Shown here piece after piece: positions 1 through 64,000 of a stretch of DNA of 64,000 nt (positions are counted from its first letter, which is position 1; each line of letters starts with the position of its first letter). The notes beneath the pieces are model-generated. The model made no database searches. It saw only the letters and a program-made list of their open reading frames with translations, and was not told the origin of the DNA. Both the position numbers and the translations under genes were made by a program. Source of the stretch: Thermodesulfobacteriota bacterium (GTDB lineage: Bacteria > Desulfobacterota > QYQD01); assembly GCA_040755415.1 (NCBI GenBank), contig JBFMAZ010000022.1, positions 64,650-128,649 of the forward strand, given 5' to 3'.

Positions 1-1
1 C

Positions 2-163
2 GGGTATCAGGCCTTCCTCTTCAAATATCTTATGACCGCCGGGGGTCTGCTCCTGCTCTGTGCCCTGAGCAGGTATCTGCGCATCAACTGGTTAATTACC
101 AGTATCGCTGTCTTATACAGCGTACTTACCCTCTATCATGTCTTCCTGCTTCGTTTTGCCTGA
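2..163 (+). CDS. C-terminal fragment of a membrane protein (gene starts upstream of the window)
   Basis: Open frame from the window edge to TGA at about 161-163. The translation ...AFLFKYLMTAGGLLLLCALSRYLRINWLITSIAVLYSVLTLYHVFLLRFA is strongly hydrophobic and helix-like. No start codon lies in the window. Confidence 0.35.
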   Translation, partial: GYQAFLFKYLMTAGGLLLLCALSRYLRINWLITSIAVLYSVLTLYHVFLLRFA

Positions 164-168
164 GAGCA

Positions 169-247
169 AGCTATCAGCTATGAGCCATGAGCTATGAGCT
201 ACCAGCTATGAACTATGAGCTATGAACTATGAGCTATGAACTATCCT
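169..247. repeat. Short tandem repeat of ctatgaactatgag-type 13-14 nt units in about 5 imperfect copies
   Basis: Direct reading gives agctatgagccatgagctatgagctaccagctatgaactatgagctatgaactatgagctatgaactat. It sits between two convergent gene ends. Confidence 0.8.
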
Positions 248-254
248 GCCTGTT

Positions 255-2936
255 TTATTTCTTCTCCTTAAGTTTTTTCAGTACGTCTTCTAGTTTCCTT
301 AGTTCTTCACCGTAGGCGGTCCAGTTTTCCTCTCTCAGATATCGCCGGGCGTTTTCAAAATGACGCCAGGCCGCCTCTCCCAGGTTGGCAACCGCTTCCC
401 CGGCCGGGGCAGAGACCGCCGGAGCCGTAGTGGAAATTCCTGTACCAAAGAGTCTGGCCAGAGATTGCTCCAGTGTCTCTTCCATCGCTATCGAGTTTTC
501 GTAGGCCACGATAATACGTTTTAATTCAGGAATCTGCCCGGTCTCGGCCTTGAGATAAAGGGGCTGCACATATATCAATGACTCTTCGACAGGGATAACG
601 AGAAGCGTACCCTGGATAACTTTCGAGCCCCGTTGATCCCATAGAGAAAGTTGCCGGGAAATCTCCGGTTCCTGGTTAATCCGCGACTCGATCTGCCGCG
701 GGCCATAAACAAGTTTTTGTTTCGGGAACCGGTAAACCACCAGCTTCCCGTAGTCCTTCGGGTCGCATTTGGCACACATCCAGGCGGCCAGATTATCTTT
801 CTTACTGGGATTAAACGGTGACATGAGGATGAACTCCTCTTTGTCTTCGCCGGGAAGCCGCATGATGGTATAATAAGGCTCCATCTGGGCGTTTTCGGCG
901 CGCAGGCTGCCCGGTATTTCCCACAGATCCTCTTTGTTGTAAAAGGCCTGCGGCTCTGTCATGTGATACGTGGCATATATGTTTGCCTGGATGCGGAACA
1001 GCCAGTGCGGATAACGGAGATGGTTTCGCAGGTCCCCATCCATGGCGGAAAGAGGCTTGAATACACCGGGGAATATCCTGGCATAGGTGCGGATTATCGG
1101 GTCTTCGGCATCCTTGATAAAAAATTCCACATTCCCATTGTAGGCATCAACCACGGCCACTACCGAGTTGCGTATATAATTATCCCCGCCTTTCACCCGT
1201 CTGGAGTAGGGATAAAGATCGGAGGTGGTATAACCATCTATAAGCCAGTAAAGCCTGCCGCCGGAAATTACCATATATGGGTCGCGATCTATCCGGAGGA
1301 AAGGGGCCAGCTTTTTTACCCGCGAATAGACATTGCGGTCAAACAGAATGCGGCTTCCGGGTGTTATATCCGTAGAAAGGAGTATCTTCAAAGAACCAAA
1401 CCGAAACGCCCATAAGGCCTTGTCCAATACTGAATTTATCGGGATTCCATCCCTGCCCTCGTAGCGGGCAAATACATTTTGTTCCCCGGAAGGATAATCA
1501 AATTCCTTAAGCCTGGTATTGACAAAGACATAGTCGTTATCAATCTCTCCGAAATAGATCTCAGGCCTGTCCACCTTGAGATTGGTCCTGGAAACCGGCG
1601 GGATATCCTGGATTATGAGCGCCGGCAGTCCCTCCCTAGTCACCTGGTTAACCACGCCCAGAGTCAATCCATAACCGTGAGTATAGATCTGGTGCTCGTT
1701 GATCCACACCCGGCTGGGCAGATCGTCATAGGAAAGCTCCCGCGGCGAAAGCATAACCTGGCGGTATTCGCCGTTTATATAGTAGCGGTCGTTATCCACA
1801 GACAGGAACTTGTAATAGGTCCGTATCTCCTGTATCTGGCCATACGTCTCCAGTAAAGGCTGGTGATCCCAGAGCCGTATGTTCTTGATGGTCAGGTCGT
1901 TTCTGGCCAGGCTGTCCGGCGTCAAGGATGCGGCGGCGGAAAGGTCGCGCTCCTCTACACCCGTAATGCCGTACCCGTCGCGCGTAGCCGCTATATCACG
2001 CATGAGGTATGGGGTTTCCTTGGCTATCTCGTTCGGCAGCACCACCAGGCGCTGGAGGGCCATGGGATAGATGTGGATACCCAGAAGGTAGATGCCGGCA
2101 AAGGCGGCCAGTGTGCCGTAGACGGCCTTAACATTGTAGCGAAAAAAATTATAAAGAAAAGCGCCGGCTGTGCCCAGGGAAATCGCAACCATTACATTCA
2201 AGGCCGGAAGAAGCCCGTTTTCATCTGCGTAACCGGCGCCGAAGACGACGCCGCGGCTTTTATAAAGCAAGTCATACCGCGCCAGGAAAAAATAACCGGC
2301 TATAATAACAAAAAACGGCGCGCCGAACAGGACCAGATATCTCTTGGCCGGCAGCCGGAAATCGACGCCTTGCGGCGACAGTACAATCTGCAGGCGGAGT
2401 GAGAAGATTACCAGGGCAGCTAAAAACATTACAAGCAAGAGTCTGAACAGCCATCCGAGCAAGTATTCTATAAACGGCAACTTAAAGATATAAAAACCGA
2501 TATCATGTCCAAAAAGCGGATCGCTCTTGCCGAATGGGACGCCGTACGAGAAATTGAGAAAAGCCTCCCACTGGGCCGCCCCATAAAAGGCCATTACTAC
2601 ACCTATCAGAACGGACGCACCTTTTAAGAGATAGGGAATCTTTTCTGAGAGGCGATCCATGGCCGAAAACTGCAGATACTCACCGGAGCCGAGGACCGCC
2701 GGTCCGCCCCAGCGGTGAGCGAAAATCCCGTTCAGATAAAACAACAACCCGGAAACCAGACCAAAGACCAGCCCCAGGATGGCCTGGATGTTGAAGATCC
2801 GGGTAAAGAGCAGAGAAAGATCGAGGGATTTAAACCACAGCCAGTCCGTATAAAGGACTGCCGCCGTCTGCCCAAAAATCAGGGCCAGGAATGCGACCAC
2901 TCCCCCTATAATAAGAAGACGCCTTGTTTTCTCCAC
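255..2936 (-). CDS. UPF0182 family large membrane protein
   Basis: An 893-aa ORF with an N-terminal cluster of transmembrane helices and the YTDWLWF(K) motif characteristic of UPF0182 proteins. Its length is typical of the family. It abuts the NifS gene, suggesting an operon. Confidence 0.7.
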   Translation of the reverse strand: MEKTRRLLIIGGVVAFLALIFGQTAAVLYTDWLWFKSLDLSLLFTRIFNIQAILGLVFGLVSGLLFYLNGIFAHRWGGPAVLGSGEYLQFSAMDRLSEKIPYLLKGASVLIGVVMAFYGAAQWEAFLNFSYGVPFGKSDPLFGHDIGFYIFKLPFIEYLLGWLFRLLLVMFLAALVIFSLRLQIVLSPQGVDFRLPAKRYLVLFGAPFFVIIAGYFFLARYDLLYKSRGVVFGAGYADENGLLPALNVMVAISLGTAGAFLYNFFRYNVKAVYGTLAAFAGIYLLGIHIYPMALQRLVVLPNEIAKETPYLMRDIAATRDGYGITGVEERDLSAAASLTPDSLARNDLTIKNIRLWDHQPLLETYGQIQEIRTYYKFLSVDNDRYYINGEYRQVMLSPRELSYDDLPSRVWINEHQIYTHGYGLTLGVVNQVTREGLPALIIQDIPPVSRTNLKVDRPEIYFGEIDNDYVFVNTRLKEFDYPSGEQNVFARYEGRDGIPINSVLDKALWAFRFGSLKILLSTDITPGSRILFDRNVYSRVKKLAPFLRIDRDPYMVISGGRLYWLIDGYTTSDLYPYSRRVKGGDNYIRNSVVAVVDAYNGNVEFFIKDAEDPIIRTYARIFPGVFKPLSAMDGDLRNHLRYPHWLFRIQANIYATYHMTEPQAFYNKEDLWEIPGSLRAENAQMEPYYTIMRLPGEDKEEFILMSPFNPSKKDNLAAWMCAKCDPKDYGKLVVYRFPKQKLVYGPRQIESRINQEPEISRQLSLWDQRGSKVIQGTLLVIPVEESLIYVQPLYLKAETGQIPELKRIIVAYENSIAMEETLEQSLARLFGTGISTTAPAVSAPAGEAVANLGEAAWRHFENARRYLREENWTAYGEELRKLEDVLKKLKEKK

Positions 2937-4073
2937 CTAGTAACTCCTTTTCTTTACTTTTTTGACCGCGGCCACGATCCAGGAGGCAGCCTGGTGAATC
3001 TCCTCTTCGGTTGTATAACGTCCCACGCTCAGGCGTATAGCCCCCATCCCGACTTCCCTGGACACCCCCATGGCGGCCAGGACATGCGACAGGGTGACCG
3101 AACGATCATGACAGGCCGCGCCGGTAGAGGCGCATAGCCCGGGGATGCCGTCCAGTATTTTCCCGCCGGACAGGCCGGGAAAGGCGATATTCAGAGTATT
3201 GGGCAGCCTTTTATCCTTATGACTGTTGAGCACTGCGTCTGGAATCTCTGTGGCAATACTTTCAAAGAGTTGATCCCGCAGACCCCTTTGCCGGTCTGCC
3301 TCATCATGCAACCGCCGGGCGGCAACCATGCAGGCTGCACCCAGGGCTACCGCCAGGATAACGTTTTCCGTGCCGGCACGGCGGCCGCCTTCCTGGCCCG
3401 CGCCATGCAGGAGCGGCTCCAGCGTGCTTCCCTCGCGTATATAGAGGACGCCGATCCCTTTAGGCGCATAGACCTTGTGGCCGGCCACGGTCAGGAAATC
3501 TACGCCCATATCTTCAACGTAAGTCTCGACCTTTCCTAAGGACTGTGCGGCATCACTATGGAAGTAAACACCATGCTCCCGCGCCACCGCCCCTATTTCG
3601 GCCACGGGCTGGATAGTCCCGGTCTCATTGTTGGCGTGCATGATACTGACCAGGACGGTGTCCTTGCGCAGCGCCCGGCGGACATCATCCGGGTCAACGA
3701 TGCCATGACTATCTACGGGAAGAAAAGTGACTTCCCAGCCATTCTCCATCAAAAAAATGGCCGGCTGCAGGATGGAAGGGTGTTCAATCCCCGAGGTGAT
3801 GATATGCTTCCCCTTTTTGCGCAGGGCGTGAGCTACGCCTTTCAATACGGCGTTATTGGATTCCGTGCCCCCACTGGTAAAAACCACTTCCCGGGTGCTG
3901 CACTTAAGGAGCGCCGCGACCTGACCCCTGGCCATTTCCACCGCCGCCCGCGCCTCCTGACCTATTTGATGCGAACTGCCGGGATTGCCCCATTTCTCTT
4001 CTATAAAGGGCAGCATGGCCGCCGCCGCTTCGCGGTCAACCGGGGTAGTGGCATTATAGTCAAGGTAGATCAA
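2937..4073 (-). CDS. nifS: Cysteine desulfurase, NifS/IscS family (PLP-dependent class V aminotransferase)
   Basis: 378 aa. The N-terminus is MIYLDYNATTP. A PLP-lysine region HK is present (TVAGHKVYAPKG). The conserved Cys loop GAACHDRS is present (SxHK, active-site Cys). It lacks the IscS-specific C-terminal tail, which is NifS-like. Confidence 0.9.
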   Translation of the reverse strand: MIYLDYNATTPVDREAAAAMLPFIEEKWGNPGSSHQIGQEARAAVEMARGQVAALLKCSTREVVFTSGGTESNNAVLKGVAHALRKKGKHIITSGIEHPSILQPAIFLMENGWEVTFLPVDSHGIVDPDDVRRALRKDTVLVSIMHANNETGTIQPVAEIGAVAREHGVYFHSDAAQSLGKVETYVEDMGVDFLTVAGHKVYAPKGIGVLYIREGSTLEPLLHGAGQEGGRRAGTENVILAVALGAACMVAARRLHDEADRQRGLRDQLFESIATEIPDAVLNSHKDKRLPNTLNIAFPGLSGGKILDGIPGLCASTGAACHDRSVTLSHVLAAMGVSREVGMGAIRLSVGRYTTEEEIHQAASWIVAAVKKVKKRSY

Positions 4074-4147
4074 TACAATTTCCTGCCTGTACCGGAAATG
4101 CGGAAAACTCTATCACGCCTCCCATACTATTGACTGTAACACCTAGA

Positions 4148-4648
4148 GTCAAGGATAAACGACATCCTTGAATCCACCGCCTATCTTCGTACGAGTTAGC
4201 TCTTGACCGTAAACACACTATGGTTGCTGTGCAGCGTGATTTCAAATCCGAAATCCGAAGCGCGAATCTCGAAACAATATCAAATAATCAAAATCCGTAA
4301 CACTTTAGCTGCTTGAAAAAAGCTGGTCGTCCAGAAAGCGGCGCCTCAAAAATCCCCCTTAATCCCCCTTTTTCAAAGGGGGAAACGTCTCTCCTCCCTT
4401 TGGAAAAGGGAGGTTGGGAGGGATTTTAAAATACTTTTTCAAACAGCTAAATTGATACCAAAATCCGAATTATCAAAATGAATTGTTCGTGCTGCGGTTT
4501 TGAACATTGAGACATTAGGAATTTGAATTTGTTTCGGATTTCGATGTTCGATATTCGGATTTGAACCCGGCTGCCTGGTAATCGGAGCTCACCGATTACT
4601 CTCTATCAACATTTCGATGGTGTATCAAGGACATCCTTGATACATCCC
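4148..4648. repeat. Composite modular intergenic repeat, copy 1, full form
   Basis: The outer flank is caaggataaacgacatccttgaatccaccgcctat...tcaaggacatccttgatac. About 45-bp inverted arms are built on aaatccgaa/tcggattt motifs (4225-4290 against 4510-4570). A core aacactttagctgcttgaaaaaagctggtcgtccagaaagcggcgcc is followed by a G5/C5 hairpin block. It recurs at 7070-7410, 26530-26835 (inverted, without the hairpin block), 32775-33060 and 57890-58115. Confidence 0.85.
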
Positions 4649-4819
4649 TGAAACGGGGCATTTTGCGTTACCCTGCGGAGTATTTACCCAAAAATAATCT
4701 CTTGGGAAAACAGACAGAAAATAAATATATAACATAATCAAGTAGTTATATATAAGTACACGGTTTGGCATAAAAATAGCAATTTATAAAAACGGAGTAT
4801 AAGAGAAGGCAGCCAACAA

Positions 4820-5554
4820 GTGACATCCAGTTTTGAACCCCGCATACTGACCTTTATATGTACTGGCCATCCTTTGAACTTAACGGAACCCTTAAGGGGT
4901 CAGGCACCGGTTGATATCCGCATGGTCAAGGTGACTTGTTCATACCGGATTGAGCCGGAAATAATGCTGGAGCCGTTCCTGGCCAATTTTGACGGCGTCC
5001 TGATATTGGAATGCCCTCCGGGTTACTGCCGCAGCCGGATAGAGACTGACTCCGGCGCTGAAAGATTCCACGAGATAACCGCCGTACTTGCTGCGGCACA
5101 CATACAAACAGACAGATTATGCCTTGACAGGATCCCGGCTATAAAAGGCAGAGGACTGCATGACATAGCCGGAAAATTTACAGAGAAGATAATATCCCTG
5201 GGTCCATTACATCTGAACAAAGTGGCCCGCGAAAAACTCAGGACGTTACAAAACAATCTTGAGACCAAAAGAATCCGGGGCCTTGTTGCCACCGGGCTGA
5301 GTCAGGTGAACACCAGGAAAACCGGAAAGAAGAGACTATATCCATCCTCAGAGGCCGCTCGCCGGGACGAATATATCAAAAATTGGCTCTCCGTACTCAT
5401 TGAAGAAAACCCCGTAACCCTCACGCATCTCAGTGAAGTAATGGATATCGAGGTAGGTCATGTATCCAAGTACCTACTGGCTATGGAAAAGGAACAGCGT
5501 ATTAAGATTCCAGCCGTGCTGAAAAAAGAAATCTCAATTTTGATGGACTTGTAA
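4820..5554 (+). CDS. MvhD-like (methyl-viologen-reducing hydrogenase delta subunit fold) domain fused to a C-terminal winged-helix-like domain; putative redox-responsive regulator
   Basis: 244 aa with a GTG start. The N-terminal 130 aa align over their full length with MvhD/FlpD proteins. RILTFICTG matches IVAFACNWC. VDIRMVKVTCSYRIEPEIMLEPFLANFDGVLILECPPGYCRS matches VRVIRVMCSGRVDPEF..GADGVLICGCHPGDCHY. Four Cys are retained but the WC and CGC pattern is degenerate. The C-terminal 100 aa end in LSVLIEENPVTLTHLSEVMDIEVGHVSKYLLAMEKEQRIKI, which is wHTH-like. Confidence 0.6.
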   Translation: MTSSFEPRILTFICTGHPLNLTEPLRGQAPVDIRMVKVTCSYRIEPEIMLEPFLANFDGVLILECPPGYCRSRIETDSGAERFHEITAVLAAAHIQTDRLCLDRIPAIKGRGLHDIAGKFTEKIISLGPLHLNKVAREKLRTLQNNLETKRIRGLVATGLSQVNTRKTGKKRLYPSSEAARRDEYIKNWLSVLIEENPVTLTHLSEVMDIEVGHVSKYLLAMEKEQRIKIPAVLKKEISILMDL

Positions 5555-5670
5555 AAAGTAAAATTTCACCGCAGAGCTCGCTGAGAACGCTGAGATAACA
5601 TGCTGAATATTTTAAGATTTTTCTCTGCGCCCTTTGCGTGCTCAGCGGTAAAAAGGTTTTCACGAATTCA

Positions 5671-6978
5671 TCAATACATGAGATGGCAGACAGCCAGGGC
5701 AGCGCCGATGCCGGCAACGTCGGCCATGAGGGCGGCCGCCAGCGTGTGGCGTATCTGGGTAATCCCTATGGCGCCGAAATAAATAGCCAGCACATAGAAG
5801 GTGGTCTCCGTAGATCCCTGCATGGTTGAGACCAGAAAAGATGAAAAACCATTCGGGTCACGGCTGACCACCTCGCTGACCAAACCAAAAGCGCCGGTCC
5901 CGGAAAGCGGACGCATGAGAGCCACCGGCAGGGCATCGACCGGCATACCGATCAGAGAGGTGAACGGCCCCAGCATCCTGACCAATATATCAAATGCCCC
6001 GGAGGCCCGAAACATGCCGATGGCCACCAGGATCATGACCAGAAACGGGATAATGCGAATGGCTACCTGAAATCCCTCCTTGGCCCCCTCCGTGGCCGCC
6101 TCGTAAACCCTGACCCCGCGCATATAGCCAAAGAGTAAAAGTCCGCACATAATAAGAGGCACCAGCCAATAGGTAATGACCTCTTTACCCAGGGCCAGGG
6201 CCTCGCCATCCCTGGTGAGCCGATAGATGAAGGCGCTGACTATAGCCGCCATGATGGAAACGGCCACCACCTTGCCCAAACGACCGGGCGGTGAGAGTTC
6301 CGTTTTTTCAGACGTATCTCCTTCTTCCTGAACAGTTGGGGCCTCTCCTGGATTAACAGCAAAAACCGCCGGATATCCTTCTGGTTCGCTGCGCCGGGCC
6401 AGGATCTTGGCCGCCGAAATAGCTACTGTGGTTGAACAAATAGTAGCAATAAGGGTGGGGATAATAATAGAGGCCGGATTGGCCGCCCCGGCTGCCGCCC
6501 GCACACCGATTATTCCAAGGGGCAGGATGGTAACGCTGGAGGTATTTATGGCCAGGAAAAGGGCCATGGCATTTGTTGCCCGCCCCTTATGCGGGTTGAG
6601 CTTGTCAAGTTCCATCATGGCCTTTATGCCCATCGGCGTGGCGGCATTGCCCAACCCCAGGACATTGGCCGATATATTCATTATCATGGCCGACATGGCA
6701 GAGTGACCGGGAGGCACCTCCGGGAACAGCCGCACCATTACCGGCCGCACTGCCCTGGCCACCATAGAAAGCAGCCCCCCGGCCTCGGCCACCTTCATTA
6801 ATCCCAGCCAGAGGGCCATGATGCCTACCAGGCCAATGGCCAATTCCACCGCGCCCTTCGCCGCCTCAAAAGAGGCATCCAGGGTCTCCTTCATCCTTCC
6901 GCTATAGCCCGCCGCCACCACGGACAGAAGGATCAGAAAAAGCCAGATGATATTAATCGCCGCCGGTTTTTTATTCAT
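5671..6978 (-). CDS. Nucleoside-recognition (Gate) domain membrane protein, fused SpmA/SpmB type
   Basis: 435 aa and polytopic. It has two Gate-domain halves (GLMKVAEAGGLL ... LGLGNAATPMGIKAM), as in spore-maturation proteins A/B and YjiH-like proteins. Confidence 0.7.
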   Translation of the reverse strand: MNKKPAAINIIWLFLILLSVVAAGYSGRMKETLDASFEAAKGAVELAIGLVGIMALWLGLMKVAEAGGLLSMVARAVRPVMVRLFPEVPPGHSAMSAMIMNISANVLGLGNAATPMGIKAMMELDKLNPHKGRATNAMALFLAINTSSVTILPLGIIGVRAAAGAANPASIIIPTLIATICSTTVAISAAKILARRSEPEGYPAVFAVNPGEAPTVQEEGDTSEKTELSPPGRLGKVVAVSIMAAIVSAFIYRLTRDGEALALGKEVITYWLVPLIMCGLLLFGYMRGVRVYEAATEGAKEGFQVAIRIIPFLVMILVAIGMFRASGAFDILVRMLGPFTSLIGMPVDALPVALMRPLSGTGAFGLVSEVVSRDPNGFSSFLVSTMQGSTETTFYVLAIYFGAIGITQIRHTLAAALMADVAGIGAALAVCHLMY

Positions 6979-7069
6979 GGCCGGTTCTTAAGGTTCCTGA
7001 CGGTAATGGATAAGACATAACCGGGGGCAAGAGTTTCATATTCCGGACGGTTTGTCAATGATAAGCGTT

Positions 7070-7410
7070 AGCCCTGATCCACCATCAAGACATCATCTGC
7101 GGCGTTGCCTTCGATCGCTCCTCCTTGCGGCGTATTGCTCCATACGCCTCAGTCGTCGCTCCTCGGCGCCTTGCATCTAATATCCTGCTGGTGATCAGGG
7201 ATACCCCATAACCTGCTGATTTTAATTTTGATAGCCAAAATAGGCGGTGGATTTGGGTTAGGACGTGGATAGGAGATTATGCAATAAATAATTAGGTTAC
7301 ATCCGAAAATCCCCCTGTATCCCCCTTTTCCAAAGGGGGATTTCAATATTTCCCCCCTTTAGCAAAGGGGGGGTGTGGGGGGATTTGGTAGTTTTCGGAT
7401 GAAAACTAAT
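7070..7410. repeat. Composite modular intergenic repeat, copy 2 (flank plus G/C hairpin block)
   Basis: Shares tgatccaccatcaaga and aaataggcggtggatttggg with copies at 4178 and 26815. G/C hairpins are atcccccttttccaaagggggat and ttcccccctttagcaaaggggggg. Confidence 0.75.
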
Positions 7411-7494
7411 TTTAAAGTGGGATGAATTCAAAAATAGCCCTTGACTCGCTAATGTTATAAATGCTATAGCATAATCGCCATCACGGAGGTTGTT

Positions 7495-9315
7495 ATGCTC
7501 GACAGCAAAGATATAAGTAAGGTCGTCAAAGAGCTCAGAAATAGATTGAATCTTAGTCAGGAAGAATTAGCGGCAAAACTGAACGTTTCTTTTGCCACGG
7601 TAAACCGCTGGGAAAATGAGAAGATATCGCCCCGCGGAAAAGCCAGGGAAGCTATTTTAAAGTTAATAGAAGAGTCGGGCTTCGACCTGGAGGGCGCAGG
7701 GGATATTGGCATCAATCATAAGAATCGACGCCGGAAACTGTCCAAGGAGGATGTCTTGAGTACGAAGTCCATGGAACAGATGCTCTGGAGCGCCGCCTGT
7801 TCCATCCGCGGTGAAAAAGACGCGCCGAAGTTCAAAGACTATATTCTCCCACTTGTTTTTATCAAACGCCTTTCTGATGTCTTTGAGGACGAAGTCGAAC
7901 GGCTGGCCGAAACTTACGGCGACAGGGAAACAGCATTGACCATCATCGAAGCCGATCATCAACTGGTCCGGTTTTATATTCCCATGGAGGCACGCTGGCC
8001 TGTGGTCAGCGGTCGTGAAAAATTCAACTGGCCTGAAGACCGCAAACTAAAAACGCTGGGCGAACAGCTCACGATGACCGTCCGCGCCATCGCAAAGGCC
8101 AATCCATCTTTGACAGGTGTCATCGACATTGTGGATTACAACGAGACCCGAAGCGGGGAGAGGGAAATCAGCGATAAGGCGCTTTCCGGTGTAATCGAAA
8201 CCCTTTCCGATCCCCGCTACCGTTTAGGTCTTTACGATGTGGAGCCGGATTTTCTCGGCCGCGCCTATGAATATCTTTTGCGCAAATTTGCCGAAGGCCA
8301 GGGACAGAGCGCTGGTGAATTCTTCACGCCTACGGAGGTGGGATGGCTGATGGCCTATATACTGCGCCCGCGCCAGGGAGAAGAGGTTTACGATTTTGCC
8401 TGCGGCTCCGCGGGCCTCTTAATCAAATGCGAACTCGCTTTGCAGGAACGTGAGATCAAGGTGCAGAGGCCGCTGAAACTCTATGGGCAGGAGCTGACTG
8501 GCTCCAGCTATGCCATTGCCCGGATGAACATGGTCGTTCATGACATGGAAGGTGAAATCGTTCGTGGCAATTCCATGACCAATCCTAAATTCAAAGACTC
8601 TGATTCCAGCCTGAAGAAATTCGACATCGTCGTTTCCAATCCTATGTGGAACCAGCCCTTTGATCCGGCCATTTATGAAAATGATCCCTTCGAACGTTTT
8701 GAAGCCCAGGGCGGCGTCACCACCGGCAAGGCGGACTGGGCCTGGTTGCAGCATACGGTCGCATCGCTGAATACCCATGGCCGCGCCGCCATCGTCCTCG
8801 ATACGGGAGCCGTCACACGCGGCAGCGGAAGCAAGAGCGAGGACCGGGAGAAGAAAATCCGCCAGTGGTTTGTCGAGCGCGACTGGATTGAAGGCGTGAT
8901 CCTCCTTCCCGATAACCTTTTCTATAACACCACCGCCGCCGGAATCATCATCGTCTTCAACAAGGCAAAACCGAAGGCGCGGCAGGGGAAGATCATCCTG
9001 GTCAACGCCGGACGGGAATTCAAGAAAGGCAGACCGAAAAATTATATCCCCGATGAGAATGTCCGTAAGATTGCAGATGCCTTCATCAAAGGGGAAGATG
9101 TCGAGAAGTTCATCAAAGTCATTACAACGGCGCAGGCGGCAGAAAACGATTTCAACCTGTCGCCCTCAAGATACGTGGATGTGAATGAAGGAGAAACCCA
9201 CCGTCCGATTCCGGAAATCCTTGGAGAGTTGAATATGTTGGAAAAGCAGTCTGAGGTGGTGAACTCCAATCTGCATGCAATCTTTAGAAGCATGAAACTT
9301 GACACAGGTAATTGA
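7495..9315 (+). CDS. hsdM: Type I restriction-modification N6-adenine DNA methyltransferase subunit with an N-terminal XRE-family HTH
   Basis: 606 aa. Residues 1-65 carry an XRE-type HTH (LNLSQEELAAKLNVSFATVNRWENEK). The HsdM N-terminal domain follows. The AdoMet motif I is DFACGSAGLL. The catalytic motif VVSNPMWNQ is NPPW-like. Confidence 0.9.
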   Translation: MLDSKDISKVVKELRNRLNLSQEELAAKLNVSFATVNRWENEKISPRGKAREAILKLIEESGFDLEGAGDIGINHKNRRRKLSKEDVLSTKSMEQMLWSAACSIRGEKDAPKFKDYILPLVFIKRLSDVFEDEVERLAETYGDRETALTIIEADHQLVRFYIPMEARWPVVSGREKFNWPEDRKLKTLGEQLTMTVRAIAKANPSLTGVIDIVDYNETRSGEREISDKALSGVIETLSDPRYRLGLYDVEPDFLGRAYEYLLRKFAEGQGQSAGEFFTPTEVGWLMAYILRPRQGEEVYDFACGSAGLLIKCELALQEREIKVQRPLKLYGQELTGSSYAIARMNMVVHDMEGEIVRGNSMTNPKFKDSDSSLKKFDIVVSNPMWNQPFDPAIYENDPFERFEAQGGVTTGKADWAWLQHTVASLNTHGRAAIVLDTGAVTRGSGSKSEDREKKIRQWFVERDWIEGVILLPDNLFYNTTAAGIIIVFNKAKPKARQGKIILVNAGREFKKGRPKNYIPDENVRKIADAFIKGEDVEKFIKVITTAQAAENDFNLSPSRYVDVNEGETHRPIPEILGELNMLEKQSEVVNSNLHAIFRSMKLDTGN

Positions 9316-10574
9316 AGATGGAGACACCCCAAAATTGGATTCCAACATTTTTTCGAGACATTGGCGTGTTTTATGGAGGTGGTACACCATCCACAGTGAA
9401 TTCGGAATACTGGAATGGACCAATCCAATGGACAACGAGTAAACGTCTTGGAGATGCCCCTTATCTTGATTGCGGAGAACGCACTATATCGGATCGTGCA
9501 CTCAGGGAGAGTTCAACAACACTGATTCCTGCAGGAAACTTATTGATAGGAACGAGGGTGGGTACTGGGAAAATTGTAGTTAATCGAATTGATATCGCAA
9601 TAAGCCAGGATTTAACAGGGGTAATAGTTGATAAGAGCAAATATCTTCCAGAATTTGTCGCATATCAAACACGCGCGCAGCGGCTTCAGGAGTGTTTTCA
9701 AAAACAAAAACGGGGAGTAACGATACAAGGAATTTCAAGAGATGATTTGAAAGAATTCATTCTTTACATACCACCGCTTCCCGAACAAAAAAAAATTGCT
9801 GCCTTACTCCTGAATATTCAAAAAGCGATCGAGATTCAGGAATCCATTATTGAGAAGACGCGGGAGCTGAAAAAATCCACCCTGCACCATGTCTTTACCC
9901 ACGGCCTGCGTGGAGAAAGATTGAAAGAGACGGAGGTGGGCCAGATACCGGAGAGTTGGGTTCTTAGTCGCATTAGTGATCTTGTAACAGAAACTACCCA
10001 GACAAATCCTTCAAAAACACCTGAACGAAAAATTAAGTATATTGATGTTTCTTCCATATCAAACACACGATATGTCATTGAAACATGGGTTAATCTTTTG
10101 GGAAAAGAAGCGCCAAGTAGGGCGAGAAAGGTTGTAAAAAAGGGGGATGTAATAGTCGCAACTGTTAGACCTACATTGAGGCGACTTGCCTTTATAACTC
10201 CAGATTTCAATAATGAAATATGTTCTACCGCCTTTTGCGTGTTGCGTTCCTGCCCTGATGTTCTCGATCAAAGATTTCTATTTTATACAATTCAGAGGAA
10301 TGAATTCTTTGCTGGACTCGAGAAATTACAACAGGGGGCAAGTTATCCAGCAGTTGCAGATAGTGATGTAAAAGATCAGTGGATACCATTGCCCCGTATC
10401 GCTGAGCAAAACGAAATTGCGAATTGCTTTCAAGTTATTGACAAGAAAATAGAACTTCACACTGCAAAGCGAGCCGCTCTGCAAGACCTATTCAAAACCA
10501 TGCTGAATAAGTTAATGACCGGCGAGATTCGGGTGAAGGATCTGGATATCGATGTGTCCGAGGTAAGCGCATGA
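9312..10574 (+). CDS. hsdS: Type I restriction-modification specificity subunit with two target-recognition domains
   Basis: 420 aa. Two TRD-like halves are separated by a central conserved helix, and there are N- and C-terminal conserved repeats. Its start overlaps the hsdM stop by 4 bp. Confidence 0.85.
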   Translation: MKMETPQNWIPTFFRDIGVFYGGGTPSTVNSEYWNGPIQWTTSKRLGDAPYLDCGERTISDRALRESSTTLIPAGNLLIGTRVGTGKIVVNRIDIAISQDLTGVIVDKSKYLPEFVAYQTRAQRLQECFQKQKRGVTIQGISRDDLKEFILYIPPLPEQKKIAALLLNIQKAIEIQESIIEKTRELKKSTLHHVFTHGLRGERLKETEVGQIPESWVLSRISDLVTETTQTNPSKTPERKIKYIDVSSISNTRYVIETWVNLLGKEAPSRARKVVKKGDVIVATVRPTLRRLAFITPDFNNEICSTAFCVLRSCPDVLDQRFLFYTIQRNEFFAGLEKLQQGASYPAVADSDVKDQWIPLPRIAEQNEIANCFQVIDKKIELHTAKRAALQDLFKTMLNKLMTGEIRVKDLDIDVSEVSA

Positions 10575-11569
10575 AAGAAGAACCCAGAAGTGAAATTGTC
10601 ATCTATCGTACCAAGGACGGCAAGACTGCCCTTGACGTCAACCTGAGCGGAGAGACCCTTTGGTTGAATCAAGGTCAGATGTCCATCCTTTTTGACAGGG
10701 ACCGGTCCGTCATCACAAAGCACTTGAGCAGTATATTCAAGAGCGGGGAATTGGATAAAAAAAGCAATGTGCAAAAAATGCACATTGCTGGTTCCGATAA
10801 ACCGGTAGTTTACTATAATCTGGATGTCATTATTTCACTTGGTTACCGCGTAAACTCAAAACGCGGCACGCAGTTCCGCATCTGGGCCACGCAGGTCCTC
10901 AAAGATCATATCCTGAAGGGCTATTCGCTCAATGAGAAGCGGCTAAAGGAACAGAATGCCCGCCTGCTTGAATTGCAGAAGACAGTCAGCCTGATGCAGC
11001 GGGTCATGGAAGGCCGGGAGCTGGCCCGCGATGAAGCCACGGGACTTCTCCAGGTGATCACAGATTACTCCTATGCCTTGTCGCTCCTGGACCAGTACGA
11101 TCATCGCCAGTTGAAAATCCGGCATACCACCGAAAAGACCCCTTTTGCCCTGACCTACGAAGCAGCGAGGAGAGCTATTGACAAACTCGGAGAACAATCG
11201 ATGAAAAAGGGGCGGCCCATTAAATTATTCGGAAGGGAAAAAGATCAATCGTTCAGGGGTTCTCTGAGCGCGATCTACCAGATGTTTGACGGAAAAGAGG
11301 TCTATCCCAGCATCGAAGAAAAGGCCGCTCACCTTCTCTATTTCGTGGTCAAGAATCATTCTTTTATTGACGGAAACAAGCGCATCGGGGCATTCCTGTT
11401 CATCTGGTTTCTGGATGCCAGCGGAATTCTTTACGCCGGTGACGGCCGCAAGCGGATAGGCAACAATACCCTCGTCGCTCTGACCCTTATGATTGCGGAG
11501 AGCCGGCCCGAAGACAAGGACATCATCGTCAAGGTCATAGTGAACCTGATCAACAGGGACAATATATGA
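10571..11569 (+). CDS. RhuM family virulence protein / Fic-DOC (death-on-curing) fold protein embedded in the type I RM operon
   Basis: 332 aa. The N-terminus IVIYRTKDGKTALDVNLSGETLWLNQGQMSILFDRD...YNLDVIISLGYRVNSKRGTQFRIWATQVL is typical of RhuM (PF13310). The C-terminus carries the Doc-type motif HSFIDGNKRIGA (HxFxDGNKR). It is translationally coupled between hsdS and hsdR. Confidence 0.8.
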   Translation: MKEEPRSEIVIYRTKDGKTALDVNLSGETLWLNQGQMSILFDRDRSVITKHLSSIFKSGELDKKSNVQKMHIAGSDKPVVYYNLDVIISLGYRVNSKRGTQFRIWATQVLKDHILKGYSLNEKRLKEQNARLLELQKTVSLMQRVMEGRELARDEATGLLQVITDYSYALSLLDQYDHRQLKIRHTTEKTPFALTYEAARRAIDKLGEQSMKKGRPIKLFGREKDQSFRGSLSAIYQMFDGKEVYPSIEEKAAHLLYFVVKNHSFIDGNKRIGAFLFIWFLDASGILYAGDGRKRIGNNTLVALTLMIAESRPEDKDIIVKVIVNLINRDNI

Positions 11570-11582
11570 GAAGGGCGAAATC

Positions 11583-14498
11583 ATGACGCCGACTTTAGGC
11601 ACAGAAAAACCGACCGTGCAGGACCCGATCGTTAAGTATGCGGAAGAAATCGGCTGGGAAGTCGTCCCTCAGGAGGAGGCCCTTTCCCTTAGAAAAGGGG
11701 AAAGCGGGCCTCTGTTCTACCGGGTTCTCGAAGAAAAGCTGATAGAACTAAACCCGGGTTTGATAAGCCGGGAGAATGTGGATGACATCGTTCACCGTAT
11801 GGAAGCGGTACGGAACAACATCGAAGGGAATGCGGAAATCCTGTCCTGGCTCCGGGGTGAGCAGGCCATTTACGATGAAAACGAAAAGCGGCGGCGCAAC
11901 GTGACGGTGGTTGATTTTGCCCGCGCCGGGCGCAACCTGTTTCAGGTGACCTCCGAGTGGCAGTACACAAACGGCCGTGAGACAAACCGCGCGGACATCA
12001 TGTTTCTCATCAACGGGATTCCCGTTGCCATCGTGGAGACCAAGAGTGCGAAAAAGGCCAATGGCATGGAAGAGGCGCTCATCCAAATCCGGCGGTATCA
12101 CCGGGAGACCCCGGAAATGCTGACGGCGCCGCAGGTCTTTGATATGACCCATCTGGTTGATTTTTTCTACGGCCCCACCTGGAATCTGAACCGGAAAAAC
12201 ATCTTCAACTGGAAGGATGAGGAAAAGGGAAACTTCGAAAAGAAGGTAAAGCGATTTTTTGACCGGGGGCATTTCCTCAAGATGCTGGGGGAATGGATCC
12301 TGTTCTACGTCAAGGATGATGAACTCCAGAAAACGATCCTGCGCCAGCATCAGACCAGGGCTATCGAGAAAATCGTTCAGCGGTGCGCCGATGAAAAGAA
12401 AAAAACCGGCCTGATATGGCATACCCAGGGATCGGGAAAAACCTTCACGATGATCACGGCGGCACGGCAGATTCTTGAGAAAAAGGATGTCTTCGGGAAG
12501 GCGACGGTTATCCTGATGATCGACCGCAATGAGCTGGAGGGCCAGCTTTCCGGCTGGGTGGAGCGGATTCTCGGCGAGATGCAATCCCATGATATCAGCA
12601 TTGAACAGGCTTACAGCAAGGTTCGCCTGCGGCAACTCCTCAAGGCGGACTTTAGAGGGCTGATTATTTCGATGATCCACAAGTTTGAAGGCATTCCCAA
12701 GAACATCTGCACCCGCCCCAACGTCATCGTCATGCTGGATGAGGCGCACCGGTCTGTCGGGGGAGACCTGGGCAACTACCTGGTCGCCGCCCTGCCGCAG
12801 GCAACGCTGATAGGGTTTACAGGCACGCCGATTGACAAAACGGCCTATGGCAAGGGAACCTTCAAAATCTTCGGGAAAGAGGATGATAAAGGTTATCTGG
12901 ACAAATATTCCGTTGCGGAATCCATCGAAGACGGCACGACGCTCCCCCTCAATTATATGTTGACCCCCAATGAAATTCGTGTACCCGGAGAAGAACTGGA
13001 AAGGGAGTTTCTCGACCTTGTTGAGGCGGAAGGGGTCAGCGATGTCGATGAATTGAATAAGATCCTCGACCGGGCGGTGAAACTCAAGACCTTTCTCAAG
13101 TCGCCGGACCGTGTGGAGAAGGTGGCGGCCTTCATTGCCGGGCACTTCTGTGAGAATGTTGAGCCCCTTGGTTATAAGGCCTTTGTGGTTGGTGTGGATC
13201 GGGAGGCCTGCGCCCTTTACAAGGAAGCCCTCGACAAGCTCCTGACGCCGGAATATTCGAGAGCGATTTATACCGCCGCCCACAATGACAGTGAAAAATA
13301 TCCCCTCGTTTACAAACACCAGCAGACAGCGGAAGAGGAGAAGAAAGCCCGGAAGCTTTTCCCGAAGCCGGATGCCCTGCCAAAGATCTTCATCGTAACG
13401 GACAAGCTGCTCACCGGTTTTGATGCCCCTATTCTTTATTGCATGTATCTGGATAAACCGATGCGCGACCATGTCCTTCTTCAGGCCATCGCGCGCGTCA
13501 ACCGGCCCTACGAGGAAGAAGGAGACATCAAGAAACCCTGCGGTCTGGTGGTTGATTTCGTGGGAATCTTCGAGAAACTGGGAAAGGCCCTGGCCTTTGA
13601 TTCCGACGTCGTCAGCGGAGTGATCAACAACCTCGATGTCCTGCTCGCGCGCTTTATCGAATTGATGAAGGGACAGGCCCGGCCGTACCTCGATCTGACC
13701 CGCGGCAAGGTAGATGATAAGATGGTCGAAAGGGCAATAGATGCCTTCGTTGATCAGGGCAAGAGAGAGGAATTTTATAAGTTATTTAAAGAGATGGAAA
13801 CGCTTTACGAGATATTATCTCCTTCCCCCGCCCTTAGGGATTATATCGAAGACTTCGGCCTGCTTTCAATACTCTACCAGGTTGTCCGCAACGCCTTCAG
13901 GAAAAAAACGGGGTTCTATGGCGACATCGCAAAAAAAACAGAACAACTGGTCAGGGAAAAGGTCACAACCTTCGGTCTGGAGACCACGACGCCGGCAGTC
14001 AAGATCGATGAAATGACCTTGAAGGCTATGAAAGACAGCAAAACATCGACCAATATAAAAGTCATCAATCTCATCAATAGTATCATCAAAACGACAACGG
14101 ATGAAGGCGAAGAGAGTCCATATCTGAAACCCATCGGGGAAAGGGCGGAGGCCATTCAGGAGGCTTTCGATAACCGGCAGGTAACGGCGCTCGATGCGCT
14201 CAGAAAAATAGAGGCGCTGATCAATGAGGTTCTCGAAGCCAGGAGACAGCAGGAAGAGACAGGTTTCGACATAAATACTTTCACGATTTACTGGCTGCTC
14301 AAACAGGAAAACGTGAAGTGGTTTGAAAATCTTGCTCCGATTGTCAATAACGTATTTCTCCGTTTCCCGAATTTCAAGGACAACATTGCAGAACTGAGAC
14401 AGCTTAAGGCGGAACTTTACAAGTTGATGCTGCCTGTCGTCGGCAAGGATGCAATGCTGGGCATCGTTGAGAAGCTCTTGAGGCTGGAACGCAAATGA
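11583..14498 (+). CDS. hsdR: Type I restriction enzyme R subunit (helicase-nuclease)
   Basis: 971 aa. The N-terminal nuclease region is present. Walker A is TQGSGKTFT. The DEAH box is IVMLDEAHRS. The helicase C-terminal domain and HsdR C-terminal helical region are present. Confidence 0.92.
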   Translation: MTPTLGTEKPTVQDPIVKYAEEIGWEVVPQEEALSLRKGESGPLFYRVLEEKLIELNPGLISRENVDDIVHRMEAVRNNIEGNAEILSWLRGEQAIYDENEKRRRNVTVVDFARAGRNLFQVTSEWQYTNGRETNRADIMFLINGIPVAIVETKSAKKANGMEEALIQIRRYHRETPEMLTAPQVFDMTHLVDFFYGPTWNLNRKNIFNWKDEEKGNFEKKVKRFFDRGHFLKMLGEWILFYVKDDELQKTILRQHQTRAIEKIVQRCADEKKKTGLIWHTQGSGKTFTMITAARQILEKKDVFGKATVILMIDRNELEGQLSGWVERILGEMQSHDISIEQAYSKVRLRQLLKADFRGLIISMIHKFEGIPKNICTRPNVIVMLDEAHRSVGGDLGNYLVAALPQATLIGFTGTPIDKTAYGKGTFKIFGKEDDKGYLDKYSVAESIEDGTTLPLNYMLTPNEIRVPGEELEREFLDLVEAEGVSDVDELNKILDRAVKLKTFLKSPDRVEKVAAFIAGHFCENVEPLGYKAFVVGVDREACALYKEALDKLLTPEYSRAIYTAAHNDSEKYPLVYKHQQTAEEEKKARKLFPKPDALPKIFIVTDKLLTGFDAPILYCMYLDKPMRDHVLLQAIARVNRPYEEEGDIKKPCGLVVDFVGIFEKLGKALAFDSDVVSGVINNLDVLLARFIELMKGQARPYLDLTRGKVDDKMVERAIDAFVDQGKREEFYKLFKEMETLYEILSPSPALRDYIEDFGLLSILYQVVRNAFRKKTGFYGDIAKKTEQLVREKVTTFGLETTTPAVKIDEMTLKAMKDSKTSTNIKVINLINSIIKTTTDEGEESPYLKPIGERAEAIQEAFDNRQVTALDALRKIEALINEVLEARRQQEETGFDINTFTIYWLLKQENVKWFENLAPIVNNVFLRFPNFKDNIAELRQLKAELYKLMLPVVGKDAMLGIVEKLLRLERK

Positions 14499-14839
14499 TT
14501 CAACCATCCAATAACAAAGGAACGGGCTTGTCTGCGAAAGAGCAGCTTAAATCCGAAATTGTCCGCTGGGCCGCCGTCATGAAGGTGAACCCCGTGCAGA
14601 TTCGAGTCCAAAGGATGACTAAAAAGTGGGCGTCATGCTCAGCCAAGGGAAGGGTCTGTTTCAGCGCCGACCTTCTTCATGAGCCGAGAACTTTTCAGGA
14701 ATATGTCATCGTCCACGAACTCCTCCACCTCCAGGTTCCCAATCACGGCAAACTCTTCAAGAGCCTGCTGAACGCCTACTTGCCGGGCTGGGAAACTATA
14801 TTGGCGGAACGAAACGGGTGTGCGACAAGGAGCTTATGA
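14495..14839 (+). CDS. YgjP-like/M48-family zinc metallopeptidase (DUF45), short form
   Basis: 114 aa. It contains KKWASCSAKGRVCF and the HExxH-type motif VIVHELLHLQVPNHG, matching the C-terminal half of YgjP/DUF45 proteins. These are commonly linked to hsdR. Its start overlaps the hsdR stop. Confidence 0.75.
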   Translation: MIQPSNNKGTGLSAKEQLKSEIVRWAAVMKVNPVQIRVQRMTKKWASCSAKGRVCFSADLLHEPRTFQEYVIVHELLHLQVPNHGKLFKSLLNAYLPGWETILAERNGCATRSL

Positions 14840-14964
14840 ATCCAAGTAATTCTTTGGACATAATGCGATTTCTTCGAAACGGTAAAAATGAATGATTACA
14901 ACGTCGGAGGAGTCTGGGCCGGAAGAAATAGAAACTGACTTGAAGGAGATAAAAAGGCATAATC

Positions 14965-16194
14965 ATGAAGCTTCTGCACACATCAGACTGGCACATTGGC
15001 CGTGCCCTTTACGGCCGCAAGAGATACGAGGAACTCGAAGCGTTTCTTAACTGGCTGGCCGGACTTATGGAGGACGAAAACATAGATGTGCTGCTTGTGG
15101 CTGGAGACGTTTTTGACAACAGCACGCCCAGTAACCATGCACAGGAGATATATTACCGTTTCTTGTACCGTGTGGCGGCCGCTCCAAGCCGTCATGTGGT
15201 GGTCACGGCAGGAAATCATGATTCGCCGTCTTTTTTAAATGCCCCCAGGGAACTACTGCAATTTCTGAACATCCATGTCGTGGGTTGCGCATCCGATTCT
15301 CCTGCAGATGAACTGATCGTGATTGCCGGACCGGATGATGATCCCCGGCTCATTGTCTGCGCCATCCCGTATCTCAGAGACCGCGATATCCGCACCGCCG
15401 AGGCCGGTGAGAGCCTTGAGGAAAAGGAGAGGAAAATCATAGAAGGGATCAGGGCTCATTACCGGATGGTGTATGAGGCGGCCGAGCAGAAACGCTCCAC
15501 GCTGAAAAAGCCCGTTCCGATTGTCGCCATGGGACATCTGTTCACCGCAGGCGGCCAGACCATTGAGGGCGATGGGGTGCGCGAACTGTATATCGGCTCC
15601 CTTTTAAAGGTCGGAACAGATGTGTTTCCCGAACATATCGATTACCTTGCCTTGGGGCATCTTCATATTCCTCAAACAGTGGGCGGTTCAGATTTCATAC
15701 GCTATTCAGGTTCACCTCTGCCCATCGGCTTCGGGGAAGCTGAACAGGAAAAGAGCGTAGTCCTCGTGGACTTTTCGGGTAATGCGCCCAATGTCGCAAC
15801 TATTCCAGTACCCAGGTTCCAGGAACTGAAGACACTGCAAGGGGATTGGCCAGCCATCGCTCGCGCTATCGAAGAACTAAAATCCGGTGGGTGCAACACT
15901 TGGCTGGAAATAGTATATGAAGGAGATGAGATAGCCGGCAGCCTCCGCGAGCGCCTGGATGAGGCAATCGAAGGGACCGGCATAGAGATCCTCCGCGTCA
16001 AGAACAACCGGGTGCTGGAACGCGCCATGAGCGGAATGGATGTGGATGAAACACTCGACGATCTGGATGCAACAGACGTGTTCAAACGCTGCCTTGAATC
16101 GCACGAAGTCCCGGAGGAACAGCGTCAGGAGCTTTTGAGCGCATATCAGGAAATCATCGCCTCTTTGCATGACGAAGACGCTTTAGCCGAATAG
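14965..16194 (+). CDS. sbcD: Nuclease SbcCD subunit D (Mre11-family phosphoesterase)
   Basis: 409 aa. Metallophosphatase motifs are present: MKLLHTSDWHIG, VAGDVFD, GNHD and GHLH. Confidence 0.9.
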   Translation: MKLLHTSDWHIGRALYGRKRYEELEAFLNWLAGLMEDENIDVLLVAGDVFDNSTPSNHAQEIYYRFLYRVAAAPSRHVVVTAGNHDSPSFLNAPRELLQFLNIHVVGCASDSPADELIVIAGPDDDPRLIVCAIPYLRDRDIRTAEAGESLEEKERKIIEGIRAHYRMVYEAAEQKRSTLKKPVPIVAMGHLFTAGGQTIEGDGVRELYIGSLLKVGTDVFPEHIDYLALGHLHIPQTVGGSDFIRYSGSPLPIGFGEAEQEKSVVLVDFSGNAPNVATIPVPRFQELKTLQGDWPAIARAIEELKSGGCNTWLEIVYEGDEIAGSLRERLDEAIEGTGIEILRVKNNRVLERAMSGMDVDETLDDLDATDVFKRCLESHEVPEEQRQELLSAYQEIIASLHDEDALAE

Positions 16195-16205
16195 GAGAAC
16201 ATGGC

Positions 16206-17207
16206 ATGAAGATACTTGGTGTCCGGTTCAAAAACCTGAACTCACTCACGGGCGAATGGCAGGTTGATTTCACCCACCCGGATTATTCGTCTGACGGTAT
16301 ATTTGCCATCACAGGCCCTACAGGCTCAGGAAAGACGACCATCCTAGACGCCATCTGCCTCGGGATTTACGGCCGGACGCCCCGCCTGGACAAGGTTACG
16401 AAAAGCAGCAACGAGATCATGTCGCGTCAAACGGGTGAATGCTTTGCCGAGGTGACATTCCAGACGCAGAAGGGCCGTTATCGTTGCCACTGGAGCCAGC
16501 ACCGCGCCCGGAAACAGCCTGAGGGTGAGCTTCAGCAGGCCAGGCATGAAATAGCCGATGCCGATTCCGGGGCCGTCCTGGAATCAAAAATAAACCAGGT
16601 AGGTGAATTTATCGAGAAGGCCACGGGCATGGACTACAAGCGCTTCACCCGTTCAATGCTGCTGGCCCAGGGGGGATTCGCGGCCTTTCTCCAGGCCCCT
16701 CCCGACGAGCGGGCGCCCATCCTGGAGCAGATCACCGGGACCGAAATCTATAGCCGGATATCCATGAAAGTTCATCAACGCCGTACGGAAGAACACAACA
16801 AGCTTGAGATATTGCAGGCCGAACTGAAAGAAATCCAGGTTTTAAACGAAGATGAAGAAAGGGAACTGCAATCCGGCCTGAAAGAAAAGCAAGGCCAGGA
16901 GACGGAACTTGCCGGAAAAGTGAGTGAAATGCGCAAGGCCCTGACCTGGATCGAGGGGATGGTTGCCCTGGAGAAAGAACTAGGCGAACTGGACAAGAAA
17001 CAGCAGGATTTCGAGAAGCGCCGGCAGGCGTTTGAGCCGGAATCAAAAAAGCTGGAAAAATCCGGCAAGGCCCTCAGTCTTGAAGGCGATTACAGCAGGG
17101 TAGATGCTTTGCGCGTACAGCACAGGACAATGAGACAAAGGAGCTTAATGGCGCAATCGCGATTCTGCCTGAAAAGGATAAGGCCTGTGCAGATGCGCAT
17201 ACCGTAA
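16206..17207 (+). CDS. sbcC: Nuclease SbcCD subunit C, N-terminal segment; the gene appears frameshifted (see pseudogene feature)
   Basis: The Rad50-like ATPase head carries Walker A GPTGSGKTT and the Q-loop region. The last 30-40 aa of this ORF look out of frame. Confidence 0.75.
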   Translation: MKILGVRFKNLNSLTGEWQVDFTHPDYSSDGIFAITGPTGSGKTTILDAICLGIYGRTPRLDKVTKSSNEIMSRQTGECFAEVTFQTQKGRYRCHWSQHRARKQPEGELQQARHEIADADSGAVLESKINQVGEFIEKATGMDYKRFTRSMLLAQGGFAAFLQAPPDERAPILEQITGTEIYSRISMKVHQRRTEEHNKLEILQAELKEIQVLNEDEERELQSGLKEKQGQETELAGKVSEMRKALTWIEGMVALEKELGELDKKQQDFEKRRQAFEPESKKLEKSGKALSLEGDYSRVDALRVQHRTMRQRSLMAQSRFCLKRIRPVQMRIP

Positions 17208-17404
17208 GGCAGGCCGCAGAGGCCCGGCTGAATGAGGCACGAACCAGGCAGAGGTCGGAAGGGGATGTCATCAAAAAGGTACGCAACCTTGATGCCAGGC
17301 TGAGTGAGCAGAAAAAACAGGTTGAAGAGAAAAACAAGGCAATCGGAGAAATCGAAAAACAGGGGGAAGGCTACAGAAGCCTTGTCAAAAGCGGTGAACA
17401 GGAG

Positions 17405-19879
17405 ATGAAAAAGGCTCATGCCGCCCTGAAAGCTATCCGTGAATACCAGGCAAAACACGCTGCCGATGCCGCGTTGCTGACCAACCTCAGTGCCATCGAC
17501 AAGGGATTTGCATTGCTTCGCGATATTGAGGCAAAGCATATAAAGGCATGTGAAGAGCTTTCCGCGGCAGCCGGGAAAAAGGAGTCTGCCCTAGCCCTAT
17601 GCAAGAAAATACAAGCCGATCATGAAAAATCCCGCCAGGAATTTGAGAAAGGACAAAGTGAACTTAAGCGCCTGACTGATGAAATCACGGCCATCCTCAG
17701 GGGACGTGAAATCAGCCAGTGGCGTCATGATACGGATGCCCTTAAAGACCGCGAGCGTCTTTTGATTCAGACAGGCGAGACCATCGGACGGATTGACAAG
17801 ACATACACTGCGCTGGACAGCCTGAAATCGGGCATTGAAAAATTAAAAGCCGGTAATGTGAAGCTCTTAGATGAGATAAAATCCTGCGCCGATAAAAAAG
17901 CGCTTCTGGAAAAAGCTATCGTAACCCTGGAAGCGCAGGTATCTCTCCTCAGCCGTATCCGTGACCTTGAGGAAGAAAGGAAACGACTTGAAGACGGCAA
18001 CCCTTGCCCATTGTGCGGCGCTACGGAGCACCCCTATGCAAAGGGGAATGTCCCGGTCTTGAACGAGGCGGAGGCGGAGCTTCAAAAAACGAAGGATGAA
18101 TGCAAAAAGGCGTCTCGTCATCTGAACAAGCTGGAAGCCGACCGGGTTCGGACCGCAACTGAAATCCAGCATGCTGAAAAAGAGATGGCAGAAAAGAATG
18201 CGACGCTGGACGCCGACGAAAAACAATGCGCCGGCGCCCTGTTGAGTCTGAAAATAGAGGTTTCACGGTCGGATCGCGCCGGGAAGATTCGCGAAGAAAT
18301 TGCCGACGTACAGGCGAAAATTGCCGAGACAAAGGGTATCGTTGCCCTGGTCGAAGAAAAGGGCCGACAGGAAAAATCGGCGCAGACGGTCCTGGAAAAA
18401 ACAAGAAAGACCCTTGACAACGTAGGAAAGGCATTACAGGAGGCCAGACACAACCTGGAGACGGCCGGTCGTGATCATGAGCGGCTGATCAAAGATTGCG
18501 CCGCTCTGGAGGAGGAGACTGAGAAGGTCCGTGCTGCCGCCCTTGCGGATGTCGTACCATTCGGGATCAGCCGGATTTCCTTAGACAGTCTCGACGCACT
18601 ATTGAAAGACCTCACCGGGCGTAAAGATACCTGGCAGGCAAAGGAGGATGAAAAAACCGCTCAGGAGAAAAAGATCGATGAACTGAAAGCCGATATCGAG
18701 AAATACAATGCCCTGCTGGATAACCTCGATGCAGATCTGGCGGCAAGACGCAAAGACCGTGACGATCTGAAGATAAAATGTGAATCCCTGCACGCTTCAC
18801 GCCGGGAACTTTTCGGAGAGAAGAACACTGACCAGGAGGAAAAACGGCTGGCGGACGCCGTGGATAAGGCGGGTAAGGTTTTTGAAAAAGCACGCGAAGA
18901 ATATGGGCAAATTGAAAAAGAGATCAGCGCCCTGAAAGAGAAAATAGATTTATTGAAAGTAAAAATAGGAAATCGGGCAAAAGAACTGGCGCAGGCTGAA
19001 CCGAAACTGATGGAGCGGATCAAAACGGCAGGATTTGAAGACGAGGCAGACTACCTGTCATCACGCCTGAGTGAAGAAGAACGGGAAATCCTCGCTGACA
19101 AAGAGAAACGCCTGATCAAGGAAAAAACGGAACTTGACACCCGCCGGAAGGACAGGTCGGAGGCGCTTGCATCAGAACGCGAAAAGCGTCTGACCGATCA
19201 GCCCATGGAGACGCTTAAAGAAAGTATAAGCGCCTGTGAATCCGACCTGAAACAGATTATGGTTGATATTGGAGGAATCAGGAAAACCTTGGATGAGAAT
19301 GAAAAACAAAGGGATAAGCAGAAAGAGCGCATAAAAAACATTGACGCCCAGAAAAAGGAATGCGCACGCTGGGATGACCTGCATCAACTCATCGGCTCAG
19401 CCGACGGAAAGAAATTCCGGAACTTTGCACAGGGTTTGACATTCGAGATGATGACAGCGCATGCCAACCGCCAGCTCAGGAAGATGTCGGATCGCTATCT
19501 GCTCATACGCGACTCATCACAACCGCTGGAGCTGAATGTCATCGACAATTACCAGGCGGGCGAGATCCGTTCCACGAAAAATCTCTCCGGCGGCGAAAGC
19601 TTTATTGTGAGCCTTGCCCTGGCGCTCGGCCTGTCTCATATGGCAAGCCGGAATGTACGGGTTGACTCGCTCTTTCTCGATGAGGGATTCGGTACCCTCG
19701 ACGATGACGCCCTTGAAACAGCCATAGAGACTCTTGTGGGACTGCAACAGGACGGCAAGTTAATCGGCGTTATATCGCATGTCCCGGCGCTTAAGGAGCG
19801 CATCAACACACAGATACAGGTGATCCCGGAGACAGGCGGTCGCAGCAACCTGAGCGGCCCCGGTTGCCGGAGGATTTGA
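17405..19879 (+). CDS. sbcC: Nuclease SbcCD subunit C, coiled-coil and C-terminal ATPase segment
   Basis: A long coiled coil with the zinc-hook CPLCG. The ABC signature is LSGGESFIVSLALALGL. Walker B/D-loop is LFLDEGFGTLD. The same frame stays open and SbcC-like upstream to about 17087 (…AQDNETKELNGAIAILPEKDKACADAHTVRQAAEARLNEARTRQ…). Confidence 0.8.
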   Translation: MKKAHAALKAIREYQAKHAADAALLTNLSAIDKGFALLRDIEAKHIKACEELSAAAGKKESALALCKKIQADHEKSRQEFEKGQSELKRLTDEITAILRGREISQWRHDTDALKDRERLLIQTGETIGRIDKTYTALDSLKSGIEKLKAGNVKLLDEIKSCADKKALLEKAIVTLEAQVSLLSRIRDLEEERKRLEDGNPCPLCGATEHPYAKGNVPVLNEAEAELQKTKDECKKASRHLNKLEADRVRTATEIQHAEKEMAEKNATLDADEKQCAGALLSLKIEVSRSDRAGKIREEIADVQAKIAETKGIVALVEEKGRQEKSAQTVLEKTRKTLDNVGKALQEARHNLETAGRDHERLIKDCAALEEETEKVRAAALADVVPFGISRISLDSLDALLKDLTGRKDTWQAKEDEKTAQEKKIDELKADIEKYNALLDNLDADLAARRKDRDDLKIKCESLHASRRELFGEKNTDQEEKRLADAVDKAGKVFEKAREEYGQIEKEISALKEKIDLLKVKIGNRAKELAQAEPKLMERIKTAGFEDEADYLSSRLSEEEREILADKEKRLIKEKTELDTRRKDRSEALASEREKRLTDQPMETLKESISACESDLKQIMVDIGGIRKTLDENEKQRDKQKERIKNIDAQKKECARWDDLHQLIGSADGKKFRNFAQGLTFEMMTAHANRQLRKMSDRYLLIRDSSQPLELNVIDNYQAGEIRSTKNLSGGESFIVSLALALGLSHMASRNVRVDSLFLDEGFGTLDDDALETAIETLVGLQQDGKLIGVISHVPALKERINTQIQVIPETGGRSNLSGPGCRRI

Positions 19880-20057
19880 GCGGACTCCCATAGAAAAAGG
19901 GAACATCCTACGGTGGATCGAGGTACATATCTAGGGAAGTCATGGACCCGGCGGGCCTTTTGTTTTGACTTGCCTCGATCGTTTTGTTACAATTTAGCGG
20001 ATAGAGGAGCTTGCTTGCGCCTAATACCAAGTTGTAATCAAAAATATACCCATAAAA

Positions 20058-20135
20058 TCTCCCCTCACCCCTCTTTTCCAAAGAGAGGGATATAATCTCC
20101 CCCTTTGAAAAAGGGGGATCAAGGGGGATTTGAAT
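20058..20135. repeat. G5/C5 hairpin block of the composite repeat family
   Basis: Reads tcccctcacccctcttttccaaagagaggga...tccccctttgaaaaagggggatcaagggggattt. It belongs to the same hairpin family as 4350-4435, 7305-7395, 32885-32995 and 38335-38475. Confidence 0.7.
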
Positions 20136-20192
20136 GGAACTTGATATAAGGGACCTACGCTGAATAATAACAAAGGCAACGCGGAGAAATAA

Positions 20193-21206
20193 TTGCCAGA
20201 GCTAAGACAAAACCCGGCCACCCGCTTCTGGGTGGTTATAGCCAAGGAACGTTCAAGGCGTCCGCATGATTTCATACAGGACAAACCATCTATGTCGGAA
20301 GAGCCTTATATCGCTGAATGCCCGTTTTGTGGAGGCAATGAACATCTCACCCCGCCGGAGACCCTGGCCTACCGCAGGGGAGGCCAGGCCAATGGCCCGG
20401 GGTGGTGGGTACGGGCGGTTCCCAATAAATTCGCCGCCTTTGTCTCTGAAGGAGACTTAGAGCGACAGTATGAAGGGGCCAACTTCTTTAATCGCATGGA
20501 TGCCGTAGGCCACCATGAGGTCATTATCGAGTCCAGTAGGCACAATGAGCACATATTCTTCATGGATGACTGGCACGTGCAAGAGGTTATTTTGGCGTAC
20601 CTGGAACGTTATCAGATACTGCACATCGACCCCCGCTGCAAATTTATTATCATCTTTAAAAATCATGGCCTTTCCGCCGGGACCTCCCTTGAACATCCAC
20701 ACTCTCAGTTAGTGGCCACACCCATTGTGCCCGCGGATATCCGCATCCGGTTCGACCGCGCGGCATATTATTATGATGACACCGGCAAGTGTGTATATTG
20801 CGATATAATCCGCGAAGAAAAACGGAGCGGTGAACGGGTGGTATTGGAGACCGATAAATTCATCGCTATCCATCCTTTTGCCTCCCAGGTGCCCTTCGAG
20901 ACCTGGATTATGCCCAAGGAACACAGCGCCTCATTTGGCCTTATCACTATGGAGGATGCCAAGGCCTTTGCCGTTATACTCAAGACAGTTCTTAAAAAAC
21001 AATACATCGGCTTGCATGACCCGGATTTCAACTACATAATACATACCGCACCGGTAAAAGACGAGCACGAGGATTACTTTCACTGGCACCTGCAGATCCG
21101 GCCCCGCCTGACCACCGCAGCCGGTTTTGAGATGGGAACCGGCATATACATTAATACCGCCATGCCGGAAGAAACCGCCCAATTCATCCGCAATATACAG
21201 GTCTGA
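20193..21206 (+). CDS. Galactose-1-phosphate uridylyltransferase-type HIT-family nucleotidyltransferase (GalT / ADP-glucose phosphorylase-like)
   Basis: 337 aa. A zinc knuckle CPFCGGNEH is present. The active-site motif is HPHSQ (HxHxQ). The GalT-type tandem half-barrel organisation is present. Confidence 0.8.
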   Translation: MPELRQNPATRFWVVIAKERSRRPHDFIQDKPSMSEEPYIAECPFCGGNEHLTPPETLAYRRGGQANGPGWWVRAVPNKFAAFVSEGDLERQYEGANFFNRMDAVGHHEVIIESSRHNEHIFFMDDWHVQEVILAYLERYQILHIDPRCKFIIIFKNHGLSAGTSLEHPHSQLVATPIVPADIRIRFDRAAYYYDDTGKCVYCDIIREEKRSGERVVLETDKFIAIHPFASQVPFETWIMPKEHSASFGLITMEDAKAFAVILKTVLKKQYIGLHDPDFNYIIHTAPVKDEHEDYFHWHLQIRPRLTTAAGFEMGTGIYINTAMPEETAQFIRNIQV

Positions 21207-21210
21207 AGCC

Positions 21211-22224
21211 ATGCCCTCATTAAAAATTAAAGCCATCCACTCAAAAAACAGAAATCCTTCTGTAGAACGGCTAAAAAATCTCCTGAAAATTTTTAACAAG
21301 ACTGACCGCGTACTCATCGTTATTAGTGCCGATCCGGACTCCATAGCCAGCGCTCTGGCCATGAAAAGGCTTTTGTGGAGACGTGTACAGGGTGTTACCA
21401 TAGCCCACAACAACGAAATTAAACGCCTTGACAACCTGGCTATGGCAAGGCTCCTCAATGTCCCTTTGCAACGCCTGCAGACGCTGGCCCCCGAGACCTT
21501 TACCCGCAAGGTAATGCTTGATTCACAGCCTTACCACAATCCGGACTTCGCCCATATTGACTATGACGTGGTGATCGACCACCACCCTCCTGTTGAACTG
21601 GTCAAGGCCTCCTGGATTGATATAAGGCCAGAATATGGGGCTACGGCCTCCATCATCTTTGAATATCTGCGTGCCGCACGCATCAAGCCCTCGGTACGCA
21701 TAGCCACGGCCCTTTTCCATGCTATAAAGGTGGATACCGAAAACTTTACCAAACGGGCCACGGGTCAGGACATTGCGGCCTTTACCCGTCTCTTTGACCA
21801 GGTAAACCAGGCGGTTATCCGAAAGATCGAATCTTCCGATATCAAACTGAGCGACCTGGCCTATTTCGAGCTGGCTTTAGATAAGATGCGCTATTCCCGA
21901 AAACGTATTTATTGCCATGTAGGAAAAATAGAGAACCCGGATATCCTGGTGCTTTTGGCCAATTTTTTTATGCGTGTCTATGAAATCAGTTGGAGCATTG
22001 TCTCGGGTTTCTGCGAAGACAGGTTTATAGTAATCTTTCGTTCTGACGGATACCGGAAAAATGCGGGCAAATTGGCCATGCAGGTCTTTGGTGCTATGGG
22101 CTCGGCCGGTGGACATCGCCAGAGCGCCCGGGCCGAAATCCCAAGGACTAACATGCCGCACTCCGGCCGGGAATTTTCCTCCCGGAGTTTAGAGAGATTA
22201 ATCGTCCGGCACTTAAAGACCTGA
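21211..22224 (+). CDS. DHH/DHHA1 family phosphoesterase (NrnA-like oligoribonuclease/pAp phosphatase)
   Basis: The DHH motif is VVIDHHP. The DHHA1 motif is GSAGGH. The start ATG at 21211 lies 5 bp after the stop of the upstream gene. Confidence 0.75.
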   Translation: MPSLKIKAIHSKNRNPSVERLKNLLKIFNKTDRVLIVISADPDSIASALAMKRLLWRRVQGVTIAHNNEIKRLDNLAMARLLNVPLQRLQTLAPETFTRKVMLDSQPYHNPDFAHIDYDVVIDHHPPVELVKASWIDIRPEYGATASIIFEYLRAARIKPSVRIATALFHAIKVDTENFTKRATGQDIAAFTRLFDQVNQAVIRKIESSDIKLSDLAYFELALDKMRYSRKRIYCHVGKIENPDILVLLANFFMRVYEISWSIVSGFCEDRFIVIFRSDGYRKNAGKLAMQVFGAMGSAGGHRQSARAEIPRTNMPHSGREFSSRSLERLIVRHLKT

Positions 22225-22233
22225 AAGGAGGTT

Positions 22234-23478
22234 ATGCCGATTAAGGTATTAGGCATCATACTGGCCGGGGGCTTAGGCAGGAGGCTTTCCCCTCTCACCC
22301 AGCAACGCGCCAAACCCAGCGTTCCTTTTGGTGGAAAATATAGAATTATTGACTTTGTGCTCAGTAATTTCATTAATTCTGAAATCTACTCCATCTATGT
22401 GCTGATGCAATTTAAATGTCAGTCACTCATGGAGCACTTACGGGACGGATGGACGATAGGGAGCACCATCCGCGACTTTTTCATTATGCCGGTACCGGCC
22501 CAAATGCGCACCGGTGAAGACTGGTACCGCGGGACAGCGGATGCGGTATATCAGAATCTGCACCTCATTGAAAGAACTTATCCTGAGGTGGTGGCCATAT
22601 TCAATGCCGACCATATTTACCGCATGGATATCAGACGAATGCTGCAATACCACCGGGAAAAAGAGGCAGAGGTGACGGTTGCCGCCATACCCTTACCTAT
22701 AGAGAAAAGCCACCCTTTCGGAGTCATACAGGTTGACGATAACTGGCGGATCATCGGCTACGAGGAAAAACCGGAAAACCCGCATCCCATTCCCGGAAGT
22801 CCTGATATGGCCCTGGTTTCCATGGGTAATTACCTGTTTAATACTACAGTACTTAGCGAAACATTGAAAAAAGACGTTGAATCAAGCGGAAAATATGACC
22901 TGGCGGGTGAGGTTATCCCTATTCTATTTCAGAAAAGGCGGGTCTTTGCCTATGATTTTCGAATGAATAGAATTCCCGGGGCCCTTAAGAATGGAGAAAA
23001 TAGTTATTGGCGGGATATAGGGACCATTAAGGCCTACTACGAGGCCAACATGGATCTTACAACGCCTGTACCGTCCTTTAATCTTTATAACTGGCAATGG
23101 CCGCTTAGAACCGCTACCTATGCCACGCCGCCGGCAAAGCTTATCTACGACCAGTATGGCCGGGAGGCCGTAGCCAGAGATTCCCTAATTGCCGGCGGAA
23201 CCATCATAAGCGGCGGCGAGGTAAAAAATTCGGTTGTGGGGAGACATGTTTTTGTAGGCAGCCGTTGTCTAATTGAAGATTCCATCATATTCGATCACGT
23301 TACCCTGATGGAGGATGTAAGGATAAAAAGGGCGATCATCGATAAGAATGTTACTCTGCCTCCGGGTACGCGTATAGGTTATGATATGGAACAAGATCGC
23401 CGGCATTACTTTGTCGATCCCTCCGGCATTGTGGTGGTGCCGAAGGCTGAGATACAAAAATGTTTGATACATAGTTGA
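22234..23478 (+). CDS. glgC: Glucose-1-phosphate adenylyltransferase (canonical paralogue 1 of 3)
   Basis: 414 aa. The N-terminus is LGIILAGGLGRRLSPLT...KPSVPFGGKYRIIDFVLSN (G-rich loop intact). The PRWYRGTADA-like motif is DWYRGTADAV. A C-terminal left-handed beta-helix is present. Confidence 0.88.
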   Translation: MPIKVLGIILAGGLGRRLSPLTQQRAKPSVPFGGKYRIIDFVLSNFINSEIYSIYVLMQFKCQSLMEHLRDGWTIGSTIRDFFIMPVPAQMRTGEDWYRGTADAVYQNLHLIERTYPEVVAIFNADHIYRMDIRRMLQYHREKEAEVTVAAIPLPIEKSHPFGVIQVDDNWRIIGYEEKPENPHPIPGSPDMALVSMGNYLFNTTVLSETLKKDVESSGKYDLAGEVIPILFQKRRVFAYDFRMNRIPGALKNGENSYWRDIGTIKAYYEANMDLTTPVPSFNLYNWQWPLRTATYATPPAKLIYDQYGREAVARDSLIAGGTIISGGEVKNSVVGRHVFVGSRCLIEDSIIFDHVTLMEDVRIKRAIIDKNVTLPPGTRIGYDMEQDRRHYFVDPSGIVVVPKAEIQKCLIHS

Positions 23479-23496
23479 GGAGAGAGTAAGGAGTTT

Positions 23497-24750
23497 TTGA
23501 TGCAAAAGATTCTGGCTATGATTCTGGCCGGAGGCCGTGTAGATGAACTGAGTGTGCTCACCTTCTACAGGCCTAAATCAGCCGTCCCCTTCGGCGGTCT
23601 ATATCGTGTTATCGACTGTCCCTTGAGCAATCTCCGGTATTCAAACATCGAGAACGTGGGCATCCTTTCCCAGTACCGGTCTTACTCCCTGATAAACCAC
23701 ATCGGCCAGGGGGCCTCCTGGGATATGGTGGGCAGGCATCGCGGGGTCACCATGCTCCCCCCCTTTCAAGGGCATAAGGCCTCTGACTGGTACAAGGGAA
23801 CGGCAGACGCCGTATTCCAGAATCTGGATTTTATCAACTACCATAAGCCGGAGCTGGTTATGGTCCTGTCCGGCGACCATATCTACAGGATGGACTACCA
23901 GCCTATGCTCGCCTATCACCTCAAAAAAAAGGCCGATCTTACGGCAGCCTTCGTAGCGGTAGAAACCAGAGAGGCCCCGCGTTTCGGCCTGGCCAGGATA
24001 GCAGATGAGGACAAGGCAGGCGGGAAAATTTTGTTATACCAGGAAAAACCGGCCAAACCGGCCTCAAATTGGGCCTCTATGACCATTTATTTATTCCGGC
24101 CCGAGGTTCTGAGAGAAGTGCTGCAGGAAAACGCCAAAAGTGATTCACATGAGTTTGGCCGGGATATCATACCCGCTATGCTTGGGCGCTACAAGGTATA
24201 CGGATATAAACATACAGGATACTGGGGCTATAGCCGTAAGCTTGAGGAATACTGGCAGGCTAATATGGACACGCTGGGCCGAAGGCCGAAGATCGTCCTC
24301 AGGGAATGGATGCTCAGGACCAATCTGGACCATCAGGCTATTCGCGACCGTCAACCCGCCGTCATCGGCAAAACGGCGCGTATTAATAATACCAGCTTTT
24401 ACCACGGCTGCCGCATCGAAGGGCAGGTGGAAAATAGCGTACTTTTTCCGGGCGTCAGGATAGCAAACGGGGCTATTGTAAAAGACTCTGTATTATTTTT
24501 TGATACTACCGTGGAAGAAGGGGCCTTCCTGGAAAAGGTCATATCCGATGTTGATGTCGTGATCGGCGCGCATACGGTCATGGGCAAAAGAAACGGGGCG
24601 GTCGCGCCTCAGGGCGGGATCACGGTCATCGGCCGCTCTACCCAGATACCGGCCGGTCTAACCATCGGACCAGGGTGCACTATCTATCCAGACCTCAGGC
24701 CTGAGCAGTTCACAAAGAAAAAAATCCCATCCGGCGAGGCCGTACAATGA
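23497..24750 (+). CDS. GlgC-family paralogue 2 with a degenerate glycine-rich loop (GlgD-like, possibly regulatory)
   Basis: 417 aa. The N-terminus is ILAMILAGGRVDELSVLT...KSAVPFGGLYRVIDCPLSN, where GGxGxRL is replaced by GGRVDEL as in GlgD. Other features include DWYKGTADAV and an LbH C-terminus. Confidence 0.8.
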   Translation: MMQKILAMILAGGRVDELSVLTFYRPKSAVPFGGLYRVIDCPLSNLRYSNIENVGILSQYRSYSLINHIGQGASWDMVGRHRGVTMLPPFQGHKASDWYKGTADAVFQNLDFINYHKPELVMVLSGDHIYRMDYQPMLAYHLKKKADLTAAFVAVETREAPRFGLARIADEDKAGGKILLYQEKPAKPASNWASMTIYLFRPEVLREVLQENAKSDSHEFGRDIIPAMLGRYKVYGYKHTGYWGYSRKLEEYWQANMDTLGRRPKIVLREWMLRTNLDHQAIRDRQPAVIGKTARINNTSFYHGCRIEGQVENSVLFPGVRIANGAIVKDSVLFFDTTVEEGAFLEKVISDVDVVIGAHTVMGKRNGAVAPQGGITVIGRSTQIPAGLTIGPGCTIYPDLRPEQFTKKKIPSGEAVQ

Positions 24751-26012
24751 ATGAGACACTCGTTATGCTGCTGGCCGGCGGCGTAGGAAGCCGCCTCAAT
24801 ATTATGGTAGAGGCCCGTGCCAAGCCTGCGGTACCATTCGGCGGAATTTACCGCATCATAGACTTTACGCTCAGTAATGTGATGAATTCCGGCATTAATA
24901 ACGTGGCCGTTCTCACCCAGTATAAGCCCCTGTCCCTTATGGAGCACATCGGCACCGGCACTCCGTGGGACTTTATCGGCCGCGGCCGCGGGGCCAAGAT
25001 ACTCCCGCCGCGCACCGGCCAGAAAGATTCTGACTGGTATAAAGGTACGGCCGATGCCATGCGCCAGAATATAGATTATATCAGTTCTCATCCCTCGCGG
25101 GAGGTCCTGGTCCTCTCCGGCGACCATATCTACTACATGGATTATCGTCCTATGCTCCAGTTTCACCGCAGGAAGAGGGCGGATATGACCATTGCCATGA
25201 TGACCGTTCCTATGGACCAGATAAAACACTTTGGCACAGCCATCACGGACCAGAAGGGGCGCATAATGGAATGGGAAGAAAAGCCGGAGGTTCCTAGAAC
25301 CAACCTGGCCTCTATGGGTATCTATGTCTTCAAGACCTCCTATCTTCTCTCCATATTGCAAAAAACAGGGGAACATGACTTTGGTAAACATATTATACCC
25401 ATGGCCATCAAAAAAGACTCGGTCTATGCCTATCCCTTTCAGGGATACTGGCGCGACGTGGGCACACTCGATGCCTATTGGAGGGCGAATATGGATCTGC
25501 TCGATCCATCAAGCGGGCTTACCCCCGAGACCTGGGGAGTCAGGCCAAACCTGGAAGAGGCCGGTTTAATGTCCGACTGGCCGCCGGCCAGGATCTTGCC
25601 CGGGGCAAAGGTCTCCAATTCGGTTATATCTGCCGGCTGCGTTATTGAAGGGACGGTCGAACACTCTGTCCTGTCACCGGGTGTCTATGTGGCAAAAGGG
25701 GCCAGAGTAACAGACTCGGTGATTATGCACGAATGCCAGATTATGACTGGCAGCCGTATAACCATGGCTATCTTGGATAAGAAAGTAGAGGCCGGGAAAG
25801 GTGTTATCATCGGCTCCGGCCCCAAAGACACACCCAATCAGGAGTTTCCCGAACAACTGTTTACCGGGCTGACCATTATCGGCAAAAAAACTGTCTTACC
25901 ACCAGGTGTATGCATAGGACCGAATAGTATTGTCTACCCGGGCTGCGGCGAGGCCAATTTCGGCCAGAAAGAGGTTTTGCCCGGATCAGTGATCCGGGCG
26001 CTTACGCCATAG
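24747..26012 (+). CDS. GlgC-family paralogue 3 (glucose-1-phosphate adenylyltransferase-like)
   Basis: 421 aa. The N-terminus is LVMLLAGGVGSRLNIMV...KPAVPFGGIYRIIDFTLSN with an intact G-loop. Other features include DWYKGTADAM and an LbH C-terminus. Its start overlaps the stop of paralogue 2. Confidence 0.82.
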   Translation: MNETLVMLLAGGVGSRLNIMVEARAKPAVPFGGIYRIIDFTLSNVMNSGINNVAVLTQYKPLSLMEHIGTGTPWDFIGRGRGAKILPPRTGQKDSDWYKGTADAMRQNIDYISSHPSREVLVLSGDHIYYMDYRPMLQFHRRKRADMTIAMMTVPMDQIKHFGTAITDQKGRIMEWEEKPEVPRTNLASMGIYVFKTSYLLSILQKTGEHDFGKHIIPMAIKKDSVYAYPFQGYWRDVGTLDAYWRANMDLLDPSSGLTPETWGVRPNLEEAGLMSDWPPARILPGAKVSNSVISAGCVIEGTVEHSVLSPGVYVAKGARVTDSVIMHECQIMTGSRITMAILDKKVEAGKGVIIGSGPKDTPNQEFPEQLFTGLTIIGKKTVLPPGVCIGPNSIVYPGCGEANFGQKEVLPGSVIRALTP

Positions 26013-26492
26013 GACCCCGCCGTTTTCCCCCTGGCATTTCTCGATCATACCCGCCGTCTCCAGCTCTCCCAGGAGGTACGTCAATTTTTCTCCGGCACAA
26101 TTTATCTTTTCCCGCAGTTCGTCCTGATCAAGAAAATTCTCTGCATCAAGGTGGGACAGGACTGATGCCGAAAGTTCCTTACATTCCTGCGCGAGGGCGT
26201 AAAGATCGGCAAGGGTTTTTATTTGGTTAGCGACGAAACGGTCCGTCAAGTGACCGCCGTAGCCGCCCCGCCTCCCCAGGTCGCGCAGCCGCATCCAGGT
26301 ATTCAGGGCCTGGAGCATATCTTTCTCAGCCTGATCATAGATGGCCTGGCGCAGATAGCTCATGGCCTCTATATGATGGTTGGTCGCCTCCTTCTCCAGT
26401 GCGGATAATTCCGCCGATGGGGCCTTCGCCGCCGTGTTGTGTTCGGAAGCAGGCCTAACCATCTTTAACAGAAAACTAAACATCCCCCACAT
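25986..26492 (-). CDS. Hypothetical protein of about 125-168 aa, start uncertain
   Basis: This long ORF runs convergent with the glgC array. The only competing reading is a 61-aa plus-strand ORF. No family was recognised. Candidate starts are MWGMF, MVRPAS and MSYLRQ. An AT-rich promoter-like region lies upstream at 26493-26560. Confidence 0.4.
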   Translation of the reverse strand: MWGMFSFLLKMVRPASEHNTAAKAPSAELSALEKEATNHHIEAMSYLRQAIYDQAEKDMLQALNTWMRLRDLGRRGGYGGHLTDRFVANQIKTLADLYALAQECKELSASVLSHLDAENFLDQDELREKINCAGEKLTYLLGELETAGMIEKCQGENGGVLWRKRPDH

Positions 26493-26529
26493 AATATTTA
26501 TAAATAACCTTAAATTGTGCCGGGGGTCA

Positions 26530-26835
26530 ATATATTATTACCTTGATCCACCATCAAACTATTGACAGAGAGCAATGGGTAATACCCGATTACAAGGCAG
26601 CCGGGTTCAAATCCAAATATCGAATATCGAAATCCGAAACAAATTCAAATATCCAAATTCCCAATGTTTCAAACGACAGCAGCGCTGATTATTTCGGATT
26701 TGAATTTTGGTGATTCGATATTGTTTCGAGATTCGTGCTTCGGATTTCGGATTTGAAATAACGCTGCACTGCAACTATGGTGTGTTTATGGTCAGGAGCT
26801 AACTCGTACGAAAATAGGCGGTGGATTTGGGATTA
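26530..26835. repeat. Composite modular intergenic repeat, copy 3 (inverted orientation, arms abutting, no G/C core)
   Basis: Its reverse complement matches 4170-4640 over the flank (ccaaatccaccgcctat.ttcgtacgagttagctc.tgacc.taaacacac) and the outer segment (ggatttgaacccggctgcc.tgtaatcgg...tcaagg). Its arms are ttcaaatccaaatatcgaatatcgaaatccgaaacaaattc and gaatttgaattttggtgattcgatattgtttcgagattcgtgcttcggatttcggatttgaa. Confidence 0.85.
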
Positions 26836-26870
26836 CGATTTTTCTTGTAAATCCCGGCCGGGGTTGCTAT

Positions 26871-28688
26871 ATGTATAAATCTTGCAGAATCAAGCAGTTG
26901 AGTCCATCAGTAAACGTGCCGCCCGTGGAAAGAGAATTAAAACAAGTCCTTTTTGAGAGAAATCTACTCGGCCAGATCAGCCGCGATCTTTACTCGGCCA
27001 GCACCCAGGATGAGGTGCTCGATGCCGCCTACCGGAGCGTGGAAAAACTTGGACGGGAAATAAGCAATATATGCATGTTTACCGAAGACGGCCGTTATAT
27101 ACAACTGGTTCGCGTGGGCATCGAATCCGGATTGGCTAAGAATATAGAAAGAATCGCCCGGCGTGTCATACCGGGCATTTCCCTCCTCGGCTATAAGATA
27201 CCCCTCTATGAAGAAAGCATCTACAAAAAGATGCGGGATACCGGGAAACCCATTGCTACCGAGAACATCGTTATGCAAGATAAAGATAGTGTTATCAGAA
27301 CCAATGTAGAACGAATAGCCATGGATTATACCTCTCCCGGCAGTCCCCTGCGACCTCTAATCAAGACACTTGTAGTTCCTATGCTCCCCTACAAGTCGGT
27401 AATAGATATGCCCATTGTGGCGGAAAATAAGGTGGCAGGGGCCATAGCCCTGACCAGTGATACAGATCTCACGGAAAATGATCTGGAGCTGCTGAGGACT
27501 CTGGCCCTGATGGCCGGAAGCGCCCTGGAGCGGGTCCGTCTTCTGGAAAAATGGAAAGATCACCTGGTGCAACTGGAAAAATCAGAGGCCAAATATCGAA
27601 GCCTGTTTGAAGCGGCCAAGGATATGATCTTCATCGCCGAGCCAAGCGGCAAGCTTATTGACGCCAATCCCTCGGCCTGCCGCTGCCTTGGTTTTAGCCC
27701 CAAAAAACTCCAGGATCAGTTTATGCAAAATATCTATGCGAACGAGGCGGACTGGACAGACATGATGCGGGCTATCGAGGCCAGAGGCTCTCAGACGATA
27801 GAGATAAGTTTCAGAAGAAAGGATGGTACTACCCTGCCGGTAGAAGTAAACGGGACCGTCTCCTCTCAGGCAGGCAGTAAAGTGGTACAGGTCATAGCCA
27901 GAGACCTTACCGAAAAAAAAGAGGCGGAATACGAACTCAGGAAGACGAATGCCCAACTGCTCCAATCGGCCAAACTGGCTTCCATCGGGGAACTGGCCGC
28001 CGGTGTAGCCCACGAACTCAATCAGCCCTTGACAGTTATTAAGGGCTTTGCCCAATCCTTACTGCGGAAAACCAACCAAGAAATTCTAAATAAAGAATTA
28101 TTGCAGGAAGTACTCCCGGTCGTCGAGAAAAATGCCATGCGCATGGGAGAGATTATAGACCATCTACGCACCTTCTCACGTCTGCCCCATACGAAGATGG
28201 AACCGGTAAACATTAACCAGGTTATAGAAAACGCCCTGCTCCTTATGGGGAGGCAGCTCGAGCTATATGGCATAATGGTAATTAAGGACTATAGTTCGCA
28301 AGGCCTCTTCTGTCGTGGCCATCCCGGACAACTGGAGCAGGTAGTCTTAAACCTTATGAGCAATGCCAAGGATGCCCTGGTAGAACAGGAAATATCCGTA
28401 AAGGGTCTGGAAATTTCAAAAGACTACAAAAAGATATTGACCGCCAAGACTGAGACAGACCATAACGGCCGCATAATCCTCAGCGTAAGAGACAACGGCA
28501 TAGGTATCGCCCCGGAAAATTTGGATAAGATCTTCGATCCATTTTTTACTACCAAGGAGGTAGGCAAAGGCACCGGCCTTGGCCTTTCCGTAAGTTACAA
28601 CATAATCGAGGAACACAAAGGCGATATCGAAATAGTTTCTCGCCAGGGTGAGGGCACTGAAGTAAAGGTAATATTGCCCGCTTGTTAA
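26871..28688 (+). CDS. Sensor histidine kinase with GAF and PAS domains
   Basis: 605 aa. The H-box is [13 protein letters not shown]. The HATPase_c motifs are [15 protein letters not shown] and GTGLGLS. No transmembrane segment is evident, so it is a cytoplasmic sensor. Confidence 0.88.
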
Positions 28689-28694
28689 CCAGTC

Positions 28695-28835
28695 CTTTTA
28701 ATTATAGTGAACGACCTCGAAAAGTAGTCATTGCGAAGAGCGAAGCGACGTGGCAATCTCATGAGATTGCTTCACTTCGTTCGCAATGACAACTGGCGGA
28801 TGTCAACTTATTTAAGTCGTTCACTATAGAAAGGT
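28695..28835. repeat. Nested (triple) inverted repeat / long cruciform between the two kinase genes
   Basis: The outer inverted repeat is tatagtgaacgac (28703-28715) against gtcgttcactata (28816-28828). The middle pair is tcattgcgaa against ttcgcaatga. The inner palindrome is gcaatctcatgagattgc. It may act as a bidirectional terminator, but it is unusually long. Confidence 0.7.
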
Positions 28836-28848
28836 TAAAAAACAGGTC

Positions 28849-30471
28849 ATGAACGGAAAAATTTTGGTGGTCGATGATGAAGCAGATATCCGGCTGCTAC
28901 TGCGCATGGAGCTCGAGGGAAGAGGATTCACTGTCCTGGAGGCTAAAAATGGCCTGGAGGGGATAGAAAAGCTGAAAACCGAACATCCTGATCTGGTAAT
29001 TGCCGATCTCAAGATGCCGGGGATGGACGGCCTGGCTATGATTCAGGAGATGAGAAAATTGGATGACAGGGCTCAGTTTATATTATTGACCGGATATGCC
29101 TCTGTGGAAACTGCCTTAGAGTGTATCCATCACAATCTGGTCTATGATTACCTGGTCAAGCCATTATCAGATATAGAAGACCTTATCTATACGGCACAAA
29201 GGGCCATAGAGAAAAAACAGCTCATCATAGAAAAAATGAGATACTGGGAGGCCCTTAAACAGACCAATGAGAGGCTGAAAGAAGCCAAGGCCGAGCTCGA
29301 AGAAAAGGCCGCCGCCACTGAATACGCCTACCGCCAGTTGAAGGAGACCCAGGAACTCCTCATTCGTTCCGAGAAACTTTCGGCCATAGGGGAACTGGTA
29401 TCTGCAATTGCCCACGAGATTAACAACCCCCTTACTTCTATCCTGGGGTATGCCCAGCTTCTGTCCCAAATAACCGACCCGGGGAAGATCAAACGCGGCC
29501 TTCGGATAATCGAAAAGGAGGCCCTGCGCACGGCCAAAATAGTTAAAAATATGCTGGCCTTCTCCAATACCGGAAATTTCCGGAGGGAACCGGTCAATAT
29601 AAATATCATAATGGAGGAAACCCTGGATTTTCTATCTTACGACCTCCGCAACCATAATATCCAGGTGGTAAAAAGTTTCGATAAAAACCTGCCGGCTGTA
29701 ACAGGCGACGACTATCAGATCCGCCAGGCCCTAGTCAACATTATCATTAATGCCAAGCAGGCTATAGCTCAGGCCTTCCGTGCCGGCACACTAACGGTCA
29801 GGACACGTTACGACTCAACCCGCAGGGTGGTTATGGTGGAAATCGAAGACGACGGTCCCGGGATACCAGATGAGATCCGGGAACGTATATTTGAACCGTT
29901 CTTCAGCACAAAAAGGCCGGGAAGGGGGACGGGGTTAGGACTGAGCGTCTCATATCACATCATTAAGGAGCATCAGGGGGATATAGCTGTAGCCCGGCGT
30001 CAACCCCGCGGTTCCGTATTTACTATCGCCTTTCCAGTGGCGACCGGGATAGAAACGGCCCCGGAGACGCCTGGCGCTGGCCCTCAAAGACCCCTGAAAA
30101 ACAGGCTACTGGTAGTGGACGATGAGCCCGCCGTTCTCAAACTTATATATGAGATACTTACCGACGAAGGATATGTGGTAGAAACGGTTACCGCCAGTAA
30201 GATAGCCCTGGAAAAGCTGGAAACCGGGCGATATGACCTGATGCTGACGGATATAATCATGCCGGATATCGACGGTAAGGAGCTTTTTAGCACCATCAGG
30301 GATATGGGTTTGCTGCCGCCGGGAGGAGTGATCTTTATGACCGGCGATACCATGGGTCATGAGACAAGTAGATTTCTTGAAGCCAGTGGCATAACCTACA
30401 TAACCAAGCCCTTTACCGTTGAGGAAATCAAAAATATCATCTCAGCCAGAATAGCTTCTCTGAGTGCTTAA
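28849..30471 (+). CDS. Hybrid two-component protein: REC - HisKA - HATPase_c - REC
   Basis: 540 aa. The N-terminal receiver has the acidic pocket [12 protein letters not shown] and the phospho-acceptor Asp DLKMPGMDG. The H-box is [13 protein letters not shown]. The HATPase motif is GRGTGLGLS. The C-terminal receiver has [11 protein letters not shown] and D at [10 protein letters not shown]. Confidence 0.88.
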
Positions 30472-30588
30472 CGGCCCGGGGGTCTTTTGCGCACCCTCAA
30501 CCGGCTATTTTCGCACCCTGAAGGGTGCGGCTACCGTTTGCGCAACAATTCCGGTAGCCACAGGCTTTAGCCTGCGTCCAAGCCTCCA

Positions 30589-32682
30589 TCAGGCCAATGT
30601 CCTCAGAAAATTAAAGGTATTCACCCTATCCCCCGGTTTTTTACCCGGCTTGCCGCCTAAAATCTCGGAGAGCATATTTCTAGCGGGGCGTTCCCACGTG
30701 AAATCAACCACCACAAAAGAAAGCCCCATCTTCTTCAAATCCTGCATATGGGGCAGGAGAGAATAAGGGTGCGAGGAGTGCACCAAAGTCAGTTCCCGGT
30801 AGCAGTTGATGAAAAAACTCTCTTTCTTAGGGCTTCGTATGGCGGTGCCCGGTTTTAGGCCGGGGGGCAGCAGCCGGGAGGTAAAGAGGGGCGGACGGCC
30901 ATAGGCGGTCAGCCCCACCGGGCACCCGCCGGCATGGGCCAATGCCTCTTTAAGGTTTTCTCGGTCTGTTTCTATAGAAAACTCCACCTCCGTAATCCCC
31001 AGATCGTAAAGGGCCCTGATGGAAAGGGAGTTAAGCACATTGGCCGTGTAACTGGCGGAAAGGTATATGTCTCTCCCTTTATGTGAGAAAAGTTGCCGCT
31101 GGCCTATATGGCCCAGGTGCCAGGACTTAAATCCGGCCCGGCTGAATCCATCTATCGCCTCCTCATAAAACCGGCATCGTTTTTCCTCTATGACAGGAGG
31201 CAGCATCCAGGAGAATCGGTGCCGCATCTGCAAAATCTGTTTGTGGTAGCGGCTGTATTGGGTGAAGGTCTTCTCATCCAGGAGGACCAAGAGGCGATCT
31301 ATGCCACGGCCTGACACATCAGACAGGTGGTTCAGATCGCCCAATTTTACCCACCACTTAAGGTCTTTTCTCTGCCTGACCCCGAAATTCTTCTCCGGGA
31401 ATAATTTTGAAACAACCGAATCCGGGCTTGGCCCTTTTTTTATTGCCGGTCTGATATCACAGCCTTTAGTGGCGGCAAAAATGAGACTTCTTATCCGGCC
31501 TGAGCCGCGTAACAACGCGGCGTCCTTCGCATCCACCTTAAAAAGCAGATCTCCCTTGCGGCAAGGGACGGGCATCTTAAGCCTGATCTCCTGACCTTGC
31601 GCTGCATTTATCAGTTCCTTCCCCCCAGCAAACATTTTCCCCAAGGTAAATGAGTGCCTTTCGTCATGGGAGCGCCTTACAAGGCGTAACCGGTCCCCAA
31701 CGCCGACATCAGCGGCAGGCCTCACCACGGCCTCATCCCCGCGTGCGGTTAGGATCCTCCCCAGAAAAAGGCCAGCCGTGCCTGAAAAATGCGGGGTGAC
31801 GATATCCACAAGGCGTGGATACAGAAAGTACCCGGGGGTCGGCTTTCGGCCCAGACACTGCCTTATTAAATCTTCAGCCCGGCCCAGGGCCTCTTCATCG
31901 CCTTCCGGCGCATCCAGTACCGTGCGGTAGGCTTCTACTATAGAGCTTACGTAGTGGGCACTGCGCATCCTCCCCTCAAGCTTGACGGAGGTGACACCGG
32001 CCTTCTTTAGTTCAGGCAGCAACCTGATGGCCGAGAGGTCATTCATGGAAAAAAACGAGCCGTGTTTTTTGCCGCTTTCGTACAAACGGCGGCAGGGCTG
32101 GACGCACCGGCCGCGCATACTGGACTTTCCACCCAGATAACTGCTCATCAGACAGAGCCCGGAAAAGCTGTAACAAAGGGCCCCCTGGACAAAGACCTCC
32201 AGCTCAATCGGAGAATGCCGGTGTATGGCGCCTATTTCATCTATGGACAGCTCGCGGGCCAAAACCACCCGCTGGAATCCGAGCTTATGCAGGTGATCAG
32301 CTCCCGGGTGGTTGTGGATGGTCATAAGGGTGCTGGCATGGAGGCGGAAGGCCGGAAAGTATCTTTTGATCAAATAATACAGCCCCATATCCTGAATGAT
32401 CAGGGCATCGGGAGAAAGCCCTTCTAATATCCTGAGTCCTTCGGCTATCGCCGGCACGTCTCTCTCCTTGAGCAGGATGTTCAGGGCTATATAGACCTTT
32501 ACGCCGTGGTTATGGGCGAAGGGGATCATCCGGCTGATGTCCTGCAGGGAAAAATTCTCGGCCTGGAAGCGGGCGTTGAAGTCACTCCATCCGATATAGA
32601 CGGCATCGGCCTTTTTCTCCACCGCCGCCCAGAATGCCTCCGGATTTCCGGCCGGGGCTAAGAGCTCGGTTTGTTTTTGCAT
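30589..32682 (-). CDS. Peptidase U32 family protein (collagenase-like) with a long C-terminal extension
   Basis: 697 aa. The U32 core spans residues 1-300 and includes the motif E..VQGALCYSFSGLC. The C-terminal half resembles DUF3656-type extensions. Confidence 0.8.
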   Translation of the reverse strand: MQKQTELLAPAGNPEAFWAAVEKKADAVYIGWSDFNARFQAENFSLQDISRMIPFAHNHGVKVYIALNILLKERDVPAIAEGLRILEGLSPDALIIQDMGLYYLIKRYFPAFRLHASTLMTIHNHPGADHLHKLGFQRVVLARELSIDEIGAIHRHSPIELEVFVQGALCYSFSGLCLMSSYLGGKSSMRGRCVQPCRRLYESGKKHGSFFSMNDLSAIRLLPELKKAGVTSVKLEGRMRSAHYVSSIVEAYRTVLDAPEGDEEALGRAEDLIRQCLGRKPTPGYFLYPRLVDIVTPHFSGTAGLFLGRILTARGDEAVVRPAADVGVGDRLRLVRRSHDERHSFTLGKMFAGGKELINAAQGQEIRLKMPVPCRKGDLLFKVDAKDAALLRGSGRIRSLIFAATKGCDIRPAIKKGPSPDSVVSKLFPEKNFGVRQRKDLKWWVKLGDLNHLSDVSGRGIDRLLVLLDEKTFTQYSRYHKQILQMRHRFSWMLPPVIEEKRCRFYEEAIDGFSRAGFKSWHLGHIGQRQLFSHKGRDIYLSASYTANVLNSLSIRALYDLGITEVEFSIETDRENLKEALAHAGGCPVGLTAYGRPPLFTSRLLPPGLKPGTAIRSPKKESFFINCYRELTLVHSSHPYSLLPHMQDLKKMGLSFVVVDFTWERPARNMLSEILGGKPGKKPGDRVNTFNFLRTLA

Positions 32683-32774
32683 AATTCCTAAAATCGGCTA
32701 TAATGCCAGACGATTTTGTGGCGTGACACGCTAATAATCACTTTTTGTCTATAGCGCGGCACAGCCGCAACCAA

Positions 32775-33060
32775 AGAAGTTCACGGTTCCGAGTTCCACG
32801 TTCACGGTTTTTTAACCCTGAACTTTGAACCTTGGTAACACTTTAGCTGTTTGAAAAGAGCTAGTCGTCCAGAAAACGGCGCCTCGAAAATCCCCCTTAA
32901 TCCCCCTTTTTCAAAGGGGGAATGTAGGGGGATCCCCTTTTTCAAAGGGGGAAATGTTTCTCCTCCCTTTGGAAAAGGGAGGTTGGGAGGGATTTTAAAA
33001 TACTTTTTCAAACAGCTAAACTGATACGAACCTTGAAATTTGAACTTGTAATGGCCAGTT
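32775..33060. repeat. Composite modular intergenic repeat, copy 4 (variant arms of gaac/ttcacgg type, core, three G/C hairpins)
   Basis: The core aacactttagctgtttgaaaagagctagtcgtccagaaaacggcgcctcgaaaatccccc is nearly identical to 4301-4360. The trailing ggattttaaaatactttttcaaacagctaaa is nearly identical to 4420-4450. Confidence 0.85.
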
Positions 33061-33183
33061 TTCATTAGCAATATCCAGGAAACTTCAATAAAATTTAAAG
33101 AAAAATAACGTTAGTAGTACAGAGGATACATACTAACCGCCAGGCGCCGGAAAGTCAAAGGATAGGGTGAACAAGACATTATT

Positions 33184-34122
33184 ATGTCCGTCGATGGCCA
33201 TCTCTTAAACATAATTAAAGTAATCAGTAACGTTACCGACGCCTTTACTACTGCCTTGTTTTTGGCCGACCCCCAAAGTGAGAGTTTAACCTTGCAAGCT
33301 TACTACAGTTTAAGCAAAAATGTCATCCCCCGGGTACAATTTGGCTACGGAGACGGTATGGTGGGCTGGGTGGCTAAAAACAACAAGCCTATTATCGCCA
33401 ACCAATTTGACAGAGATACTACTACATTGCAATTCTACTCGGCGGATGAGGATATCAAATCCTTCATGGCTGTTCCTCTCCCCCGCGGGAAGGGTGTTCT
33501 TTCCGTGGATAGCAAGCATAAATACATATTTACTGAAAAAAGCCAAAAACTGCTCTTGGGATTTGCCGATCTTATCGTACATGAAACAGAAGTCTCCGCC
33601 TTGCAGGCCAAAGAACGCCTCTATGACCGGATACTCAATCTCCACTACCAGGCCGACCGTATAGGACAACAAACCGGAGATTTTGATGATTACCTCATCA
33701 ACATCCTGACCCTATGCCTTTCTTTTACCCGGGCCGAGATGGGATTCGTGGCCTTTCTTTTATCCCCTGAACCAGACGCCAGGTACAGCCTCCCGGCCCT
33801 GATCGGTACGATAAAATCCAACCTCCAGAGACAGCAGTTTTCAGTGGAAAAGGGTCTGGTGGGCTGGATCTTTAGAAAAAGAAAGCCGCTGGTACTGGAG
33901 AGGATAGGACAAGAACCGAGGAAATCCTACCTTTTTACACCAGAAGAGCCTTTCAAAGGGTTCAATGCCTTTTTGGGTATCCCCTGCCTGTTTCAGGATT
34001 TCATCCCCGGGGTAATGGGTTTCACCAGTTACAGCAGTTGTACGTGGGAGACAGAGGAGGTCGATGCCCTCTTGAGTATCGGACAAAGGATTATCTTGAC
34101 GAAAATGTCCATGAAAGGATAA
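33184..34122 (+). CDS. Tandem GAF-domain protein (signalling/regulatory, no output domain)
   Basis: 312 aa. There are two GAF-like halves. The first is DAFTTALFLADPQSESLTLQAYY...GDGMVGWVAKNNKPII. The second is GFVAFLLSPEPDARYSL...GLVGWIFRKRKPLVLE. Confidence 0.6.
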   Translation: MSVDGHLLNIIKVISNVTDAFTTALFLADPQSESLTLQAYYSLSKNVIPRVQFGYGDGMVGWVAKNNKPIIANQFDRDTTTLQFYSADEDIKSFMAVPLPRGKGVLSVDSKHKYIFTEKSQKLLLGFADLIVHETEVSALQAKERLYDRILNLHYQADRIGQQTGDFDDYLINILTLCLSFTRAEMGFVAFLLSPEPDARYSLPALIGTIKSNLQRQQFSVEKGLVGWIFRKRKPLVLERIGQEPRKSYLFTPEEPFKGFNAFLGIPCLFQDFIPGVMGFTSYSSCTWETEEVDALLSIGQRIILTKMSMKG

Positions 34123-34124
34123 TC

Positions 34125-34240
34125 TGCCTTCTGCGAAGGCAACATCACTGGTCATTAGTCATCGGTCATTAGTTAGGCGTGAAAGACTGATCACTTTTAC
34201 CGGTGACAAATGACTATTGACTAATGACATTCACTATAGG
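34125..34240. repeat. Element with terminal inverted repeats of the gtcattagtca type, repeat family C, copy 1
   Basis: Reads cactggtcattagtcatcggtcattagttaggcgtgaaagactgatcacttttaccggtgacaaatgactattgactaatgacattcac. An inverted copy lies at 61875-61995. Confidence 0.8.
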
Positions 34241-34254
34241 AGGACACACCATAT

Positions 34255-35277
34255 ATGCTATTGGATCGCTTGTTCGGCTTTCTGGCTAAAGATGCCGCCA
34301 TGGACCTGGGCACAGCCAATACCCTGATTTATATGCCGGGGGAAGGCATTGTTTTAAACGAACCTTCTGTTGTGGCTATAAATAAAGATACGGACCAGGT
34401 CATAGCCGTCGGCCGGGAGGCCAAGGAATACCTGGGGCGTACACCGCAAAAGATCAGGGCCGTCAGGCCGATGAAAGACGGGGTCATTGCCGACTTTGAG
34501 GTCACCCAGCAGATGATCAAGTATTTCCTCCGAAAGATAAATATAAGCCGCTTTATTCGGCCCAAGATGGTTATCTGCGTCCCCACCGGCATCACCCAGG
34601 TAGAAAAGCGGGCGGTCATCGAGGCGGCAGAGGAGTCCGGAGTCCGGAAGGTGTTTTTGATAGAAGAACCTATGGCCGCGGCCATTGGTGCCGGGTTAGA
34701 AATTGAGAAACCGAGCGGCCAAATGGTAATAGACATCGGCGGGGGGACGACAGAGGTAGCCGTAATATCTGTTTCCGCCATAGCCTGTAGCGAATCCCAC
34801 CGGGTAGCCGGAGATGAGATCAACGAGGCCATTGTCCGTTATATGCAAAAAAAATATCAGATACTCATCGGTGAAAATACATCTGAACATATCAAAATAA
34901 ACATAGGTTCTGCCTATCCCCTGGACGAACCTCAGAGCATGCTCGTATCCGGCAAGGAAATCCTTACCGGATTTCCAAAGACCATACCCGTCACCGATGC
35001 CGAGATCCGCGAGGCCATAGCCGAGCCGGTAAGCGGTATTATCGGGGCCATTAGACGCACCCTGGACGATACACCGCCGGAACTGGTGGCCGATATCCAC
35101 CAGAGTGGACTTTACATGGCCGGTGGAGGCTCCCTTCTTAAGGGGTTGGACCGCCGTATCACCGAGGAAACCCGCCTCAAGACCATACTGACTGAAGACC
35201 CCTTAACCACGGTAGTTATGGGCTCCGGCCGGGCCCTGGAAGAAATCAAGGATTATGCCAAGGTCTTTATTAACTGA
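34255..35277 (+). CDS. mreB: Rod shape-determining protein MreB (actin homologue)
   Basis: 340 aa. It contains DLGTANTLIY. The phosphate-2 motif is VIDIGGGTTEVAVIS. The adenosine motif is GIYMAGGGSLLKGLD. Confidence 0.93.
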   Translation: MLLDRLFGFLAKDAAMDLGTANTLIYMPGEGIVLNEPSVVAINKDTDQVIAVGREAKEYLGRTPQKIRAVRPMKDGVIADFEVTQQMIKYFLRKINISRFIRPKMVICVPTGITQVEKRAVIEAAEESGVRKVFLIEEPMAAAIGAGLEIEKPSGQMVIDIGGGTTEVAVISVSAIACSESHRVAGDEINEAIVRYMQKKYQILIGENTSEHIKINIGSAYPLDEPQSMLVSGKEILTGFPKTIPVTDAEIREAIAEPVSGIIGAIRRTLDDTPPELVADIHQSGLYMAGGGSLLKGLDRRITEETRLKTILTEDPLTTVVMGSGRALEEIKDYAKVFIN

Positions 35278-36061
35278 TACAGAGAGCCTTATAGAAACGG
35301 CCATAACCGTGGCCCGGGAAGGTGGTCAATTACTGAAGGAAATCTTTGGTCAGAAGCGAAAAGTCTATTTTAAAGATGAAATCGATCTGGTCACCGACGC
35401 CGACCTTCGGGCTGAAGAGTTCATTGTAAAGACTATTCACGACAGATACCCGGAACACACTATTGTCAGTGAGGAAAAACATCCCCAGGCGGGCCTATCA
35501 CCTTACAAATGGATCATCGATCCCCTGGATGGGACCACCAATTATGCCCATGGGTTCCCATGGTTCTGCGTCTCTATCGCCCTTGCTATTCATGACGAAC
35601 CGGTTCTCGGGGTGGTCTATCATCCATTTCTGGACCAGCTTTTCCGGGCCAGGAAGGGCGCAGGGGCTTATTTGAATGAAGGGCCTATTTGTGTATCCGC
35701 CACCGGCAAGCTCGGCCATAGCCTCCTGGCTACCGGGTTTCCCTATAACATACACACCGAACCAGAACCGGCAGTTTCCCACTTCAAGCGATTTCTTACA
35801 CACTCCAGAGGCATAAGACGGGCCGGATCAGCCGCGCTGGATCTCTGTTATGTGGCCTGCGGCTGTTTTGACGGTTTCTGGGAAACCAATCTTAAACCAT
35901 GGGATACAGCGGCTGGGGCACTGATAGTCCGGGAAGCGGGTGGATTGGTAACGGACTTCCAAAACCGGCCCTTTGCCCTGGACATGCCTGAGATATTGGC
36001 CAGTAACGGCCGCCTACACGGGCAAATGATTGCTGTCCTTCAGGAACAAAGGGCGGTCTGA
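35255..36061 (+). CDS. suhB: Inositol monophosphatase family protein (SuhB-like)
   Basis: It has the motif WIIDPLDGTTNYAHG (DPxDGT), a WDTAAG motif and a metal-binding EE region. The ORF overlaps the mreB 3' end by 23 bp, and there is no alternative in-frame Met. Confidence 0.85.
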   Translation: MPRSLLTDTESLIETAITVAREGGQLLKEIFGQKRKVYFKDEIDLVTDADLRAEEFIVKTIHDRYPEHTIVSEEKHPQAGLSPYKWIIDPLDGTTNYAHGFPWFCVSIALAIHDEPVLGVVYHPFLDQLFRARKGAGAYLNEGPICVSATGKLGHSLLATGFPYNIHTEPEPAVSHFKRFLTHSRGIRRAGSAALDLCYVACGCFDGFWETNLKPWDTAAGALIVREAGGLVTDFQNRPFALDMPEILASNGRLHGQMIAVLQEQRAV

Positions 36062-36348
36062 TCAGCTATCACTTTTCTGATTTCCTCAATAGAGATTCCC
36101 TGGATCTCTATGAGCTTCAAACGGGATTTATGCCCGTTCTTGATGGACAGGTTCGTCCGGGGCAGGTTAAACAAAGAGGCAAAAAACCGAATACAGGCGG
36201 CATTAGCCTCTCCATCTACCGGAGGGGCTTTCAATTTGACTTTAAGGGCATCGCCGTGATAACCGGCTATACCCTCACGTGAGGCCTTTGGTTGTACGTA
36301 AACTTTCAAAAAGACCCCGTCAGGGGATGGTTGGAGAAATAGGGTCAC
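36040..36348 (-). CDS. DUF167 (YggU/UPF0235) family protein
   Basis: 102 aa. The sequence LKVYVQPKASREGIAGYHGDALKVKLKAPPVDGEANAACIRFFASLF is typical of YggU. Its synteny with yggT and divIVA supports the call. Confidence 0.75.
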   Translation of the reverse strand: MTLFLQPSPDGVFLKVYVQPKASREGIAGYHGDALKVKLKAPPVDGEANAACIRFFASLFNLPRTNLSIKNGHKSRLKLIEIQGISIEEIRKVIADQTALCS

Positions 36349-36932
36349 TTTGCCAACTCTTCACCCTCTAAATCTACTCCAGAGATAATTTCATTGATAG
36401 CACTCATAGCCTGATGTACTTCACCTGTCCCAGCCTCCTCCCCTTTTTCCGCTACTTCTTTCTCTGAAAAATCAGAGGGCTCTTTCTCTGCGGCCAGCCA
36501 TTTCGAAAGGCTTTCAATAAAAGACTTAACCCGATACTCCATCTGGGCCTTTTGGCGTCTCAACTGATTGATTTCTTCCTGTATCTGAGCCGCCTGAACA
36601 CGGGCATTTTCCACCATTTTTTGGGCTTCAAGTTCGGCCTGAGTTACTATAAGCTTAGCCTGGCGCTCAGCATTGGATTTAAGCTCATCCACTACACGCT
36701 GGGCAGAAACAAAGGCTGTCTGAAAAGTCTTTTCCTTCTCTTCAAAATTAGCCAAGCTTTCCTTGAGCCTTTTGACTTCATCCTTGAGGGCGCTATTTTC
36801 GTGGAGTGCCTCTTTGAGTTCTTCCGCTACCAATTCCAGGAAGGAATCTACCTCCCGCATGTCAAAACCGCGGAAACGAACCCGAAATTCCTGTTGTTGA
36901 ATATCCATAGGCGTAATACGCATATCAGTCAC
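36345..36932 (-). CDS. divIVA: DivIVA domain-containing cell-division protein
   Basis: The N-terminus MRITPMDIQQQEFRVRFRGFDMREVDSFLELVAEEL is the DivIVA signature. A coiled coil follows. Confidence 0.88.
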   Translation of the reverse strand: MTDMRITPMDIQQQEFRVRFRGFDMREVDSFLELVAEELKEALHENSALKDEVKRLKESLANFEEKEKTFQTAFVSAQRVVDELKSNAERQAKLIVTQAELEAQKMVENARVQAAQIQEEINQLRRQKAQMEYRVKSFIESLSKWLAAEKEPSDFSEKEVAEKGEEAGTGEVHQAMSAINEIISGVDLEGEELAK

Positions 36933-36950
36933 CCTCTTTGGATGGGTTAA

Positions 36951-37268
36951 TCAACCAAGCTGTCCGGCTATATCCGCCAGGGTTGGCACGAGGAAACTTT
37001 GCAGGAAAATGATGATCAATATAATAATCATCGGTGAAAAATCTATGCCGCCAAGGCTGATGGGAAGAATACGGCGCACCCGGTAAAGGAGGGGTTCGGT
37101 TACCCCGTAAAGGAAGCGAACGATGGGATTGTACGGATCAGGATTGACCCAGGAAATGACCGCCCGGGCAATAATGATCCACATATAAAGTGATAGTACT
37201 ATGTCGATTATCTTGGCCAAGGCATTCAACAAATTTCCGAAAACGAACATCGGCACATCCTTATGCAC
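36951..37268 (-). CDS. YggT family membrane protein
   Basis: 105 aa with two transmembrane segments. The sequence LLNALAKIIDIVLSLYMWIIIARAVISWVNPDPYNPIVRFLYGVTEPLLYRVRRILP is the YggT/Ycf19 pattern. Confidence 0.85.
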   Translation of the reverse strand: MHKDVPMFVFGNLLNALAKIIDIVLSLYMWIIIARAVISWVNPDPYNPIVRFLYGVTEPLLYRVRRILPISLGGIDFSPMIIILIIIFLQSFLVPTLADIAGQLG

Positions 37269-37348
37269 AGGGACTGGCCCCAGATTAAAAATGCTATGGA
37301 TTATATCGGCATTTCTGAAAAATAGTCAAGGAGTAAACAGAAAATATC

Positions 37349-38248
37349 TCAAGCCAGATTACAGCAAGCCGCCACTAGCGCCCTGGTTACTCTGGACATA
37401 AAGGTGAAGTCCAGGGTCTCCAGTCTGTCATACGGCGTGTGATAGTTAGGATTGCGGAACATGGCCGTATCCGTGAGCATCAAGGCCGGATACCCCTGGT
37501 CCCAGAAGGGGGCGTGGTCACTCAATCGCATCTCCGGCATTAAATAACCGGAAAAAGGTACTTTATAACCTACCACCGGAAGCTCCGGGACATATCTTAT
37601 TGCAGACCCACAGAGGCTCTCTAAAAGACCTTTTGATCTCCGGTTGGCGATAACCGCCAGGAAATTTCCCGTATCCGGCACATTGATTCTCACCAAGGCT
37701 GGAATGGATTGGCTCCGGGGCTTTTCGCTCGTGTAGCCGACAGACTCTAAGATGAGTGCGCCCTTATATTTCACTCCTTTTTTTCTGGCCTCCTGGGCAA
37801 AATGACGGCTCCCGATGAGAAAGGTGAGGGTCATTACCGGGAGTTGGGGTTCTTCCAGGGTAAAAGCTACGAACTGCATGGTATTATCAGGATTACATTG
37901 AGACAGAATACGCGCCGCCTCAAGGAGCACGGCCACCCCGCTGGCATTATCATCGGCGCCCGGGCTGCCCAAAGCGGCGTCATAGTGAGCGCCGACCAGG
38001 AGTAAATCAGCATCCTTCTTTCCCTGAAGCGTGCCGATAATGTTCCTGTAAGTCCGGCCGTGAAACGGCACTTCCTGGCTCTCTACCTGAAGTCCAAAAG
38101 ACGCAAAGACCTCCTCCACATAGCGCGCCCGCTCCTCCAGCGCCTCCGGCTCCTTCCAGGCATGGCGCAGACCGGTAATAGACGAGGTGTAGTACCTTAG
38201 ATTCCCGGTATCTACCTGGGCTATCAGATTCTCTACGTCATAAGGCAT
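37349..38248 (-). CDS. M28 family zinc peptidase (aminopeptidase-like)
   Basis: The metal-ligand region is LLVGAHYDAALGSPGADDNASGVAVLLEAARIL (HxD...D...NASG). Other M28 motifs are present, including EE and the His near the C-terminus. Confidence 0.8.
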   Translation of the reverse strand: MPYDVENLIAQVDTGNLRYYTSSITGLRHAWKEPEALEERARYVEEVFASFGLQVESQEVPFHGRTYRNIIGTLQGKKDADLLLVGAHYDAALGSPGADDNASGVAVLLEAARILSQCNPDNTMQFVAFTLEEPQLPVMTLTFLIGSRHFAQEARKKGVKYKGALILESVGYTSEKPRSQSIPALVRINVPDTGNFLAVIANRRSKGLLESLCGSAIRYVPELPVVGYKVPFSGYLMPEMRLSDHAPFWDQGYPALMLTDTAMFRNPNYHTPYDRLETLDFTFMSRVTRALVAACCNLA

Positions 38249-38334
38249 AAATGTAATATTAATCTAAAATACCTCCTTTGTACCAAATATTTTGGGTCTT
38301 CACGTAATCGAGTGGGTAATTTTTTACTCTTCTC

Positions 38335-38480
38335 TATTCCCCTCTTTGGAAAAGAGGGGTAAGGGGGAGATTTTATAAATCGTAACTGTTTCAGGCTGTT
38401 ATTATACGAACAGCATAGTTACTACCAGGAGTTTTCAAATCCCCCCTTGCCCCCCTTTACAAAAGGGGGGGTTCTTTACT
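38335..38480. repeat. G/C hairpin blocks of the composite repeat family (two blocks)
   Basis: The blocks are tcccctctttggaaaagaggggtaagggggagatttt and aaatccccccttgcccccctttacaaaagggggggtt. Confidence 0.7.
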
Positions 38481-38750
38481 GATAAGCTCTAAATAGGACT
38501 TCCCTCACATTCTTATGGAAGCCGTTGTTCCTGAGCGAAACTTGCTGGAGTCCGCCTGCGGCGGACCACAGACGGATCAGCAATAATCTAAAACAAACAC
38601 CATATTAAGCTGAAAGCGGATAGTTGACTGTCGAAGATTCGCCAGCGTTGTGGCGAGCTGACTGCTCCATAAGGGGACTTAACGGTTGAATTATCCACGC
38701 CTTTCTGATACTGTCCGCTTTGTATGTAATCTGTCAAGGGATTAAATCTT

Positions 38751-39335
38751 ATGTCAGACTGGTCAAAAGGGAGAGTAAGGCGTAACGAGCGGTTGAGACT
38801 CAACCTTCACGAGAGCGTGCTTATCTGGTTCACGGGCCTCCCGGGAGCGGGCAAGACGACCCTAGCCTATGCACTGGATAGGTACTTATATAACAAGGGC
38901 TTTCACACCTATGCCCTGGATGACGACAATGTCGGCTACGGACTGTGCGGCAATCTCGGACTCAGCCCGGAGGACCACAAGGAAAGCGCCCGGAGGGTGG
39001 CCGAGGTAGGCCGGCTCTTTGTGGATGCCGGGATCATAACCATCGCCGCCTTCACCGCTCCCTATCGCGAAGACCGGAAGTCTGCCCGCAAACTATTCCG
39101 GCCCGGTGAATTTGTCGAGATCTATGTAAAATGCCCTGTGGCGGAATGCGAAAAAAGGGACGGCAAGGGATATTATGAAAAGGCCCGCTCCGGTCGCATC
39201 AAAGGATTTGCTGGCGTGGATTCTATTTACGAGGAACCGGAGAATCCTGAACTGATCCTGGAAACAGATAAGTACGATGTAAAGACCTGCTTAGAAAAGA
39301 TACTGACCTATCTGAGGAAAGAATTGATAATATAA
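38751..39335 (+). CDS. cysC: Adenylyl-sulfate (APS) kinase
   Basis: 194 aa. The P-loop is GLPGAGKTT. The sequence LDDDNVGYGLCGNLGLSPEDHKESARRVAEVGRLFVDAGIITIAAFTAPYREDR aligns closely with E. coli CysC ([54 protein letters not shown]). Confidence 0.93.
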   Translation: MSDWSKGRVRRNERLRLNLHESVLIWFTGLPGAGKTTLAYALDRYLYNKGFHTYALDDDNVGYGLCGNLGLSPEDHKESARRVAEVGRLFVDAGIITIAAFTAPYREDRKSARKLFRPGEFVEIYVKCPVAECEKRDGKGYYEKARSGRIKGFAGVDSIYEEPENPELILETDKYDVKTCLEKILTYLRKELII

Positions 39336-39510
39336 AACCTAAAAGGGCAATTCACCACAGAGAACACAGAGAACTACTTGAAATTATTATGTTTGAACCT
39401 ATTAAAATCTTTCTTTGTGCACTCTGTGGTTTTAAAATCGTTCAATTCAGGTAAAAAACATTTCCAAGCGGGAAAGATATTGATTACGGCAACTTTTTTG
39501 GCCGCCAGGG

Positions 39511-39768
39511 TTAAGGCTTTTTTAGAATATCATGGCTGCCGACTTTTCTCATGATATAGATGTCGCCTTCAATCTGAAAGGTAAAACGGTAAGAGTGGCT
39601 TACCCCGCCTTCCCAGATGTTCCTCGGATCTTGCATCTTTTTAATGTTTAGGGAAGGATGTTGTGAATCAGATAACAAAAACTCCAACTGTTTGTCGATT
39701 GCTTTCTGCACTGGCGGGGGCAGCTTACGGTAATCCCGGATAAAGTTTTTGGTAAAAACCAGCCTCAT
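39511..39768 (-). CDS. Type II toxin-antitoxin system RelE/ParE-family toxin
   Basis: 85 aa. The sequence MRLVFTKNFIRDYRKLPPPVQKAIDKQLEFLLSD...YRFTFQIEGDIYIMRKVGSHDIL matches the RelE/ParE fold pattern. It overlaps the antitoxin gene by 4 bp. Confidence 0.75.
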   Translation of the reverse strand: MRLVFTKNFIRDYRKLPPPVQKAIDKQLEFLLSDSQHPSLNIKKMQDPRNIWEGGVSHSYRFTFQIEGDIYIMRKVGSHDILKKP

Positions 39769-40049
39769 ATTTTAGTCTTCTTGAGGGCCCGGACGGCAGC
39801 TTTAATATTATCAAAAGGACCGACCACATCACCCTTGGCTATGTCTTTGTCCGCCTGTGCCTCCCCTTCCTGCCACTCTTTGGTGTAAAAATACTCCTGG
39901 TCGGGATGAACCAGCTTGACCGGCTTCATAATTATGTCGCCATCCTTATTCTCTACTTCCACATAATCCCCAACAGCAAGATTGAGCTTTCTGCGTAGAC
40001 CCTGTGGAATAGTAATCTGATAGTGTCTTTTGACCTTAACCAGCGGCAT
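39765..40049 (-). CDS. AbrB/MazE/SpoVT-family antitoxin (swapped-hairpin DNA-binding domain)
   Basis: 94 aa. The N-terminus KVKRHYQITIPQGLRRKLNLAVGDYVEVE is an SpoVT-AbrB domain. The gene sits upstream of the RelE-like gene and overlaps it. Confidence 0.75.
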   Translation of the reverse strand: MPLVKVKRHYQITIPQGLRRKLNLAVGDYVEVENKDGDIIMKPVKLVHPDQEYFYTKEWQEGEAQADKDIAKGDVVGPFDNIKAAVRALKKTKI

Positions 40050-40134
40050 AAAAATACCTCTTCCGTTCTTTACTATGACTTTATAAATTTATTAATTTTG
40101 TAATTTCATAATATCAGAGAGATAACTTTTGTCA

Positions 40135-40430
40135 AGCGCTGAAATTTTCTTTCTTTACTTTTTCCCCTGTTTTCATCAATAATGCGGAGAAAGAAACGAT
40201 ATTAAGGCGGGATTGTCGCAGCATGGAGGGGCGCTATAGAATTTATTTCCTTCTGTCAAACATTTTGCAACGTAAGAATCAACGTCCCCATCGGGGGGCC
40301 TCAACAGGCCCTTATGCAGGCGTACAGCGGATTATCCTGACTTTTTTAACAATGCCTTGAAAAATTATCTCAGCGTGATCCAGGGATGATCCAGGAGCGT
40401 GATCCGGGGACGTTGATTCTTACGTTGCAT
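40135..40430. repeat. Repeat element R, ending in a perfect 24-bp inverted repeat with a 116-nt spacer
   Basis: The body aataatgcggagaaagaaacgatattaaggcgggattgtcgcagcatggaggggcgctatagaatttatttccttctgtcaaacattttgcaacgtaagaatcaacgtcccc recurs split at 49977-50062 and 50738-50845. The inverted-repeat arms are tgcaacgtaagaatcaacgtcccc (40266-40289) and ggggacgttgattcttacgttgca (40406-40429). The spacer holds three copies of gcgtgatcc. Confidence 0.85.
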
Positions 40431-40457
40431 AACTCCATTCCCGCCTTCTATCCAATC

Positions 40458-40476
40458 AGCCATGTAGGGTGGGCTG
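40458..40476. repeat. 19-mer direct repeat agccatgtagggtgggctg, copy 1 of 3
   Basis: Exact copies lie at 40458, 49872 and 51960. Each sits at a boundary between gene blocks. Confidence 0.85.
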
Positions 40477-40533
40477 GTTTCCCAATAGACTCCCGGACTT
40501 CAAGGAGTGGCCAATTTCTGAACGGCGAATGAC

Positions 40534-41364
40534 TCAGTTTCCAACCGTTCCGTCCATCTTACGGTTATTACCTTCGGAACAGTTTCCGAACTTTGACCGG
40601 ATAGAACTGAGCGGAGTTATCTGGAGCACCCCATCGTCAGCCGCGACCTTGCAATTAACCCCATAAACGGCCCCTATCGTCTGCGAGGTTAATACAGCCT
40701 CTGGTTCTCCAAGGGCAAAGACGTCTCCATCTTTCAAGATGACCACCTTATCAGCGTATCTCGCGGCCAGATTAAGGTCATGCAAGGCGATAACTGTGGT
40801 AATCCGTCTCTGCACCGTTATTTCCCTTAGCAGGTCGAGAATCTCCAGTTCATGCCGAAGGTCCAGACCACTTAATGGTTCATCTAAAAGAAGAACCCTT
40901 GACTGTCGAACGAGAGCCTGCGCTATCGAAACCATTTGCTTCTGTCCACCACTCAGTTCATCGAGAAACCTTGAAGCTAACCTTTCTATCCCAAGCCCCT
41001 CTAACACCTCTAGAGCAGGGGCGAGGTCCTCCTTGCCGACTCTCCAGGACAAGGATTGGATTCTGCCCAAAAGGACGGCTTCAAACACGGTTAAAACAGC
41101 CCGGGACGATTTTTCTTGGGGGAGGTAACTGACCCACTGCGTTATCTCGTCTTTCTTGAACCCGCTTGTCTCTTTCCCATCTAGCCTAATGGCACCCCTA
41201 GGCTTTAGCATGCCAGCGACACACTTTAGCAGCGTTGACTTCCCCGATGCATTTGGGCCAATGATAACCGTGACCTCACCCGGTAATGCCTCAAGATGAA
41301 TATCGCGCAAGACCGGCCCCCCACCGTCATAGGCAAACAACAGCCTTTCAATTTGTAGCTTCAC
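40534..41364 (-). CDS. ABC transporter ATP-binding protein (iron-siderophore/cobalamin FecE/BtuD type)
   Basis: Walker A is GPNASGKSTLLK. The signature is LSGGQKQMVSIAQAL. Walker B is LLLDEPLSGLD. Its start overlaps the permease stop. Confidence 0.9.
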   Translation of the reverse strand: MKLQIERLLFAYDGGGPVLRDIHLEALPGEVTVIIGPNASGKSTLLKCVAGMLKPRGAIRLDGKETSGFKKDEITQWVSYLPQEKSSRAVLTVFEAVLLGRIQSLSWRVGKEDLAPALEVLEGLGIERLASRFLDELSGGQKQMVSIAQALVRQSRVLLLDEPLSGLDLRHELEILDLLREITVQRRITTVIALHDLNLAARYADKVVILKDGDVFALGEPEAVLTSQTIGAVYGVNCKVAADDGVLQITPLSSIRSKFGNCSEGNNRKMDGTVGN

Positions 41365-42404
41365 CAGTACCCGATCCTTCTTTTAAACATCAAAGAAACG
41401 AAAAAAGGTACGCCGATAAAGGAAGTGACGATTCCTATTGGTAAGATGGCGCCAGGAATGGCCAACTTACTCACCGCCGATGCCGCAGAAAGCAAAACGG
41501 CTCCCGCCAGAGCAGATGTCGGCAAGAAGAATCTCTGATCCTCGCCAACAAGCATTCGTGCTATATGGGGCCCGGCCAGCCCTATAAAACCTATGGTGCC
41601 AACAAAGCAGACGGCAGCCCCGGTAAGAATGGAGACCCAGATAAATACTTTGAGCCGGAGTCTTTCTACATTGATGCCCAGGCTCTTAGCCTTTTCATCT
41701 CCAAGCCTCAGAGCAGTGAGCTTCCAGGCATCTTTAGCCAGCACAGGCACGGTCACTATGAGAATCGTGGTGGAGATTGCCAATTTTAGCCAGGTAGTTC
41801 TGAAAAGATTCCCGAAAAGCCAGAAGACCACTGCCTGTAACTGCTGCTCCGAAGCGATATATTGCAACAAAGCTGTTGCGGACTGGAATAAAAAGAGTAT
41901 GGCAATTCCTGCCAGCACCATGGTCTCGGCGCTTAATTTCGCTTTCCTGGCGATAGCGTATATCAGGAGGCAGGTGAGCATAGCGAAGAAGAAGGCATTG
42001 ATTGGTACAATGAAGTGTTCTCCGTAAGGGATAATACCAACGCCAAGGACAAGAGCCAGGGCAGCGCCAAATCCAGCGGCCGCAGAGATACCGAGCGTAT
42101 AGGGGCTGGCCAGGGGATTGTCCAGTATCGTTTGCATCTCGGCACCGGCGATAGCAAGCGAAGCGCCGACCACTACCGCCATCAGGGCAATCGGCAGTCT
42201 GAGGTTCCAGACGATGACGGACGTGGCAGGCCAAACCGAATCCGGCGCCCAGATTGCCAAGAGGATTTCGGTAATTGACAGCCACGCCGGCCCTACCGCC
42301 ATATCTACGAAAAGCATCAGCACAACTGCGATCGCCAGCGAGACAACTATGGCATACTTGCGGCCGGTTATTTGCTGATATAGCTCTTCAGCCTGAGTAA
42401 CCAA
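41361..42404 (-). CDS. FecCD-family ABC permease (iron chelate/B12 uptake)
   Basis: 347 aa with about 9-10 transmembrane segments in the FecCD/BtuC pattern. It contains GASLAIAGAEMQTILDNPLASPYTLGISAAAGFGAAL. Confidence 0.88.
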   Translation of the reverse strand: MVTQAEELYQQITGRKYAIVVSLAIAVVLMLFVDMAVGPAWLSITEILLAIWAPDSVWPATSVIVWNLRLPIALMAVVVGASLAIAGAEMQTILDNPLASPYTLGISAAAGFGAALALVLGVGIIPYGEHFIVPINAFFFAMLTCLLIYAIARKAKLSAETMVLAGIAILFLFQSATALLQYIASEQQLQAVVFWLFGNLFRTTWLKLAISTTILIVTVPVLAKDAWKLTALRLGDEKAKSLGINVERLRLKVFIWVSILTGAAVCFVGTIGFIGLAGPHIARMLVGEDQRFFLPTSALAGAVLLSAASAVSKLAIPGAILPIGIVTSFIGVPFFVSLMFKRRIGYW

Positions 42405-42417
42405 TTTTCACCCGTTC

Positions 42418-43608
42418 CTAATCTTGGACGCCTATCATCCAGATACCGCTGTAACCCATAGGCTGAAACTTCTTATCAAATTCCCTGAGATCCGTCTCCG
42501 GATCTAAGTTCTTGAATTCATCGGGGTGTAACCACTTGGCAACAGTCTGTATTACGGCGAAGGTGTAAATATTGTTGTAGATAAGATAAGACGAATCGAA
42601 AATGCCATAGACTCTGCCATTTTTCACCGCATTGAGAGTGTTCCAGCCCGGCCTTTCTGTAACAGCCTTTAGGAAAAGCCGCATCGAACTTTCAGGGGTC
42701 TCATGGATGCCAGACTTCATGGAACTATGAGTCTCACACCAGGACCCGCCGAATGAAGATATTATTATGAAATCCGGGTTTATTTTTAGCAGATATTCAG
42801 GGGCTATCGCGCCCCGTTCTTTTATAATGTCTTCAGCGATGTTTATGCCCCCTGCCTTGGCCACTATGACGCCCCACCCAGCATAACCACAGGTCCAGCC
42901 ATATTGAGAAGACCTCTTCGAGATGCCTTCCAGGTAACCCTTGGGCTTGGGCTTTTTAATTTTTTGTAAGCGGCTAACTACCTCGTCAACCCGCTTTTGA
43001 TAAAAATCCGCAATTTCCTGCGCTCTCTTTTCTTTACCCAGTAAAGCGCCCAGCAATAATGTGCTTGGTATAGTGTTTTCAAATGGTTTTTTCCAGTAGT
43101 CTACGATAACTGTTGGAATTCCCGCCTGCTCCATTCTGGCTATGTCCTCTGCTATACCCTCATATTTATCTATCAGCATCCACAGAGGAAATATGACCAC
43201 GTCAGGCTTGAGCGAGATAACCTTTTCCACGCTAAAGGTACCCTTTGCATGGCTGCCCACATCCGGTATGGCCTCTACTATCCCAGGATTTTTTTGTTTG
43301 TACTCTTTGTAGATATTCTGATCACTCATAGGGGTTATCTTTCCCCACCCTGCTATTTTTTCCAGAAAGCCCTCACCCGCTACGGCAGCAAATGTGGGGA
43401 GATGTCTGTCGAAGCATAGGACCACCTTCTTAACTGGCACGTTCACCGACACCTGTCGCCCGGCCATATCCGTGACCGTAATCCGATTCGGCGACGGCAT
43501 CTTATCTTCTGTATCACAGCCTCCCACCAGCATTGCTATCAAGGCCGTGACCAGAACGATTGAGACCAATTTTACTTTTCCAGTTCGCATAATTATTGAT
43601 TCTGACAA
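42418..43608 (-). CDS. ABC transporter periplasmic substrate-binding lipoprotein (FecB/BtuF-like class III binding protein)
   Basis: The lipoprotein signal is LVTALIAMLVGGC. It is co-oriented with the permease and ATPase, and its length of about 396 aa fits the class. Confidence 0.75.
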   Translation of the reverse strand: MSESIIMRTGKVKLVSIVLVTALIAMLVGGCDTEDKMPSPNRITVTDMAGRQVSVNVPVKKVVLCFDRHLPTFAAVAGEGFLEKIAGWGKITPMSDQNIYKEYKQKNPGIVEAIPDVGSHAKGTFSVEKVISLKPDVVIFPLWMLIDKYEGIAEDIARMEQAGIPTVIVDYWKKPFENTIPSTLLLGALLGKEKRAQEIADFYQKRVDEVVSRLQKIKKPKPKGYLEGISKRSSQYGWTCGYAGWGVIVAKAGGINIAEDIIKERGAIAPEYLLKINPDFIIISSFGGSWCETHSSMKSGIHETPESSMRLFLKAVTERPGWNTLNAVKNGRVYGIFDSSYLIYNNIYTFAVIQTVAKWLHPDEFKNLDPETDLREFDKKFQPMGYSGIWMIGVQD

Positions 43609-43861
43609 AAATAATGTCTTATTTGTTTTGTCATGCCTGCGAAGGCAGGCATCCAGAACCAGCGATTTTACTGGATTCCCGCTGGCCCCGTACTTGATAC
43701 GGGGTTACCCCGTGGGTTCCTGCTTTCGCAGGAATGACACACGGGGCGGGAATGACAGAAAAAACTCTAATGCGGACATTGTTTATGCAGCTTTCAATAG
43801 TCCCTAAGAAGGGGAAAAATGAGCATATGCCCCCCGAATTCCCTTCACCAATAAGGAACGG

Positions 43862-44911
43862 CTATAACTTCATCAATCCTCCTATTTCTTCTAAATGGGT
43901 CAAGACCCACCTGTGAGGCCAGGGGCAACCTTTGCATTGGTCAGTTGCTTTCTTGTTACGATTGATGAAGGCCCGATAGTCTTCAATAGATTTGAGCTCA
44001 AAGATGTGAGTCGACGAAGCCACTCCAGTGGTACAACTCTCGATCAGCCCATCGTTTAATACGGCCAAGTAATAAATGCCACCTTCGCAGCTATGGGGAG
44101 ATGAACCGCCCGTGTACATCTGATAAACGCCTGCGGGAGTGCACACGCCCATCTTTGGTTTTAACTGGGTGAAGAAACAATCTTCGTTACCGAGTAAATA
44201 TCCTTCTGATTTCATTGCCCACAATTTCTCGAACGTTCGCTCAACTTCAAATAAATCTTCTTCACCAAGCGCAAGCTCTTCTGTATAGCTGTGGTTCACC
44301 ACCCCCCTAACCATCAGCGAAAATCGGATCGGTATGCCAAGTTCAGAAAATCGACGAAGCATCTCCGGTAGTATGGTTAAGTTATATTTTGTAACCACAG
44401 CAGCTACACTGGTTTTAAATCTGAATTTCGAATTAACGATGTATTGCAGGATACGCTCTAACTCCGCTGTTAAACTCTTGCCGAATTTGGGATGTCTATC
44501 GTTATCCAAAGTATCAATAGAAAAGCCGAGGCTATCCAATCCCGCCTCATCCAAGGCGTGCAGAAATTTTTCATTAAGACATCGCCCATTCGTCAAAATC
44601 GAAACGATCGTATCACGCGCGGAAATGTAATCAACCACATCTAACACGTAGGGCGAGAGTAAAGGCTCACCGCCGACCAGACTAATCATTCGATTCCCCA
44701 GCACATAAGCAATATCCGCCACGCGTTTCCATTCTTCAAGCCCCATGTCATTGTTGGTAAGCGATTTTTTTTGAGCACAGTAAGTGCAGCTCAGGTTACA
44801 CGCCCCCGTAAGGAATAGACATGTTTGATAAGGATGTATATCCCCAGCGATTGCCCGCTCTAGGCTTGATAGATAGGCTTTTTGCTTTGCCATGCGATTG
44901 TGCTTGTACAT
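43862..44911 (-). CDS. Radical SAM protein with a SPASM/twitch-like C-terminal cysteine cluster
   Basis: The CxxxCxxC motif is GACNLSCTYCAQKK. The C-terminal Cys-rich region is CTPAG...CEGG...CTTG...CKGCPW. Confidence 0.8.
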   Translation of the reverse strand: MYKHNRMAKQKAYLSSLERAIAGDIHPYQTCLFLTGACNLSCTYCAQKKSLTNNDMGLEEWKRVADIAYVLGNRMISLVGGEPLLSPYVLDVVDYISARDTIVSILTNGRCLNEKFLHALDEAGLDSLGFSIDTLDNDRHPKFGKSLTAELERILQYIVNSKFRFKTSVAAVVTKYNLTILPEMLRRFSELGIPIRFSLMVRGVVNHSYTEELALGEEDLFEVERTFEKLWAMKSEGYLLGNEDCFFTQLKPKMGVCTPAGVYQMYTGGSSPHSCEGGIYYLAVLNDGLIESCTTGVASSTHIFELKSIEDYRAFINRNKKATDQCKGCPWPHRWVLTHLEEIGGLMKL

Positions 44912-45019
44912 ATGAATATTGTCCCTTTTTGCAATGTTTTTTTAATTCTCTGGTTCATATGAGATTTTTGATTCGATTAATGGAGTCATGTGTTTCGCTT
45001 CCCACTTTTCTCTTTATAA

Positions 45020-47278
45020 TTAATAAGTTAAAGTTAACTCACAAAACCATGACCTGCCGGGCGCCTTGTCCGAATAGAAGTAATCCTCGTCAAAGATATT
45101 GTCCACAGAAAAGGAGAGTGTCGCAAATTTCGTAATATTGTAAGAGACTTTTGCATCTGCAACAAAATATGGGTCGTATGAACCATAGACACCATCTACT
45201 TCGTCACTGTTGTCATCATTTTTATAAATTTTACTAACGTATCTACCAACAATGCTGGCAGAAAAGGGGCCTTTGGATAGGTCAGCACCGATGTTGAACA
45301 TCTTTTCGGGAACCATTGTCAGGTTTTTTCCTACAATTTCCGGCTTTGCTGAATTTTCCGTTACCTCTGAATCGGTATAAGTGAAGTTTGCAAAAAGTCT
45401 GAGCCAATTTCCAATGCCCTGCTCAACTTCAAGTTCTATACCTTTACATTTAGCCTTACCTACATTTGAATATTGGTAAAGGGTAGGTGTAGTCAGTGCC
45501 ATATAGATGAGGTCCTTCATATAATTCTCAAAATATGTGGCCGTTATCTTCGCCCCTTTCCATAATGCCTGTTCAGCGCCTATATCCCATGACGTCATGG
45601 TCTCTGGCTCCAAATCGGGATTTCCTTCATTAGTGATTCCCGTCGGTCCAGTCCATTTCATATAAAGGTCAACAATTGTCGGGGCGTTGAAAGCCTTTCC
45701 TGCGGATGCCCTAATGGTTGTCTTTTCAAATGGTTTATATACAACGGCAGCCTTTGGGCTAAAGGATGATTTATCTCTCGATTCATAACTGATATCAGAG
45801 ACACCTAACTGAAAGATATACCCATCGTATGTTTCCCACCAATCCTGTCTGAAACCAATATATGCGGTCAGGTTATCAAGAATCATTATCTCGTCCTGGA
45901 CAAATAAGGAATATGCCCTGTCCTTACCACTTGATTTCTGGAAAAGGGTGGTCTTTGTGTCCTCATCTTGCCAGTCAGTACGTAAAGAGTTTTCGTTTGA
46001 TGCTCTATTACGTGTGAAGGAGCCTCCAAAAGTAAGGAGGTGTCTCTCAAATAGAGGGACTGTAAATACTAATTCAGAACTAAATAAGTTGTCTGATGGG
46101 TGCCACCATTCTGCTCCAGGTCCACCAGAACGTGTTGAGCTGCTGGTTGGAATTCCTGATCCGTAAGTCGCATTAACATAACTAAGGGAGAGTTTTGTTT
46201 TGACTGTAGATATCTCTGTTTCGTAGCTTATATTATACGCATCCTGTTCTCGACGAAAGTCATGCCAGGTGAGAAAGGAATTTTCACCTACAGTTCCATA
46301 TGACCAGACAGGATTACCTGCCGCATCTTCCAGGTAAGTATGGGGATCATCCCAGCGCTCCCCCCAACGGTTTTTATGATACACAAATTTGATTTTTGAA
46401 GTCTTAGAAAAGTCATATCCTGCCTTGAGGGTTATATTGTCATCCCAATATACATTGTCCCCTGCGTCGCCAATCAAATACCTGGTGTTACCCATCGTGT
46501 CTGTTGTGGAAGACCAGCCTGAAATTCCTGCTGTTGGCTGGGCGCTCTGGACATTATAGACTGTGGGAAAACCATTTGTATCCTTTCTCCCATAGCTCAG
46601 AAAAATACTCAGTTTATCCTTAAATTTATCGCCATAGGATAAATAGAATCTCCTTAAATCATCCGATGCCTCACCTCTCTCCCAGCTTGAACCATAGCCA
46701 CTTTTTATAATAAATTCCCTTTTTCCAGGCATCTTTGTTATAATGTTTACAACACCTCCCATTGCGTGATTACCGTAAAGACTTGAAAAGGGCCCCTTGG
46801 CAACCTCAATCCTATCTATTTCCTCTGGGGCTAATCCCGAAATTCCAGGTAAGTTTCCAACCATGGGGTCATTAAGGGTTATGTTATCCATTATAACCAA
46901 TGTCCTTCCTCGACCAAAGGGGACTCCCCTTAAAGTAATCTGGGGATTTCTATCTTGGACGCCTTTGGCGCGAATGAGAAACACTCCCGGAAGCGTGTTC
47001 AGTCCCTGATCAACAGTCTGGATATTTCTTTTTTCTATATCTTTATCTGTAACAACAGAGATACTGCCAGGAGCTGTCGCTGCCTCCTTTTCCGTCCTTG
47101 TTGCAGTTACAATGATATCTTCCAATACAACAAGTTTCTCCTTTTTAGCGGATTCTACCTGGTTATCCTTTGCCTCTGCAGTTTTTTCTTCCTTAGGCCC
47201 TTCTGTGTCTTGGGCAAGACTAATTTGAGTTAAACCAAAGAAGACCGTAAATACCGAAATAATAAATAATCTAACCAT
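45020..47278 (-). CDS. TonB-dependent outer-membrane receptor
   Basis: The plug and beta-barrel are present. The signal peptide MVRLFIISVFTVFFGLTQISLAQD is at the internal Met, so that start was chosen; the ORF itself is open to 47389. The TonB-box-like motif is LVVLEDIIVTATR. The C-terminal aromatic motif is ...CELTLTY. Confidence 0.85.
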   Translation of the reverse strand: MVRLFIISVFTVFFGLTQISLAQDTEGPKEEKTAEAKDNQVESAKKEKLVVLEDIIVTATRTEKEAATAPGSISVVTDKDIEKRNIQTVDQGLNTLPGVFLIRAKGVQDRNPQITLRGVPFGRGRTLVIMDNITLNDPMVGNLPGISGLAPEEIDRIEVAKGPFSSLYGNHAMGGVVNIITKMPGKREFIIKSGYGSSWERGEASDDLRRFYLSYGDKFKDKLSIFLSYGRKDTNGFPTVYNVQSAQPTAGISGWSSTTDTMGNTRYLIGDAGDNVYWDDNITLKAGYDFSKTSKIKFVYHKNRWGERWDDPHTYLEDAAGNPVWSYGTVGENSFLTWHDFRREQDAYNISYETEISTVKTKLSLSYVNATYGSGIPTSSSTRSGGPGAEWWHPSDNLFSSELVFTVPLFERHLLTFGGSFTRNRASNENSLRTDWQDEDTKTTLFQKSSGKDRAYSLFVQDEIMILDNLTAYIGFRQDWWETYDGYIFQLGVSDISYESRDKSSFSPKAAVVYKPFEKTTIRASAGKAFNAPTIVDLYMKWTGPTGITNEGNPDLEPETMTSWDIGAEQALWKGAKITATYFENYMKDLIYMALTTPTLYQYSNVGKAKCKGIELEVEQGIGNWLRLFANFTYTDSEVTENSAKPEIVGKNLTMVPEKMFNIGADLSKGPFSASIVGRYVSKIYKNDDNSDEVDGVYGSYDPYFVADAKVSYNITKFATLSFSVDNIFDEDYFYSDKAPGRSWFCELTLTY

Positions 47279-47360
47279 TCCCTTATCCACCTTAACCTCC
47301 CCTTCTGCAATTGATATCCGCTCGACCATGCGTTTTCCTTGTCCGTCAGCATAGGCTTTC

Positions 47361-48554
47361 CTAACTCTGTGCGCATCTATCAGAGACATGCCTTCTCCCC
47401 ATGGTCATCTGTTCTATAAATCCCTCCACTCGGACCCTGAGCTGCCCCACGTCGGATTTGGAAAAGTCTGTAACTACATGGAGAAAGGGAAGCCCATGCT
47501 TCCCTTTGACCAGCTCGGAAACTCTATATGACTCGATATTAAACGTATGGCAGAACTGCCAGGTCAGATCGATTACACCCTGGATCCGGTACTCTGATAT
47601 CAGTCGGTCTATTTGTTCAAAGCGGGAGGTATTAGGCGTCATGCATGAACAGGTGACCCGAAGATACCTTTCGGCCAGGGCTTGAATGGGATCTTCTGCT
47701 TCCTCATCCGCAAGATCGTCGAAGCGTGTTACCCCGCCGCATCCCTCCTGGCACACGACTACCCCGCCGCATTCCTCAACCAATTTCAGCACCTTATCAC
47801 ACCCGAGACTGTTTCCCAGACCGGTCCACAATATCCGTGGCCGGGCGGGGGAGCAGGCGAATTCCTTGTCCCTTATCCGTCGCTTCAGTTCAGCGAGCAG
47901 TCTAGTGAGATTTGAAACATACTCCTCGCGGTCAACGGTGTAACCGAATTTGGTGCTTGAACCCACGAGGTCCCTGCCCATAATCGGTACGGGGTGGTGT
48001 TTTCGGCAGGCGTGGATCTCTTTGAGAAGCCGGCGTTCCTTGTTGATCTGTTTGATGGCCTTCCGCAGATCCTCGTTTGAGATCATGACGCCCAATTGCC
48101 CTTCGAGAAAGACTTTCAATTTCCGCATTTCGGCTATCCAGTGTATGAGAGCATCCCTTTCGTCCGGCTTTTGCGGGAGGTCCATAACGTGTATCGGTTT
48201 TTCGCGCGCCAGGAGCTCGTACATCTTTTTCCGGCCGTCGCAGGTCGTTTCCCCCACTATGCAATCCGCAAGCGGAAATATGGGGCAGGTATTTGAGACG
48301 GACCGGCCATATGTGGCCTTGACCATCGGGCACTGATCTGCAGGGAGCACCTTTTCCGCGGCAGCAATGGGCTCTCCCGTTGTGCCGCAGAGACCTACCG
48401 GTATGGCACCCGCGGCCAGCGCCATCTCAATTGGGAAATAGGAGCACATGAACCCTACCACCTTTTTGCCTTCATCTTTCGCCATCTCCAGTTTCAGGGC
48501 GAGTTCGGTCCTTACCTCACCAATAGTCTCTTTCGGCTTCAAATCCATGACCAT
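47361..48554 (-). CDS. 2-hydroxyacyl-CoA dehydratase family protein (HgdB/BcrB/BadE-like D-component)
   Basis: 397 aa. The N-terminus KKVVGFMCSYFPIEMALAAGAIPVGLCG and conserved Cys residues are typical of the HGD-D family. Confidence 0.75.
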   Translation of the reverse strand: MVMDLKPKETIGEVRTELALKLEMAKDEGKKVVGFMCSYFPIEMALAAGAIPVGLCGTTGEPIAAAEKVLPADQCPMVKATYGRSVSNTCPIFPLADCIVGETTCDGRKKMYELLAREKPIHVMDLPQKPDERDALIHWIAEMRKLKVFLEGQLGVMISNEDLRKAIKQINKERRLLKEIHACRKHHPVPIMGRDLVGSSTKFGYTVDREEYVSNLTRLLAELKRRIRDKEFACSPARPRILWTGLGNSLGCDKVLKLVEECGGVVVCQEGCGGVTRFDDLADEEAEDPIQALAERYLRVTCSCMTPNTSRFEQIDRLISEYRIQGVIDLTWQFCHTFNIESYRVSELVKGKHGLPFLHVVTDFSKSDVGQLRVRVEGFIEQMTMGRRHVSDRCAQS

Positions 48555-49348
48555 CCTCTCCCCTCGTATTCTTCTTTCGCCACGATGGCCGCACCAAGAG
48601 CGCCCATAAGCTGCGGATCTATATCCATCTGCGCAAAACGAATACCGAGAGCGTCCTCCAGCGCCTTGCGAAGTCCCACGTTCTTGGCCACGCCACCTGC
48701 AAAAACCACCTCCGGTTGTATGCCCACGCGTGCAGCCATATTGCTTACGCGCCTGGCTATTGCGAGATGAAGGCCTGCGGTGATATTTTGCTTGGTCTCT
48801 CCCTGTGCGAGAAGCGAAATGACCTCGGACTCGGCAAAAACAGTGCAGGTGCTGTTTATCAGGCTTGGCCTTCCCGACTGGAGAAAAAACTCTCCGAGCT
48901 CATCCAATTCGAGTTCGAGCGCTCTGGCCATGACTTCTAAAAAGCGTCCGGTCCCGGCCGCACATTTATCGTTCATTACAAAATCATAGACACGGCCAGA
49001 CTCGTCCAGTCTAATTACCTTGCTGTCCTGCCCTCCGATGTCAATTACCGTTCTGGTTTCGGAATGTAGATGATAAGCCCCTTTTCCGTGACACGTAATC
49101 TCAGTGACAGTCCGGTGCGCAAACGGAAGGGCAATCCGGCCATATCCCGTGCCGACGATAAATGCTATATCTTCGGGCCGGCAAGCTGCCAGCAGGAGCG
49201 CCTGTTCAAACACTTTCTTTCCTGCCTGTTGCGGATCGGCGCCCGTGGCAATAGTGCTTTTCGCAACTATACGGCCGCGATCAACCAGCACTGCTTTGGC
49301 AGCAAGCGACCCCACATCTATGCCTGCGAAAATAGACAGATGATGCAT
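48539..49348 (-). CDS. Acyl-CoA dehydratase activase (CoA-substrate-specific enzyme activase, BadF/BadG/BcrA/BcrD ATPase)
   Basis: 269 aa. The N-terminus is GIDVGSLAAKAVLVD (phosphate-1). The ASKHA fold is present. The two Cys that bridge the 4Fe-4S cluster are conserved (…NDKCAAGTGRF…). Confidence 0.85.
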   Translation of the reverse strand: MHHLSIFAGIDVGSLAAKAVLVDRGRIVAKSTIATGADPQQAGKKVFEQALLLAACRPEDIAFIVGTGYGRIALPFAHRTVTEITCHGKGAYHLHSETRTVIDIGGQDSKVIRLDESGRVYDFVMNDKCAAGTGRFLEVMARALELELDELGEFFLQSGRPSLINSTCTVFAESEVISLLAQGETKQNITAGLHLAIARRVSNMAARVGIQPEVVFAGGVAKNVGLRKALEDALGIRFAQMDIDPQLMGALGAAIVAKEEYEGRGWSWI

Positions 49349-49871
49349 CGCACTCCTCCCAGTGCAACTGCCGCTGAGTTCCTTAAAATTCTGTTGAACT
49401 TCGTGTGCTTCCTGATGAAATCATTTGATTGCGGCTATATTGCGTTGTCTCACGAGTGAAACCCGTTTCGAATATCACACGAAAGCGGTTTCCCGGAGCC
49501 TCAAATTCACAGGCGGATATGAATCATATTGATTTAAAAAGGGAATTTAGGTAGGATAGGGGGCATGCGAAAAAGGGAATTCTCCCTCTTCGCATGCCAG
49601 GGTGGGCTACCAGTCGTTAACTTGGCCGGTTTCGCTGGTAGCCGCCCGCCTAAACTTCCCTTAGATTCTGTCTGGCTTTGCCAACGTGAATCGCTTATTA
49701 TCCCAATACAACCTATGTGTCAAATCGGAAATATCGATAGAGCTTTATGCTTAGATCGGTTATCCTTTGACTCGGGCTATTCCACGTTGCGTCCTTGACC
49801 TAACCTTCATAACTTCGCAATAGAATCAGACTTGACGGGGTGCACTGGCGCAGACTGAAGCCTGCGGCTAC

Positions 49872-49890
49872 AGCCATGTAGGGTGGGCTG
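49872..49890. repeat. 19-mer direct repeat agccatgtagggtgggctg, copy 2 of 3
   Basis: An exact match. It is immediately followed by the duplicated cysC 3' end. Confidence 0.85.
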
Positions 49891-49976
49891 AACTGATCCT
49901 GGAGACAGATAAGTACAATGTAAAGACCTGCCTGGGAAAAATCCTGGCCTACCTGAAGGAAGAATTGATAATATGA
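49891..49976 (+). other. Duplicated, diverged cysC 3' end (last 28 codons plus stop), not attached to a gene
   Basis: aactgatcctggagacagataagtacaatgtaaagacctgcctgggaaaaatcctggcctacctgaaggaagaattgataatatga aligns with 39250-39335 at about 85 percent identity. It encodes LILETDKYNVKTCLGKILAYLKEELII*. Confidence 0.85.
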
Positions 49977-50062
49977 CCGCCTTTCCCTTTACTTTTCTTA
50001 CCATTGTCATTAATAATGCGGAGAAAGAAACGATAGCAAGGCGGGATTATTGCAGTATGACA
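49977..50062. repeat. Repeat element R, left part (split copy)
   Basis: ctttacttttcttaccattgtcattaataatgcggagaaagaaacgatagcaaggcgggattattgcagtatga matches 40150-40245 and ends at gcagtatga. Confidence 0.85.
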
Positions 50063-50118
50063 GTCTCCGGATAAAAACCAAATAGGTTATTTTTCTGTAC
50101 AATACATGTTAAGCGTAG

Positions 50119-50674
<556 letters not shown>

Positions 50675-50737
50675 CTTCATGTTGGACGTCAGATTATGCA
50701 CTATAACTCGAAGTATTCGTTCAGCAGTTCCCCATAT

Positions 50738-50845
50738 CGTTAAAAGGTTCGTTTACTGCCGCAGCATGGAGGGATGCTATAGAATTCATTTCCTCCTGTC
50801 AAACATTTTGCAACGTAAGAAACAACGTCCCTATCGGTCGTGCTC
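50738..50845. repeat. Repeat element R, right part (split copy) with one arm of the 24-bp inverted repeat
   Basis: tactgccgcagcatggagggatgctatagaattcatttcctcctgtcaaacattttgcaacgtaagaaacaacgtccc matches 40225-40289. It begins at gcagcatgga. Confidence 0.85.
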
Positions 50846-50914
50846 CCATTATTTAGGCTAGCCGTGACTTGCGGATGAACAACAAAAAAACAATTCAAAA
50901 TTAAAAGGATAGTC

Positions 50915-51946
50915 ATGAAACAGAGCAATGTTTCCCCGTCGATTTCAGAATGGCGGGAACTGTACGAACAAGCAGATCGGTTCAGGGACCTGAAACCCTG
51001 GACCTGGATGTCAGATGCCGATCTTTTTGGTGTGCAGAATCCTGAGGATATGGAAATCGGGTACTGTTGCGTACTGGGTGAACTGGGAGAGGTGCTGGCA
51101 CTGGTGGTTTATCAAGGCTCCGAAGGTCTGGCCGGCTATTTAAAAATGCAATCAGGTGAATTCGATTATGAGGATCCCTCGGCCATACATCTGCAAAAAT
51201 GCCTAATGGCGTCATTCGAGGACAGAAAACACCTGACCAAAGAGGACCTGCAAATAGTAAAGGCGCTCGACCTCAAGTACAGGGGGCACCAAGCCTGGCC
51301 GCAATTCAGGAGCTATCTGCCCGGCTATCTTCCCTGGGTTTTGACCAAAGGTGAGGTAAGCTTTCTAAAGGTGGCACTGGATCAGGCCATCGAGGTATGC
51401 ATCCGGTTTCGGGAGGACCCCGGTTTTCTTGATCCGCCGGAAGAAGGCGAAGTACTGGTAAGAACCCCCGTCCCTCGAGGCAGCAAGATAGAATGGCAAA
51501 ACATTTGGATAAGGCCTCCGGCTGCAAAGCCGCGTGTCTTGCCAACCATTTCAGTCGATGAAATCCGCGTTCAAAGGATACGCAAAAACAAAGTCCTCGG
51601 CAAAGGCACCTGGGAAATTGATTTCTTCTATTTTCCGGGGTCGGTTCGGGAAGGAGAACGACCATTTTCCCCGGTAGTGTTTGCGGTTGTTGATAAGACC
51701 ACCGGGCTGATTTTGCATAACTGGATGAATCCGCCATCGGAATTGTTTGCGGACTTCCAGACGAATATTCTGGATGTCTTGAGCCGAAGCAGAACTTTGC
51801 CGAGACAGGTACTGGTGGCAAAGAGTGAAATGGGCCAGATGTTACAGCCGATTATCGCGGGACTGGGCATTGAGTTGAAGATGACTCCGCATTTGAGGGG
51901 AGTGGAACGGGTCGAAAAGGAGATGTATGCGCACTTCACCTCCTGA
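50915..51946 (+). CDS. Hypothetical protein, 343 aa, no recognised family
   Basis: It has a long ORF with coding-like composition and an AG-rich region before the ATG. The protein appears soluble with no obvious motifs. It is bounded by the R element and the third 19-mer copy. Confidence 0.5.
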   Translation: MKQSNVSPSISEWRELYEQADRFRDLKPWTWMSDADLFGVQNPEDMEIGYCCVLGELGEVLALVVYQGSEGLAGYLKMQSGEFDYEDPSAIHLQKCLMASFEDRKHLTKEDLQIVKALDLKYRGHQAWPQFRSYLPGYLPWVLTKGEVSFLKVALDQAIEVCIRFREDPGFLDPPEEGEVLVRTPVPRGSKIEWQNIWIRPPAAKPRVLPTISVDEIRVQRIRKNKVLGKGTWEIDFFYFPGSVREGERPFSPVVFAVVDKTTGLILHNWMNPPSELFADFQTNILDVLSRSRTLPRQVLVAKSEMGQMLQPIIAGLGIELKMTPHLRGVERVEKEMYAHFTS

Positions 51947-51959
51947 AGATAAAAATCTT

Positions 51960-51978
51960 AGCCATGTAGGGTGGGCTG
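51960..51978. repeat. 19-mer direct repeat agccatgtagggtgggctg, copy 3 of 3
   Basis: An exact match. Confidence 0.85.
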
Positions 51979-52053
51979 AGCCCAAATATTCTGGAAGCAC
52001 AAAGCAGCCGGAAATAGCTGTGCAATAATGGGAGAGTCGTGTATAAAGGTTAA

Positions 52054-52635
52054 ATGACTATGGGATACCTTTTAGGACTTCAGGAATATCTGAATCAGAC
52101 GTATGAGACTTCGGTCTTCGACCGGATAGTGCGTTCTAAGGAACTGTGGATTTTTCATATCCATGGCAGCCGCACAGCCAAAGCCACAGTTTTGGAGAAT
52201 TTAAGATATGACATGAAACTCGATCTGGAAGGGCAGATAGAGGATCTCCCAAAGACCCAGGTCAAGTTTCTTTACCCGGCCCACTTCTGCAAGTCTGTCG
52301 GACCTCTCATAAAAATAGACAAAAAGGTACGGGACCTTGGACTGGGGCCGATTATCTCACGGCGAAAACGTTATTTTATCAAGAATAAGTCTTTGTTTCC
52401 TTTAATGAAGGAAAAACAGGTCGTCTACTTTACCTTATTGGAAGGCGAGATCATAAGAGGCATCATTATTGATTTCAGCAGGTACGACGTCACCGTGAGT
52501 CTGAAAGGAGGCATACCAGTGACAGTGTTGCGCCATGCCGTGTACGACCTACGAAACAAAAAGGGACGGTGCTTCCTAAAGTCCGTTCAAGAAGAACAGA
52601 TGGACTGGCAAAAAAGCGAGCTTTTCGTCCCGTGA
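52054..52635 (+). CDS. Hypothetical protein with a C-terminal Hfq-like Sm domain
   Basis: 193 aa. The C-terminus is KQVVYFTLLEGEIIRGIIIDFSRYDVTVSLKGGIPVTVLRHAVYDL. This parallels the Hfq Sm1 motif ([25 protein letters not shown]) and Sm2 motif (YKHAI). The N-terminal 130 aa are of unknown function. Confidence 0.5.
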   Translation: MTMGYLLGLQEYLNQTYETSVFDRIVRSKELWIFHIHGSRTAKATVLENLRYDMKLDLEGQIEDLPKTQVKFLYPAHFCKSVGPLIKIDKKVRDLGLGPIISRRKRYFIKNKSLFPLMKEKQVVYFTLLEGEIIRGIIIDFSRYDVTVSLKGGIPVTVLRHAVYDLRNKKGRCFLKSVQEEQMDWQKSELFVP

Positions 52636-52652
52636 TGGCTTGAGTTTTACGG

Positions 52653-55600
52653 TCAGGCATAAACCGGCCTGAGCCGCACGGCGCAGACCTTATACTCGGG
52701 TATCTTGGAAACCGGGTCAACCCCGGGATTGGTAAGGAGGTTGGCGGCGGCCTCCCGGAAGTGGAAAGGCAGAAACACCGTACCCCGCTGGCACATCTCT
52801 GTAAGTGCCACCCGCACCGTTATGTTACCCCGCCTTGAGATAATGCGCACCGGAGAATGATCGTCAATATTCAGGGCAAAGGCGTCAATGGGGTTCATTT
52901 CTACCATAACCTCCGGGTACATCTTGTTTAAGCCCTCAGCGCGGCGGCTCATGGTGCCGCTATTGTAGTGATAGAGCACCCGTCCGGTAGAAAGCAAAAA
53001 TGGATAGTCATCGTCCGGCATCTCGCTGGCCGGGATCACCTCCAGGGCATGGAATAGACCTTTCCCGCGGGTAAAACCATTGCAATGCAAGACCGGCGTA
53101 CCGGGATGGTCCAACGCCGGGCAAGGCCATTGAATCCCTGTCTCTTCCAGGCGATCGTAATAAATGCCCCCATAGGTGGGCGTCAAGCTGGCTATTTCCT
53201 CCATGATCTCTTCCGGCGACTGATAGGACATCTCGTATCCCATCTTTGCCGACAGGTCACAGATAATTCTCCAATCCGGCCTGCTTTGCCCCGGAGGTGA
53301 AAGGGCCTGTCTGACCCTCTGTACCCGCCTCTCCGTATTGGTAAAAGTGCCCTCTTTCTCTGCGTAACTTGCCGCCGGCAAGACCACATCGGCCAGCCTG
53401 GCCGTCCGAGTAAGAAAGATATCCTGCACCACGAGGAATTCAAGATTCTCCAAGGCCGATCGGACATGATTAAGATCCGGGTCGCTTATCATGGGGTTCT
53501 CACCCATAATGTAAAGGCCCTTTATCTTCCCCTCGCCGGCCTGTTTTATCATCTCCGTAGCCGTAAGGCCGGGTTCCCCGGGCAGCCGGGCATCCCAGGC
53601 CTCCTCAAATTTCCGCCTGACGGCTGCATCGGCAATACTTTGATATCCGGGGAGCACGTTAGGCAAGGCCCCCATATCACAAGCGCCCTGGACGTTATTC
53701 TGCCCGCGTAGGGGATTCACCCCGCCCCCTTCGATCCCTACATTACCGCACAGCATGGCCAGGTTGGCAATAGCCTTTACATTGTCCGTGCCGCTCCGGT
53801 GCTGGGTGATACCCATACAATAGACGATGGCCGCCCGCCCCGCCTGTGCATAGAGACGGGCTGCTTTTCTGAGGTCCTCCGCCGGTATCCCGGTGATCAT
53901 CTGTACCAGCTCAGGGGTGTATTTTTCCACTGTTTGGGCAAAGGCCTCGAAGTTTTCTGTCCGCTCCCGAACATAATCCTTATCCCATAGCCCCTCTTTA
54001 ACAATCACGTGGGCCAATCCATTTAACCAGGCTATATCCGTGCCCGGCCGGGGCCGAAGATAGATATCTGCATACTGCGTCATCTTGATTACCCGGGGGT
54101 CGGCCACGATCAGCTTCTTCCGCAGCCGGGTGACCGCGCTTATGATATGCAGACTGATAACCGGGTGGTTTTCTGTAGTGTTGCTGCCTGTAAGCAGGAT
54201 AACGTCGGCCTTTTCCAAGTCCTGGATGGAATTGGTCATGGCCCCGCTGCCAAATGCGGCAGCCAGACCGGCTACCGTGGAGGAGTGTCAGAGCCGGGCG
54301 CAGTGATCTATATTATTTGTCCCAAGGACGGCCCGGGCCAGCTTTTGCATCAGATAATTTTCTTCATTGGTACATTTAGCCGAGCAGAGTACACCCAGGC
54401 CCTCCGCTCCATACGTCTCTTTGAGTTCCTTAAGTCTATCGGCAATAAGCTCCAGTGCCTCATCCCAAGTGCAGGCCTGAAGCTCGCCATCCTTGCGTAT
54501 CATGGGCCTAGTAAGCCGGTCCGGGTGTTTAATAAAATCATGCCCGAAGCGCCCTTTTACGCAGAGGTGTCCTTGATTGGGGATAAAACCTGGATCAGAA
54601 GTTACTTCTACCAGCTTCTCTCCCCGAATATTGAGAATCAGGTTACAACCAGTACCGCAATAAGGGCAAACGGTTTTAACCTGCCTCAGTTCACCGGCCA
54701 GGGATTGCTCGGTTTCCTTCTTGACCAGGGCCCCGGTCGGACAATTATCGGCACACAGGCCGCAGAACACGCAGTTGTCATTAATGGTCAGCGAAATCGC
54801 CCGCAGTTGGCCGACAGTTTCCAGTTCGCCTTCTTCCAGGTTGATAGCCTCATATTCACAGACATTCTTGCAACGCCGGCAGAGTACACATTTATTCAGG
54901 TCAATGGTTATAAAAGGATGACGGCGATCCACCTTGTAGTTGAGGCGGGTGCCAATCCCGTAATGAGAAAGATCAACATTATATTGAGGGGCCTCACGCC
55001 GAATAATGCACTTGTCCACGGCATGACACCCGCACGCGAGGCACCGCTCCGCCTCTTTCACCGCCATCTCTTCAACATAACCCGTTTCTAACTCGCCGAA
55101 GTCGCCGGCCAGGGTCTTGGGGTGGCGTATCGGCATTCTCTGCCTGGGACGTGGAGGTACTTCTTCGAAGTTCCGCAGATCGACGTCTTCAAAAAACTCG
55201 CCTTTAGTGATATTAAACGGGGTACGCGGCAACTCTATTTCCCGTTCGGTTAGATACATATGGATAGCATCGGCCGCCTTTCGCCCTTGTGCTATGGCCT
55301 CGACAACGGTGCGCGGTCCGCTGACCGCATCGCCTCCGGCAAATATCCCCTCTAAATTGGTGACAAGAGTACGGGGGGCCGCCTCGATAGTATTCCAGCG
55401 GGTAAGCCCTAGCCCTTCGGTCAGACCCTCGGCATGACATTTTCCGATCTCTACCGACTGGCCGATAGCTGCAATAACACTATCTACCTGTATCACACTT
55501 TCCGATCCAGGGACAGGCACGGGACGCCTCCGGCCGCTCTGATCCGGTTCCCCCAGCTTCATCCTCTGCACTTCGAGATTAAGGAAACCGTCGCCCGGTG

Positions 55601-56768
55601 TAATCCTGGTTGGTGCCGCCATCAGGAAAAATTTAACCCCTTCGTCTTCAGCCTCTTTGATCTCGCGGTGGCTGGCCGGCATCTCCATCCGTGACCGGCG
55701 GTAAACTATAGTCACCTCAGTCGCCCCGAGCCTGAGAGAGGTACGGGCGGCATCAATGGCGGTATTGCCCCCACCGATTACGGCCACCCTCGGCCCTACA
55801 TGAACCTCGTCACCTTCGGCAAACTTGCGGAGAAAATCAATGCCAGAAAAGACTCCGGGGAGATCTTCGCCTTCGATGCCCATGGGACGGCTCTTCCACG
55901 CCCCTATACCGATGAATATGGACTCGAACCCTTCCTGTTTCAGGCTCTCCAGAGAAAAATCCCTACCCCATTTCCGGCCGCACCTCACCTCAACGCCCAG
56001 GTCAAGGATAAATTGTATCTCGGCATCCAATATTTTCTTAGGCAAGCGGTACTCCGGGATGCCATAACGAAGCATTCCGCCCAATGCAGGCATGGCCTCG
56101 AATATGGTTAGCCGGTGCCCCTTACGGGCCAGATAGTATGCAGCGCTGAGTCCGGCCGGCCCACCTCCGATTACGGCTATCCGGTGATCGGTAGAGGGTT
56201 GCTGAGGTACAGGAATGGACTCCTTGTGTGCAAGTCCATAGTCGGCTACAAACCTCTTTAGATGATTTATCGCCACACTGCCATCTACGAGGTTGCGGCG
56301 GCAACGCGATTCACAAAATCGGGGGCAGACCCGCCCTACCGAAAGGGGCAAGGGATTTTTCTCCTTAATGAGCTCTAAGGCCTCAAGGTATCTCCCAGCC
56401 GCAATATGGGCAATATACCCCTGGATATCTATATTGGCGGGGCAGGCCAGAGAACATGGCGCTGTGCAGTCGCCATAATGTTCAGAAAACAGGAGTTCCA
56501 GGATGACCCGGCGGGCGGTCCTCACCTTTTCGGCGTTGGTGGCTACCACCATGCCTTCAGAGACCGGCGTAGCACAGGAAGCGACGAGTCTGTCTTTACC
56601 TTCTACCTCCACGACACACAGACGGCAGGAGGCCGGGGGTTTTTTGAATTGGGGTAAGTAGCAAAGGGTAGGGATGTGGATGGCAGCCCTCCGGGCTGCC
56701 TCCAGGATGGTGGTTCCTTTCTCGACGGTTACTTTTCGGCCATCAATGGTTAAGGTTACTTCAGCCAT
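52653..56768 (-). CDS. fdhA: Selenocysteine-containing formate dehydrogenase catalytic subunit, fused as 2Fe-2S + GltD-like FAD/NAD(P) + 2x[4Fe-4S] + molybdopterin domain (about 1355 aa, TGA = Sec at 54288-54290)
   Basis: The two ORF-track pieces (54288..56768 and 52653..54239) are in the same frame and are separated only by TGA. The junction reads [30 protein letters not shown]. This matches the FdhF Sec motif NVDCCARV-U-HGPSVAALH. The N-terminal part has 2Fe-2S Cys, a GltD-like domain ([19 protein letters not shown] ... [12 protein letters not shown]), ferredoxin-type CxxCxxCxxxCP motifs twice, and the MopB N-terminal CPYCGTGC. Confidence 0.85.
54240..54290 (-). promoter_or_regulatory. In-frame UGA (Sec) codon plus downstream SECIS-like hairpin
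   Basis: The mRNA reads UGA cac ucc ucc acg gua gcc ggu cug GCUGCC gcauuu GGCAGC ggg. There is a perfect 6-bp stem with a 6-nt loop starting about 24 nt after UGA, the usual spacing for bacterial SECIS. Confidence 0.6.
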
Positions 56769-56810
56769 ACCTTATACATACAATATTATTCGGGTATATG
56801 CCTTCAAAAA

Positions 56811-57692
56811 TTACACCGTCAGCCAGGAGTGAGAATAGAGCGTCTTTCCCATGAGAACCCGCGCCGTCTTATAGTACTCAAGTTCTTTTGGGCTAAGATC
56901 CTTGGCGTCAGGCTCGTTACCGTCCATCATGCCATGTACAAGCTTAACGACTTCAGTCATTCCACCTTTCGCAATGGTCAATAACTCCTCATCATAACCG
57001 TCTACTATGGCCGAATAAATCCCATACTTCATAAGCATGATAAGATAACAACGGTTGATATAAGGCCTCAGATCGTGCGGCGTCCCGTTAGAGATATTGG
57101 AAAGGCCGACAATGGATTTGGCGCCCGGGGCGATTTCCAGAAGCATGGACATAAATTCCAGCCCGGCCAGCACCTGGTTGATGTCCATGCTTATTGGAGT
57201 GGCTATGGGATCGATCCATACCTTTTCTGTAGGGATACCGGCTTCATTGGCCTTATAGACAAGGTCCACGCAGTGGGCGGCCCGCTCATTGGCGTCTCGC
57301 GGCATACCTTCCTGACTCCAGAGAAGGCCGATCATATCGGCATTATACTTAACCGCCATCGGCAAAAGGGCCTCCAGCCGTTCCGGCTGCAGGGAAATTG
57401 AATTTATAAGGGATTTACCTGGATTGGCCTTGAGACCGGCCTCAATAGCGACTGGATTGCTGGTATCCAGGGAGAGGGGCAGGTCCGTTACCGCACGTAC
57501 GGTCTTAACCAGCCAATCCATGGTCTCATCTCCACCCTTACGGGCCGGACCGATGTTGAGATCAAGATAATCCGCCCCGGCTTTAGCAAGCTCCCGGGTC
57601 ATATCCTGGATCGGCTTGGCCTGACGCTCCTTTATAGCCGCACCAATGGTCTTGGACATAATATTGATGTTTTCCGCCACACAAACAACCAT
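56811..57692 (-). CDS. acsE: 5-methyltetrahydrofolate:corrinoid/iron-sulfur protein methyltransferase (pterin-binding, AcsE/MeTr)
   Basis: Pterin-binding (DHPS-like) barrel. The N-terminus is MVVCVAENINIMSKTIGAAIKER. The start ATG at 57692 follows the RBS GGAGG by 7 nt; the ORF is open further to 57734. It is in synteny with acsC, acsB and acsD. Confidence 0.85.
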   Translation of the reverse strand: MVVCVAENINIMSKTIGAAIKERQAKPIQDMTRELAKAGADYLDLNIGPARKGGDETMDWLVKTVRAVTDLPLSLDTSNPVAIEAGLKANPGKSLINSISLQPERLEALLPMAVKYNADMIGLLWSQEGMPRDANERAAHCVDLVYKANEAGIPTEKVWIDPIATPISMDINQVLAGLEFMSMLLEIAPGAKSIVGLSNISNGTPHDLRPYINRCYLIMLMKYGIYSAIVDGYDEELLTIAKGGMTEVVKLVHGMMDGNEPDAKDLSPKELEYYKTARVLMGKTLYSHSWLTV

Positions 57693-57889
57693 AAAAAACC
57701 TCCGATAAAATTGAGATATTGGAGCTTCTTGCAAAAATCGTCACACCGGTGAAAACCGGTGTCCAGAGGTATCTCAAGCTGCTTAAAATTACTGGATTCC
57801 GGCTTTTGCCGGAATGACAAGAACGCCATTTACAAGACTTTTGCAAGAGCCTTATTGGATACCTTTTAACCGAAATTCCCGCCCCAGAC

Positions 57890-58115
57890 AAGCTGAAACA
57901 AATTCGAAATCCGAAGCACGAAATCCGAAACAATATCGAATCACCAAAATGAGAAATTCAAAACGAATTAGCTCTGCCGCAATTTGGGACATTATTGAAT
58001 TTGAACATTCGGATTTGTTTTGAGTTTCGATATTCGAATTTCGGATTTAAGTCACCGCACTCTGCAACTGGAACCCTGGAAGTCGGACCATTTCAAAGCG
58101 CTAAAGTGATACAAC
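57890..58115. repeat. Composite modular intergenic repeat, copy 5, inside the acs operon (arms plus flank)
   Basis: cgaaatccgaagcacgaaatccgaaacaatatcgaatcaccaaaat ... gaatttgaacattcggatttgttttgagtttcgatattcgaatttcggattt are inverted arms. caaagcgctaaagtgatac resembles caaacagctaaattgatac of copy 1. Confidence 0.8.
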
Positions 58116-58125
58116 AAATTTAATA

Positions 58126-59472
58126 TCATGCACTCCACTGCTTAAGATACGCCGGGAGGTGAGCCGCCTCCCGGGGGCCAACCAATATCTGCCAATCCGG
58201 CAGTTCCTCTTCCAGTTCACCACTCATACCCGCGAGGTACCCAGGGATAACCAGCTTACGGTGTTTTACCCGATCGGCTATGCCACACTTTTTGACAAAC
58301 ATGGCTACGGTATCGGCAGCAAATTTACCCGCAGCCCAGGCCGTAAGGACGGACAGACCCTCGGTATCCTTAATAAGCAGCCAGGAAGGAATACGGCTCG
58401 ACTCTACCTCGCCAGAAACGATAAAGTAGGTCAAAGAGAAATTGGATGTGATCAAAACCGGCGAATCTTCCCTGGGGCCTCCAATCTCATAGATCTTTTC
58501 CTCGACGGCCATAGGACGCTGGGGGTCGGTATAGATATTCAAGCTGTCTAGAAGAAGCGGAAAGACGTTATGGCCCTCCATCTCCGAGAGTACAATAATT
58601 CCTGCATATTTGGCAATAAGCATCGAGGCAATCAGGGCTTCCTTCATCTTGCTATCCGTCAATTGGCCAGGGAAGGTAATGGTAGGGAATCCCACTTGTT
58701 TAACCTTCTTGACTAAGGCCGAACGCCGGATGACTACCTGATCCTCCAGGGCCTTCTTAACGTTTGCTGGCTGGCTGTCTATCACCAGGTCCTTAAGCCC
58801 CATCCCCAGGAGCTTATCCGTAATAGCCATGACCTCATCCAGGCCGGAGCCTTTTACCGCCAGAGGGCAGGCCGACTCTTTGGCCAGATTACCCATAGCC
58901 TCTGCCGTATCTTTGGTAGCTGCATAGATAAGAGGTTTCTTATCCTTGCCAACCTTCAGGGCCTCGGCCATAACCTCCGGCTTATCGCCCATCAGGATGA
59001 TACCGGCATCCATTTGATCAATCACCCGCTTTACAAAAGTGGCAAACTTACCGGCGTCTCCGGATTCTTCTTTGAGCGCCAGCATCTGTGGACGCAGGAT
59101 CAACCCCACCCGCTCAAATTCCAGGTCTCTAAATTTAGAAAGTTTTTCATTTACTACGGAATCATCCATGGTGTCAGAAAGCATGAGAGCCAGACCTGGA
59201 GGATTCTCAAACCGCTTCTCATGCCTGAACATGACCGTCTCACCACCCAGCTTAACCGCACGGTCGCCCGTGCCAATAGTCACGGTACGGATAGGCGGCG
59301 CCGAGGCCTCGTCTATCTCTGCCCTCACATCTTCCGAGACATAAGGACAGGCAGCCAATTCGGCCTGACCAGTAGCCAGTTTCATAGCAAAAGCCAGACA
59401 GGTGGGAACCCCGCATTCGCCACAGTTTTTCTTGGGTAATTTCTTAAATATCTCTATGCCACTTAATGCCAT
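58126..59472 (-). CDS. acsC: Corrinoid iron-sulfur protein large subunit (CODH/ACS gamma subunit)
   Basis: 448 aa. The N-terminal 4Fe-4S motif is CGECGVPTCLAFAMKLATGQAELAACP. The TIM-barrel corrinoid-binding domain is present. The RBS AAGGAG lies 8 nt before the ATG. Confidence 0.9.
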   Translation of the reverse strand: MALSGIEIFKKLPKKNCGECGVPTCLAFAMKLATGQAELAACPYVSEDVRAEIDEASAPPIRTVTIGTGDRAVKLGGETVMFRHEKRFENPPGLALMLSDTMDDSVVNEKLSKFRDLEFERVGLILRPQMLALKEESGDAGKFATFVKRVIDQMDAGIILMGDKPEVMAEALKVGKDKKPLIYAATKDTAEAMGNLAKESACPLAVKGSGLDEVMAITDKLLGMGLKDLVIDSQPANVKKALEDQVVIRRSALVKKVKQVGFPTITFPGQLTDSKMKEALIASMLIAKYAGIIVLSEMEGHNVFPLLLDSLNIYTDPQRPMAVEEKIYEIGGPREDSPVLITSNFSLTYFIVSGEVESSRIPSWLLIKDTEGLSVLTAWAAGKFAADTVAMFVKKCGIADRVKHRKLVIPGYLAGMSGELEEELPDWQILVGPREAAHLPAYLKQWSA

Positions 59473-59574
59473 TCTAAAATCTCCTTTCTATGCATCAGGC
59501 CACAGATAAACGCAGATTATCAGGATGTTAAATCTTTTTCTGCGTACATCGGCGAAAATCTGCGTCCTTTTAAT

Positions 59575-61779
59575 CTAAAGTATAGATTCCATGGTGAGCG
59601 CCGGATGCCCGACCTCTTCCAAGAAGGGAAGAATCTCTTCTTCCGTAGCCCCCTTTGTCTCATCAGCGATCATATCAATCAAGTTTGGGATACCCAGTTC
59701 TTCTCCCCGCTTTCTTAATTTATCTTCCAACTCCTTCTTCAGCATCTGCGGCATCCACACCACCCGCTTTAGGCCTCCCTCGGCCAGGATGAACTTACGG
59801 CTGGCAATAAAGTGTTTGCTCACCCCCAAAAAGCCCGGGGTAACCTGCCCGCCGCCCACCATACCGGCCATAGTGGTGAATTTCATACCACTCGGCGTCA
59901 TGCCCAGATAATCACGGTTGACGATCATCACCCCGTTACAAAGGGGTAAGATGGTGGCGATGCATTCAAAACAGCCGCAGGCCGTCATCGGATCGTGGAC
60001 GAGACTGTAAGCGCTGACCGTCTGCACCTTCTGTCTGGAGGCCTTGAAAACAAATTCATCCGTTCCCTTCCACTTACCAAGGACCGGATCTATACACTCT
60101 CTCTTGGGAATAGGTTGATTGGGGCCGGTGGGGTTGATCTCATACGACGCCTTGCCATCCAGCCAATTATAAGCGCCGCACATACCGGTTCGTTCCGGAG
60201 TAATCACGCAGACATGCTGGGGAGCAAAGGATTGACAAAGGGTACAGGAATAAAAAATCTCCTCTGACTCGTCGGTCATACCTTCTACCCTCTTATCCCG
60301 GGCACTATAAACCTTGCGGGCCATCTCCATTACTTCGTCAACCTTAGCTTCGTCAGTATATATTTTTACCTGGACTTTATCTACAATGGCGCCGAATTCC
60401 TGGTGATATTTGGCATGCATTATCTTTCCCAGGTCCTTCAAACGGAATCCCTTTTCCACAGCCGCCTTGCCTACACGAAGCCACATGATGTTACGCTGTC
60501 CAATATGCATGATCCCCTGGGCATAGTTAACCAGGTGGTGAATCTGTCTCTCCAGGATAGGCTCAAAGTCCTCCTGCATCTGGCGGCCGGCCACCTCAAT
60601 GAGCATGGCAAACGGGAGCCGTGAGCCCTCCTTTACCCCATCAAGATCCGGTCCGGTCATCTCAACGTAGCCGTCTTCCACCTCGTCCATGTCGCGGCTT
60701 ATCGTCAACTCGACGCCCTTGGTCTTTCCGCCGCCGCATTCCAGATAGAGATCATCCTTCCGAATCCGTTCCCCCTCAAAGGCCGGCCCATAGGCCACGG
60801 GGATGTCTATTTTGGAAATGGTTACCTTAAGACCCCTTACCTCTACCGCCCGCTGAACAATCTCGTCGTGAGGCACATTGCTCACCACGTGTTCGTAAGT
60901 ACAGATACCAGTGGGCAATATCTCGGGTATCGGGGTATCGGCTATGGTTGGGAAGCCCCAGTTGATGGCGCCTGCCGCATTGGCATACCATTCATCAGAG
61001 ACCGGACCCAAAGGCATGGCAAAAGCAAAGACACGATTCTTGTTGTAGATCAGATTACCGCGAAAATCTCCCGGCTTAACACCACCGAAAGACATGGCCA
61101 CGCGAGTAGCAAAACCCATGGCGAAAACCGTGGCCGTATAGTCCGTACCAAAAGAGACCAGACGGGTCGGCCAGCCGATCTGTACGCCAGCCTCGACTAA
61201 CTGCTCAGACATTCTCACCCCGTTATTGTCGGAACACATGAAGACATACAGGTTTTTTTCCTGGAGTTCCCGGGCAATATTGGCCGCAATCTCTTTGTTT
61301 GGCGGAGCCCCAAGTATAGCTGCAAAACCAGGCGCCGTCCCATCGACGAATTCCACACCCCTCTTGCGCAGAATGATGTCATCAGCCGCTCCGAGCCAGA
61401 TATTGTTGGCAAGCGGATCTTCCTGCTTGGTGTAGCAATCCGGTTCTTCTAAGTACCGAATAGCCTCGATGATTTCCTCGGCAAAAAATGTGGCCATGCC
61501 GGCCTCCAAGGTCGGAGCCAGATAAGGCAGCCACACTTTATCACTGACCAGCGGCGGAAGTAAAGAATGACATTTATCCAGCACCTGTTTCATGTCGCTC
61601 AGTTTCGACACTGGTATCCCTAGAATCCCATATATGATGGGAAGATAGTAGGCAGTGTTTGGAAACCCAACCTCTTGATCCGGCCCCCACTTCTCCAGAG
61701 CCTCCGCATATTTCTTTTCGGCCCTCTCTATGATCTTATGGGCCCCTCTAATAGCTGCTGAGCAGATAATCTTAGACAC
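59575..61779 (-). CDS. acsB: Acetyl-CoA synthase catalytic subunit (A-cluster, CODH/ACS beta subunit, AcsB/CdhC)
   Basis: 734 aa with a GTG start. The A-cluster motifs are CGCFEC (MTACGCFECIA) and CGAYNWLDG. The full three-domain length of a bacterial AcsB is present. Confidence 0.92.
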   Translation of the reverse strand: MSKIICSAAIRGAHKIIERAEKKYAEALEKWGPDQEVGFPNTAYYLPIIYGILGIPVSKLSDMKQVLDKCHSLLPPLVSDKVWLPYLAPTLEAGMATFFAEEIIEAIRYLEEPDCYTKQEDPLANNIWLGAADDIILRKRGVEFVDGTAPGFAAILGAPPNKEIAANIARELQEKNLYVFMCSDNNGVRMSEQLVEAGVQIGWPTRLVSFGTDYTATVFAMGFATRVAMSFGGVKPGDFRGNLIYNKNRVFAFAMPLGPVSDEWYANAAGAINWGFPTIADTPIPEILPTGICTYEHVVSNVPHDEIVQRAVEVRGLKVTISKIDIPVAYGPAFEGERIRKDDLYLECGGGKTKGVELTISRDMDEVEDGYVEMTGPDLDGVKEGSRLPFAMLIEVAGRQMQEDFEPILERQIHHLVNYAQGIMHIGQRNIMWLRVGKAAVEKGFRLKDLGKIMHAKYHQEFGAIVDKVQVKIYTDEAKVDEVMEMARKVYSARDKRVEGMTDESEEIFYSCTLCQSFAPQHVCVITPERTGMCGAYNWLDGKASYEINPTGPNQPIPKRECIDPVLGKWKGTDEFVFKASRQKVQTVSAYSLVHDPMTACGCFECIATILPLCNGVMIVNRDYLGMTPSGMKFTTMAGMVGGGQVTPGFLGVSKHFIASRKFILAEGGLKRVVWMPQMLKKELEDKLRKRGEELGIPNLIDMIADETKGATEEEILPFLEEVGHPALTMESIL

Positions 61780-61799
61780 CTTAATTCCCCCCGTATTGT

Positions 61800-62070
61800 A
61801 AGATCAAAAAAATCCTAATCCGGATCCGCCATAGGCGGACCGGAATTTCAAATGCCAAAATCCCAAGTTCAGATCAAATCCAAATGACTATAGCGGATGT
61901 CATTAGTCAATAGTCATTTGTCACTGGTAAAAGTGGTCCATCTTTCCAACTTAACCAATGACCAATGACTAATGACCAGTGACGAGTGACGTTTTTAATT
62001 TTTGGTACTTTGACATTCATTTGAACCTTGAGCTTTGAAACTTCGAACTTCACCAACCAGAGTCTTTGCC
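61800..62070. repeat. Compound repeat inside the acs operon: an aaatcc-type arm fragment, a family C element (61875-61995) and gaac/ttcg arms
   Basis: 61875-61995 reads ccaaatgactatagcggatgtcattagtcaatagtcatttgtcactggtaaaagtg...aaccaatgaccaatgactaatgaccagtgacgagtgacg. This is the reverse complement of 34135-34235. The flanks aatcctaatccggatccgccataggcggaccggaatttcaaatgcc and tttgaaccttgagctttgaaacttcgaacttcacc are arm-like. Confidence 0.8.
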
Positions 62071-62119
62071 TTGGGATTTAGTGCTTAGCATTTTTATGCC
62101 ACTGTCTCACTCCTGAGTG

Positions 62120-63067
62120 CTACGCTGCCAGCAAATCATTAAGCATATCCTTTATGAGTGCAATAGCCTCTGGATGCCTCATAATTAAGATATCTGCACC
62201 CGCCAGCAAGAGAAGCTGTGCCGTAACGGCTTCCATCAGTACACCCCGCCTTGCCGGGTCACCCAGTTTGGGCGCCTCATCCCGGCTCTGTTTGGCCTCC
62301 TTGGTCTTCCACACCTCTTTACCCAGGTTACAAACCATCGGGAACTGCAGCCTCTCATCTTCCTGGGTCAGGGCCGCCATCCGGATACGTTCCATGACCG
62401 AGTAGCCATATTCCAGTCCGTATCCAAGGGCACCAGTGGTCGGATCGATAAGGATGCGTCCGTCCGGCACACCCAGGTTGCCAAGTAGGATGTTGAGCTG
62501 CTTGGCCAGATTTATGTCTATAGGGGTCGAGGCAATAACCGTGTGTTCATATCCAATAGCTACCGCCCCGATCTGTTTGTAGTTGGCCTCGGTCACCGGG
62601 CCGAGCATCAAGTTCCGTCCTGCGCAATCCTCGGCTATCTTTCGTAAAACCTCCATGTCTTTCTCCGCATTATTGCACCCCCATACAATCAAGGGTACGT
62701 CTATCGATTCGGCCACTTTCCTGGTTAGCGCTGCGGCTGCATCCGCAGGACGATTTTCGCCGTTGGGGTCTGTACTGACCAACTGAAGGGCAATCATCTC
62801 CGCCCCGTAGGTATCCACGCATTTCCTGGCCCAGGCCACCGGATCTGCAGCCACATCGGCAAAAGGCTCCAGGGCCGTAGGGGCCCAGTCTTCGGGCGGG
62901 CTATCATAAACCTCCATAGCGATACGTGGTTTTAAAGGCATCTGACCTTCGAAGAGGTAAAAAGGATAAGCAGTCTCCCCGCCTACCGTGATCGCCTTAT
63001 CCCCCTTACCCAGAACAATCTCTTTTATTTTCCCTGAATAAGAAACCTTTGGTATCTCTAAAGCCAT
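62120..63067 (-). CDS. acsD: Corrinoid iron-sulfur protein small subunit (CODH/ACS delta subunit)
   Basis: The TIM-barrel CdhD/AcsD family pattern is present (MALEIPKVSYSGKIKEIVLGKG...). The start ATG at 63067 follows the RBS GGGAGGG by 5 nt. The ORF-track start at 63133 would run into the upstream repeat. Confidence 0.85.
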   Translation of the reverse strand: MALEIPKVSYSGKIKEIVLGKGDKAITVGGETAYPFYLFEGQMPLKPRIAMEVYDSPPEDWAPTALEPFADVAADPVAWARKCVDTYGAEMIALQLVSTDPNGENRPADAAAALTRKVAESIDVPLIVWGCNNAEKDMEVLRKIAEDCAGRNLMLGPVTEANYKQIGAVAIGYEHTVIASTPIDINLAKQLNILLGNLGVPDGRILIDPTTGALGYGLEYGYSVMERIRMAALTQEDERLQFPMVCNLGKEVWKTKEAKQSRDEAPKLGDPARRGVLMEAVTAQLLLLAGADILIMRHPEAIALIKDMLNDLLAA

Positions 63068-63074
63068 TTTTCCC

Positions 63075-63245
63075 TCCCTCAGAAAGAATTCCGAATATCG
63101 AATATCGAAATCCGAAACAAGTCTTAAATCCAAATGTCAAATGCCCAAAACGCAATTGTTGCAACCAAGTCTTCTTCTATCATGCATTCATCTGACTCTA
63201 GGAATTTGAATTTGTTTCGAAATTCGTGCTTTGGATTTCGAATTT
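63075..63245. repeat. Composite modular intergenic repeat, arms-only copy between acsD and metF
   Basis: gaattccgaatatcgaatatcgaaatccgaaacaagtc ... gaatttgaatttgtttcgaaattcgtgctttggatttcgaatttt are inverted arms of the aaatccgaa family. Confidence 0.8.
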
Positions 63246-63249
63246 TACT

Positions 63250-64000
63250 TTACAATCCTGCTTCATCCAGTACTTGTGGTACCCGTTTCTCCCAGCCGAT
63301 GGCCATGATATGTACACCGTGGCATAGGTCCTTCATCCCCTTTACCAATCGTGCCGCTATCTCAATACTGGTCTTGACTTTGTCCTTGGTCTCCGTCATC
63401 TCCTTGATCAGGTATTCGGGAACAAAGACCCCGGCCACATTTTTGTTCATAAAGCGGGCCATGCCCGCCGACTTAAGCAGGATCACGCCCCCCAGGATCT
63501 TTGTCTTATACCCCTCCACCCGTCTCATGAACTTCGCAAAGAGGTCCAGGTCATAAATGGCCTGGGTCTGAAAAAACCGGGCGCCGGCTTCCATCTTTTT
63601 TTCCATCTTTATAATCTGTAAGTCAAGTGCGGCTTCGGTATCCGCACCCGGGTTAACCACCGCACCAGGCAAAAAAGCCGTAGCCCCCTTAAGCTCGTTT
63701 CCAGCCATGTCCGCGCCACCGTTAAGTTTGCCGATCACCTCCAGCAGACTCACCGAGTCCAGATCAAACACCGGCTTGGCCTGGGGATGATCCCCAAGGG
63801 TCGGATGATCTCCGGTGAGCGCCAGGACGTTTCTGATCCCTAGTACCCAGGCGCTGAGGAGGTCGGCCTGGAGGGCCAATCGGTTCCGGTCCCTGCAAGT
63901 CACCTGCAGGACAGGATCGATCCCCATATCTGTCAATAAGTGGCAGACGGCCAGGGAACCCAAGCGCATAACAGAACTCTGCATATCGGTCACATTAATG
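63250..64000 (-). CDS. metF: Methylenetetrahydrofolate reductase (C-terminal part; the N-terminus lies beyond the window end)
   Basis: The MTHFR TIM-barrel motifs are present: ...LQVTCRDRNR..., ...VLALTGDHP... and ...FFQTQAIYDLD.... The ORF continues to the window edge. Confidence 0.85.
   Translation of the reverse strand, partial: INVTDMQSSVMRLGSLAVCHLLTDMGIDPVLQVTCRDRNRLALQADLLSAWVLGIRNVLALTGDHPTLGDHPQAKPVFDLDSVSLLEVIGKLNGGADMAGNELKGATAFLPGAVVNPGADTEAALDLQIIKMEKKMEAGARFFQTQAIYDLDLFAKFMRRVEGYKTKILGGVILLKSAGMARFMNKNVAGVFVPEYLIKEMTETKDKVKTSIEIAARLVKGMKDLCHGVHIMAIGWEKRVPQVLDEAGL

Follow-up and report, generated by a model that had tools for sequence, protein, structure and literature searches.

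The double-cubane cluster proteins (DCCPs) of Carboxydothermus hydrogenoformans (DCCP/DCCP-R; 6ENO, 7YYL) and of the YjiM/YjiL system of E. coli belong to one family, NF040772, and the literature gives neither a physiological substrate nor a transporter link for the C. hydrogenoformans DCCP or YjiM. In the selenocysteine-assisted organometallic (SAO) locus of Haft and Gwadz, DCCPs and an activase are combined with an ABC importer in strict anaerobes, with a connection to selenium. Known type II chelate importers (Fec, Fep, Hmu, Btu and Yersinia YiuABC–YiuR) have esterases, flavin reductases, heme oxygenases or ChuW-type enzymes as partners; for ChuW/HutW, acting in anaerobic heme degradation, the partner is a radical SAM gene inside a TonB/ABC uptake locus. 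A further group of radical SAM proteins, the twitch enzymes BtrN, BlsE, DesII and MoaA, acts on small molecules.

We analysed a 64-kb stretch of DNA, here called the window, in which seven minus-strand ORFs (40534–49348) encode an activase, an HGD-D family protein, a TonB-dependent receptor, a radical SAM enzyme and a FecBCD-type importer. In its four-part transport machinery the locus matches the known chelate importers, but the partners, a DCCP with its activase and a twitch-like radical SAM enzyme, are not known from any of those systems. Also unlike them, the locus yielded neither a Fur box nor a B12 riboswitch: in a weak test with consensus strings, none of the upstream regions held a Fur-like box that outscored shuffled sequences, and no cobalamin riboswitch was detected, either at the gathering threshold or with E relaxed to ≤ 10. 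The locus resembles SAO in its combination of importer, DCCP and activase and its selenium connection, but none of the nine defined SAO genes (SaoL, SaoB, SaoP and others) is present, and the importer here, of FecBCD type and paired with a TonB receptor, contains no selenoprotein. Unlike the C. hydrogenoformans and E. coli pairs, the DCCP pair shares its operon with TonB/ABC import genes and a radical SAM gene, behind an RNA leader. A sequence-only reading of the window had said that the gene combination matches no described pathway, and we found no description of it in the searchable literature.

Gene products of the operon

The same reading had placed an all-minus-strand gene set here, and profile matches assign families to the seven ORFs found. 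The two overlaps it claimed are real (activase/HGD-D, 16 nt; permease/ATPase, 4 nt). "Tightly packed" suits these overlaps and the 13-nt gap between the binding-protein and permease genes, but not the remaining gaps: ~82 nt between the HGD-D and receptor genes, 108 nt between the receptor and radical SAM genes, and ~271 nt between the radical SAM and binding-protein genes. In this last gap (43591–43861, minus strand) we read four GC-rich hairpins, and a promoter scan gave a promoter-like site directly before the binding-protein gene (43620–43592, minus strand). The gap may hold a promoter internal to the operon or a site of mRNA processing, and its length together with the promoter-like site suggests that the operon perhaps forms two transcription units. 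Upstream of all genes lies a putative sigma-70-type promoter (49697–49723, minus strand; TTGACA at 49723–49718, a 15-nt spacer, GATAAT at 49702–49697), which the scan tool overlooked because of the spacer length. It is also kept in the closest relative, L016.

The activase (48539–49348, minus strand) is an ATP-dependent, electron-injecting ASKHA "archerase" and the DCCP partner, matching PF01869 (BcrAD_BadFG) with 224 bits and TIGR00241 with 275 bits against a cutoff of 125. The HGD-D protein (47361–48554, minus strand) is a DCCP by the NF040772 equivalog model (473 bits, cutoff 350), and its best PDB match is 6ENO/7YYL (284 bits), with BzdN at 86 and HadC at 54 bits. These scores replace the earlier label of a lone HgdB. 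The missing A/alpha subunit, previously seen as an anomaly, is none, since the DCCP family requires no alpha partner; the comparison with YjiL/YjiM was apt, YjiM being in the same family. As in the C. hydrogenoformans and E. coli systems, the seven cluster cysteines are kept (positions 37, 56, 75, 105, 272, 302 and 335) and the archerase-type activase gene adjoins. The alignment to 6ENO begins at 6ENO residue 51, and the protein is short like YjiM: it too lacks the N-terminal extension by which the C. hydrogenoformans enzyme narrows its substrate channel (PMC7317905).

The radical SAM enzyme (43862–44911, minus strand) is family-specific, with PF04055 as its only domain match. It had been labelled SPASM-type, which the HMM searches reject: no SPASM domain was detectable even at E ≤ 10, and there is instead a single, twitch-like four-cysteine auxiliary-cluster motif. 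Invariant cysteines are C38/C42/C45 and C275/C293/C326/C329. The auxiliary motif, C-X12-G-X4-C ... C-X2-C, presumably corresponds to the cysteine pattern of BtrN. Like the twitch enzymes, the protein has one such motif and no peptide-recognition domain, and it resembles BtrN, BlsE, DesII and MoaA in size and core fold, although identity to them is only 15–22% and TM 0.5–0.6. For the AF2 model (pLDDT 78.6) the closest folds, at TM 0.5–0.6, were MoaA, SkfB, viperin-like, SuiB, PqqE and BlsE. The family is rare, with 7 of 1.84 billion representative proteins at E ≤ 1e-30, and forms a single isolated 50% cluster. It differs from ChuW, which is of the HemN-like class: the enzyme groups with the MoaA/twitch/SPASM branch and gave zero matches to HemN-type models.

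The transport components, all on the minus strand, are a TonB-dependent outer-membrane receptor with Plug and barrel domains (45020–47278, ORF to 47389; the signal peptide makes M38, at 47278, the likely true start), a cluster A-2 (chelate-type) Peripla_BP_2 substrate-binding lipoprotein (42418–43590, ORF to 43608; PF01497; lipobox LVGGC, ATG start probably at 43590), a FecCD-family type II permease (41361–42404; PF01032, 283 bits; 80–93% identical among related loci) and an ATPase (40534–41364; PF00005).

Conservation, leader RNA and boundaries

The order activase–DCCP–receptor–radical SAM–binding protein–permease–ATPase is found again in L001/L024, L004, L011, L013, L014, L016 and L026, and parts of it in L008, L009, L025 and one JGI contig. 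Among these relatives of sulfate reducers, 10 or more Desulfobacterota lineages have the operon, with protein identities of 55–94%; the MAGs concerned belong to Desulfobacterales, Desulfopila, Desulfobulbia and Desulfatiglans. L008 has a rearranged order with the same families still together, and in L004 the radical SAM and binding-protein pair is present twice in tandem. The proposal that the genes form a functional unit, for which a neighbourhood check in other anaerobes had been suggested, is borne out by this recurrence and by its survival of the L008 rearrangement. Relative to L016, the three genes in the middle (those for the receptor, the radical SAM enzyme and the binding protein) show 70–74% identity and the outer four 90–94%, and the GC content of the middle genes is 0.42–0.47 against 0.51–0.54. 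The lower identity and GC fit a swappable module specific to the substrate, with the radical SAM enzyme as part of it.

Ahead of the activase gene lies a previously undescribed structured RNA (49521–49667, minus strand), a three-way junction identified by RNAalifold and covariation. Its closing stem and two hairpins have conserved loop and junction bases; with 4 sequences, RNAalifold gave 39 pairs, of which 11 show compensatory changes, the MFE z-score was −6.9, and covariation was checked with controls. Comparison with Rfam gave zero matches. The model, R1, also scored hits in L033 (134.5 bits) and L032 (104 bits), loci on which it had not been trained; in both, the hit precedes the activase gene. 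The leader was not found in L004, L011, L013, L014 or L029–L031. It is a candidate riboswitch or cis-regulator.

An exact 20-mer direct repeat, CAGCCATGTAGGGTGGGCTG, brackets the operon on the plus strand, and the chance expectation for such copies is none. Copy 1 (40457–40476) marks the 3' boundary, similarity to the L001 operon tail ending at most 3 nt from it, and copy 2 (49871–49890) the 5' boundary, adjoining a duplicated piece from the 3' end of cysC. Two copies of a flanking 19-mer had been noted; they do flank the genes, but the repeat is a 20-mer and has a third, 19/20 copy at 51959–51978. The left flank (39247–40294, plus strand) holds the end of intact cysC (A), then segments B and C (40153–40294), with a ParE-like/MazE-like pair at 39511–40049 (minus strand). 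The right flank (49888–50837, plus strand) holds the duplicated host segments A' (49888–49974, with 87% identity to 39247–39333, the 3' end of cysC), B' (49987–50059) and C' (50757–50837), with a toxin–antitoxin-like pair inserted at 50149–50674. Describing the unit as cargo is plausible given the bracketing repeat and duplicated host sequence, but no recombinase gene is present with it.

DCCP orthologues 79–81% identical to that of the window occupy a second locus type, ordered leader–activase–DCCP–ABC (SsuABC/Sao-like)–CU-motif receptor, so the DCCP, activase and leader are coupled there to a different importer and the leader precedes both locus types. In the second type, the binding protein and the CU-motif receptor (881 bits to NF049946) have in-frame TGA codons for selenocysteine. 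These sister loci (L029–L034) are nearer to SAO than the window operon is, their SaoP/SaoX-like matches lying below cutoff. Common to both types are a DxDxDG-repeat protein and then ExbB–ExbD–TonB, and in other genomes both adjoin SelD (340–368 bits), YedF (208–220 bits) and YedE (485 bits), with a tRNA-Sec gene also found. YedF and SelD lie directly upstream of the FecBCD-type locus in L001, and YedF upstream in L026. The 64-kb window contains no SelD, YedE or YedF; its host uses selenocysteine, having an in-frame TGA in an FDH gene. In the data of Haft and Gwadz, 955 of 970 DCCPs are in SelD-positive assemblies.

Proposed function and alternatives

The best explanation as a whole, to which we give somewhat better than even chances, is that the seven genes together make up one conserved unit for uptake and processing, behind an RNA leader. 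The receptor, the cluster A-2 lipoprotein and the FecCD/ATPase importer would bring a scarce, carrier-bound compound into the cytoplasm, where the radical SAM enzyme with its one auxiliary cluster would act on the organic carrier and the YjiM-class DCCP, charged by the ATP-hydrolysing activase, would feed very-low-potential electrons into the cargo. The three-stem leader would govern expression. We infer that the imported compound is the substrate of both enzymes and that the two importer types bring in one element in different chemical forms. Selenium is the leading candidate for the element to which the cargo is tied, with iron second; if selenium, the reductase would supply selenide to SelD. 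Alternatively, the link to selenium might stem from what the DCCP needs as a cofactor, or from the selenoproteins encoded at the other locus type, and not from the cargo.

Iron acquisition, in which a ferric siderophore or heme is imported, DCCP and activase electrons are of low enough potential to strip even a very stable chelate of its iron, and cleavage of the ligand falls to the radical SAM enzyme, is possible but unlikely. The best NCBIfam matches of the receptor are hemin (219 bits), siderophore (186) and B12 (169), and its best PDB match is CirA (115 bits); the ATPase is nearest to heme ABC ATPases (203 bits), and the binding protein to ferrichrome/ferrioxamine-type proteins, within the subgroup of V. 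parvula FepB (4MO9, 219 bits) and YiuA (6B2X, 175 bits). All these named-family matches fall below the family cutoffs, however, and the binding protein keeps one of the three basic-triad positions of YiuA, Arg64, as Arg62 (PMC5683015); the pocket comparison gave no pointer to a ligand. The context also speaks against iron or heme, which the sequence-only reading had entertained: the Fur-box result, weak as that test is, the radical SAM enzyme unrelated to the HemN/ChuW class, DCCP orthologues coupled to a sulfonate-family (SsuABC) importer that contains selenoproteins and lies next to SelD/YedE/YedF, and control apparently by a leader common to loci with that selenocysteine-containing importer.

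We consider it improbable that the unit serves energy metabolism, an imported organo-element oxidant being the electron sink reduced by the DCCP as in the model for SAO. Several DCCP/activase pairs occur in some loci (L026, L030, L032), and Haft and Gwadz tie DCCPs to an ABC importer and favour metabolism over resistance. But TonB and type II ABC uptake spends ATP and proton-motive force per molecule and DCCP reduction more ATP, a cost that would suit scarce nutrients, not bulk electron acceptors, and the unit is accompanied by no respiratory or Rnf-type genes.

NifB, of the same broad radical SAM family, builds complex clusters, and the radical SAM enzyme and activase might likewise act in maturation or repair of the DCCP cluster, which may contain selenium, with the transporter as mere element supplier. 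The co-occurrence of DCCP and SelD (Haft and Gwadz) agrees with this, but DCCPs ~80% identical occur in loci without a radical SAM gene, and that gene lies between the receptor and binding-protein genes and is co-duplicated with the latter, so we give cofactor maturation little credence. Salvage of corrinoids or other tetrapyrroles, also raised earlier, has marginally less: the permease is nearest to BtuC (218 bits) and the radical SAM enzyme weakly matches AhbD/NirJ models (42–60 bits), but every family score is far under its cutoff and the missing cobalamin riboswitch disfavours corrinoid uptake. Chance adjacency within a mobile insert, to which the bracketing repeats and the differing genomic contexts might point, is barely conceivable, since the same families are adjacent in so many lineages, one rearranged locus included.

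For the DCCP reductase family, the context of an uptake-and-processing operon supplies a first testable job.

Operon layout and the proteins encoded

The family scans placed seven minus-strand genes in the following transcription order: a BcrAD/BadFG-type activase (48539-49348), an HGD-D protein (47361-48554), a TonB-dependent receptor (45020-47389, alternative start 47278), a radical SAM protein (43862-44911), a Peripla_BP_2 binding protein that is a lipoprotein with the lipobox LVGGC (42418-43608, alternative start 43590), a FecCD permease (41361-42404) and an ABC ATPase (40534-41364). Both gene overlaps described in the sequence-only reading were confirmed, at 16 nt for the activase and HGD-D genes and 4 nt for the permease and ATPase genes; the remaining junctions are looser (~82, 108, ~271 and 13 nt). 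Between the radical SAM and binding-protein genes (43591-43861, minus strand) lie four GC-rich hairpins and a promoter-like site, in a gap whose length ranges over 51-271 bp among the loci. This gap may act as an internal promoter or as an element for mRNA processing or stabilization.

The HGD-D protein had been described as a lone HgdB-like subunit but is instead a double-cubane cluster protein (DCCP). Its whole-protein score to the NCBIfam equivalog NF040772 was 473.1 bits (cutoff 350), and the closest solved structures were those of the Carboxydothermus hydrogenoformans DCCP, 7YYL and 6ENO, at 284 bits, with BzdN at 86 and HadC at 54. All seven cluster cysteines (37, 56, 75, 105, 272, 302 and 335) align with 6ENO, and their spacings of X18, X18, X29, X166, X29 and X32 are 1-3 residues off the published motif CX19CX18-19CX29CX166-170CX32-34CX32C (Haft and Gwadz; PMC7317905). 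The activase scored 275 bits to TIGR00241 and, encoded by the overlapping gene, is the adjacent ASKHA reductase of the DCCP. Because DCCPs pair with an activase rather than with an alpha subunit, no such subunit is expected here. A class I benzoyl-CoA reductase, which has four subunits, is rejected: the operon has no second HGD-D gene and only one activase gene, and the BzdN model gave 96.6 bits against a cutoff of 453.8. A 2-hydroxyacyl-CoA dehydratase of the HgdAB/HadBC type is rejected by the single PF06050 gene in the operon and by a HadC score of 68 bits against a cutoff of 700. The alignment of the window DCCP starts at residue 51 of 6ENO, which indicates that it lacks the channel-narrowing N-terminal extension of that enzyme; forms without the extension make up a YjiM-like class expected to accept larger substrates (PMC7317905). 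DCCPs were defined structurally in 2018, and reviews still assign them no physiological function (PMC7317905).

The radical SAM protein gave 77 bits to PF04055 and has the motif C38-X3-C42-X2-C45, which was invariant in 18 sequences, as were four further cysteines arranged as C275-X12-G288-X4-C293 ... C326-X2-C329. Its earlier label as a SPASM-type enzyme was not borne out: PF13186 was unmatched even at E<=10, and only four C-terminal cysteines are conserved, compared with about seven for SPASM. The AlphaFold model built from the 18 homologues had a mean pLDDT of 78.6, with low confidence exactly at the loops that carry the four auxiliary-motif cysteines, and its nearest folds were MoaA, SkfB, viperin-like enzymes, SuiB, PqqE and BlsE at TM 0.5-0.6. 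The protein is best described as a putative twitch-like radical SAM enzyme acting on a small molecule. A role as a RiPP maturase is opposed by the lack of a peptide-recognition domain in the model and of a conserved small ORF in the radical SAM-binding protein gap. Heme degradation of the HemN/ChuW type is opposed by the absence of such a family from the best 25 of 69 NCBIfam matches and from the listed PDB-sequence and fold matches.

The family of this enzyme is small and isolated, with ~20 clusters above 50% identity followed by a drop to 35%. An exhaustive search of 1.84 billion representative proteins returned only 7 at E<=1e-30, and among these representatives the family forms a single 50%-identity cluster. 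Searches of plasmids (PLSDB) and viruses with the radical SAM protein, and with the 20-mer repeat that brackets the operon, returned nothing relevant. A 42% identical homologue (P0203) lies on a 1.6-kb contig with an uninformative neighborhood. The closest outgroup, 38% identical, comes from a Bacteroidota MAG (L017, 1423-11263), where its neighbors are a second radical SAM/SPASM protein, an Asp/Glu racemase, a carbamoyltransferase, an asparagine synthase and an amidohydrolase; this cluster looks biosynthetic rather than transport-related.

The receptor is a TonB-dependent receptor by both its plug (PF07715, 77 bits) and its barrel (PF00593, 203 bits), and the permease (283 bits), the Peripla_BP_2 binding protein (94 bits) and the ATPase (106 bits) make up a type II importer of the FecCD/BtuCD kind. 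Every specific NCBIfam transport-family model scored below its cutoff for the window transport proteins. The leanings below cutoff were to hemin, siderophore and B12 for the receptor, heme for the ATPase, BtuC for the permease, and ferrichrome or ferrioxamine for the binding protein. The last falls in the YiuA/4MO9 subgroup of cluster A-2 (PMC5683015) and also matches PDB entries 9HRJ, 9HRP and 9IF3. It keeps one of the three positions of the basic triad proposed for YiuA (PMC5683015), and no Cys or His pair is conserved among 11 binding-protein orthologues, so that the sequence gives no lead on the ligand.

Conservation of the neighborhood and its possible insertion

We surveyed contigs with radical SAM homologues, using one genome per species together with JGI metagenomes; the window protein was a 100% match to a Thermodesulfobacteriota MAG protein. 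The seven-gene order was identical in L001/L024, L004, L011, L013, L014, L016 and L026, and partial operons were found on cut contigs (L009, L025 and one JGI contig). In L008, the genes are rearranged to ExbBD, receptor, radical SAM, DCCP, binding protein and permease. The hosts of the window-type loci are Desulfobacterales, Desulfopila, Desulfobulbia, Desulfatiglans and unclassified Thermodesulfobacteriota MAGs, and the neighborhood is conserved across Desulfobacterota. The genes on either side of the window operon recur beside none of the other loci. A 163-165-aa ORF upstream of the operon in L001 and L004 is missing from the window and is therefore not considered part of the unit. Our full-text literature search found no paper on this gene combination: the parts come from known families; the literature searched describes neither their combination nor the isolated radical SAM family nor the leader RNA upstream of the operon.

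The genes have not diverged evenly. Compared with the closest relative, L016, the outer four are 90-94% identical and the receptor, radical SAM and binding protein 70-74%; in the window, the GC content of these three genes is 0.42-0.47 against 0.51-0.54 for the outer four. Both the lower identity and the lower GC of the middle genes suggest that they form an exchangeable specificity module, the radical SAM enzyme included, which recombination may have replaced as a block. In L004/L012 (6303-10932), the radical SAM and binding-protein pair is duplicated in tandem, with radical SAM copies that share 73% and 64% identity with the one in the window.

The repeat reported as a 19-mer on both sides of the operon is real as a bracketing pair, but its length is an exact 20 nt (40457-40476 and 49871-49890). 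A third copy, 19/20 identical, lies at 51959-51978; none are expected by chance. The first copy follows the operon, the second precedes a truncated cysC fragment and the third follows a DUF7309 gene. The operon copy in the window consists of a promoter, the leader and seven genes only. Its likeness to the operon tail of L001 ends no more than 3 nt from the left 20-mer, and its likeness to the upstream region of L016 stops 94 nt before the right one. Directly right of the right 20-mer is an 87-nt copy, 87% identical, of the 3' end of cysC, the intact gene being 10.6 kb to the left, and the duplication extends to another two intergenic segments, with 82% and 91% identity. In all, ~250 bp of host sequence (cysC 3' end and intergenic) is present on both sides of the operon at 82-91% identity, at 39247-40294 and 49888-50837. 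Both duplicated flanks are interrupted, not at the same point, by toxin-antitoxin-like pairs that differ from each other: the left one is ParE-like/MazE-like, and the right one would consist of two small overlapping ORFs (50149-50674). Housekeeping genes lie around the operon and its flanks: MreB, DivIVA and cysC to one side, FDH and an ACS/CODH cluster to the other. The repeats and the duplicated host segments would fit an insertion via flanking homology or through a short core site. Scans of the ORFs at 34-54 kb turned up no recombinase domain, and the 20-mer was absent from viral contigs. An integron cassette is rejected, as there is no attC-like consensus beside the 20-mers.

A structured leader RNA

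Upstream of the activase gene, a stretch of 331 nt shares 89% identity with L016. Within it, positions 49521-49667 of the minus strand are predicted to fold into a three-way junction, a fold also predicted for L016, L001 and L026. RNAalifold gave 39 pairs for the four sequences, with compensatory changes in 10-11 pairs and an MFE z-score of -6.9. None of 500 shuffles reached the observed percentage of pairing or covariation score, and 94% of the cells were paired, compared with 35-56% when the partners were slid. Across seven sequences, 93% of the cells were paired, compared with 34-52% in slid controls. Owing to 22 G-U pairs, the sense strand fits better than the antisense (93% versus 88%). 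The conserved bases are located in the first hairpin loop and the junctions. A covariance model, R1, built from the four leader sequences (window, L016, L001 and L026), found copies outside the training set in loci of a second type, upstream of the activase gene, at 134.5 bits in L033 and 104 bits in L032, and a weak one in L034. The leader is missing from several loci. The 10-mer core of the bracketing repeat, AGGGTGGGCT, also occurs inside the leader (49599-49608).

A putative promoter, TTGACA-N15-GATAAT, lies just upstream of the leader, whose end is 31-172 nt ahead of the start codon. With its covarying 5' UTR fold, the leader has the generic structure of a riboswitch and is a candidate for one. 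No terminator or clear anti-Shine-Dalgarno pairing was evident as an expression platform after it. Rfam had no match to the leader or to the window at the gathering threshold, nor to 49300-49900 at E<=10. Uptake of B12 under a cobalamin riboswitch is thereby rejected, and the corrinoid cargo suggested earlier becomes unlikely. Consensus scans for Fur, Zur, NikR and ModE in 15 upstream regions scored no better than shuffles, although this is a weak test.

A second locus type, the selenium context and the proposed function

DCCP homologues are far commoner than the radical SAM family. Some that are 79-81% identical are as close to the window DCCP as the DCCPs of most window-type loci, yet belong to a different locus, in the order activase, DCCP, ABC ATPase, BPD_transp_1 permease, SsuA-like binding protein, TonB receptor, a DxDxDG-repeat protein (557-588 aa), ExbB, ExbD and TonB. 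These sister loci are L029-L034, for example L030 (9150-15901) and L033 (7548-14475), and combine the leader with an SsuABC/Sao-like importer. A single in-frame TGA, a selenocysteine codon, interrupts the gene of the binding protein at "VVA*DPT" and that of the receptor at "PGC*", and the L030 receptor, with its PGC-TGA, scored 881 bits to NF049946, "TonB-dependent receptor, CU motif-type". In the sister loci, the permease is SaoP-like and the binding protein SaoX-like, with scores under the cutoffs. In the window-type loci of L001 and L026, the operon is followed by the same repeat protein and ExbB-ExbD-TonB. The repeat protein (L001 12558-14231, L026 14321-16039, L032 16048-17796 and L033 14628-16394) is secreted, has EF-hand-like repeats, belongs to no Pfam family and weakly matches the Lsa25.6 adhesin model. 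The DCCP/activase pair is therefore a constant module, to which different import modules are joined. This argues that the DCCP would act on something that both import routes deliver, and that it is probably not there to serve the radical SAM enzyme.

In the window operon, none of the seven proteins matched any Sao model of the nine-gene selenocysteine-assisted organometallic (SAO) system, whose genes include those for the MerB-like SaoL and the selenoproteins SaoB and SaoP. The window receptor gave 96 bits to NF049946, where 700 are required, and has no in-frame TGA.

Genes for selenium metabolism were found near both locus types: SelD (340-368 bits) in L030 and L031, with a frameshifted copy in L001; YedF (208-220 bits) in L030 and in L001, where it lies directly upstream of the window-type locus, and also in L026 and L032; and YedE (485 bits) in L031 and L032. 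An SclA-like desulfurase, a Mop protein and a tRNA-Sec gene also belong to the selenium context of the other genomes. In L030, a tRNA-Sec gene and a SelD-AhpD fusion directly follow the CU-motif receptor gene (15995-17750), and SelD, YedF, Mop and the SclA-like desulfurase lie further upstream within that locus. SelD, YedE and YedF are absent from the 64-kb window. An FDH-like molybdopterin oxidoreductase gene in the window (52653-56768, minus strand) consists of two ORFs split by a single TGA at ~54288-54290, in the motif HCARL*HSS; as this in-frame TGA is a selenocysteine codon, the host produces selenoproteins. In the survey of Haft and Gwadz, 955 of 970 DCCPs came from SelD-positive assemblies, and DCCPs were linked to the SAO importer. 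The link to selenium may also mirror a cofactor need of the DCCP, and selenium is therefore the leading candidate and not a result.

The view of the operon as a functional unit, proposed from the sequence, describes a real finding, and the evidence supports a coupling of transport to the chemistry of the DCCP and the radical SAM enzyme. Most likely, a scarce carrier-bound compound is imported, the radical SAM enzyme acts on the carrier and the DCCP carries out an ATP-driven reduction. For the cargo, context favors selenium-linked chemistry, with iron second and a corrinoid improbable. A more specific reading, which we consider rather unlikely, is that the leader would be a new riboswitch class sensing a selenium-related (or other soft-element) species and the operon one of two interchangeable TonB-dependent routes for that element, the radical SAM enzyme freeing it from an organic carrier and the ATP-driven DCCP reducing it to a form usable by SelD. 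If true, this would provide the first physiological reaction for double-cubane proteins and a dedicated high-affinity selenium uptake pathway.

A leader with no Rfam counterpart would be a new class of regulatory RNA, and its ligand could reveal the cargo. With a YjiM-class DCCP placed directly behind nutrient import, the question of DCCP function becomes testable. That the same module of DCCP, activase and leader occurs with two importers of unrelated kinds, one having selenoproteins as components, suggests a modular, ATP-driven reductive release of scarce elements in sulfidic habitats.

What the first reader, a model, noticed from the sequence alone, without database searches (positions are those of the whole stretch)
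52653..56768. One selenoprotein gene split by the ORF caller: a fused NAD(P)H-type formate dehydrogenase of about 1355 aa with in-frame UGA and SECIS
The two minus-strand ORFs are in the same frame and are separated only by TGA at 54288-54290. The junction reads [17 protein letters not shown], the canonical molybdopterin formate dehydrogenase selenocysteine motif. A 6-bp stem hairpin follows the UGA at SECIS spacing.

The N-terminal 826 aa add a NuoG-like 2Fe-2S domain, a glutamate-synthase-beta-like FAD/NAD(P) module and two ferredoxin-type motifs.

The whole electron path from NAD(P)H to formate/CO2 is therefore on one polypeptide. This is an unusual fusion. The gene is placed at the head of the acs/metF methyl-branch cluster, which fits a role as the CO2 reductase of the Wood-Ljungdahl pathway.
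Basis: partly seen in the sequence, partly recalled or inferred. Interest (0 to 1): 0.6.

Follow-up and report, generated by a model that had tools for sequence, protein, structure and literature searches.

The report
Selenocysteine formate dehydrogenase fused to NADPH module
The two ORFs are one 1371-residue selenocysteine formate dehydrogenase gene with a built-in NADPH-oxidising module, a well-populated and already recognisable kind of enzyme, so the finding is correct but fairly ordinary.

Summary
Minus-strand ORFs 54288-56768 and 52653-54287 share one frame and are separated only by TGA (54290-54288). The read-through product is 1371 aa, not about 1355.

- **Sec/Cys pairing:** all 104 uninterrupted homologues of 1300-1400 aa in which the motif was found have Cys aligned with this TGA.
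- **Conservation:** seven contigs from close relatives (77-93% identity) keep the TGA and about 545 in-frame codons. Selection downstream is as purifying as upstream.
- **SECIS:** an 8-bp hairpin with a GGUCU loop starts 10 nt after the UGA (54257-54277). It pairs in 88% of cells across 26 distinct TGA loci, with compensatory changes, against 49.5% in Cys-codon controls. It coincides with the apical stem of Rfam SECIS_3 (52.8 bits, below the gathering score of 63).

- **The fusion is not unusual.** More than 100 protein clusters from many phyla share it. The same domain order is solved in StnC/NfnA transhydrogenase subunits, where the FDH-like domain is inactive.
- **The gene is not at the head of the cluster.** It is the last gene of metF-acsD-acsB-acsC-acsE.
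- **The split is probably only an ORF-listing artefact.** Accession numbering suggests GenBank already holds one protein record for it.

No sel genes lie in the window, so the machinery is untested. Verdict: new member of a known kind.

The parts
52653..56768 (-). Complete fused formate dehydrogenase gene: 1371 codons plus the TGA stop at 52655-52653
   Evidence: Single frame with one internal TGA. tblastn of the whole protein gives one HSP over residues 1-1371 in relatives.
54288..54290 (-). In-frame UGA, codon 827, read as selenocysteine
   Evidence: Aligned with Cys in all 104 full-length homologues where the motif was found. Aligned with the non-standard residue X of the F420-dependent FDH 9t1s_L. 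TGA is kept in 28 related loci.
54257..54277 (-). SECIS apical hairpin: stem 54277-54270 pairs with 54264-54257, loop GGUCU at 54269-54265, starting 10 nt after the UGA
   Evidence: Folds at -14.9 kcal/mol. Across 26 TGA loci, 88% of cells pair, covariation score 0.445, 0/500 shuffles reach this. RNAalifold predicts the same stem. Cys-codon controls pair at 49.5%.
54235..54293 (-). Stretch matching Rfam RF01989 (SECIS_3) over the full model
   Evidence: 52.8 bits against a gathering score of 63; E 4.5e-12 in a local scan. The apical stem matches; the model's lower stem is poorly paired here.
56535..56765 (-). N-terminal NuoG-like [2Fe-2S] domain (aa 2-78)
   Evidence: Pfam Fer2_4, E 9.5e-22. 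C36, C48, C51 and C65 are invariant. Matches the N-termini of complex I 75-kDa subunits.
55284..56468 (-). GltD/NfnB-like module (aa 101-495): two [4Fe-4S] sites, FAD, and an NADPH site (GGGNTAID ... YRRS)
   Evidence: Pfam Fer4_20 and Pyr_redox_2. PDB NfnI large subunit 5jca_L E 7e-93; GltD 6s6s_G E 5e-71. Aligns with the NADPH-binding part of StnC.
54729..54911 (-). Two ferredoxin-type [4Fe-4S] motifs (aa 620-680)
   Evidence: Pfam Fer4_7/Fer4_9. C627, C630, C633, C637, C666, C669, C672 and C676 are invariant.
52680..54683 (-). FdhA catalytic part (aa 696-1363): Molybdop_Fe4S4, Molybdopterin and Molydop_binding domains
   Evidence: Pfam hits. NCBIfam TIGR01591 Fdh-alpha scores 882.7 bits against a cut-off of 666. 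PDB HDCR FdhF 7qv7_S E 1e-226; FdhH 1aa6_A E 8e-179.
56811..63993 (-). Upstream genes on the same strand: acsE (56811-57692), acsC (58126-59472), acsB (59575-61779), acsD (62120-63133), metF (63250-63993, cut by the window end)
   Evidence: NCBIfam hits. The same order occurs in relatives L001, L005, L006 and in the Cys-type L088.

Best explanation
This is one gene for a 1371-residue cytoplasmic formate dehydrogenase / CO2 reductase.

**Translation.** Codon 827 is UGA. SelB carrying Sec-tRNA(Sec) binds the GGUCU-loop hairpin that starts 10 nt downstream. The ribosome therefore inserts selenocysteine instead of terminating. The Sec, the following His828 and the conserved Arg in the LRGQNNVQG motif form the Mo/W-bis-pyranopterin active site.

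**Electron path.** The N-terminal ~690 residues form an NADPH-oxidising module: [2Fe-2S], a GltD/NfnB-like FAD and NADPH site, and several [4Fe-4S] clusters. This wires NADP(H) to the metal centre inside one chain. Moorella thermoacetica achieves the same with separate SfrB-like, SfrA-like and FdhF gene products.

**Role.** The gene is the last of the metF-acsD-acsB-acsC-acsE string. It therefore supplies or removes formate for the methyl branch of the Wood-Ljungdahl pathway.

**Shown here:** a single reading frame, the Sec/Cys column, the SECIS covariation, domain and ligand conservation, and synteny.

**Inferred:** actual Sec insertion, NADPH specificity, self-sufficiency without partner subunits, the metal (Mo or W), and the physiological direction.
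For: - **One frame, one internal TGA:**
- **Cys at the aligned position:** seen in all 104 uninterrupted homologues where the motif was found.
- **Conservation of the recoding site:** TGA plus about 545 in-frame codons are kept in L001-L007 at 77-93% identity.
- **Protein-level selection on both sides of the UGA:** against L001 there are 139 synonymous vs 63 non-synonymous differences upstream, and 96 vs 37 downstream. The 16 codons between the UGA and the caller's ATG are 100% conserved at protein level.
- **SECIS covariation:** 88% paired, 0/500 shuffles reach it, slid registers give 22-61%. Cys-codon controls give 49.5%, reached by 73/500 shuffles. RNAalifold finds the same stem, with 4 of 7 pairs showing compensatory changes.
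- **Codon constraint in the loop:** the Gly-Leu codons are GGUCU in most TGA loci (23 of the 29 listed), but vary freely in Cys loci.
- **Rfam:** SECIS_3 match, E 4.5e-12.
- **Family models:** TIGR01591 is passed at 882.7 against 666. The PRK12814 profile is covered 1-630 of 657 by residues 1-639.
- **Cluster ligands:** all Cys/His ligands are invariant in a 20-sequence alignment.
- **Synteny:** the acs linkage is shared by Sec-type and Cys-type relatives, with no NuoE/F-like neighbour.
- **Literature on separate-subunit equivalents:** Moorella's NADPH-dependent Fdh is encoded by sfrB2, sfrA2 and fdhF3 (PMC13040438). T. onnurineus Fdh3 needs its NfnL-like subunit for NADP+ reduction (PMC8965080).
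Against: - No selA, selB, selC or selD and no tRNA lie in the 64-kb window, so the machinery is unverified for this genome.
- The SECIS_3 match is below Rfam's gathering score (52.8 < 63), and the single-sequence fold z-scores are weak (-1.9 and -2.3).
- No member of this fused, catalytically intact family turned up as biochemically characterised in five literature searches.
- In StnC, the same N-terminal 2Fe-2S side passes electrons on to the bifurcating StnAB module (PMC10482914).
- In Dissulfuribacter the fused gene follows HdrA-like and MvhD-like genes.
- For the last two reasons, stand-alone NADPH coupling is not certain.
Confidence: 0.8

Rival explanations
1. The fused protein is not self-sufficient. 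It is the formate-oxidising/NADPH arm of a larger, possibly electron-bifurcating or confurcating complex. The partners (Hdr/MvhD-like or NuoE/F-like proteins, or ferredoxin) would be encoded elsewhere and dock at the N-terminal 2Fe-2S side.
For: - In StnC, electrons from the GltD-like FAD pass through the clusters of the N-terminal part, including the 2Fe-2S cluster, to the bifurcating StnAB module (PMC10482914).
- In Dissulfuribacter thermophilus the fused gene directly follows a 1022-aa HdrA-like gene and an MvhD/FlpD-like gene.
- In L088 an MvhD-like gene and metV-metF lie upstream in the same string.
- T. onnurineus Fdh3 also uses ferredoxin (PMC8965080).
Against: - No NuoE/F-like or Hdr gene is adjacent to the FDH gene in the window.
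- The genes downstream of it differ among relatives L001, L003, L004 and L088.
- The chain already holds both a donor site and an acceptor site.
Confidence: 0.25
2. The UGA is decoded as cysteine rather than selenocysteine, at least under some conditions. A tRNA-Sec-like tRNA-Cys with a UCA anticodon (selC*) would be delivered by a second SelB (selB*).
For: - Mukai et al. describe selC* tRNA-Cys (anticodon GCA or UCA) followed by selB* in Desulfobacterales and Syntrophobacterales, and show opal suppression with Cys (PMC5389517).
- A selC*(GCA)-selB* pair lies directly behind a fused FDH gene in Dissulfuribacter.
Against: - Nothing in the window shows that this genome has selC*, selB* or cysS*.
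- The SECIS matches the ordinary fdhF-type loop.
- Genomes with selC* also carry the complete normal Sec system, according to the same paper.
Confidence: 0.05
3. There are two separately translated subunits. The UGA is a true stop, and the downstream part starts at ATG 54239.
For: A mechanical ORF list shows two ORFs, and gene callers split the relatives in the same way.
Against: - The 16 codons between the UGA and the ATG encode the catalytic His828 and the conserved [14 protein letters not shown] segment, and are 100% conserved.
- Met844 is an internal conserved residue (SGAMTNS) in all homologues.
- The sequence before it is GGCAGCGGGGCC, with no clear Shine-Dalgarno site.
- Homologues with a Cys codon are continuous.
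Confidence: 0.02
4. It is a pseudogene inactivated by a nonsense mutation, or an assembly error.
For: None beyond the presence of a stop codon.
Against: - The same TGA is present in independent assemblies from JGI, Logan, ENA and NCBI.
- Purifying selection downstream equals that upstream.
- The stop sits exactly at the known Sec position.
Confidence: 0.01
5. It is an Stn/NfnABC-type transhydrogenase large subunit (StnC/NfnA) without formate dehydrogenase activity.
For: The best PDB matches over the first ~1000 residues are 9bov_A, 8oh5_C (StnC) and 9n5u_A (NfnA).
Against: - Those proteins lack the CARL-[C/U]-H motif and are reported as catalytically inactive for formate (PMC7483475, PMC10482914).
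- The window protein keeps the motif, the full Molybdopterin and Molydop_binding domains, and passes the Fdh-alpha equivalog cut-off.
- No NuoE/F-like genes lie in the window.
Confidence: 0.02

Closest known systems
Cys-type fused 'formate dehydrogenase subunit alpha' proteins of 1340-1400 aa (e.g. P0010 of GCA_014381545.1; Dissulfuribacter thermophilus P0051; Zhurongbacter thermophilus P0113)
   Same: Identical domain order, 47-60% identity over 99-100% of the length. P0010 sits at the same place after metV-metF-acsD-acsB-acsC-acsE.
   Different: They have a Cys codon (TGC/TGT) where the window has TGA, and no conserved hairpin there.
StnC / NfnA, the large subunit of the Sporomusa-type (Bfu-type) NfnABC transhydrogenase (PDB 8OH5 chain C; 9N5U chain A). 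PDB 9BOV chain A, deposited as 'Molybdopterin oxidoreductase', is the best hit with the same architecture; its source paper was not identified.
   Same: Same order: [2Fe-2S], then a GltD-like FAD/NADPH module inserted into a NuoG/FdhF-like protein. The HxxxCxxxCxxxCP and CxxCxC...C junction motifs are present. E values are 1e-223 to 1e-239 over query residues 1-1037 (PMC7483475, PMC10482914, PMC12018979).
   Different: In StnC/NfnA the FdhF-like domain has lost the Sec/Cys-His motif and is inactive (an 'evolutionary remnant'); 9bov_A lacks the motif in the same way. StnC/NfnA work with NuoE/F-like subunits. The window protein has an intact Sec active site, a complete C-terminal domain (about 200 aa longer) and no such neighbours.
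NADP-dependent tungsten-selenium formate dehydrogenase of Moorella thermoacetica (Yamamoto et al. 1983; genes sfrB2, sfrA2, fdhF3 according to PMC13040438)
   Same: Selenocysteine FDH coupled to NADPH through a GltD/SfrB-like subunit. It is the CO2 reductase of the Wood-Ljungdahl pathway.
   Different: Separate gene products in Moorella, one polypeptide here. The metal and the kinetics of the window enzyme are unknown. I did not compare the sequences directly.
Thermococcus onnurineus Fdh3 (PMC8965080)
   Same: FdhA plus an NfnL/GltD-like NAD(P)-binding subunit gives NADP+-preferring formate oxidation and NADPH-dependent CO2 reduction.
   Different: Four separate subunits, Cys instead of Sec, archaeal, and not linked to acs genes.
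Escherichia coli FdhH (fdhF) and its SECIS; Rfam SECIS_3 (RF01989)
   Same: U-H active-site dipeptide within CAR[LV]-U-H. The SECIS hairpin sits on the V-A-G-L codons with a GGUC(U) loop about 10-12 nt after the UGA. FdhH 1aa6_A gives E 8e-179; SECIS_3 gives E 4.5e-12. The fdhF SECIS details are from my own knowledge.
   Different: FdhH is a 715-aa protein with no NADPH module. The window's SECIS scores below the family's gathering cut-off because the model's lower stem is poorly paired.

Membership tests
Selenocysteine-containing Mo/W formate dehydrogenase alpha subunit (FdhA/FdhF type, NCBIfam TIGR01591) | Score above the curated equivalog cut-off | tested here: met
   882.7 bits against a cut-off of 666.25, residues 699-1365 on profile positions 1-671 of 672.
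Selenocysteine-containing Mo/W formate dehydrogenase alpha subunit (FdhA/FdhF type, NCBIfam TIGR01591) | In-frame UGA at the metal-ligand Sec/Cys column, followed by His, plus the conserved Arg motif and the N-terminal [4Fe-4S] Cys motif | tested here: met
   CARL-U-H aligns with CARL-C-H in all 104 homologues where the motif was found and with the non-standard residue X of 9t1s_L. H828, R1021-G-Q-N-N-V-Q-G and C701/C704/C708/C736 are invariant.
Selenocysteine-containing Mo/W formate dehydrogenase alpha subunit (FdhA/FdhF type, NCBIfam TIGR01591) | Bacterial SECIS hairpin immediately downstream of the UGA | tested here: met
   8-bp stem with a GGUCU loop, 10 nt after the UGA. Covariation across 26 TGA loci against Cys-codon controls.
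Selenocysteine-containing Mo/W formate dehydrogenase alpha subunit (FdhA/FdhF type, NCBIfam TIGR01591) | Genome encodes selA, selB, selC (tRNA-Sec) and selD | not testable with these tools
   None lie in the 64-kb window.
Selenocysteine-containing Mo/W formate dehydrogenase alpha subunit (FdhA/FdhF type, NCBIfam TIGR01591) | Selenium actually incorporated; formate dehydrogenase activity | not testable with these tools
   Needs 75Se labelling, mass spectrometry and enzyme assays.
Rfam RF01989 SECIS_3 | Covariance-model score at or above the gathering score (63 bits) | tested here: not met
   52.8 bits, E 4.5e-12, full model length. The apical stem matches and the lower stem is mispaired. Six Sec-type relatives also stay below the gathering score.
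Stn / Bfu-type NfnABC transhydrogenase large subunit (StnC/NfnA) | Domain order: 2Fe-2S, GltD-like insert, 4Fe-4S clusters, FdhF-like domain | tested here: met
   Query residues 1-1037 align with 8oh5_C residues 1-985, and 4-1034 with 9bov_A residues 4-997.
Stn / Bfu-type NfnABC transhydrogenase large subunit (StnC/NfnA) | FdhF-like domain degenerate, without the catalytic Sec/Cys-His | tested here: not met
   The window keeps CARL-U-H and the full C-terminal domains. 8oh5_C and 9bov_A have gaps or unrelated residues there.
Stn / Bfu-type NfnABC transhydrogenase large subunit (StnC/NfnA) | Encoded next to NuoE-like and NuoF-like subunit genes | tested here: not met
   No such genes among the annotated ORFs of the window, nor in relatives' loci.
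NADPH-dependent FDH of the Moorella type (GltD/SfrB-like subunit plus Sec-FdhA) | GltD/NfnB-like FAD module with an NADP(H)-type second nucleotide motif (GxGxxA ... YRR) | tested here: met
   GGGNTAID and VYRRSR are present; Y356 and R358 are nearly invariant. The motif interpretation comes from PMC7483475 and PMC8965080.
NADPH-dependent FDH of the Moorella type (GltD/SfrB-like subunit plus Sec-FdhA) | Separate alpha and beta subunits; tungsten; measured NADP+ specificity | tested here: inconclusive
   The modules are fused into one chain here, so the subunit criterion is not met as written. Metal and cofactor specificity cannot be read from the sequence.

The most novel reading that the evidence does not exclude
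The window protein and its relatives would be the catalytically live form of the scaffold that survives in StnC/NfnA only as an 'evolutionary remnant'. On this reading it is a single polypeptide that alone couples NADPH to CO2/formate, making it the most compact CO2 reductase of the Wood-Ljungdahl pathway.

Within this one family, the rough tree and the contexts suggest two further things. The active-site residue has switched between Sec and Cys more than once. The catalytic site has also been lost independently at least twice, and the scaffold then reused as an NADPH input module for other complexes.
Probability: 0.45. Interest if true: 0.45.

Novelty: new member of a known kind. Interest (0 to 1): 0.3.

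Why it matters
For annotation: naive ORF calling splits this gene and its relatives in two, and most metagenome gene callers did so. That hides a complete CO2-reducing enzyme and under-counts selenoproteins in Thermodesulfobacteriota.

For biochemistry: a one-chain NADPH-to-CO2 enzyme would be an attractive and simple catalyst for formate production or NADPH regeneration. It would also give a functional reference point for the Stn/NfnABC transhydrogenases, whose FDH-like domain is dead.

None of this overturns current understanding. Selenocysteine FDHs, their SECIS elements, GltD-coupled NADPH-dependent FDHs and this domain order are all already described.

Tried and rejected
1. **MFE hairpin as the SECIS.** The hairpin GCUGCC-GCAUUU-GGCAGC is broken in L005 and in most distant TGA loci (mean 7.4 of 11 pairs, and only 5-7 in many). 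The upstream GGUCU-loop hairpin covaries instead, so I rejected the MFE hairpin.
2. **Rfam at gathering threshold.** It found nothing in the window. Only a permissive local scan showed SECIS_3.
3. **Exact look-up of the full-length protein with U.** The tool does not accept U. Neither split ORF is on record. Accession numbering (…451 for ORF 50915-51946, …454 for AcsE) leaves …452 and …453 for the small ORF at 52054-52635 and the FDH gene. This suggests one deposited protein record, but it is an inference.
5. **Terminator after the gene.** None was found.
6. **Other in-frame TGA pairs in the window.** Only neighbouring genes with their own start codons turned up.
7. **Accessory genes next to the FDH gene.** ORF 52054-52635 has no family hit, and 50915-51946 is DUF7309/DUF6930.
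8. **Context of P0113.** Not on record.
9. **Degenerate fused homologues as Stn subunits by context.** Not supported, since they have no NuoE/F-like neighbours.
10. **Structure prediction.** Not run. The protein exceeds the 1200-aa limit, and sequence matches to solved structures are already decisive.

Full report
**Observation**

- The ORF list shows 54288..56768 (826 aa) and 52653..54239 (528 aa) on the minus strand.
- Translating 52653-56768 in one frame gives a single internal stop, TGA at 54290-54288. The junction reads [18 protein letters not shown].
- The frame is open from the TGA onward. The second ORF's ATG (54239) is just the internal Met844. The read-through product is therefore 826+1+544 = 1371 aa, not about 1355.
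- By my arithmetic, a 544-codon open frame after a stop has a chance of about 5e-12.

**Is the UGA a selenocysteine codon?**

Four independent lines say yes.

1. Among the 120 best database homologues, the roughly 110 uninterrupted proteins of 1300-1400 aa have the same architecture. In all 104 where the motif was found, Cys aligns with the TGA (...CAR[LV]-C-H...).
2. The closest relatives (72-92% identity) are all called as ~826-aa proteins. Their DNA (seven contigs from JGI, Logan and ENA) has TGA at the same codon, followed by about 545 in-frame codons.
3. Against L001, differences upstream of the UGA are 139 synonymous and 63 non-synonymous. Downstream they are 96 and 37. The 16 codons between the UGA and the caller's ATG are unchanged at protein level. 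So the downstream part is translated as protein.
4. The solved F420-dependent FDH 9t1s_L has its non-standard residue (X) in the same column.

**SECIS**

- Two overlapping hairpins follow the UGA.
- The MFE hairpin is found only in close relatives.
- The other is CGGUAGCC-GGUCU-GGCUGCCG (window 54277-54257) and starts 10 nt after the UGA.
- On 26 distinct TGA-bearing loci (fused and unfused FdhA), 88% of its cells pair. The covariation score is 0.445. No shuffle out of 500 reaches either value, and slid registers give 22-61%.
- Several stems are completely re-coded, for example GUGACU/AGUCAC in L008 and GUGGCA/UGCCGC in L016.
- RNAalifold predicts the same stem, with 4 of 7 pairs showing double changes.
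- The same columns in 26 Cys-codon homologues pair at 49.5%, indistinguishable from shuffles. Their Gly-Leu codons vary, whereas most TGA loci use GGUCU (23 of the 29 listed).
- A permissive Rfam scan matches SECIS_3 (RF01989) over its whole length at 54293-54235: 52.8 bits, E 4.5e-12. This is below the gathering score of 63 because the model's lower stem is poorly paired. The model's apical stem-loop is the hairpin above.
- The position and loop resemble the E. coli fdhF SECIS (my own knowledge).

**Architecture**

- Pfam finds Fer2_4 (2-78), Fer4_20 (101-181), Pyr_redox_2 (196-495), a 4Fe-4S dicluster (620-680), Molybdop_Fe4S4 (696-747), Molybdopterin (751-1174) and Molydop_binding (1257-1363).
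- NCBIfam describes it simply. Residues 1-639 cover the whole PRK12814 profile (a ~657-aa putative NADPH-dependent GltD-like oxidoreductase). Residues 699-1365 pass the Fdh-alpha equivalog cut-off.
- All cluster ligands are invariant in a 20-sequence alignment. [quoted passage not shown]
- Local tblastn shows that ordinary ~900-aa FdhA proteins match residues 1-100 and ~580-1366 contiguously. In L011, L018, L020 and L038 the GltD-like block is a separate gene immediately upstream.

**Is the fusion unusual?**

No.
- The same architecture is present in more than 100 protein clusters. Their source names include Deltaproteobacteria/Thermodesulfobacteriota, Thermodesulfovibrionales, Anaerolineae, Clostridiales, Fibrobacteria, Thermoleophilia and a Thermoplasmata archaeon. 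They are usually named 'formate dehydrogenase subunit alpha'.
- The best PDB matches over the first ~1000 residues are 9bov_A, 8oh5_C (StnC of the Sporomusa ovata StnABC transhydrogenase) and 9n5u_A (NfnA of Thermococcus sibiricus NfnABC).
- In 8oh5_C and 9bov_A the CARL-[C/U]-H motif is missing. The papers call the StnC FdhF-like domain catalytically inactive, an evolutionary remnant with no formate:viologen activity (PMC10482914, PMC7483475, PMC12018979).
- The window protein is thus the intact-active-site version of a known scaffold.
- Functionally it puts on one chain what Moorella encodes as sfrB2, sfrA2 and fdhF3 (PMC13040438). T. onnurineus Fdh3 achieves the same with a separate NfnL-like subunit (PMC8965080).

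**Context and source**

- On the minus strand the order is metF (cut by the window end) > acsD > acsB > acsC > acsE > FDH. The FDH gene is therefore the last gene of the string, not its head.
- The same order holds in Sec-type relatives and in the Cys-type homologue P0010. The downstream genes differ, and none is NuoE/F-like.
- The window comes from a GenBank MAG labelled Thermodesulfobacteriota bacterium, on a 159,574-bp contig. A TonB-dependent receptor gene fits a diderm organism.
- Accession numbering (…451 for ORF 50915-51946, …454 for AcsE) leaves two numbers for the small ORF at 52054-52635 and the FDH gene. Neither split ORF is on record. I infer that the deposit already carries one protein record for this gene.
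- The window holds no sel genes and no tRNA, and no other convincing in-frame TGA gene.

**Mechanism and limits**

- Most likely, SelB bound to the GGUCU hairpin delivers Sec-tRNA(Sec) to UGA827.
- NADPH then reduces the FAD of the GltD-like module. Electrons pass through the [4Fe-4S] chain to the Mo/W-bisPGD site, where Sec827, His828 and the conserved Arg act on CO2/formate. The reaction can also run in reverse.
- The direction cannot be read from the sequence. The same cluster serves acetyl-CoA oxidation in complete oxidisers and CO2 fixation in autotrophs.
- Self-sufficiency is inferred from the absence of conserved partner genes. The main rival is a role within a larger, possibly bifurcating complex. 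The N-terminal 2Fe-2S side passes electrons to StnAB in StnC, and in Dissulfuribacter the fused gene follows HdrA-like and MvhD-like genes.

**Family evolution (indicative only)**

This rests on an NJ tree without bootstrap support.
- The window's Sec clade is sister to the acs-linked Cys clade.
- L008 (Sec) pairs with another Cys-type protein.
- Forms that lost the catalytic dipeptide and the C-terminal domain arise in two places and sit in unrelated contexts.

**Verdict**

The claims of an unusual fusion and of a position at the head of the cluster are not. This is a new, Sec-type member of a known and widespread kind of enzyme, and is probably already annotated as such. Interest is modest.

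Noticed in passing
L090 12134-14232 (Dissulfuribacter thermophilus, GCA_001687335.1): A 90-nt tRNA lies directly after the Cys-type (TGC) fused FDH gene. Rfam scores it as tRNA-Sec (58.8 bits, gathering score 47), but its anticodon is GCA and its discriminator base is U. A SelB-like gene follows. This fits the selC* tRNA-Cys / selB* class of Mukai et al. (PMC5389517). Its position behind an FDH gene whose active-site codon is UGC hints at SelB*-assisted decoding of that codon.
   Followed up: partly
P0100, P0108, P0109, P0111; loci L091 6001-9771 and L092 5719-9618: These fused homologues are about 50% identical to the window protein. They have lost the Cys/Sec-His dipeptide and the Molydop_binding domain. 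P0109 sits among NuoH-, NuoK-, NuoL/M- and NuoB-like genes and HycI; P0108 sits behind a GCV_H-domain gene. The scaffold seems to be reused as an NADPH input module.
   Followed up: partly
L011, L018, L020, L038 (about 8001-12200 in each; 6085-10196 in L020): A split arrangement of the same enzyme: a GltD-like gene (query residues 101-579) lies immediately upstream of a 2Fe-2S-FdhA gene. It occurs with either TGA (L011, L018) or a Cys codon (L020, L038).
   Followed up: partly
window 57743-57762 (minus strand): A terminator-like hairpin, ACACCGGTTTTCACCGGTGT followed by a T-run, lies between acsC and acsE inside the otherwise tight gene string.
   Followed up: no
window 56811-57692 (minus strand): The AcsE-type methyltetrahydrofolate:corrinoid/Fe-S protein methyltransferase is named 'dihydropteroate synthase' in the GenBank record (MEW6326454.1), which is probably a misnaming.
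   Followed up: no
window 16206-17207 and 17405-19879 (plus strand): SbcC appears split into an N-terminal ORF ending in TAA and a separate C-terminal ORF about 200 nt later, downstream of sbcD (14965-16194).
   Followed up: no
window 21127-26012 (plus strand): Three tandem glucose-1-phosphate adenylyltransferase (glgC/glgD-like) paralogues follow a DHH-family protein gene. Two of the junctions happen to be in frame across a TGA, but each gene has its own start codon.
   Followed up: partly
window 7495-14839 (plus strand): A type I restriction-modification system (hsdM, hsdS, hsdR) has a RhuM/Fic-domain gene inserted between hsdS and hsdR.
   Followed up: no
window 40534-49348 (minus strand): A same-strand string of genes: an ABC importer (BtuC/FhuB-like permease, ATPase, binding protein), a radical SAM/SPASM protein, a TonB-dependent receptor, and a double-cubane-cluster reductase with its activase.
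   Followed up: no
window 4820-5554 (plus strand) and 50915-51946 (plus strand): A stand-alone MvhD/FlpD-domain protein lies about 48 kb from the FDH gene. A DUF7309/DUF6930 protein gene lies downstream of the FDH gene on the opposite strand, facing it. Both are of unknown role.
   Followed up: no
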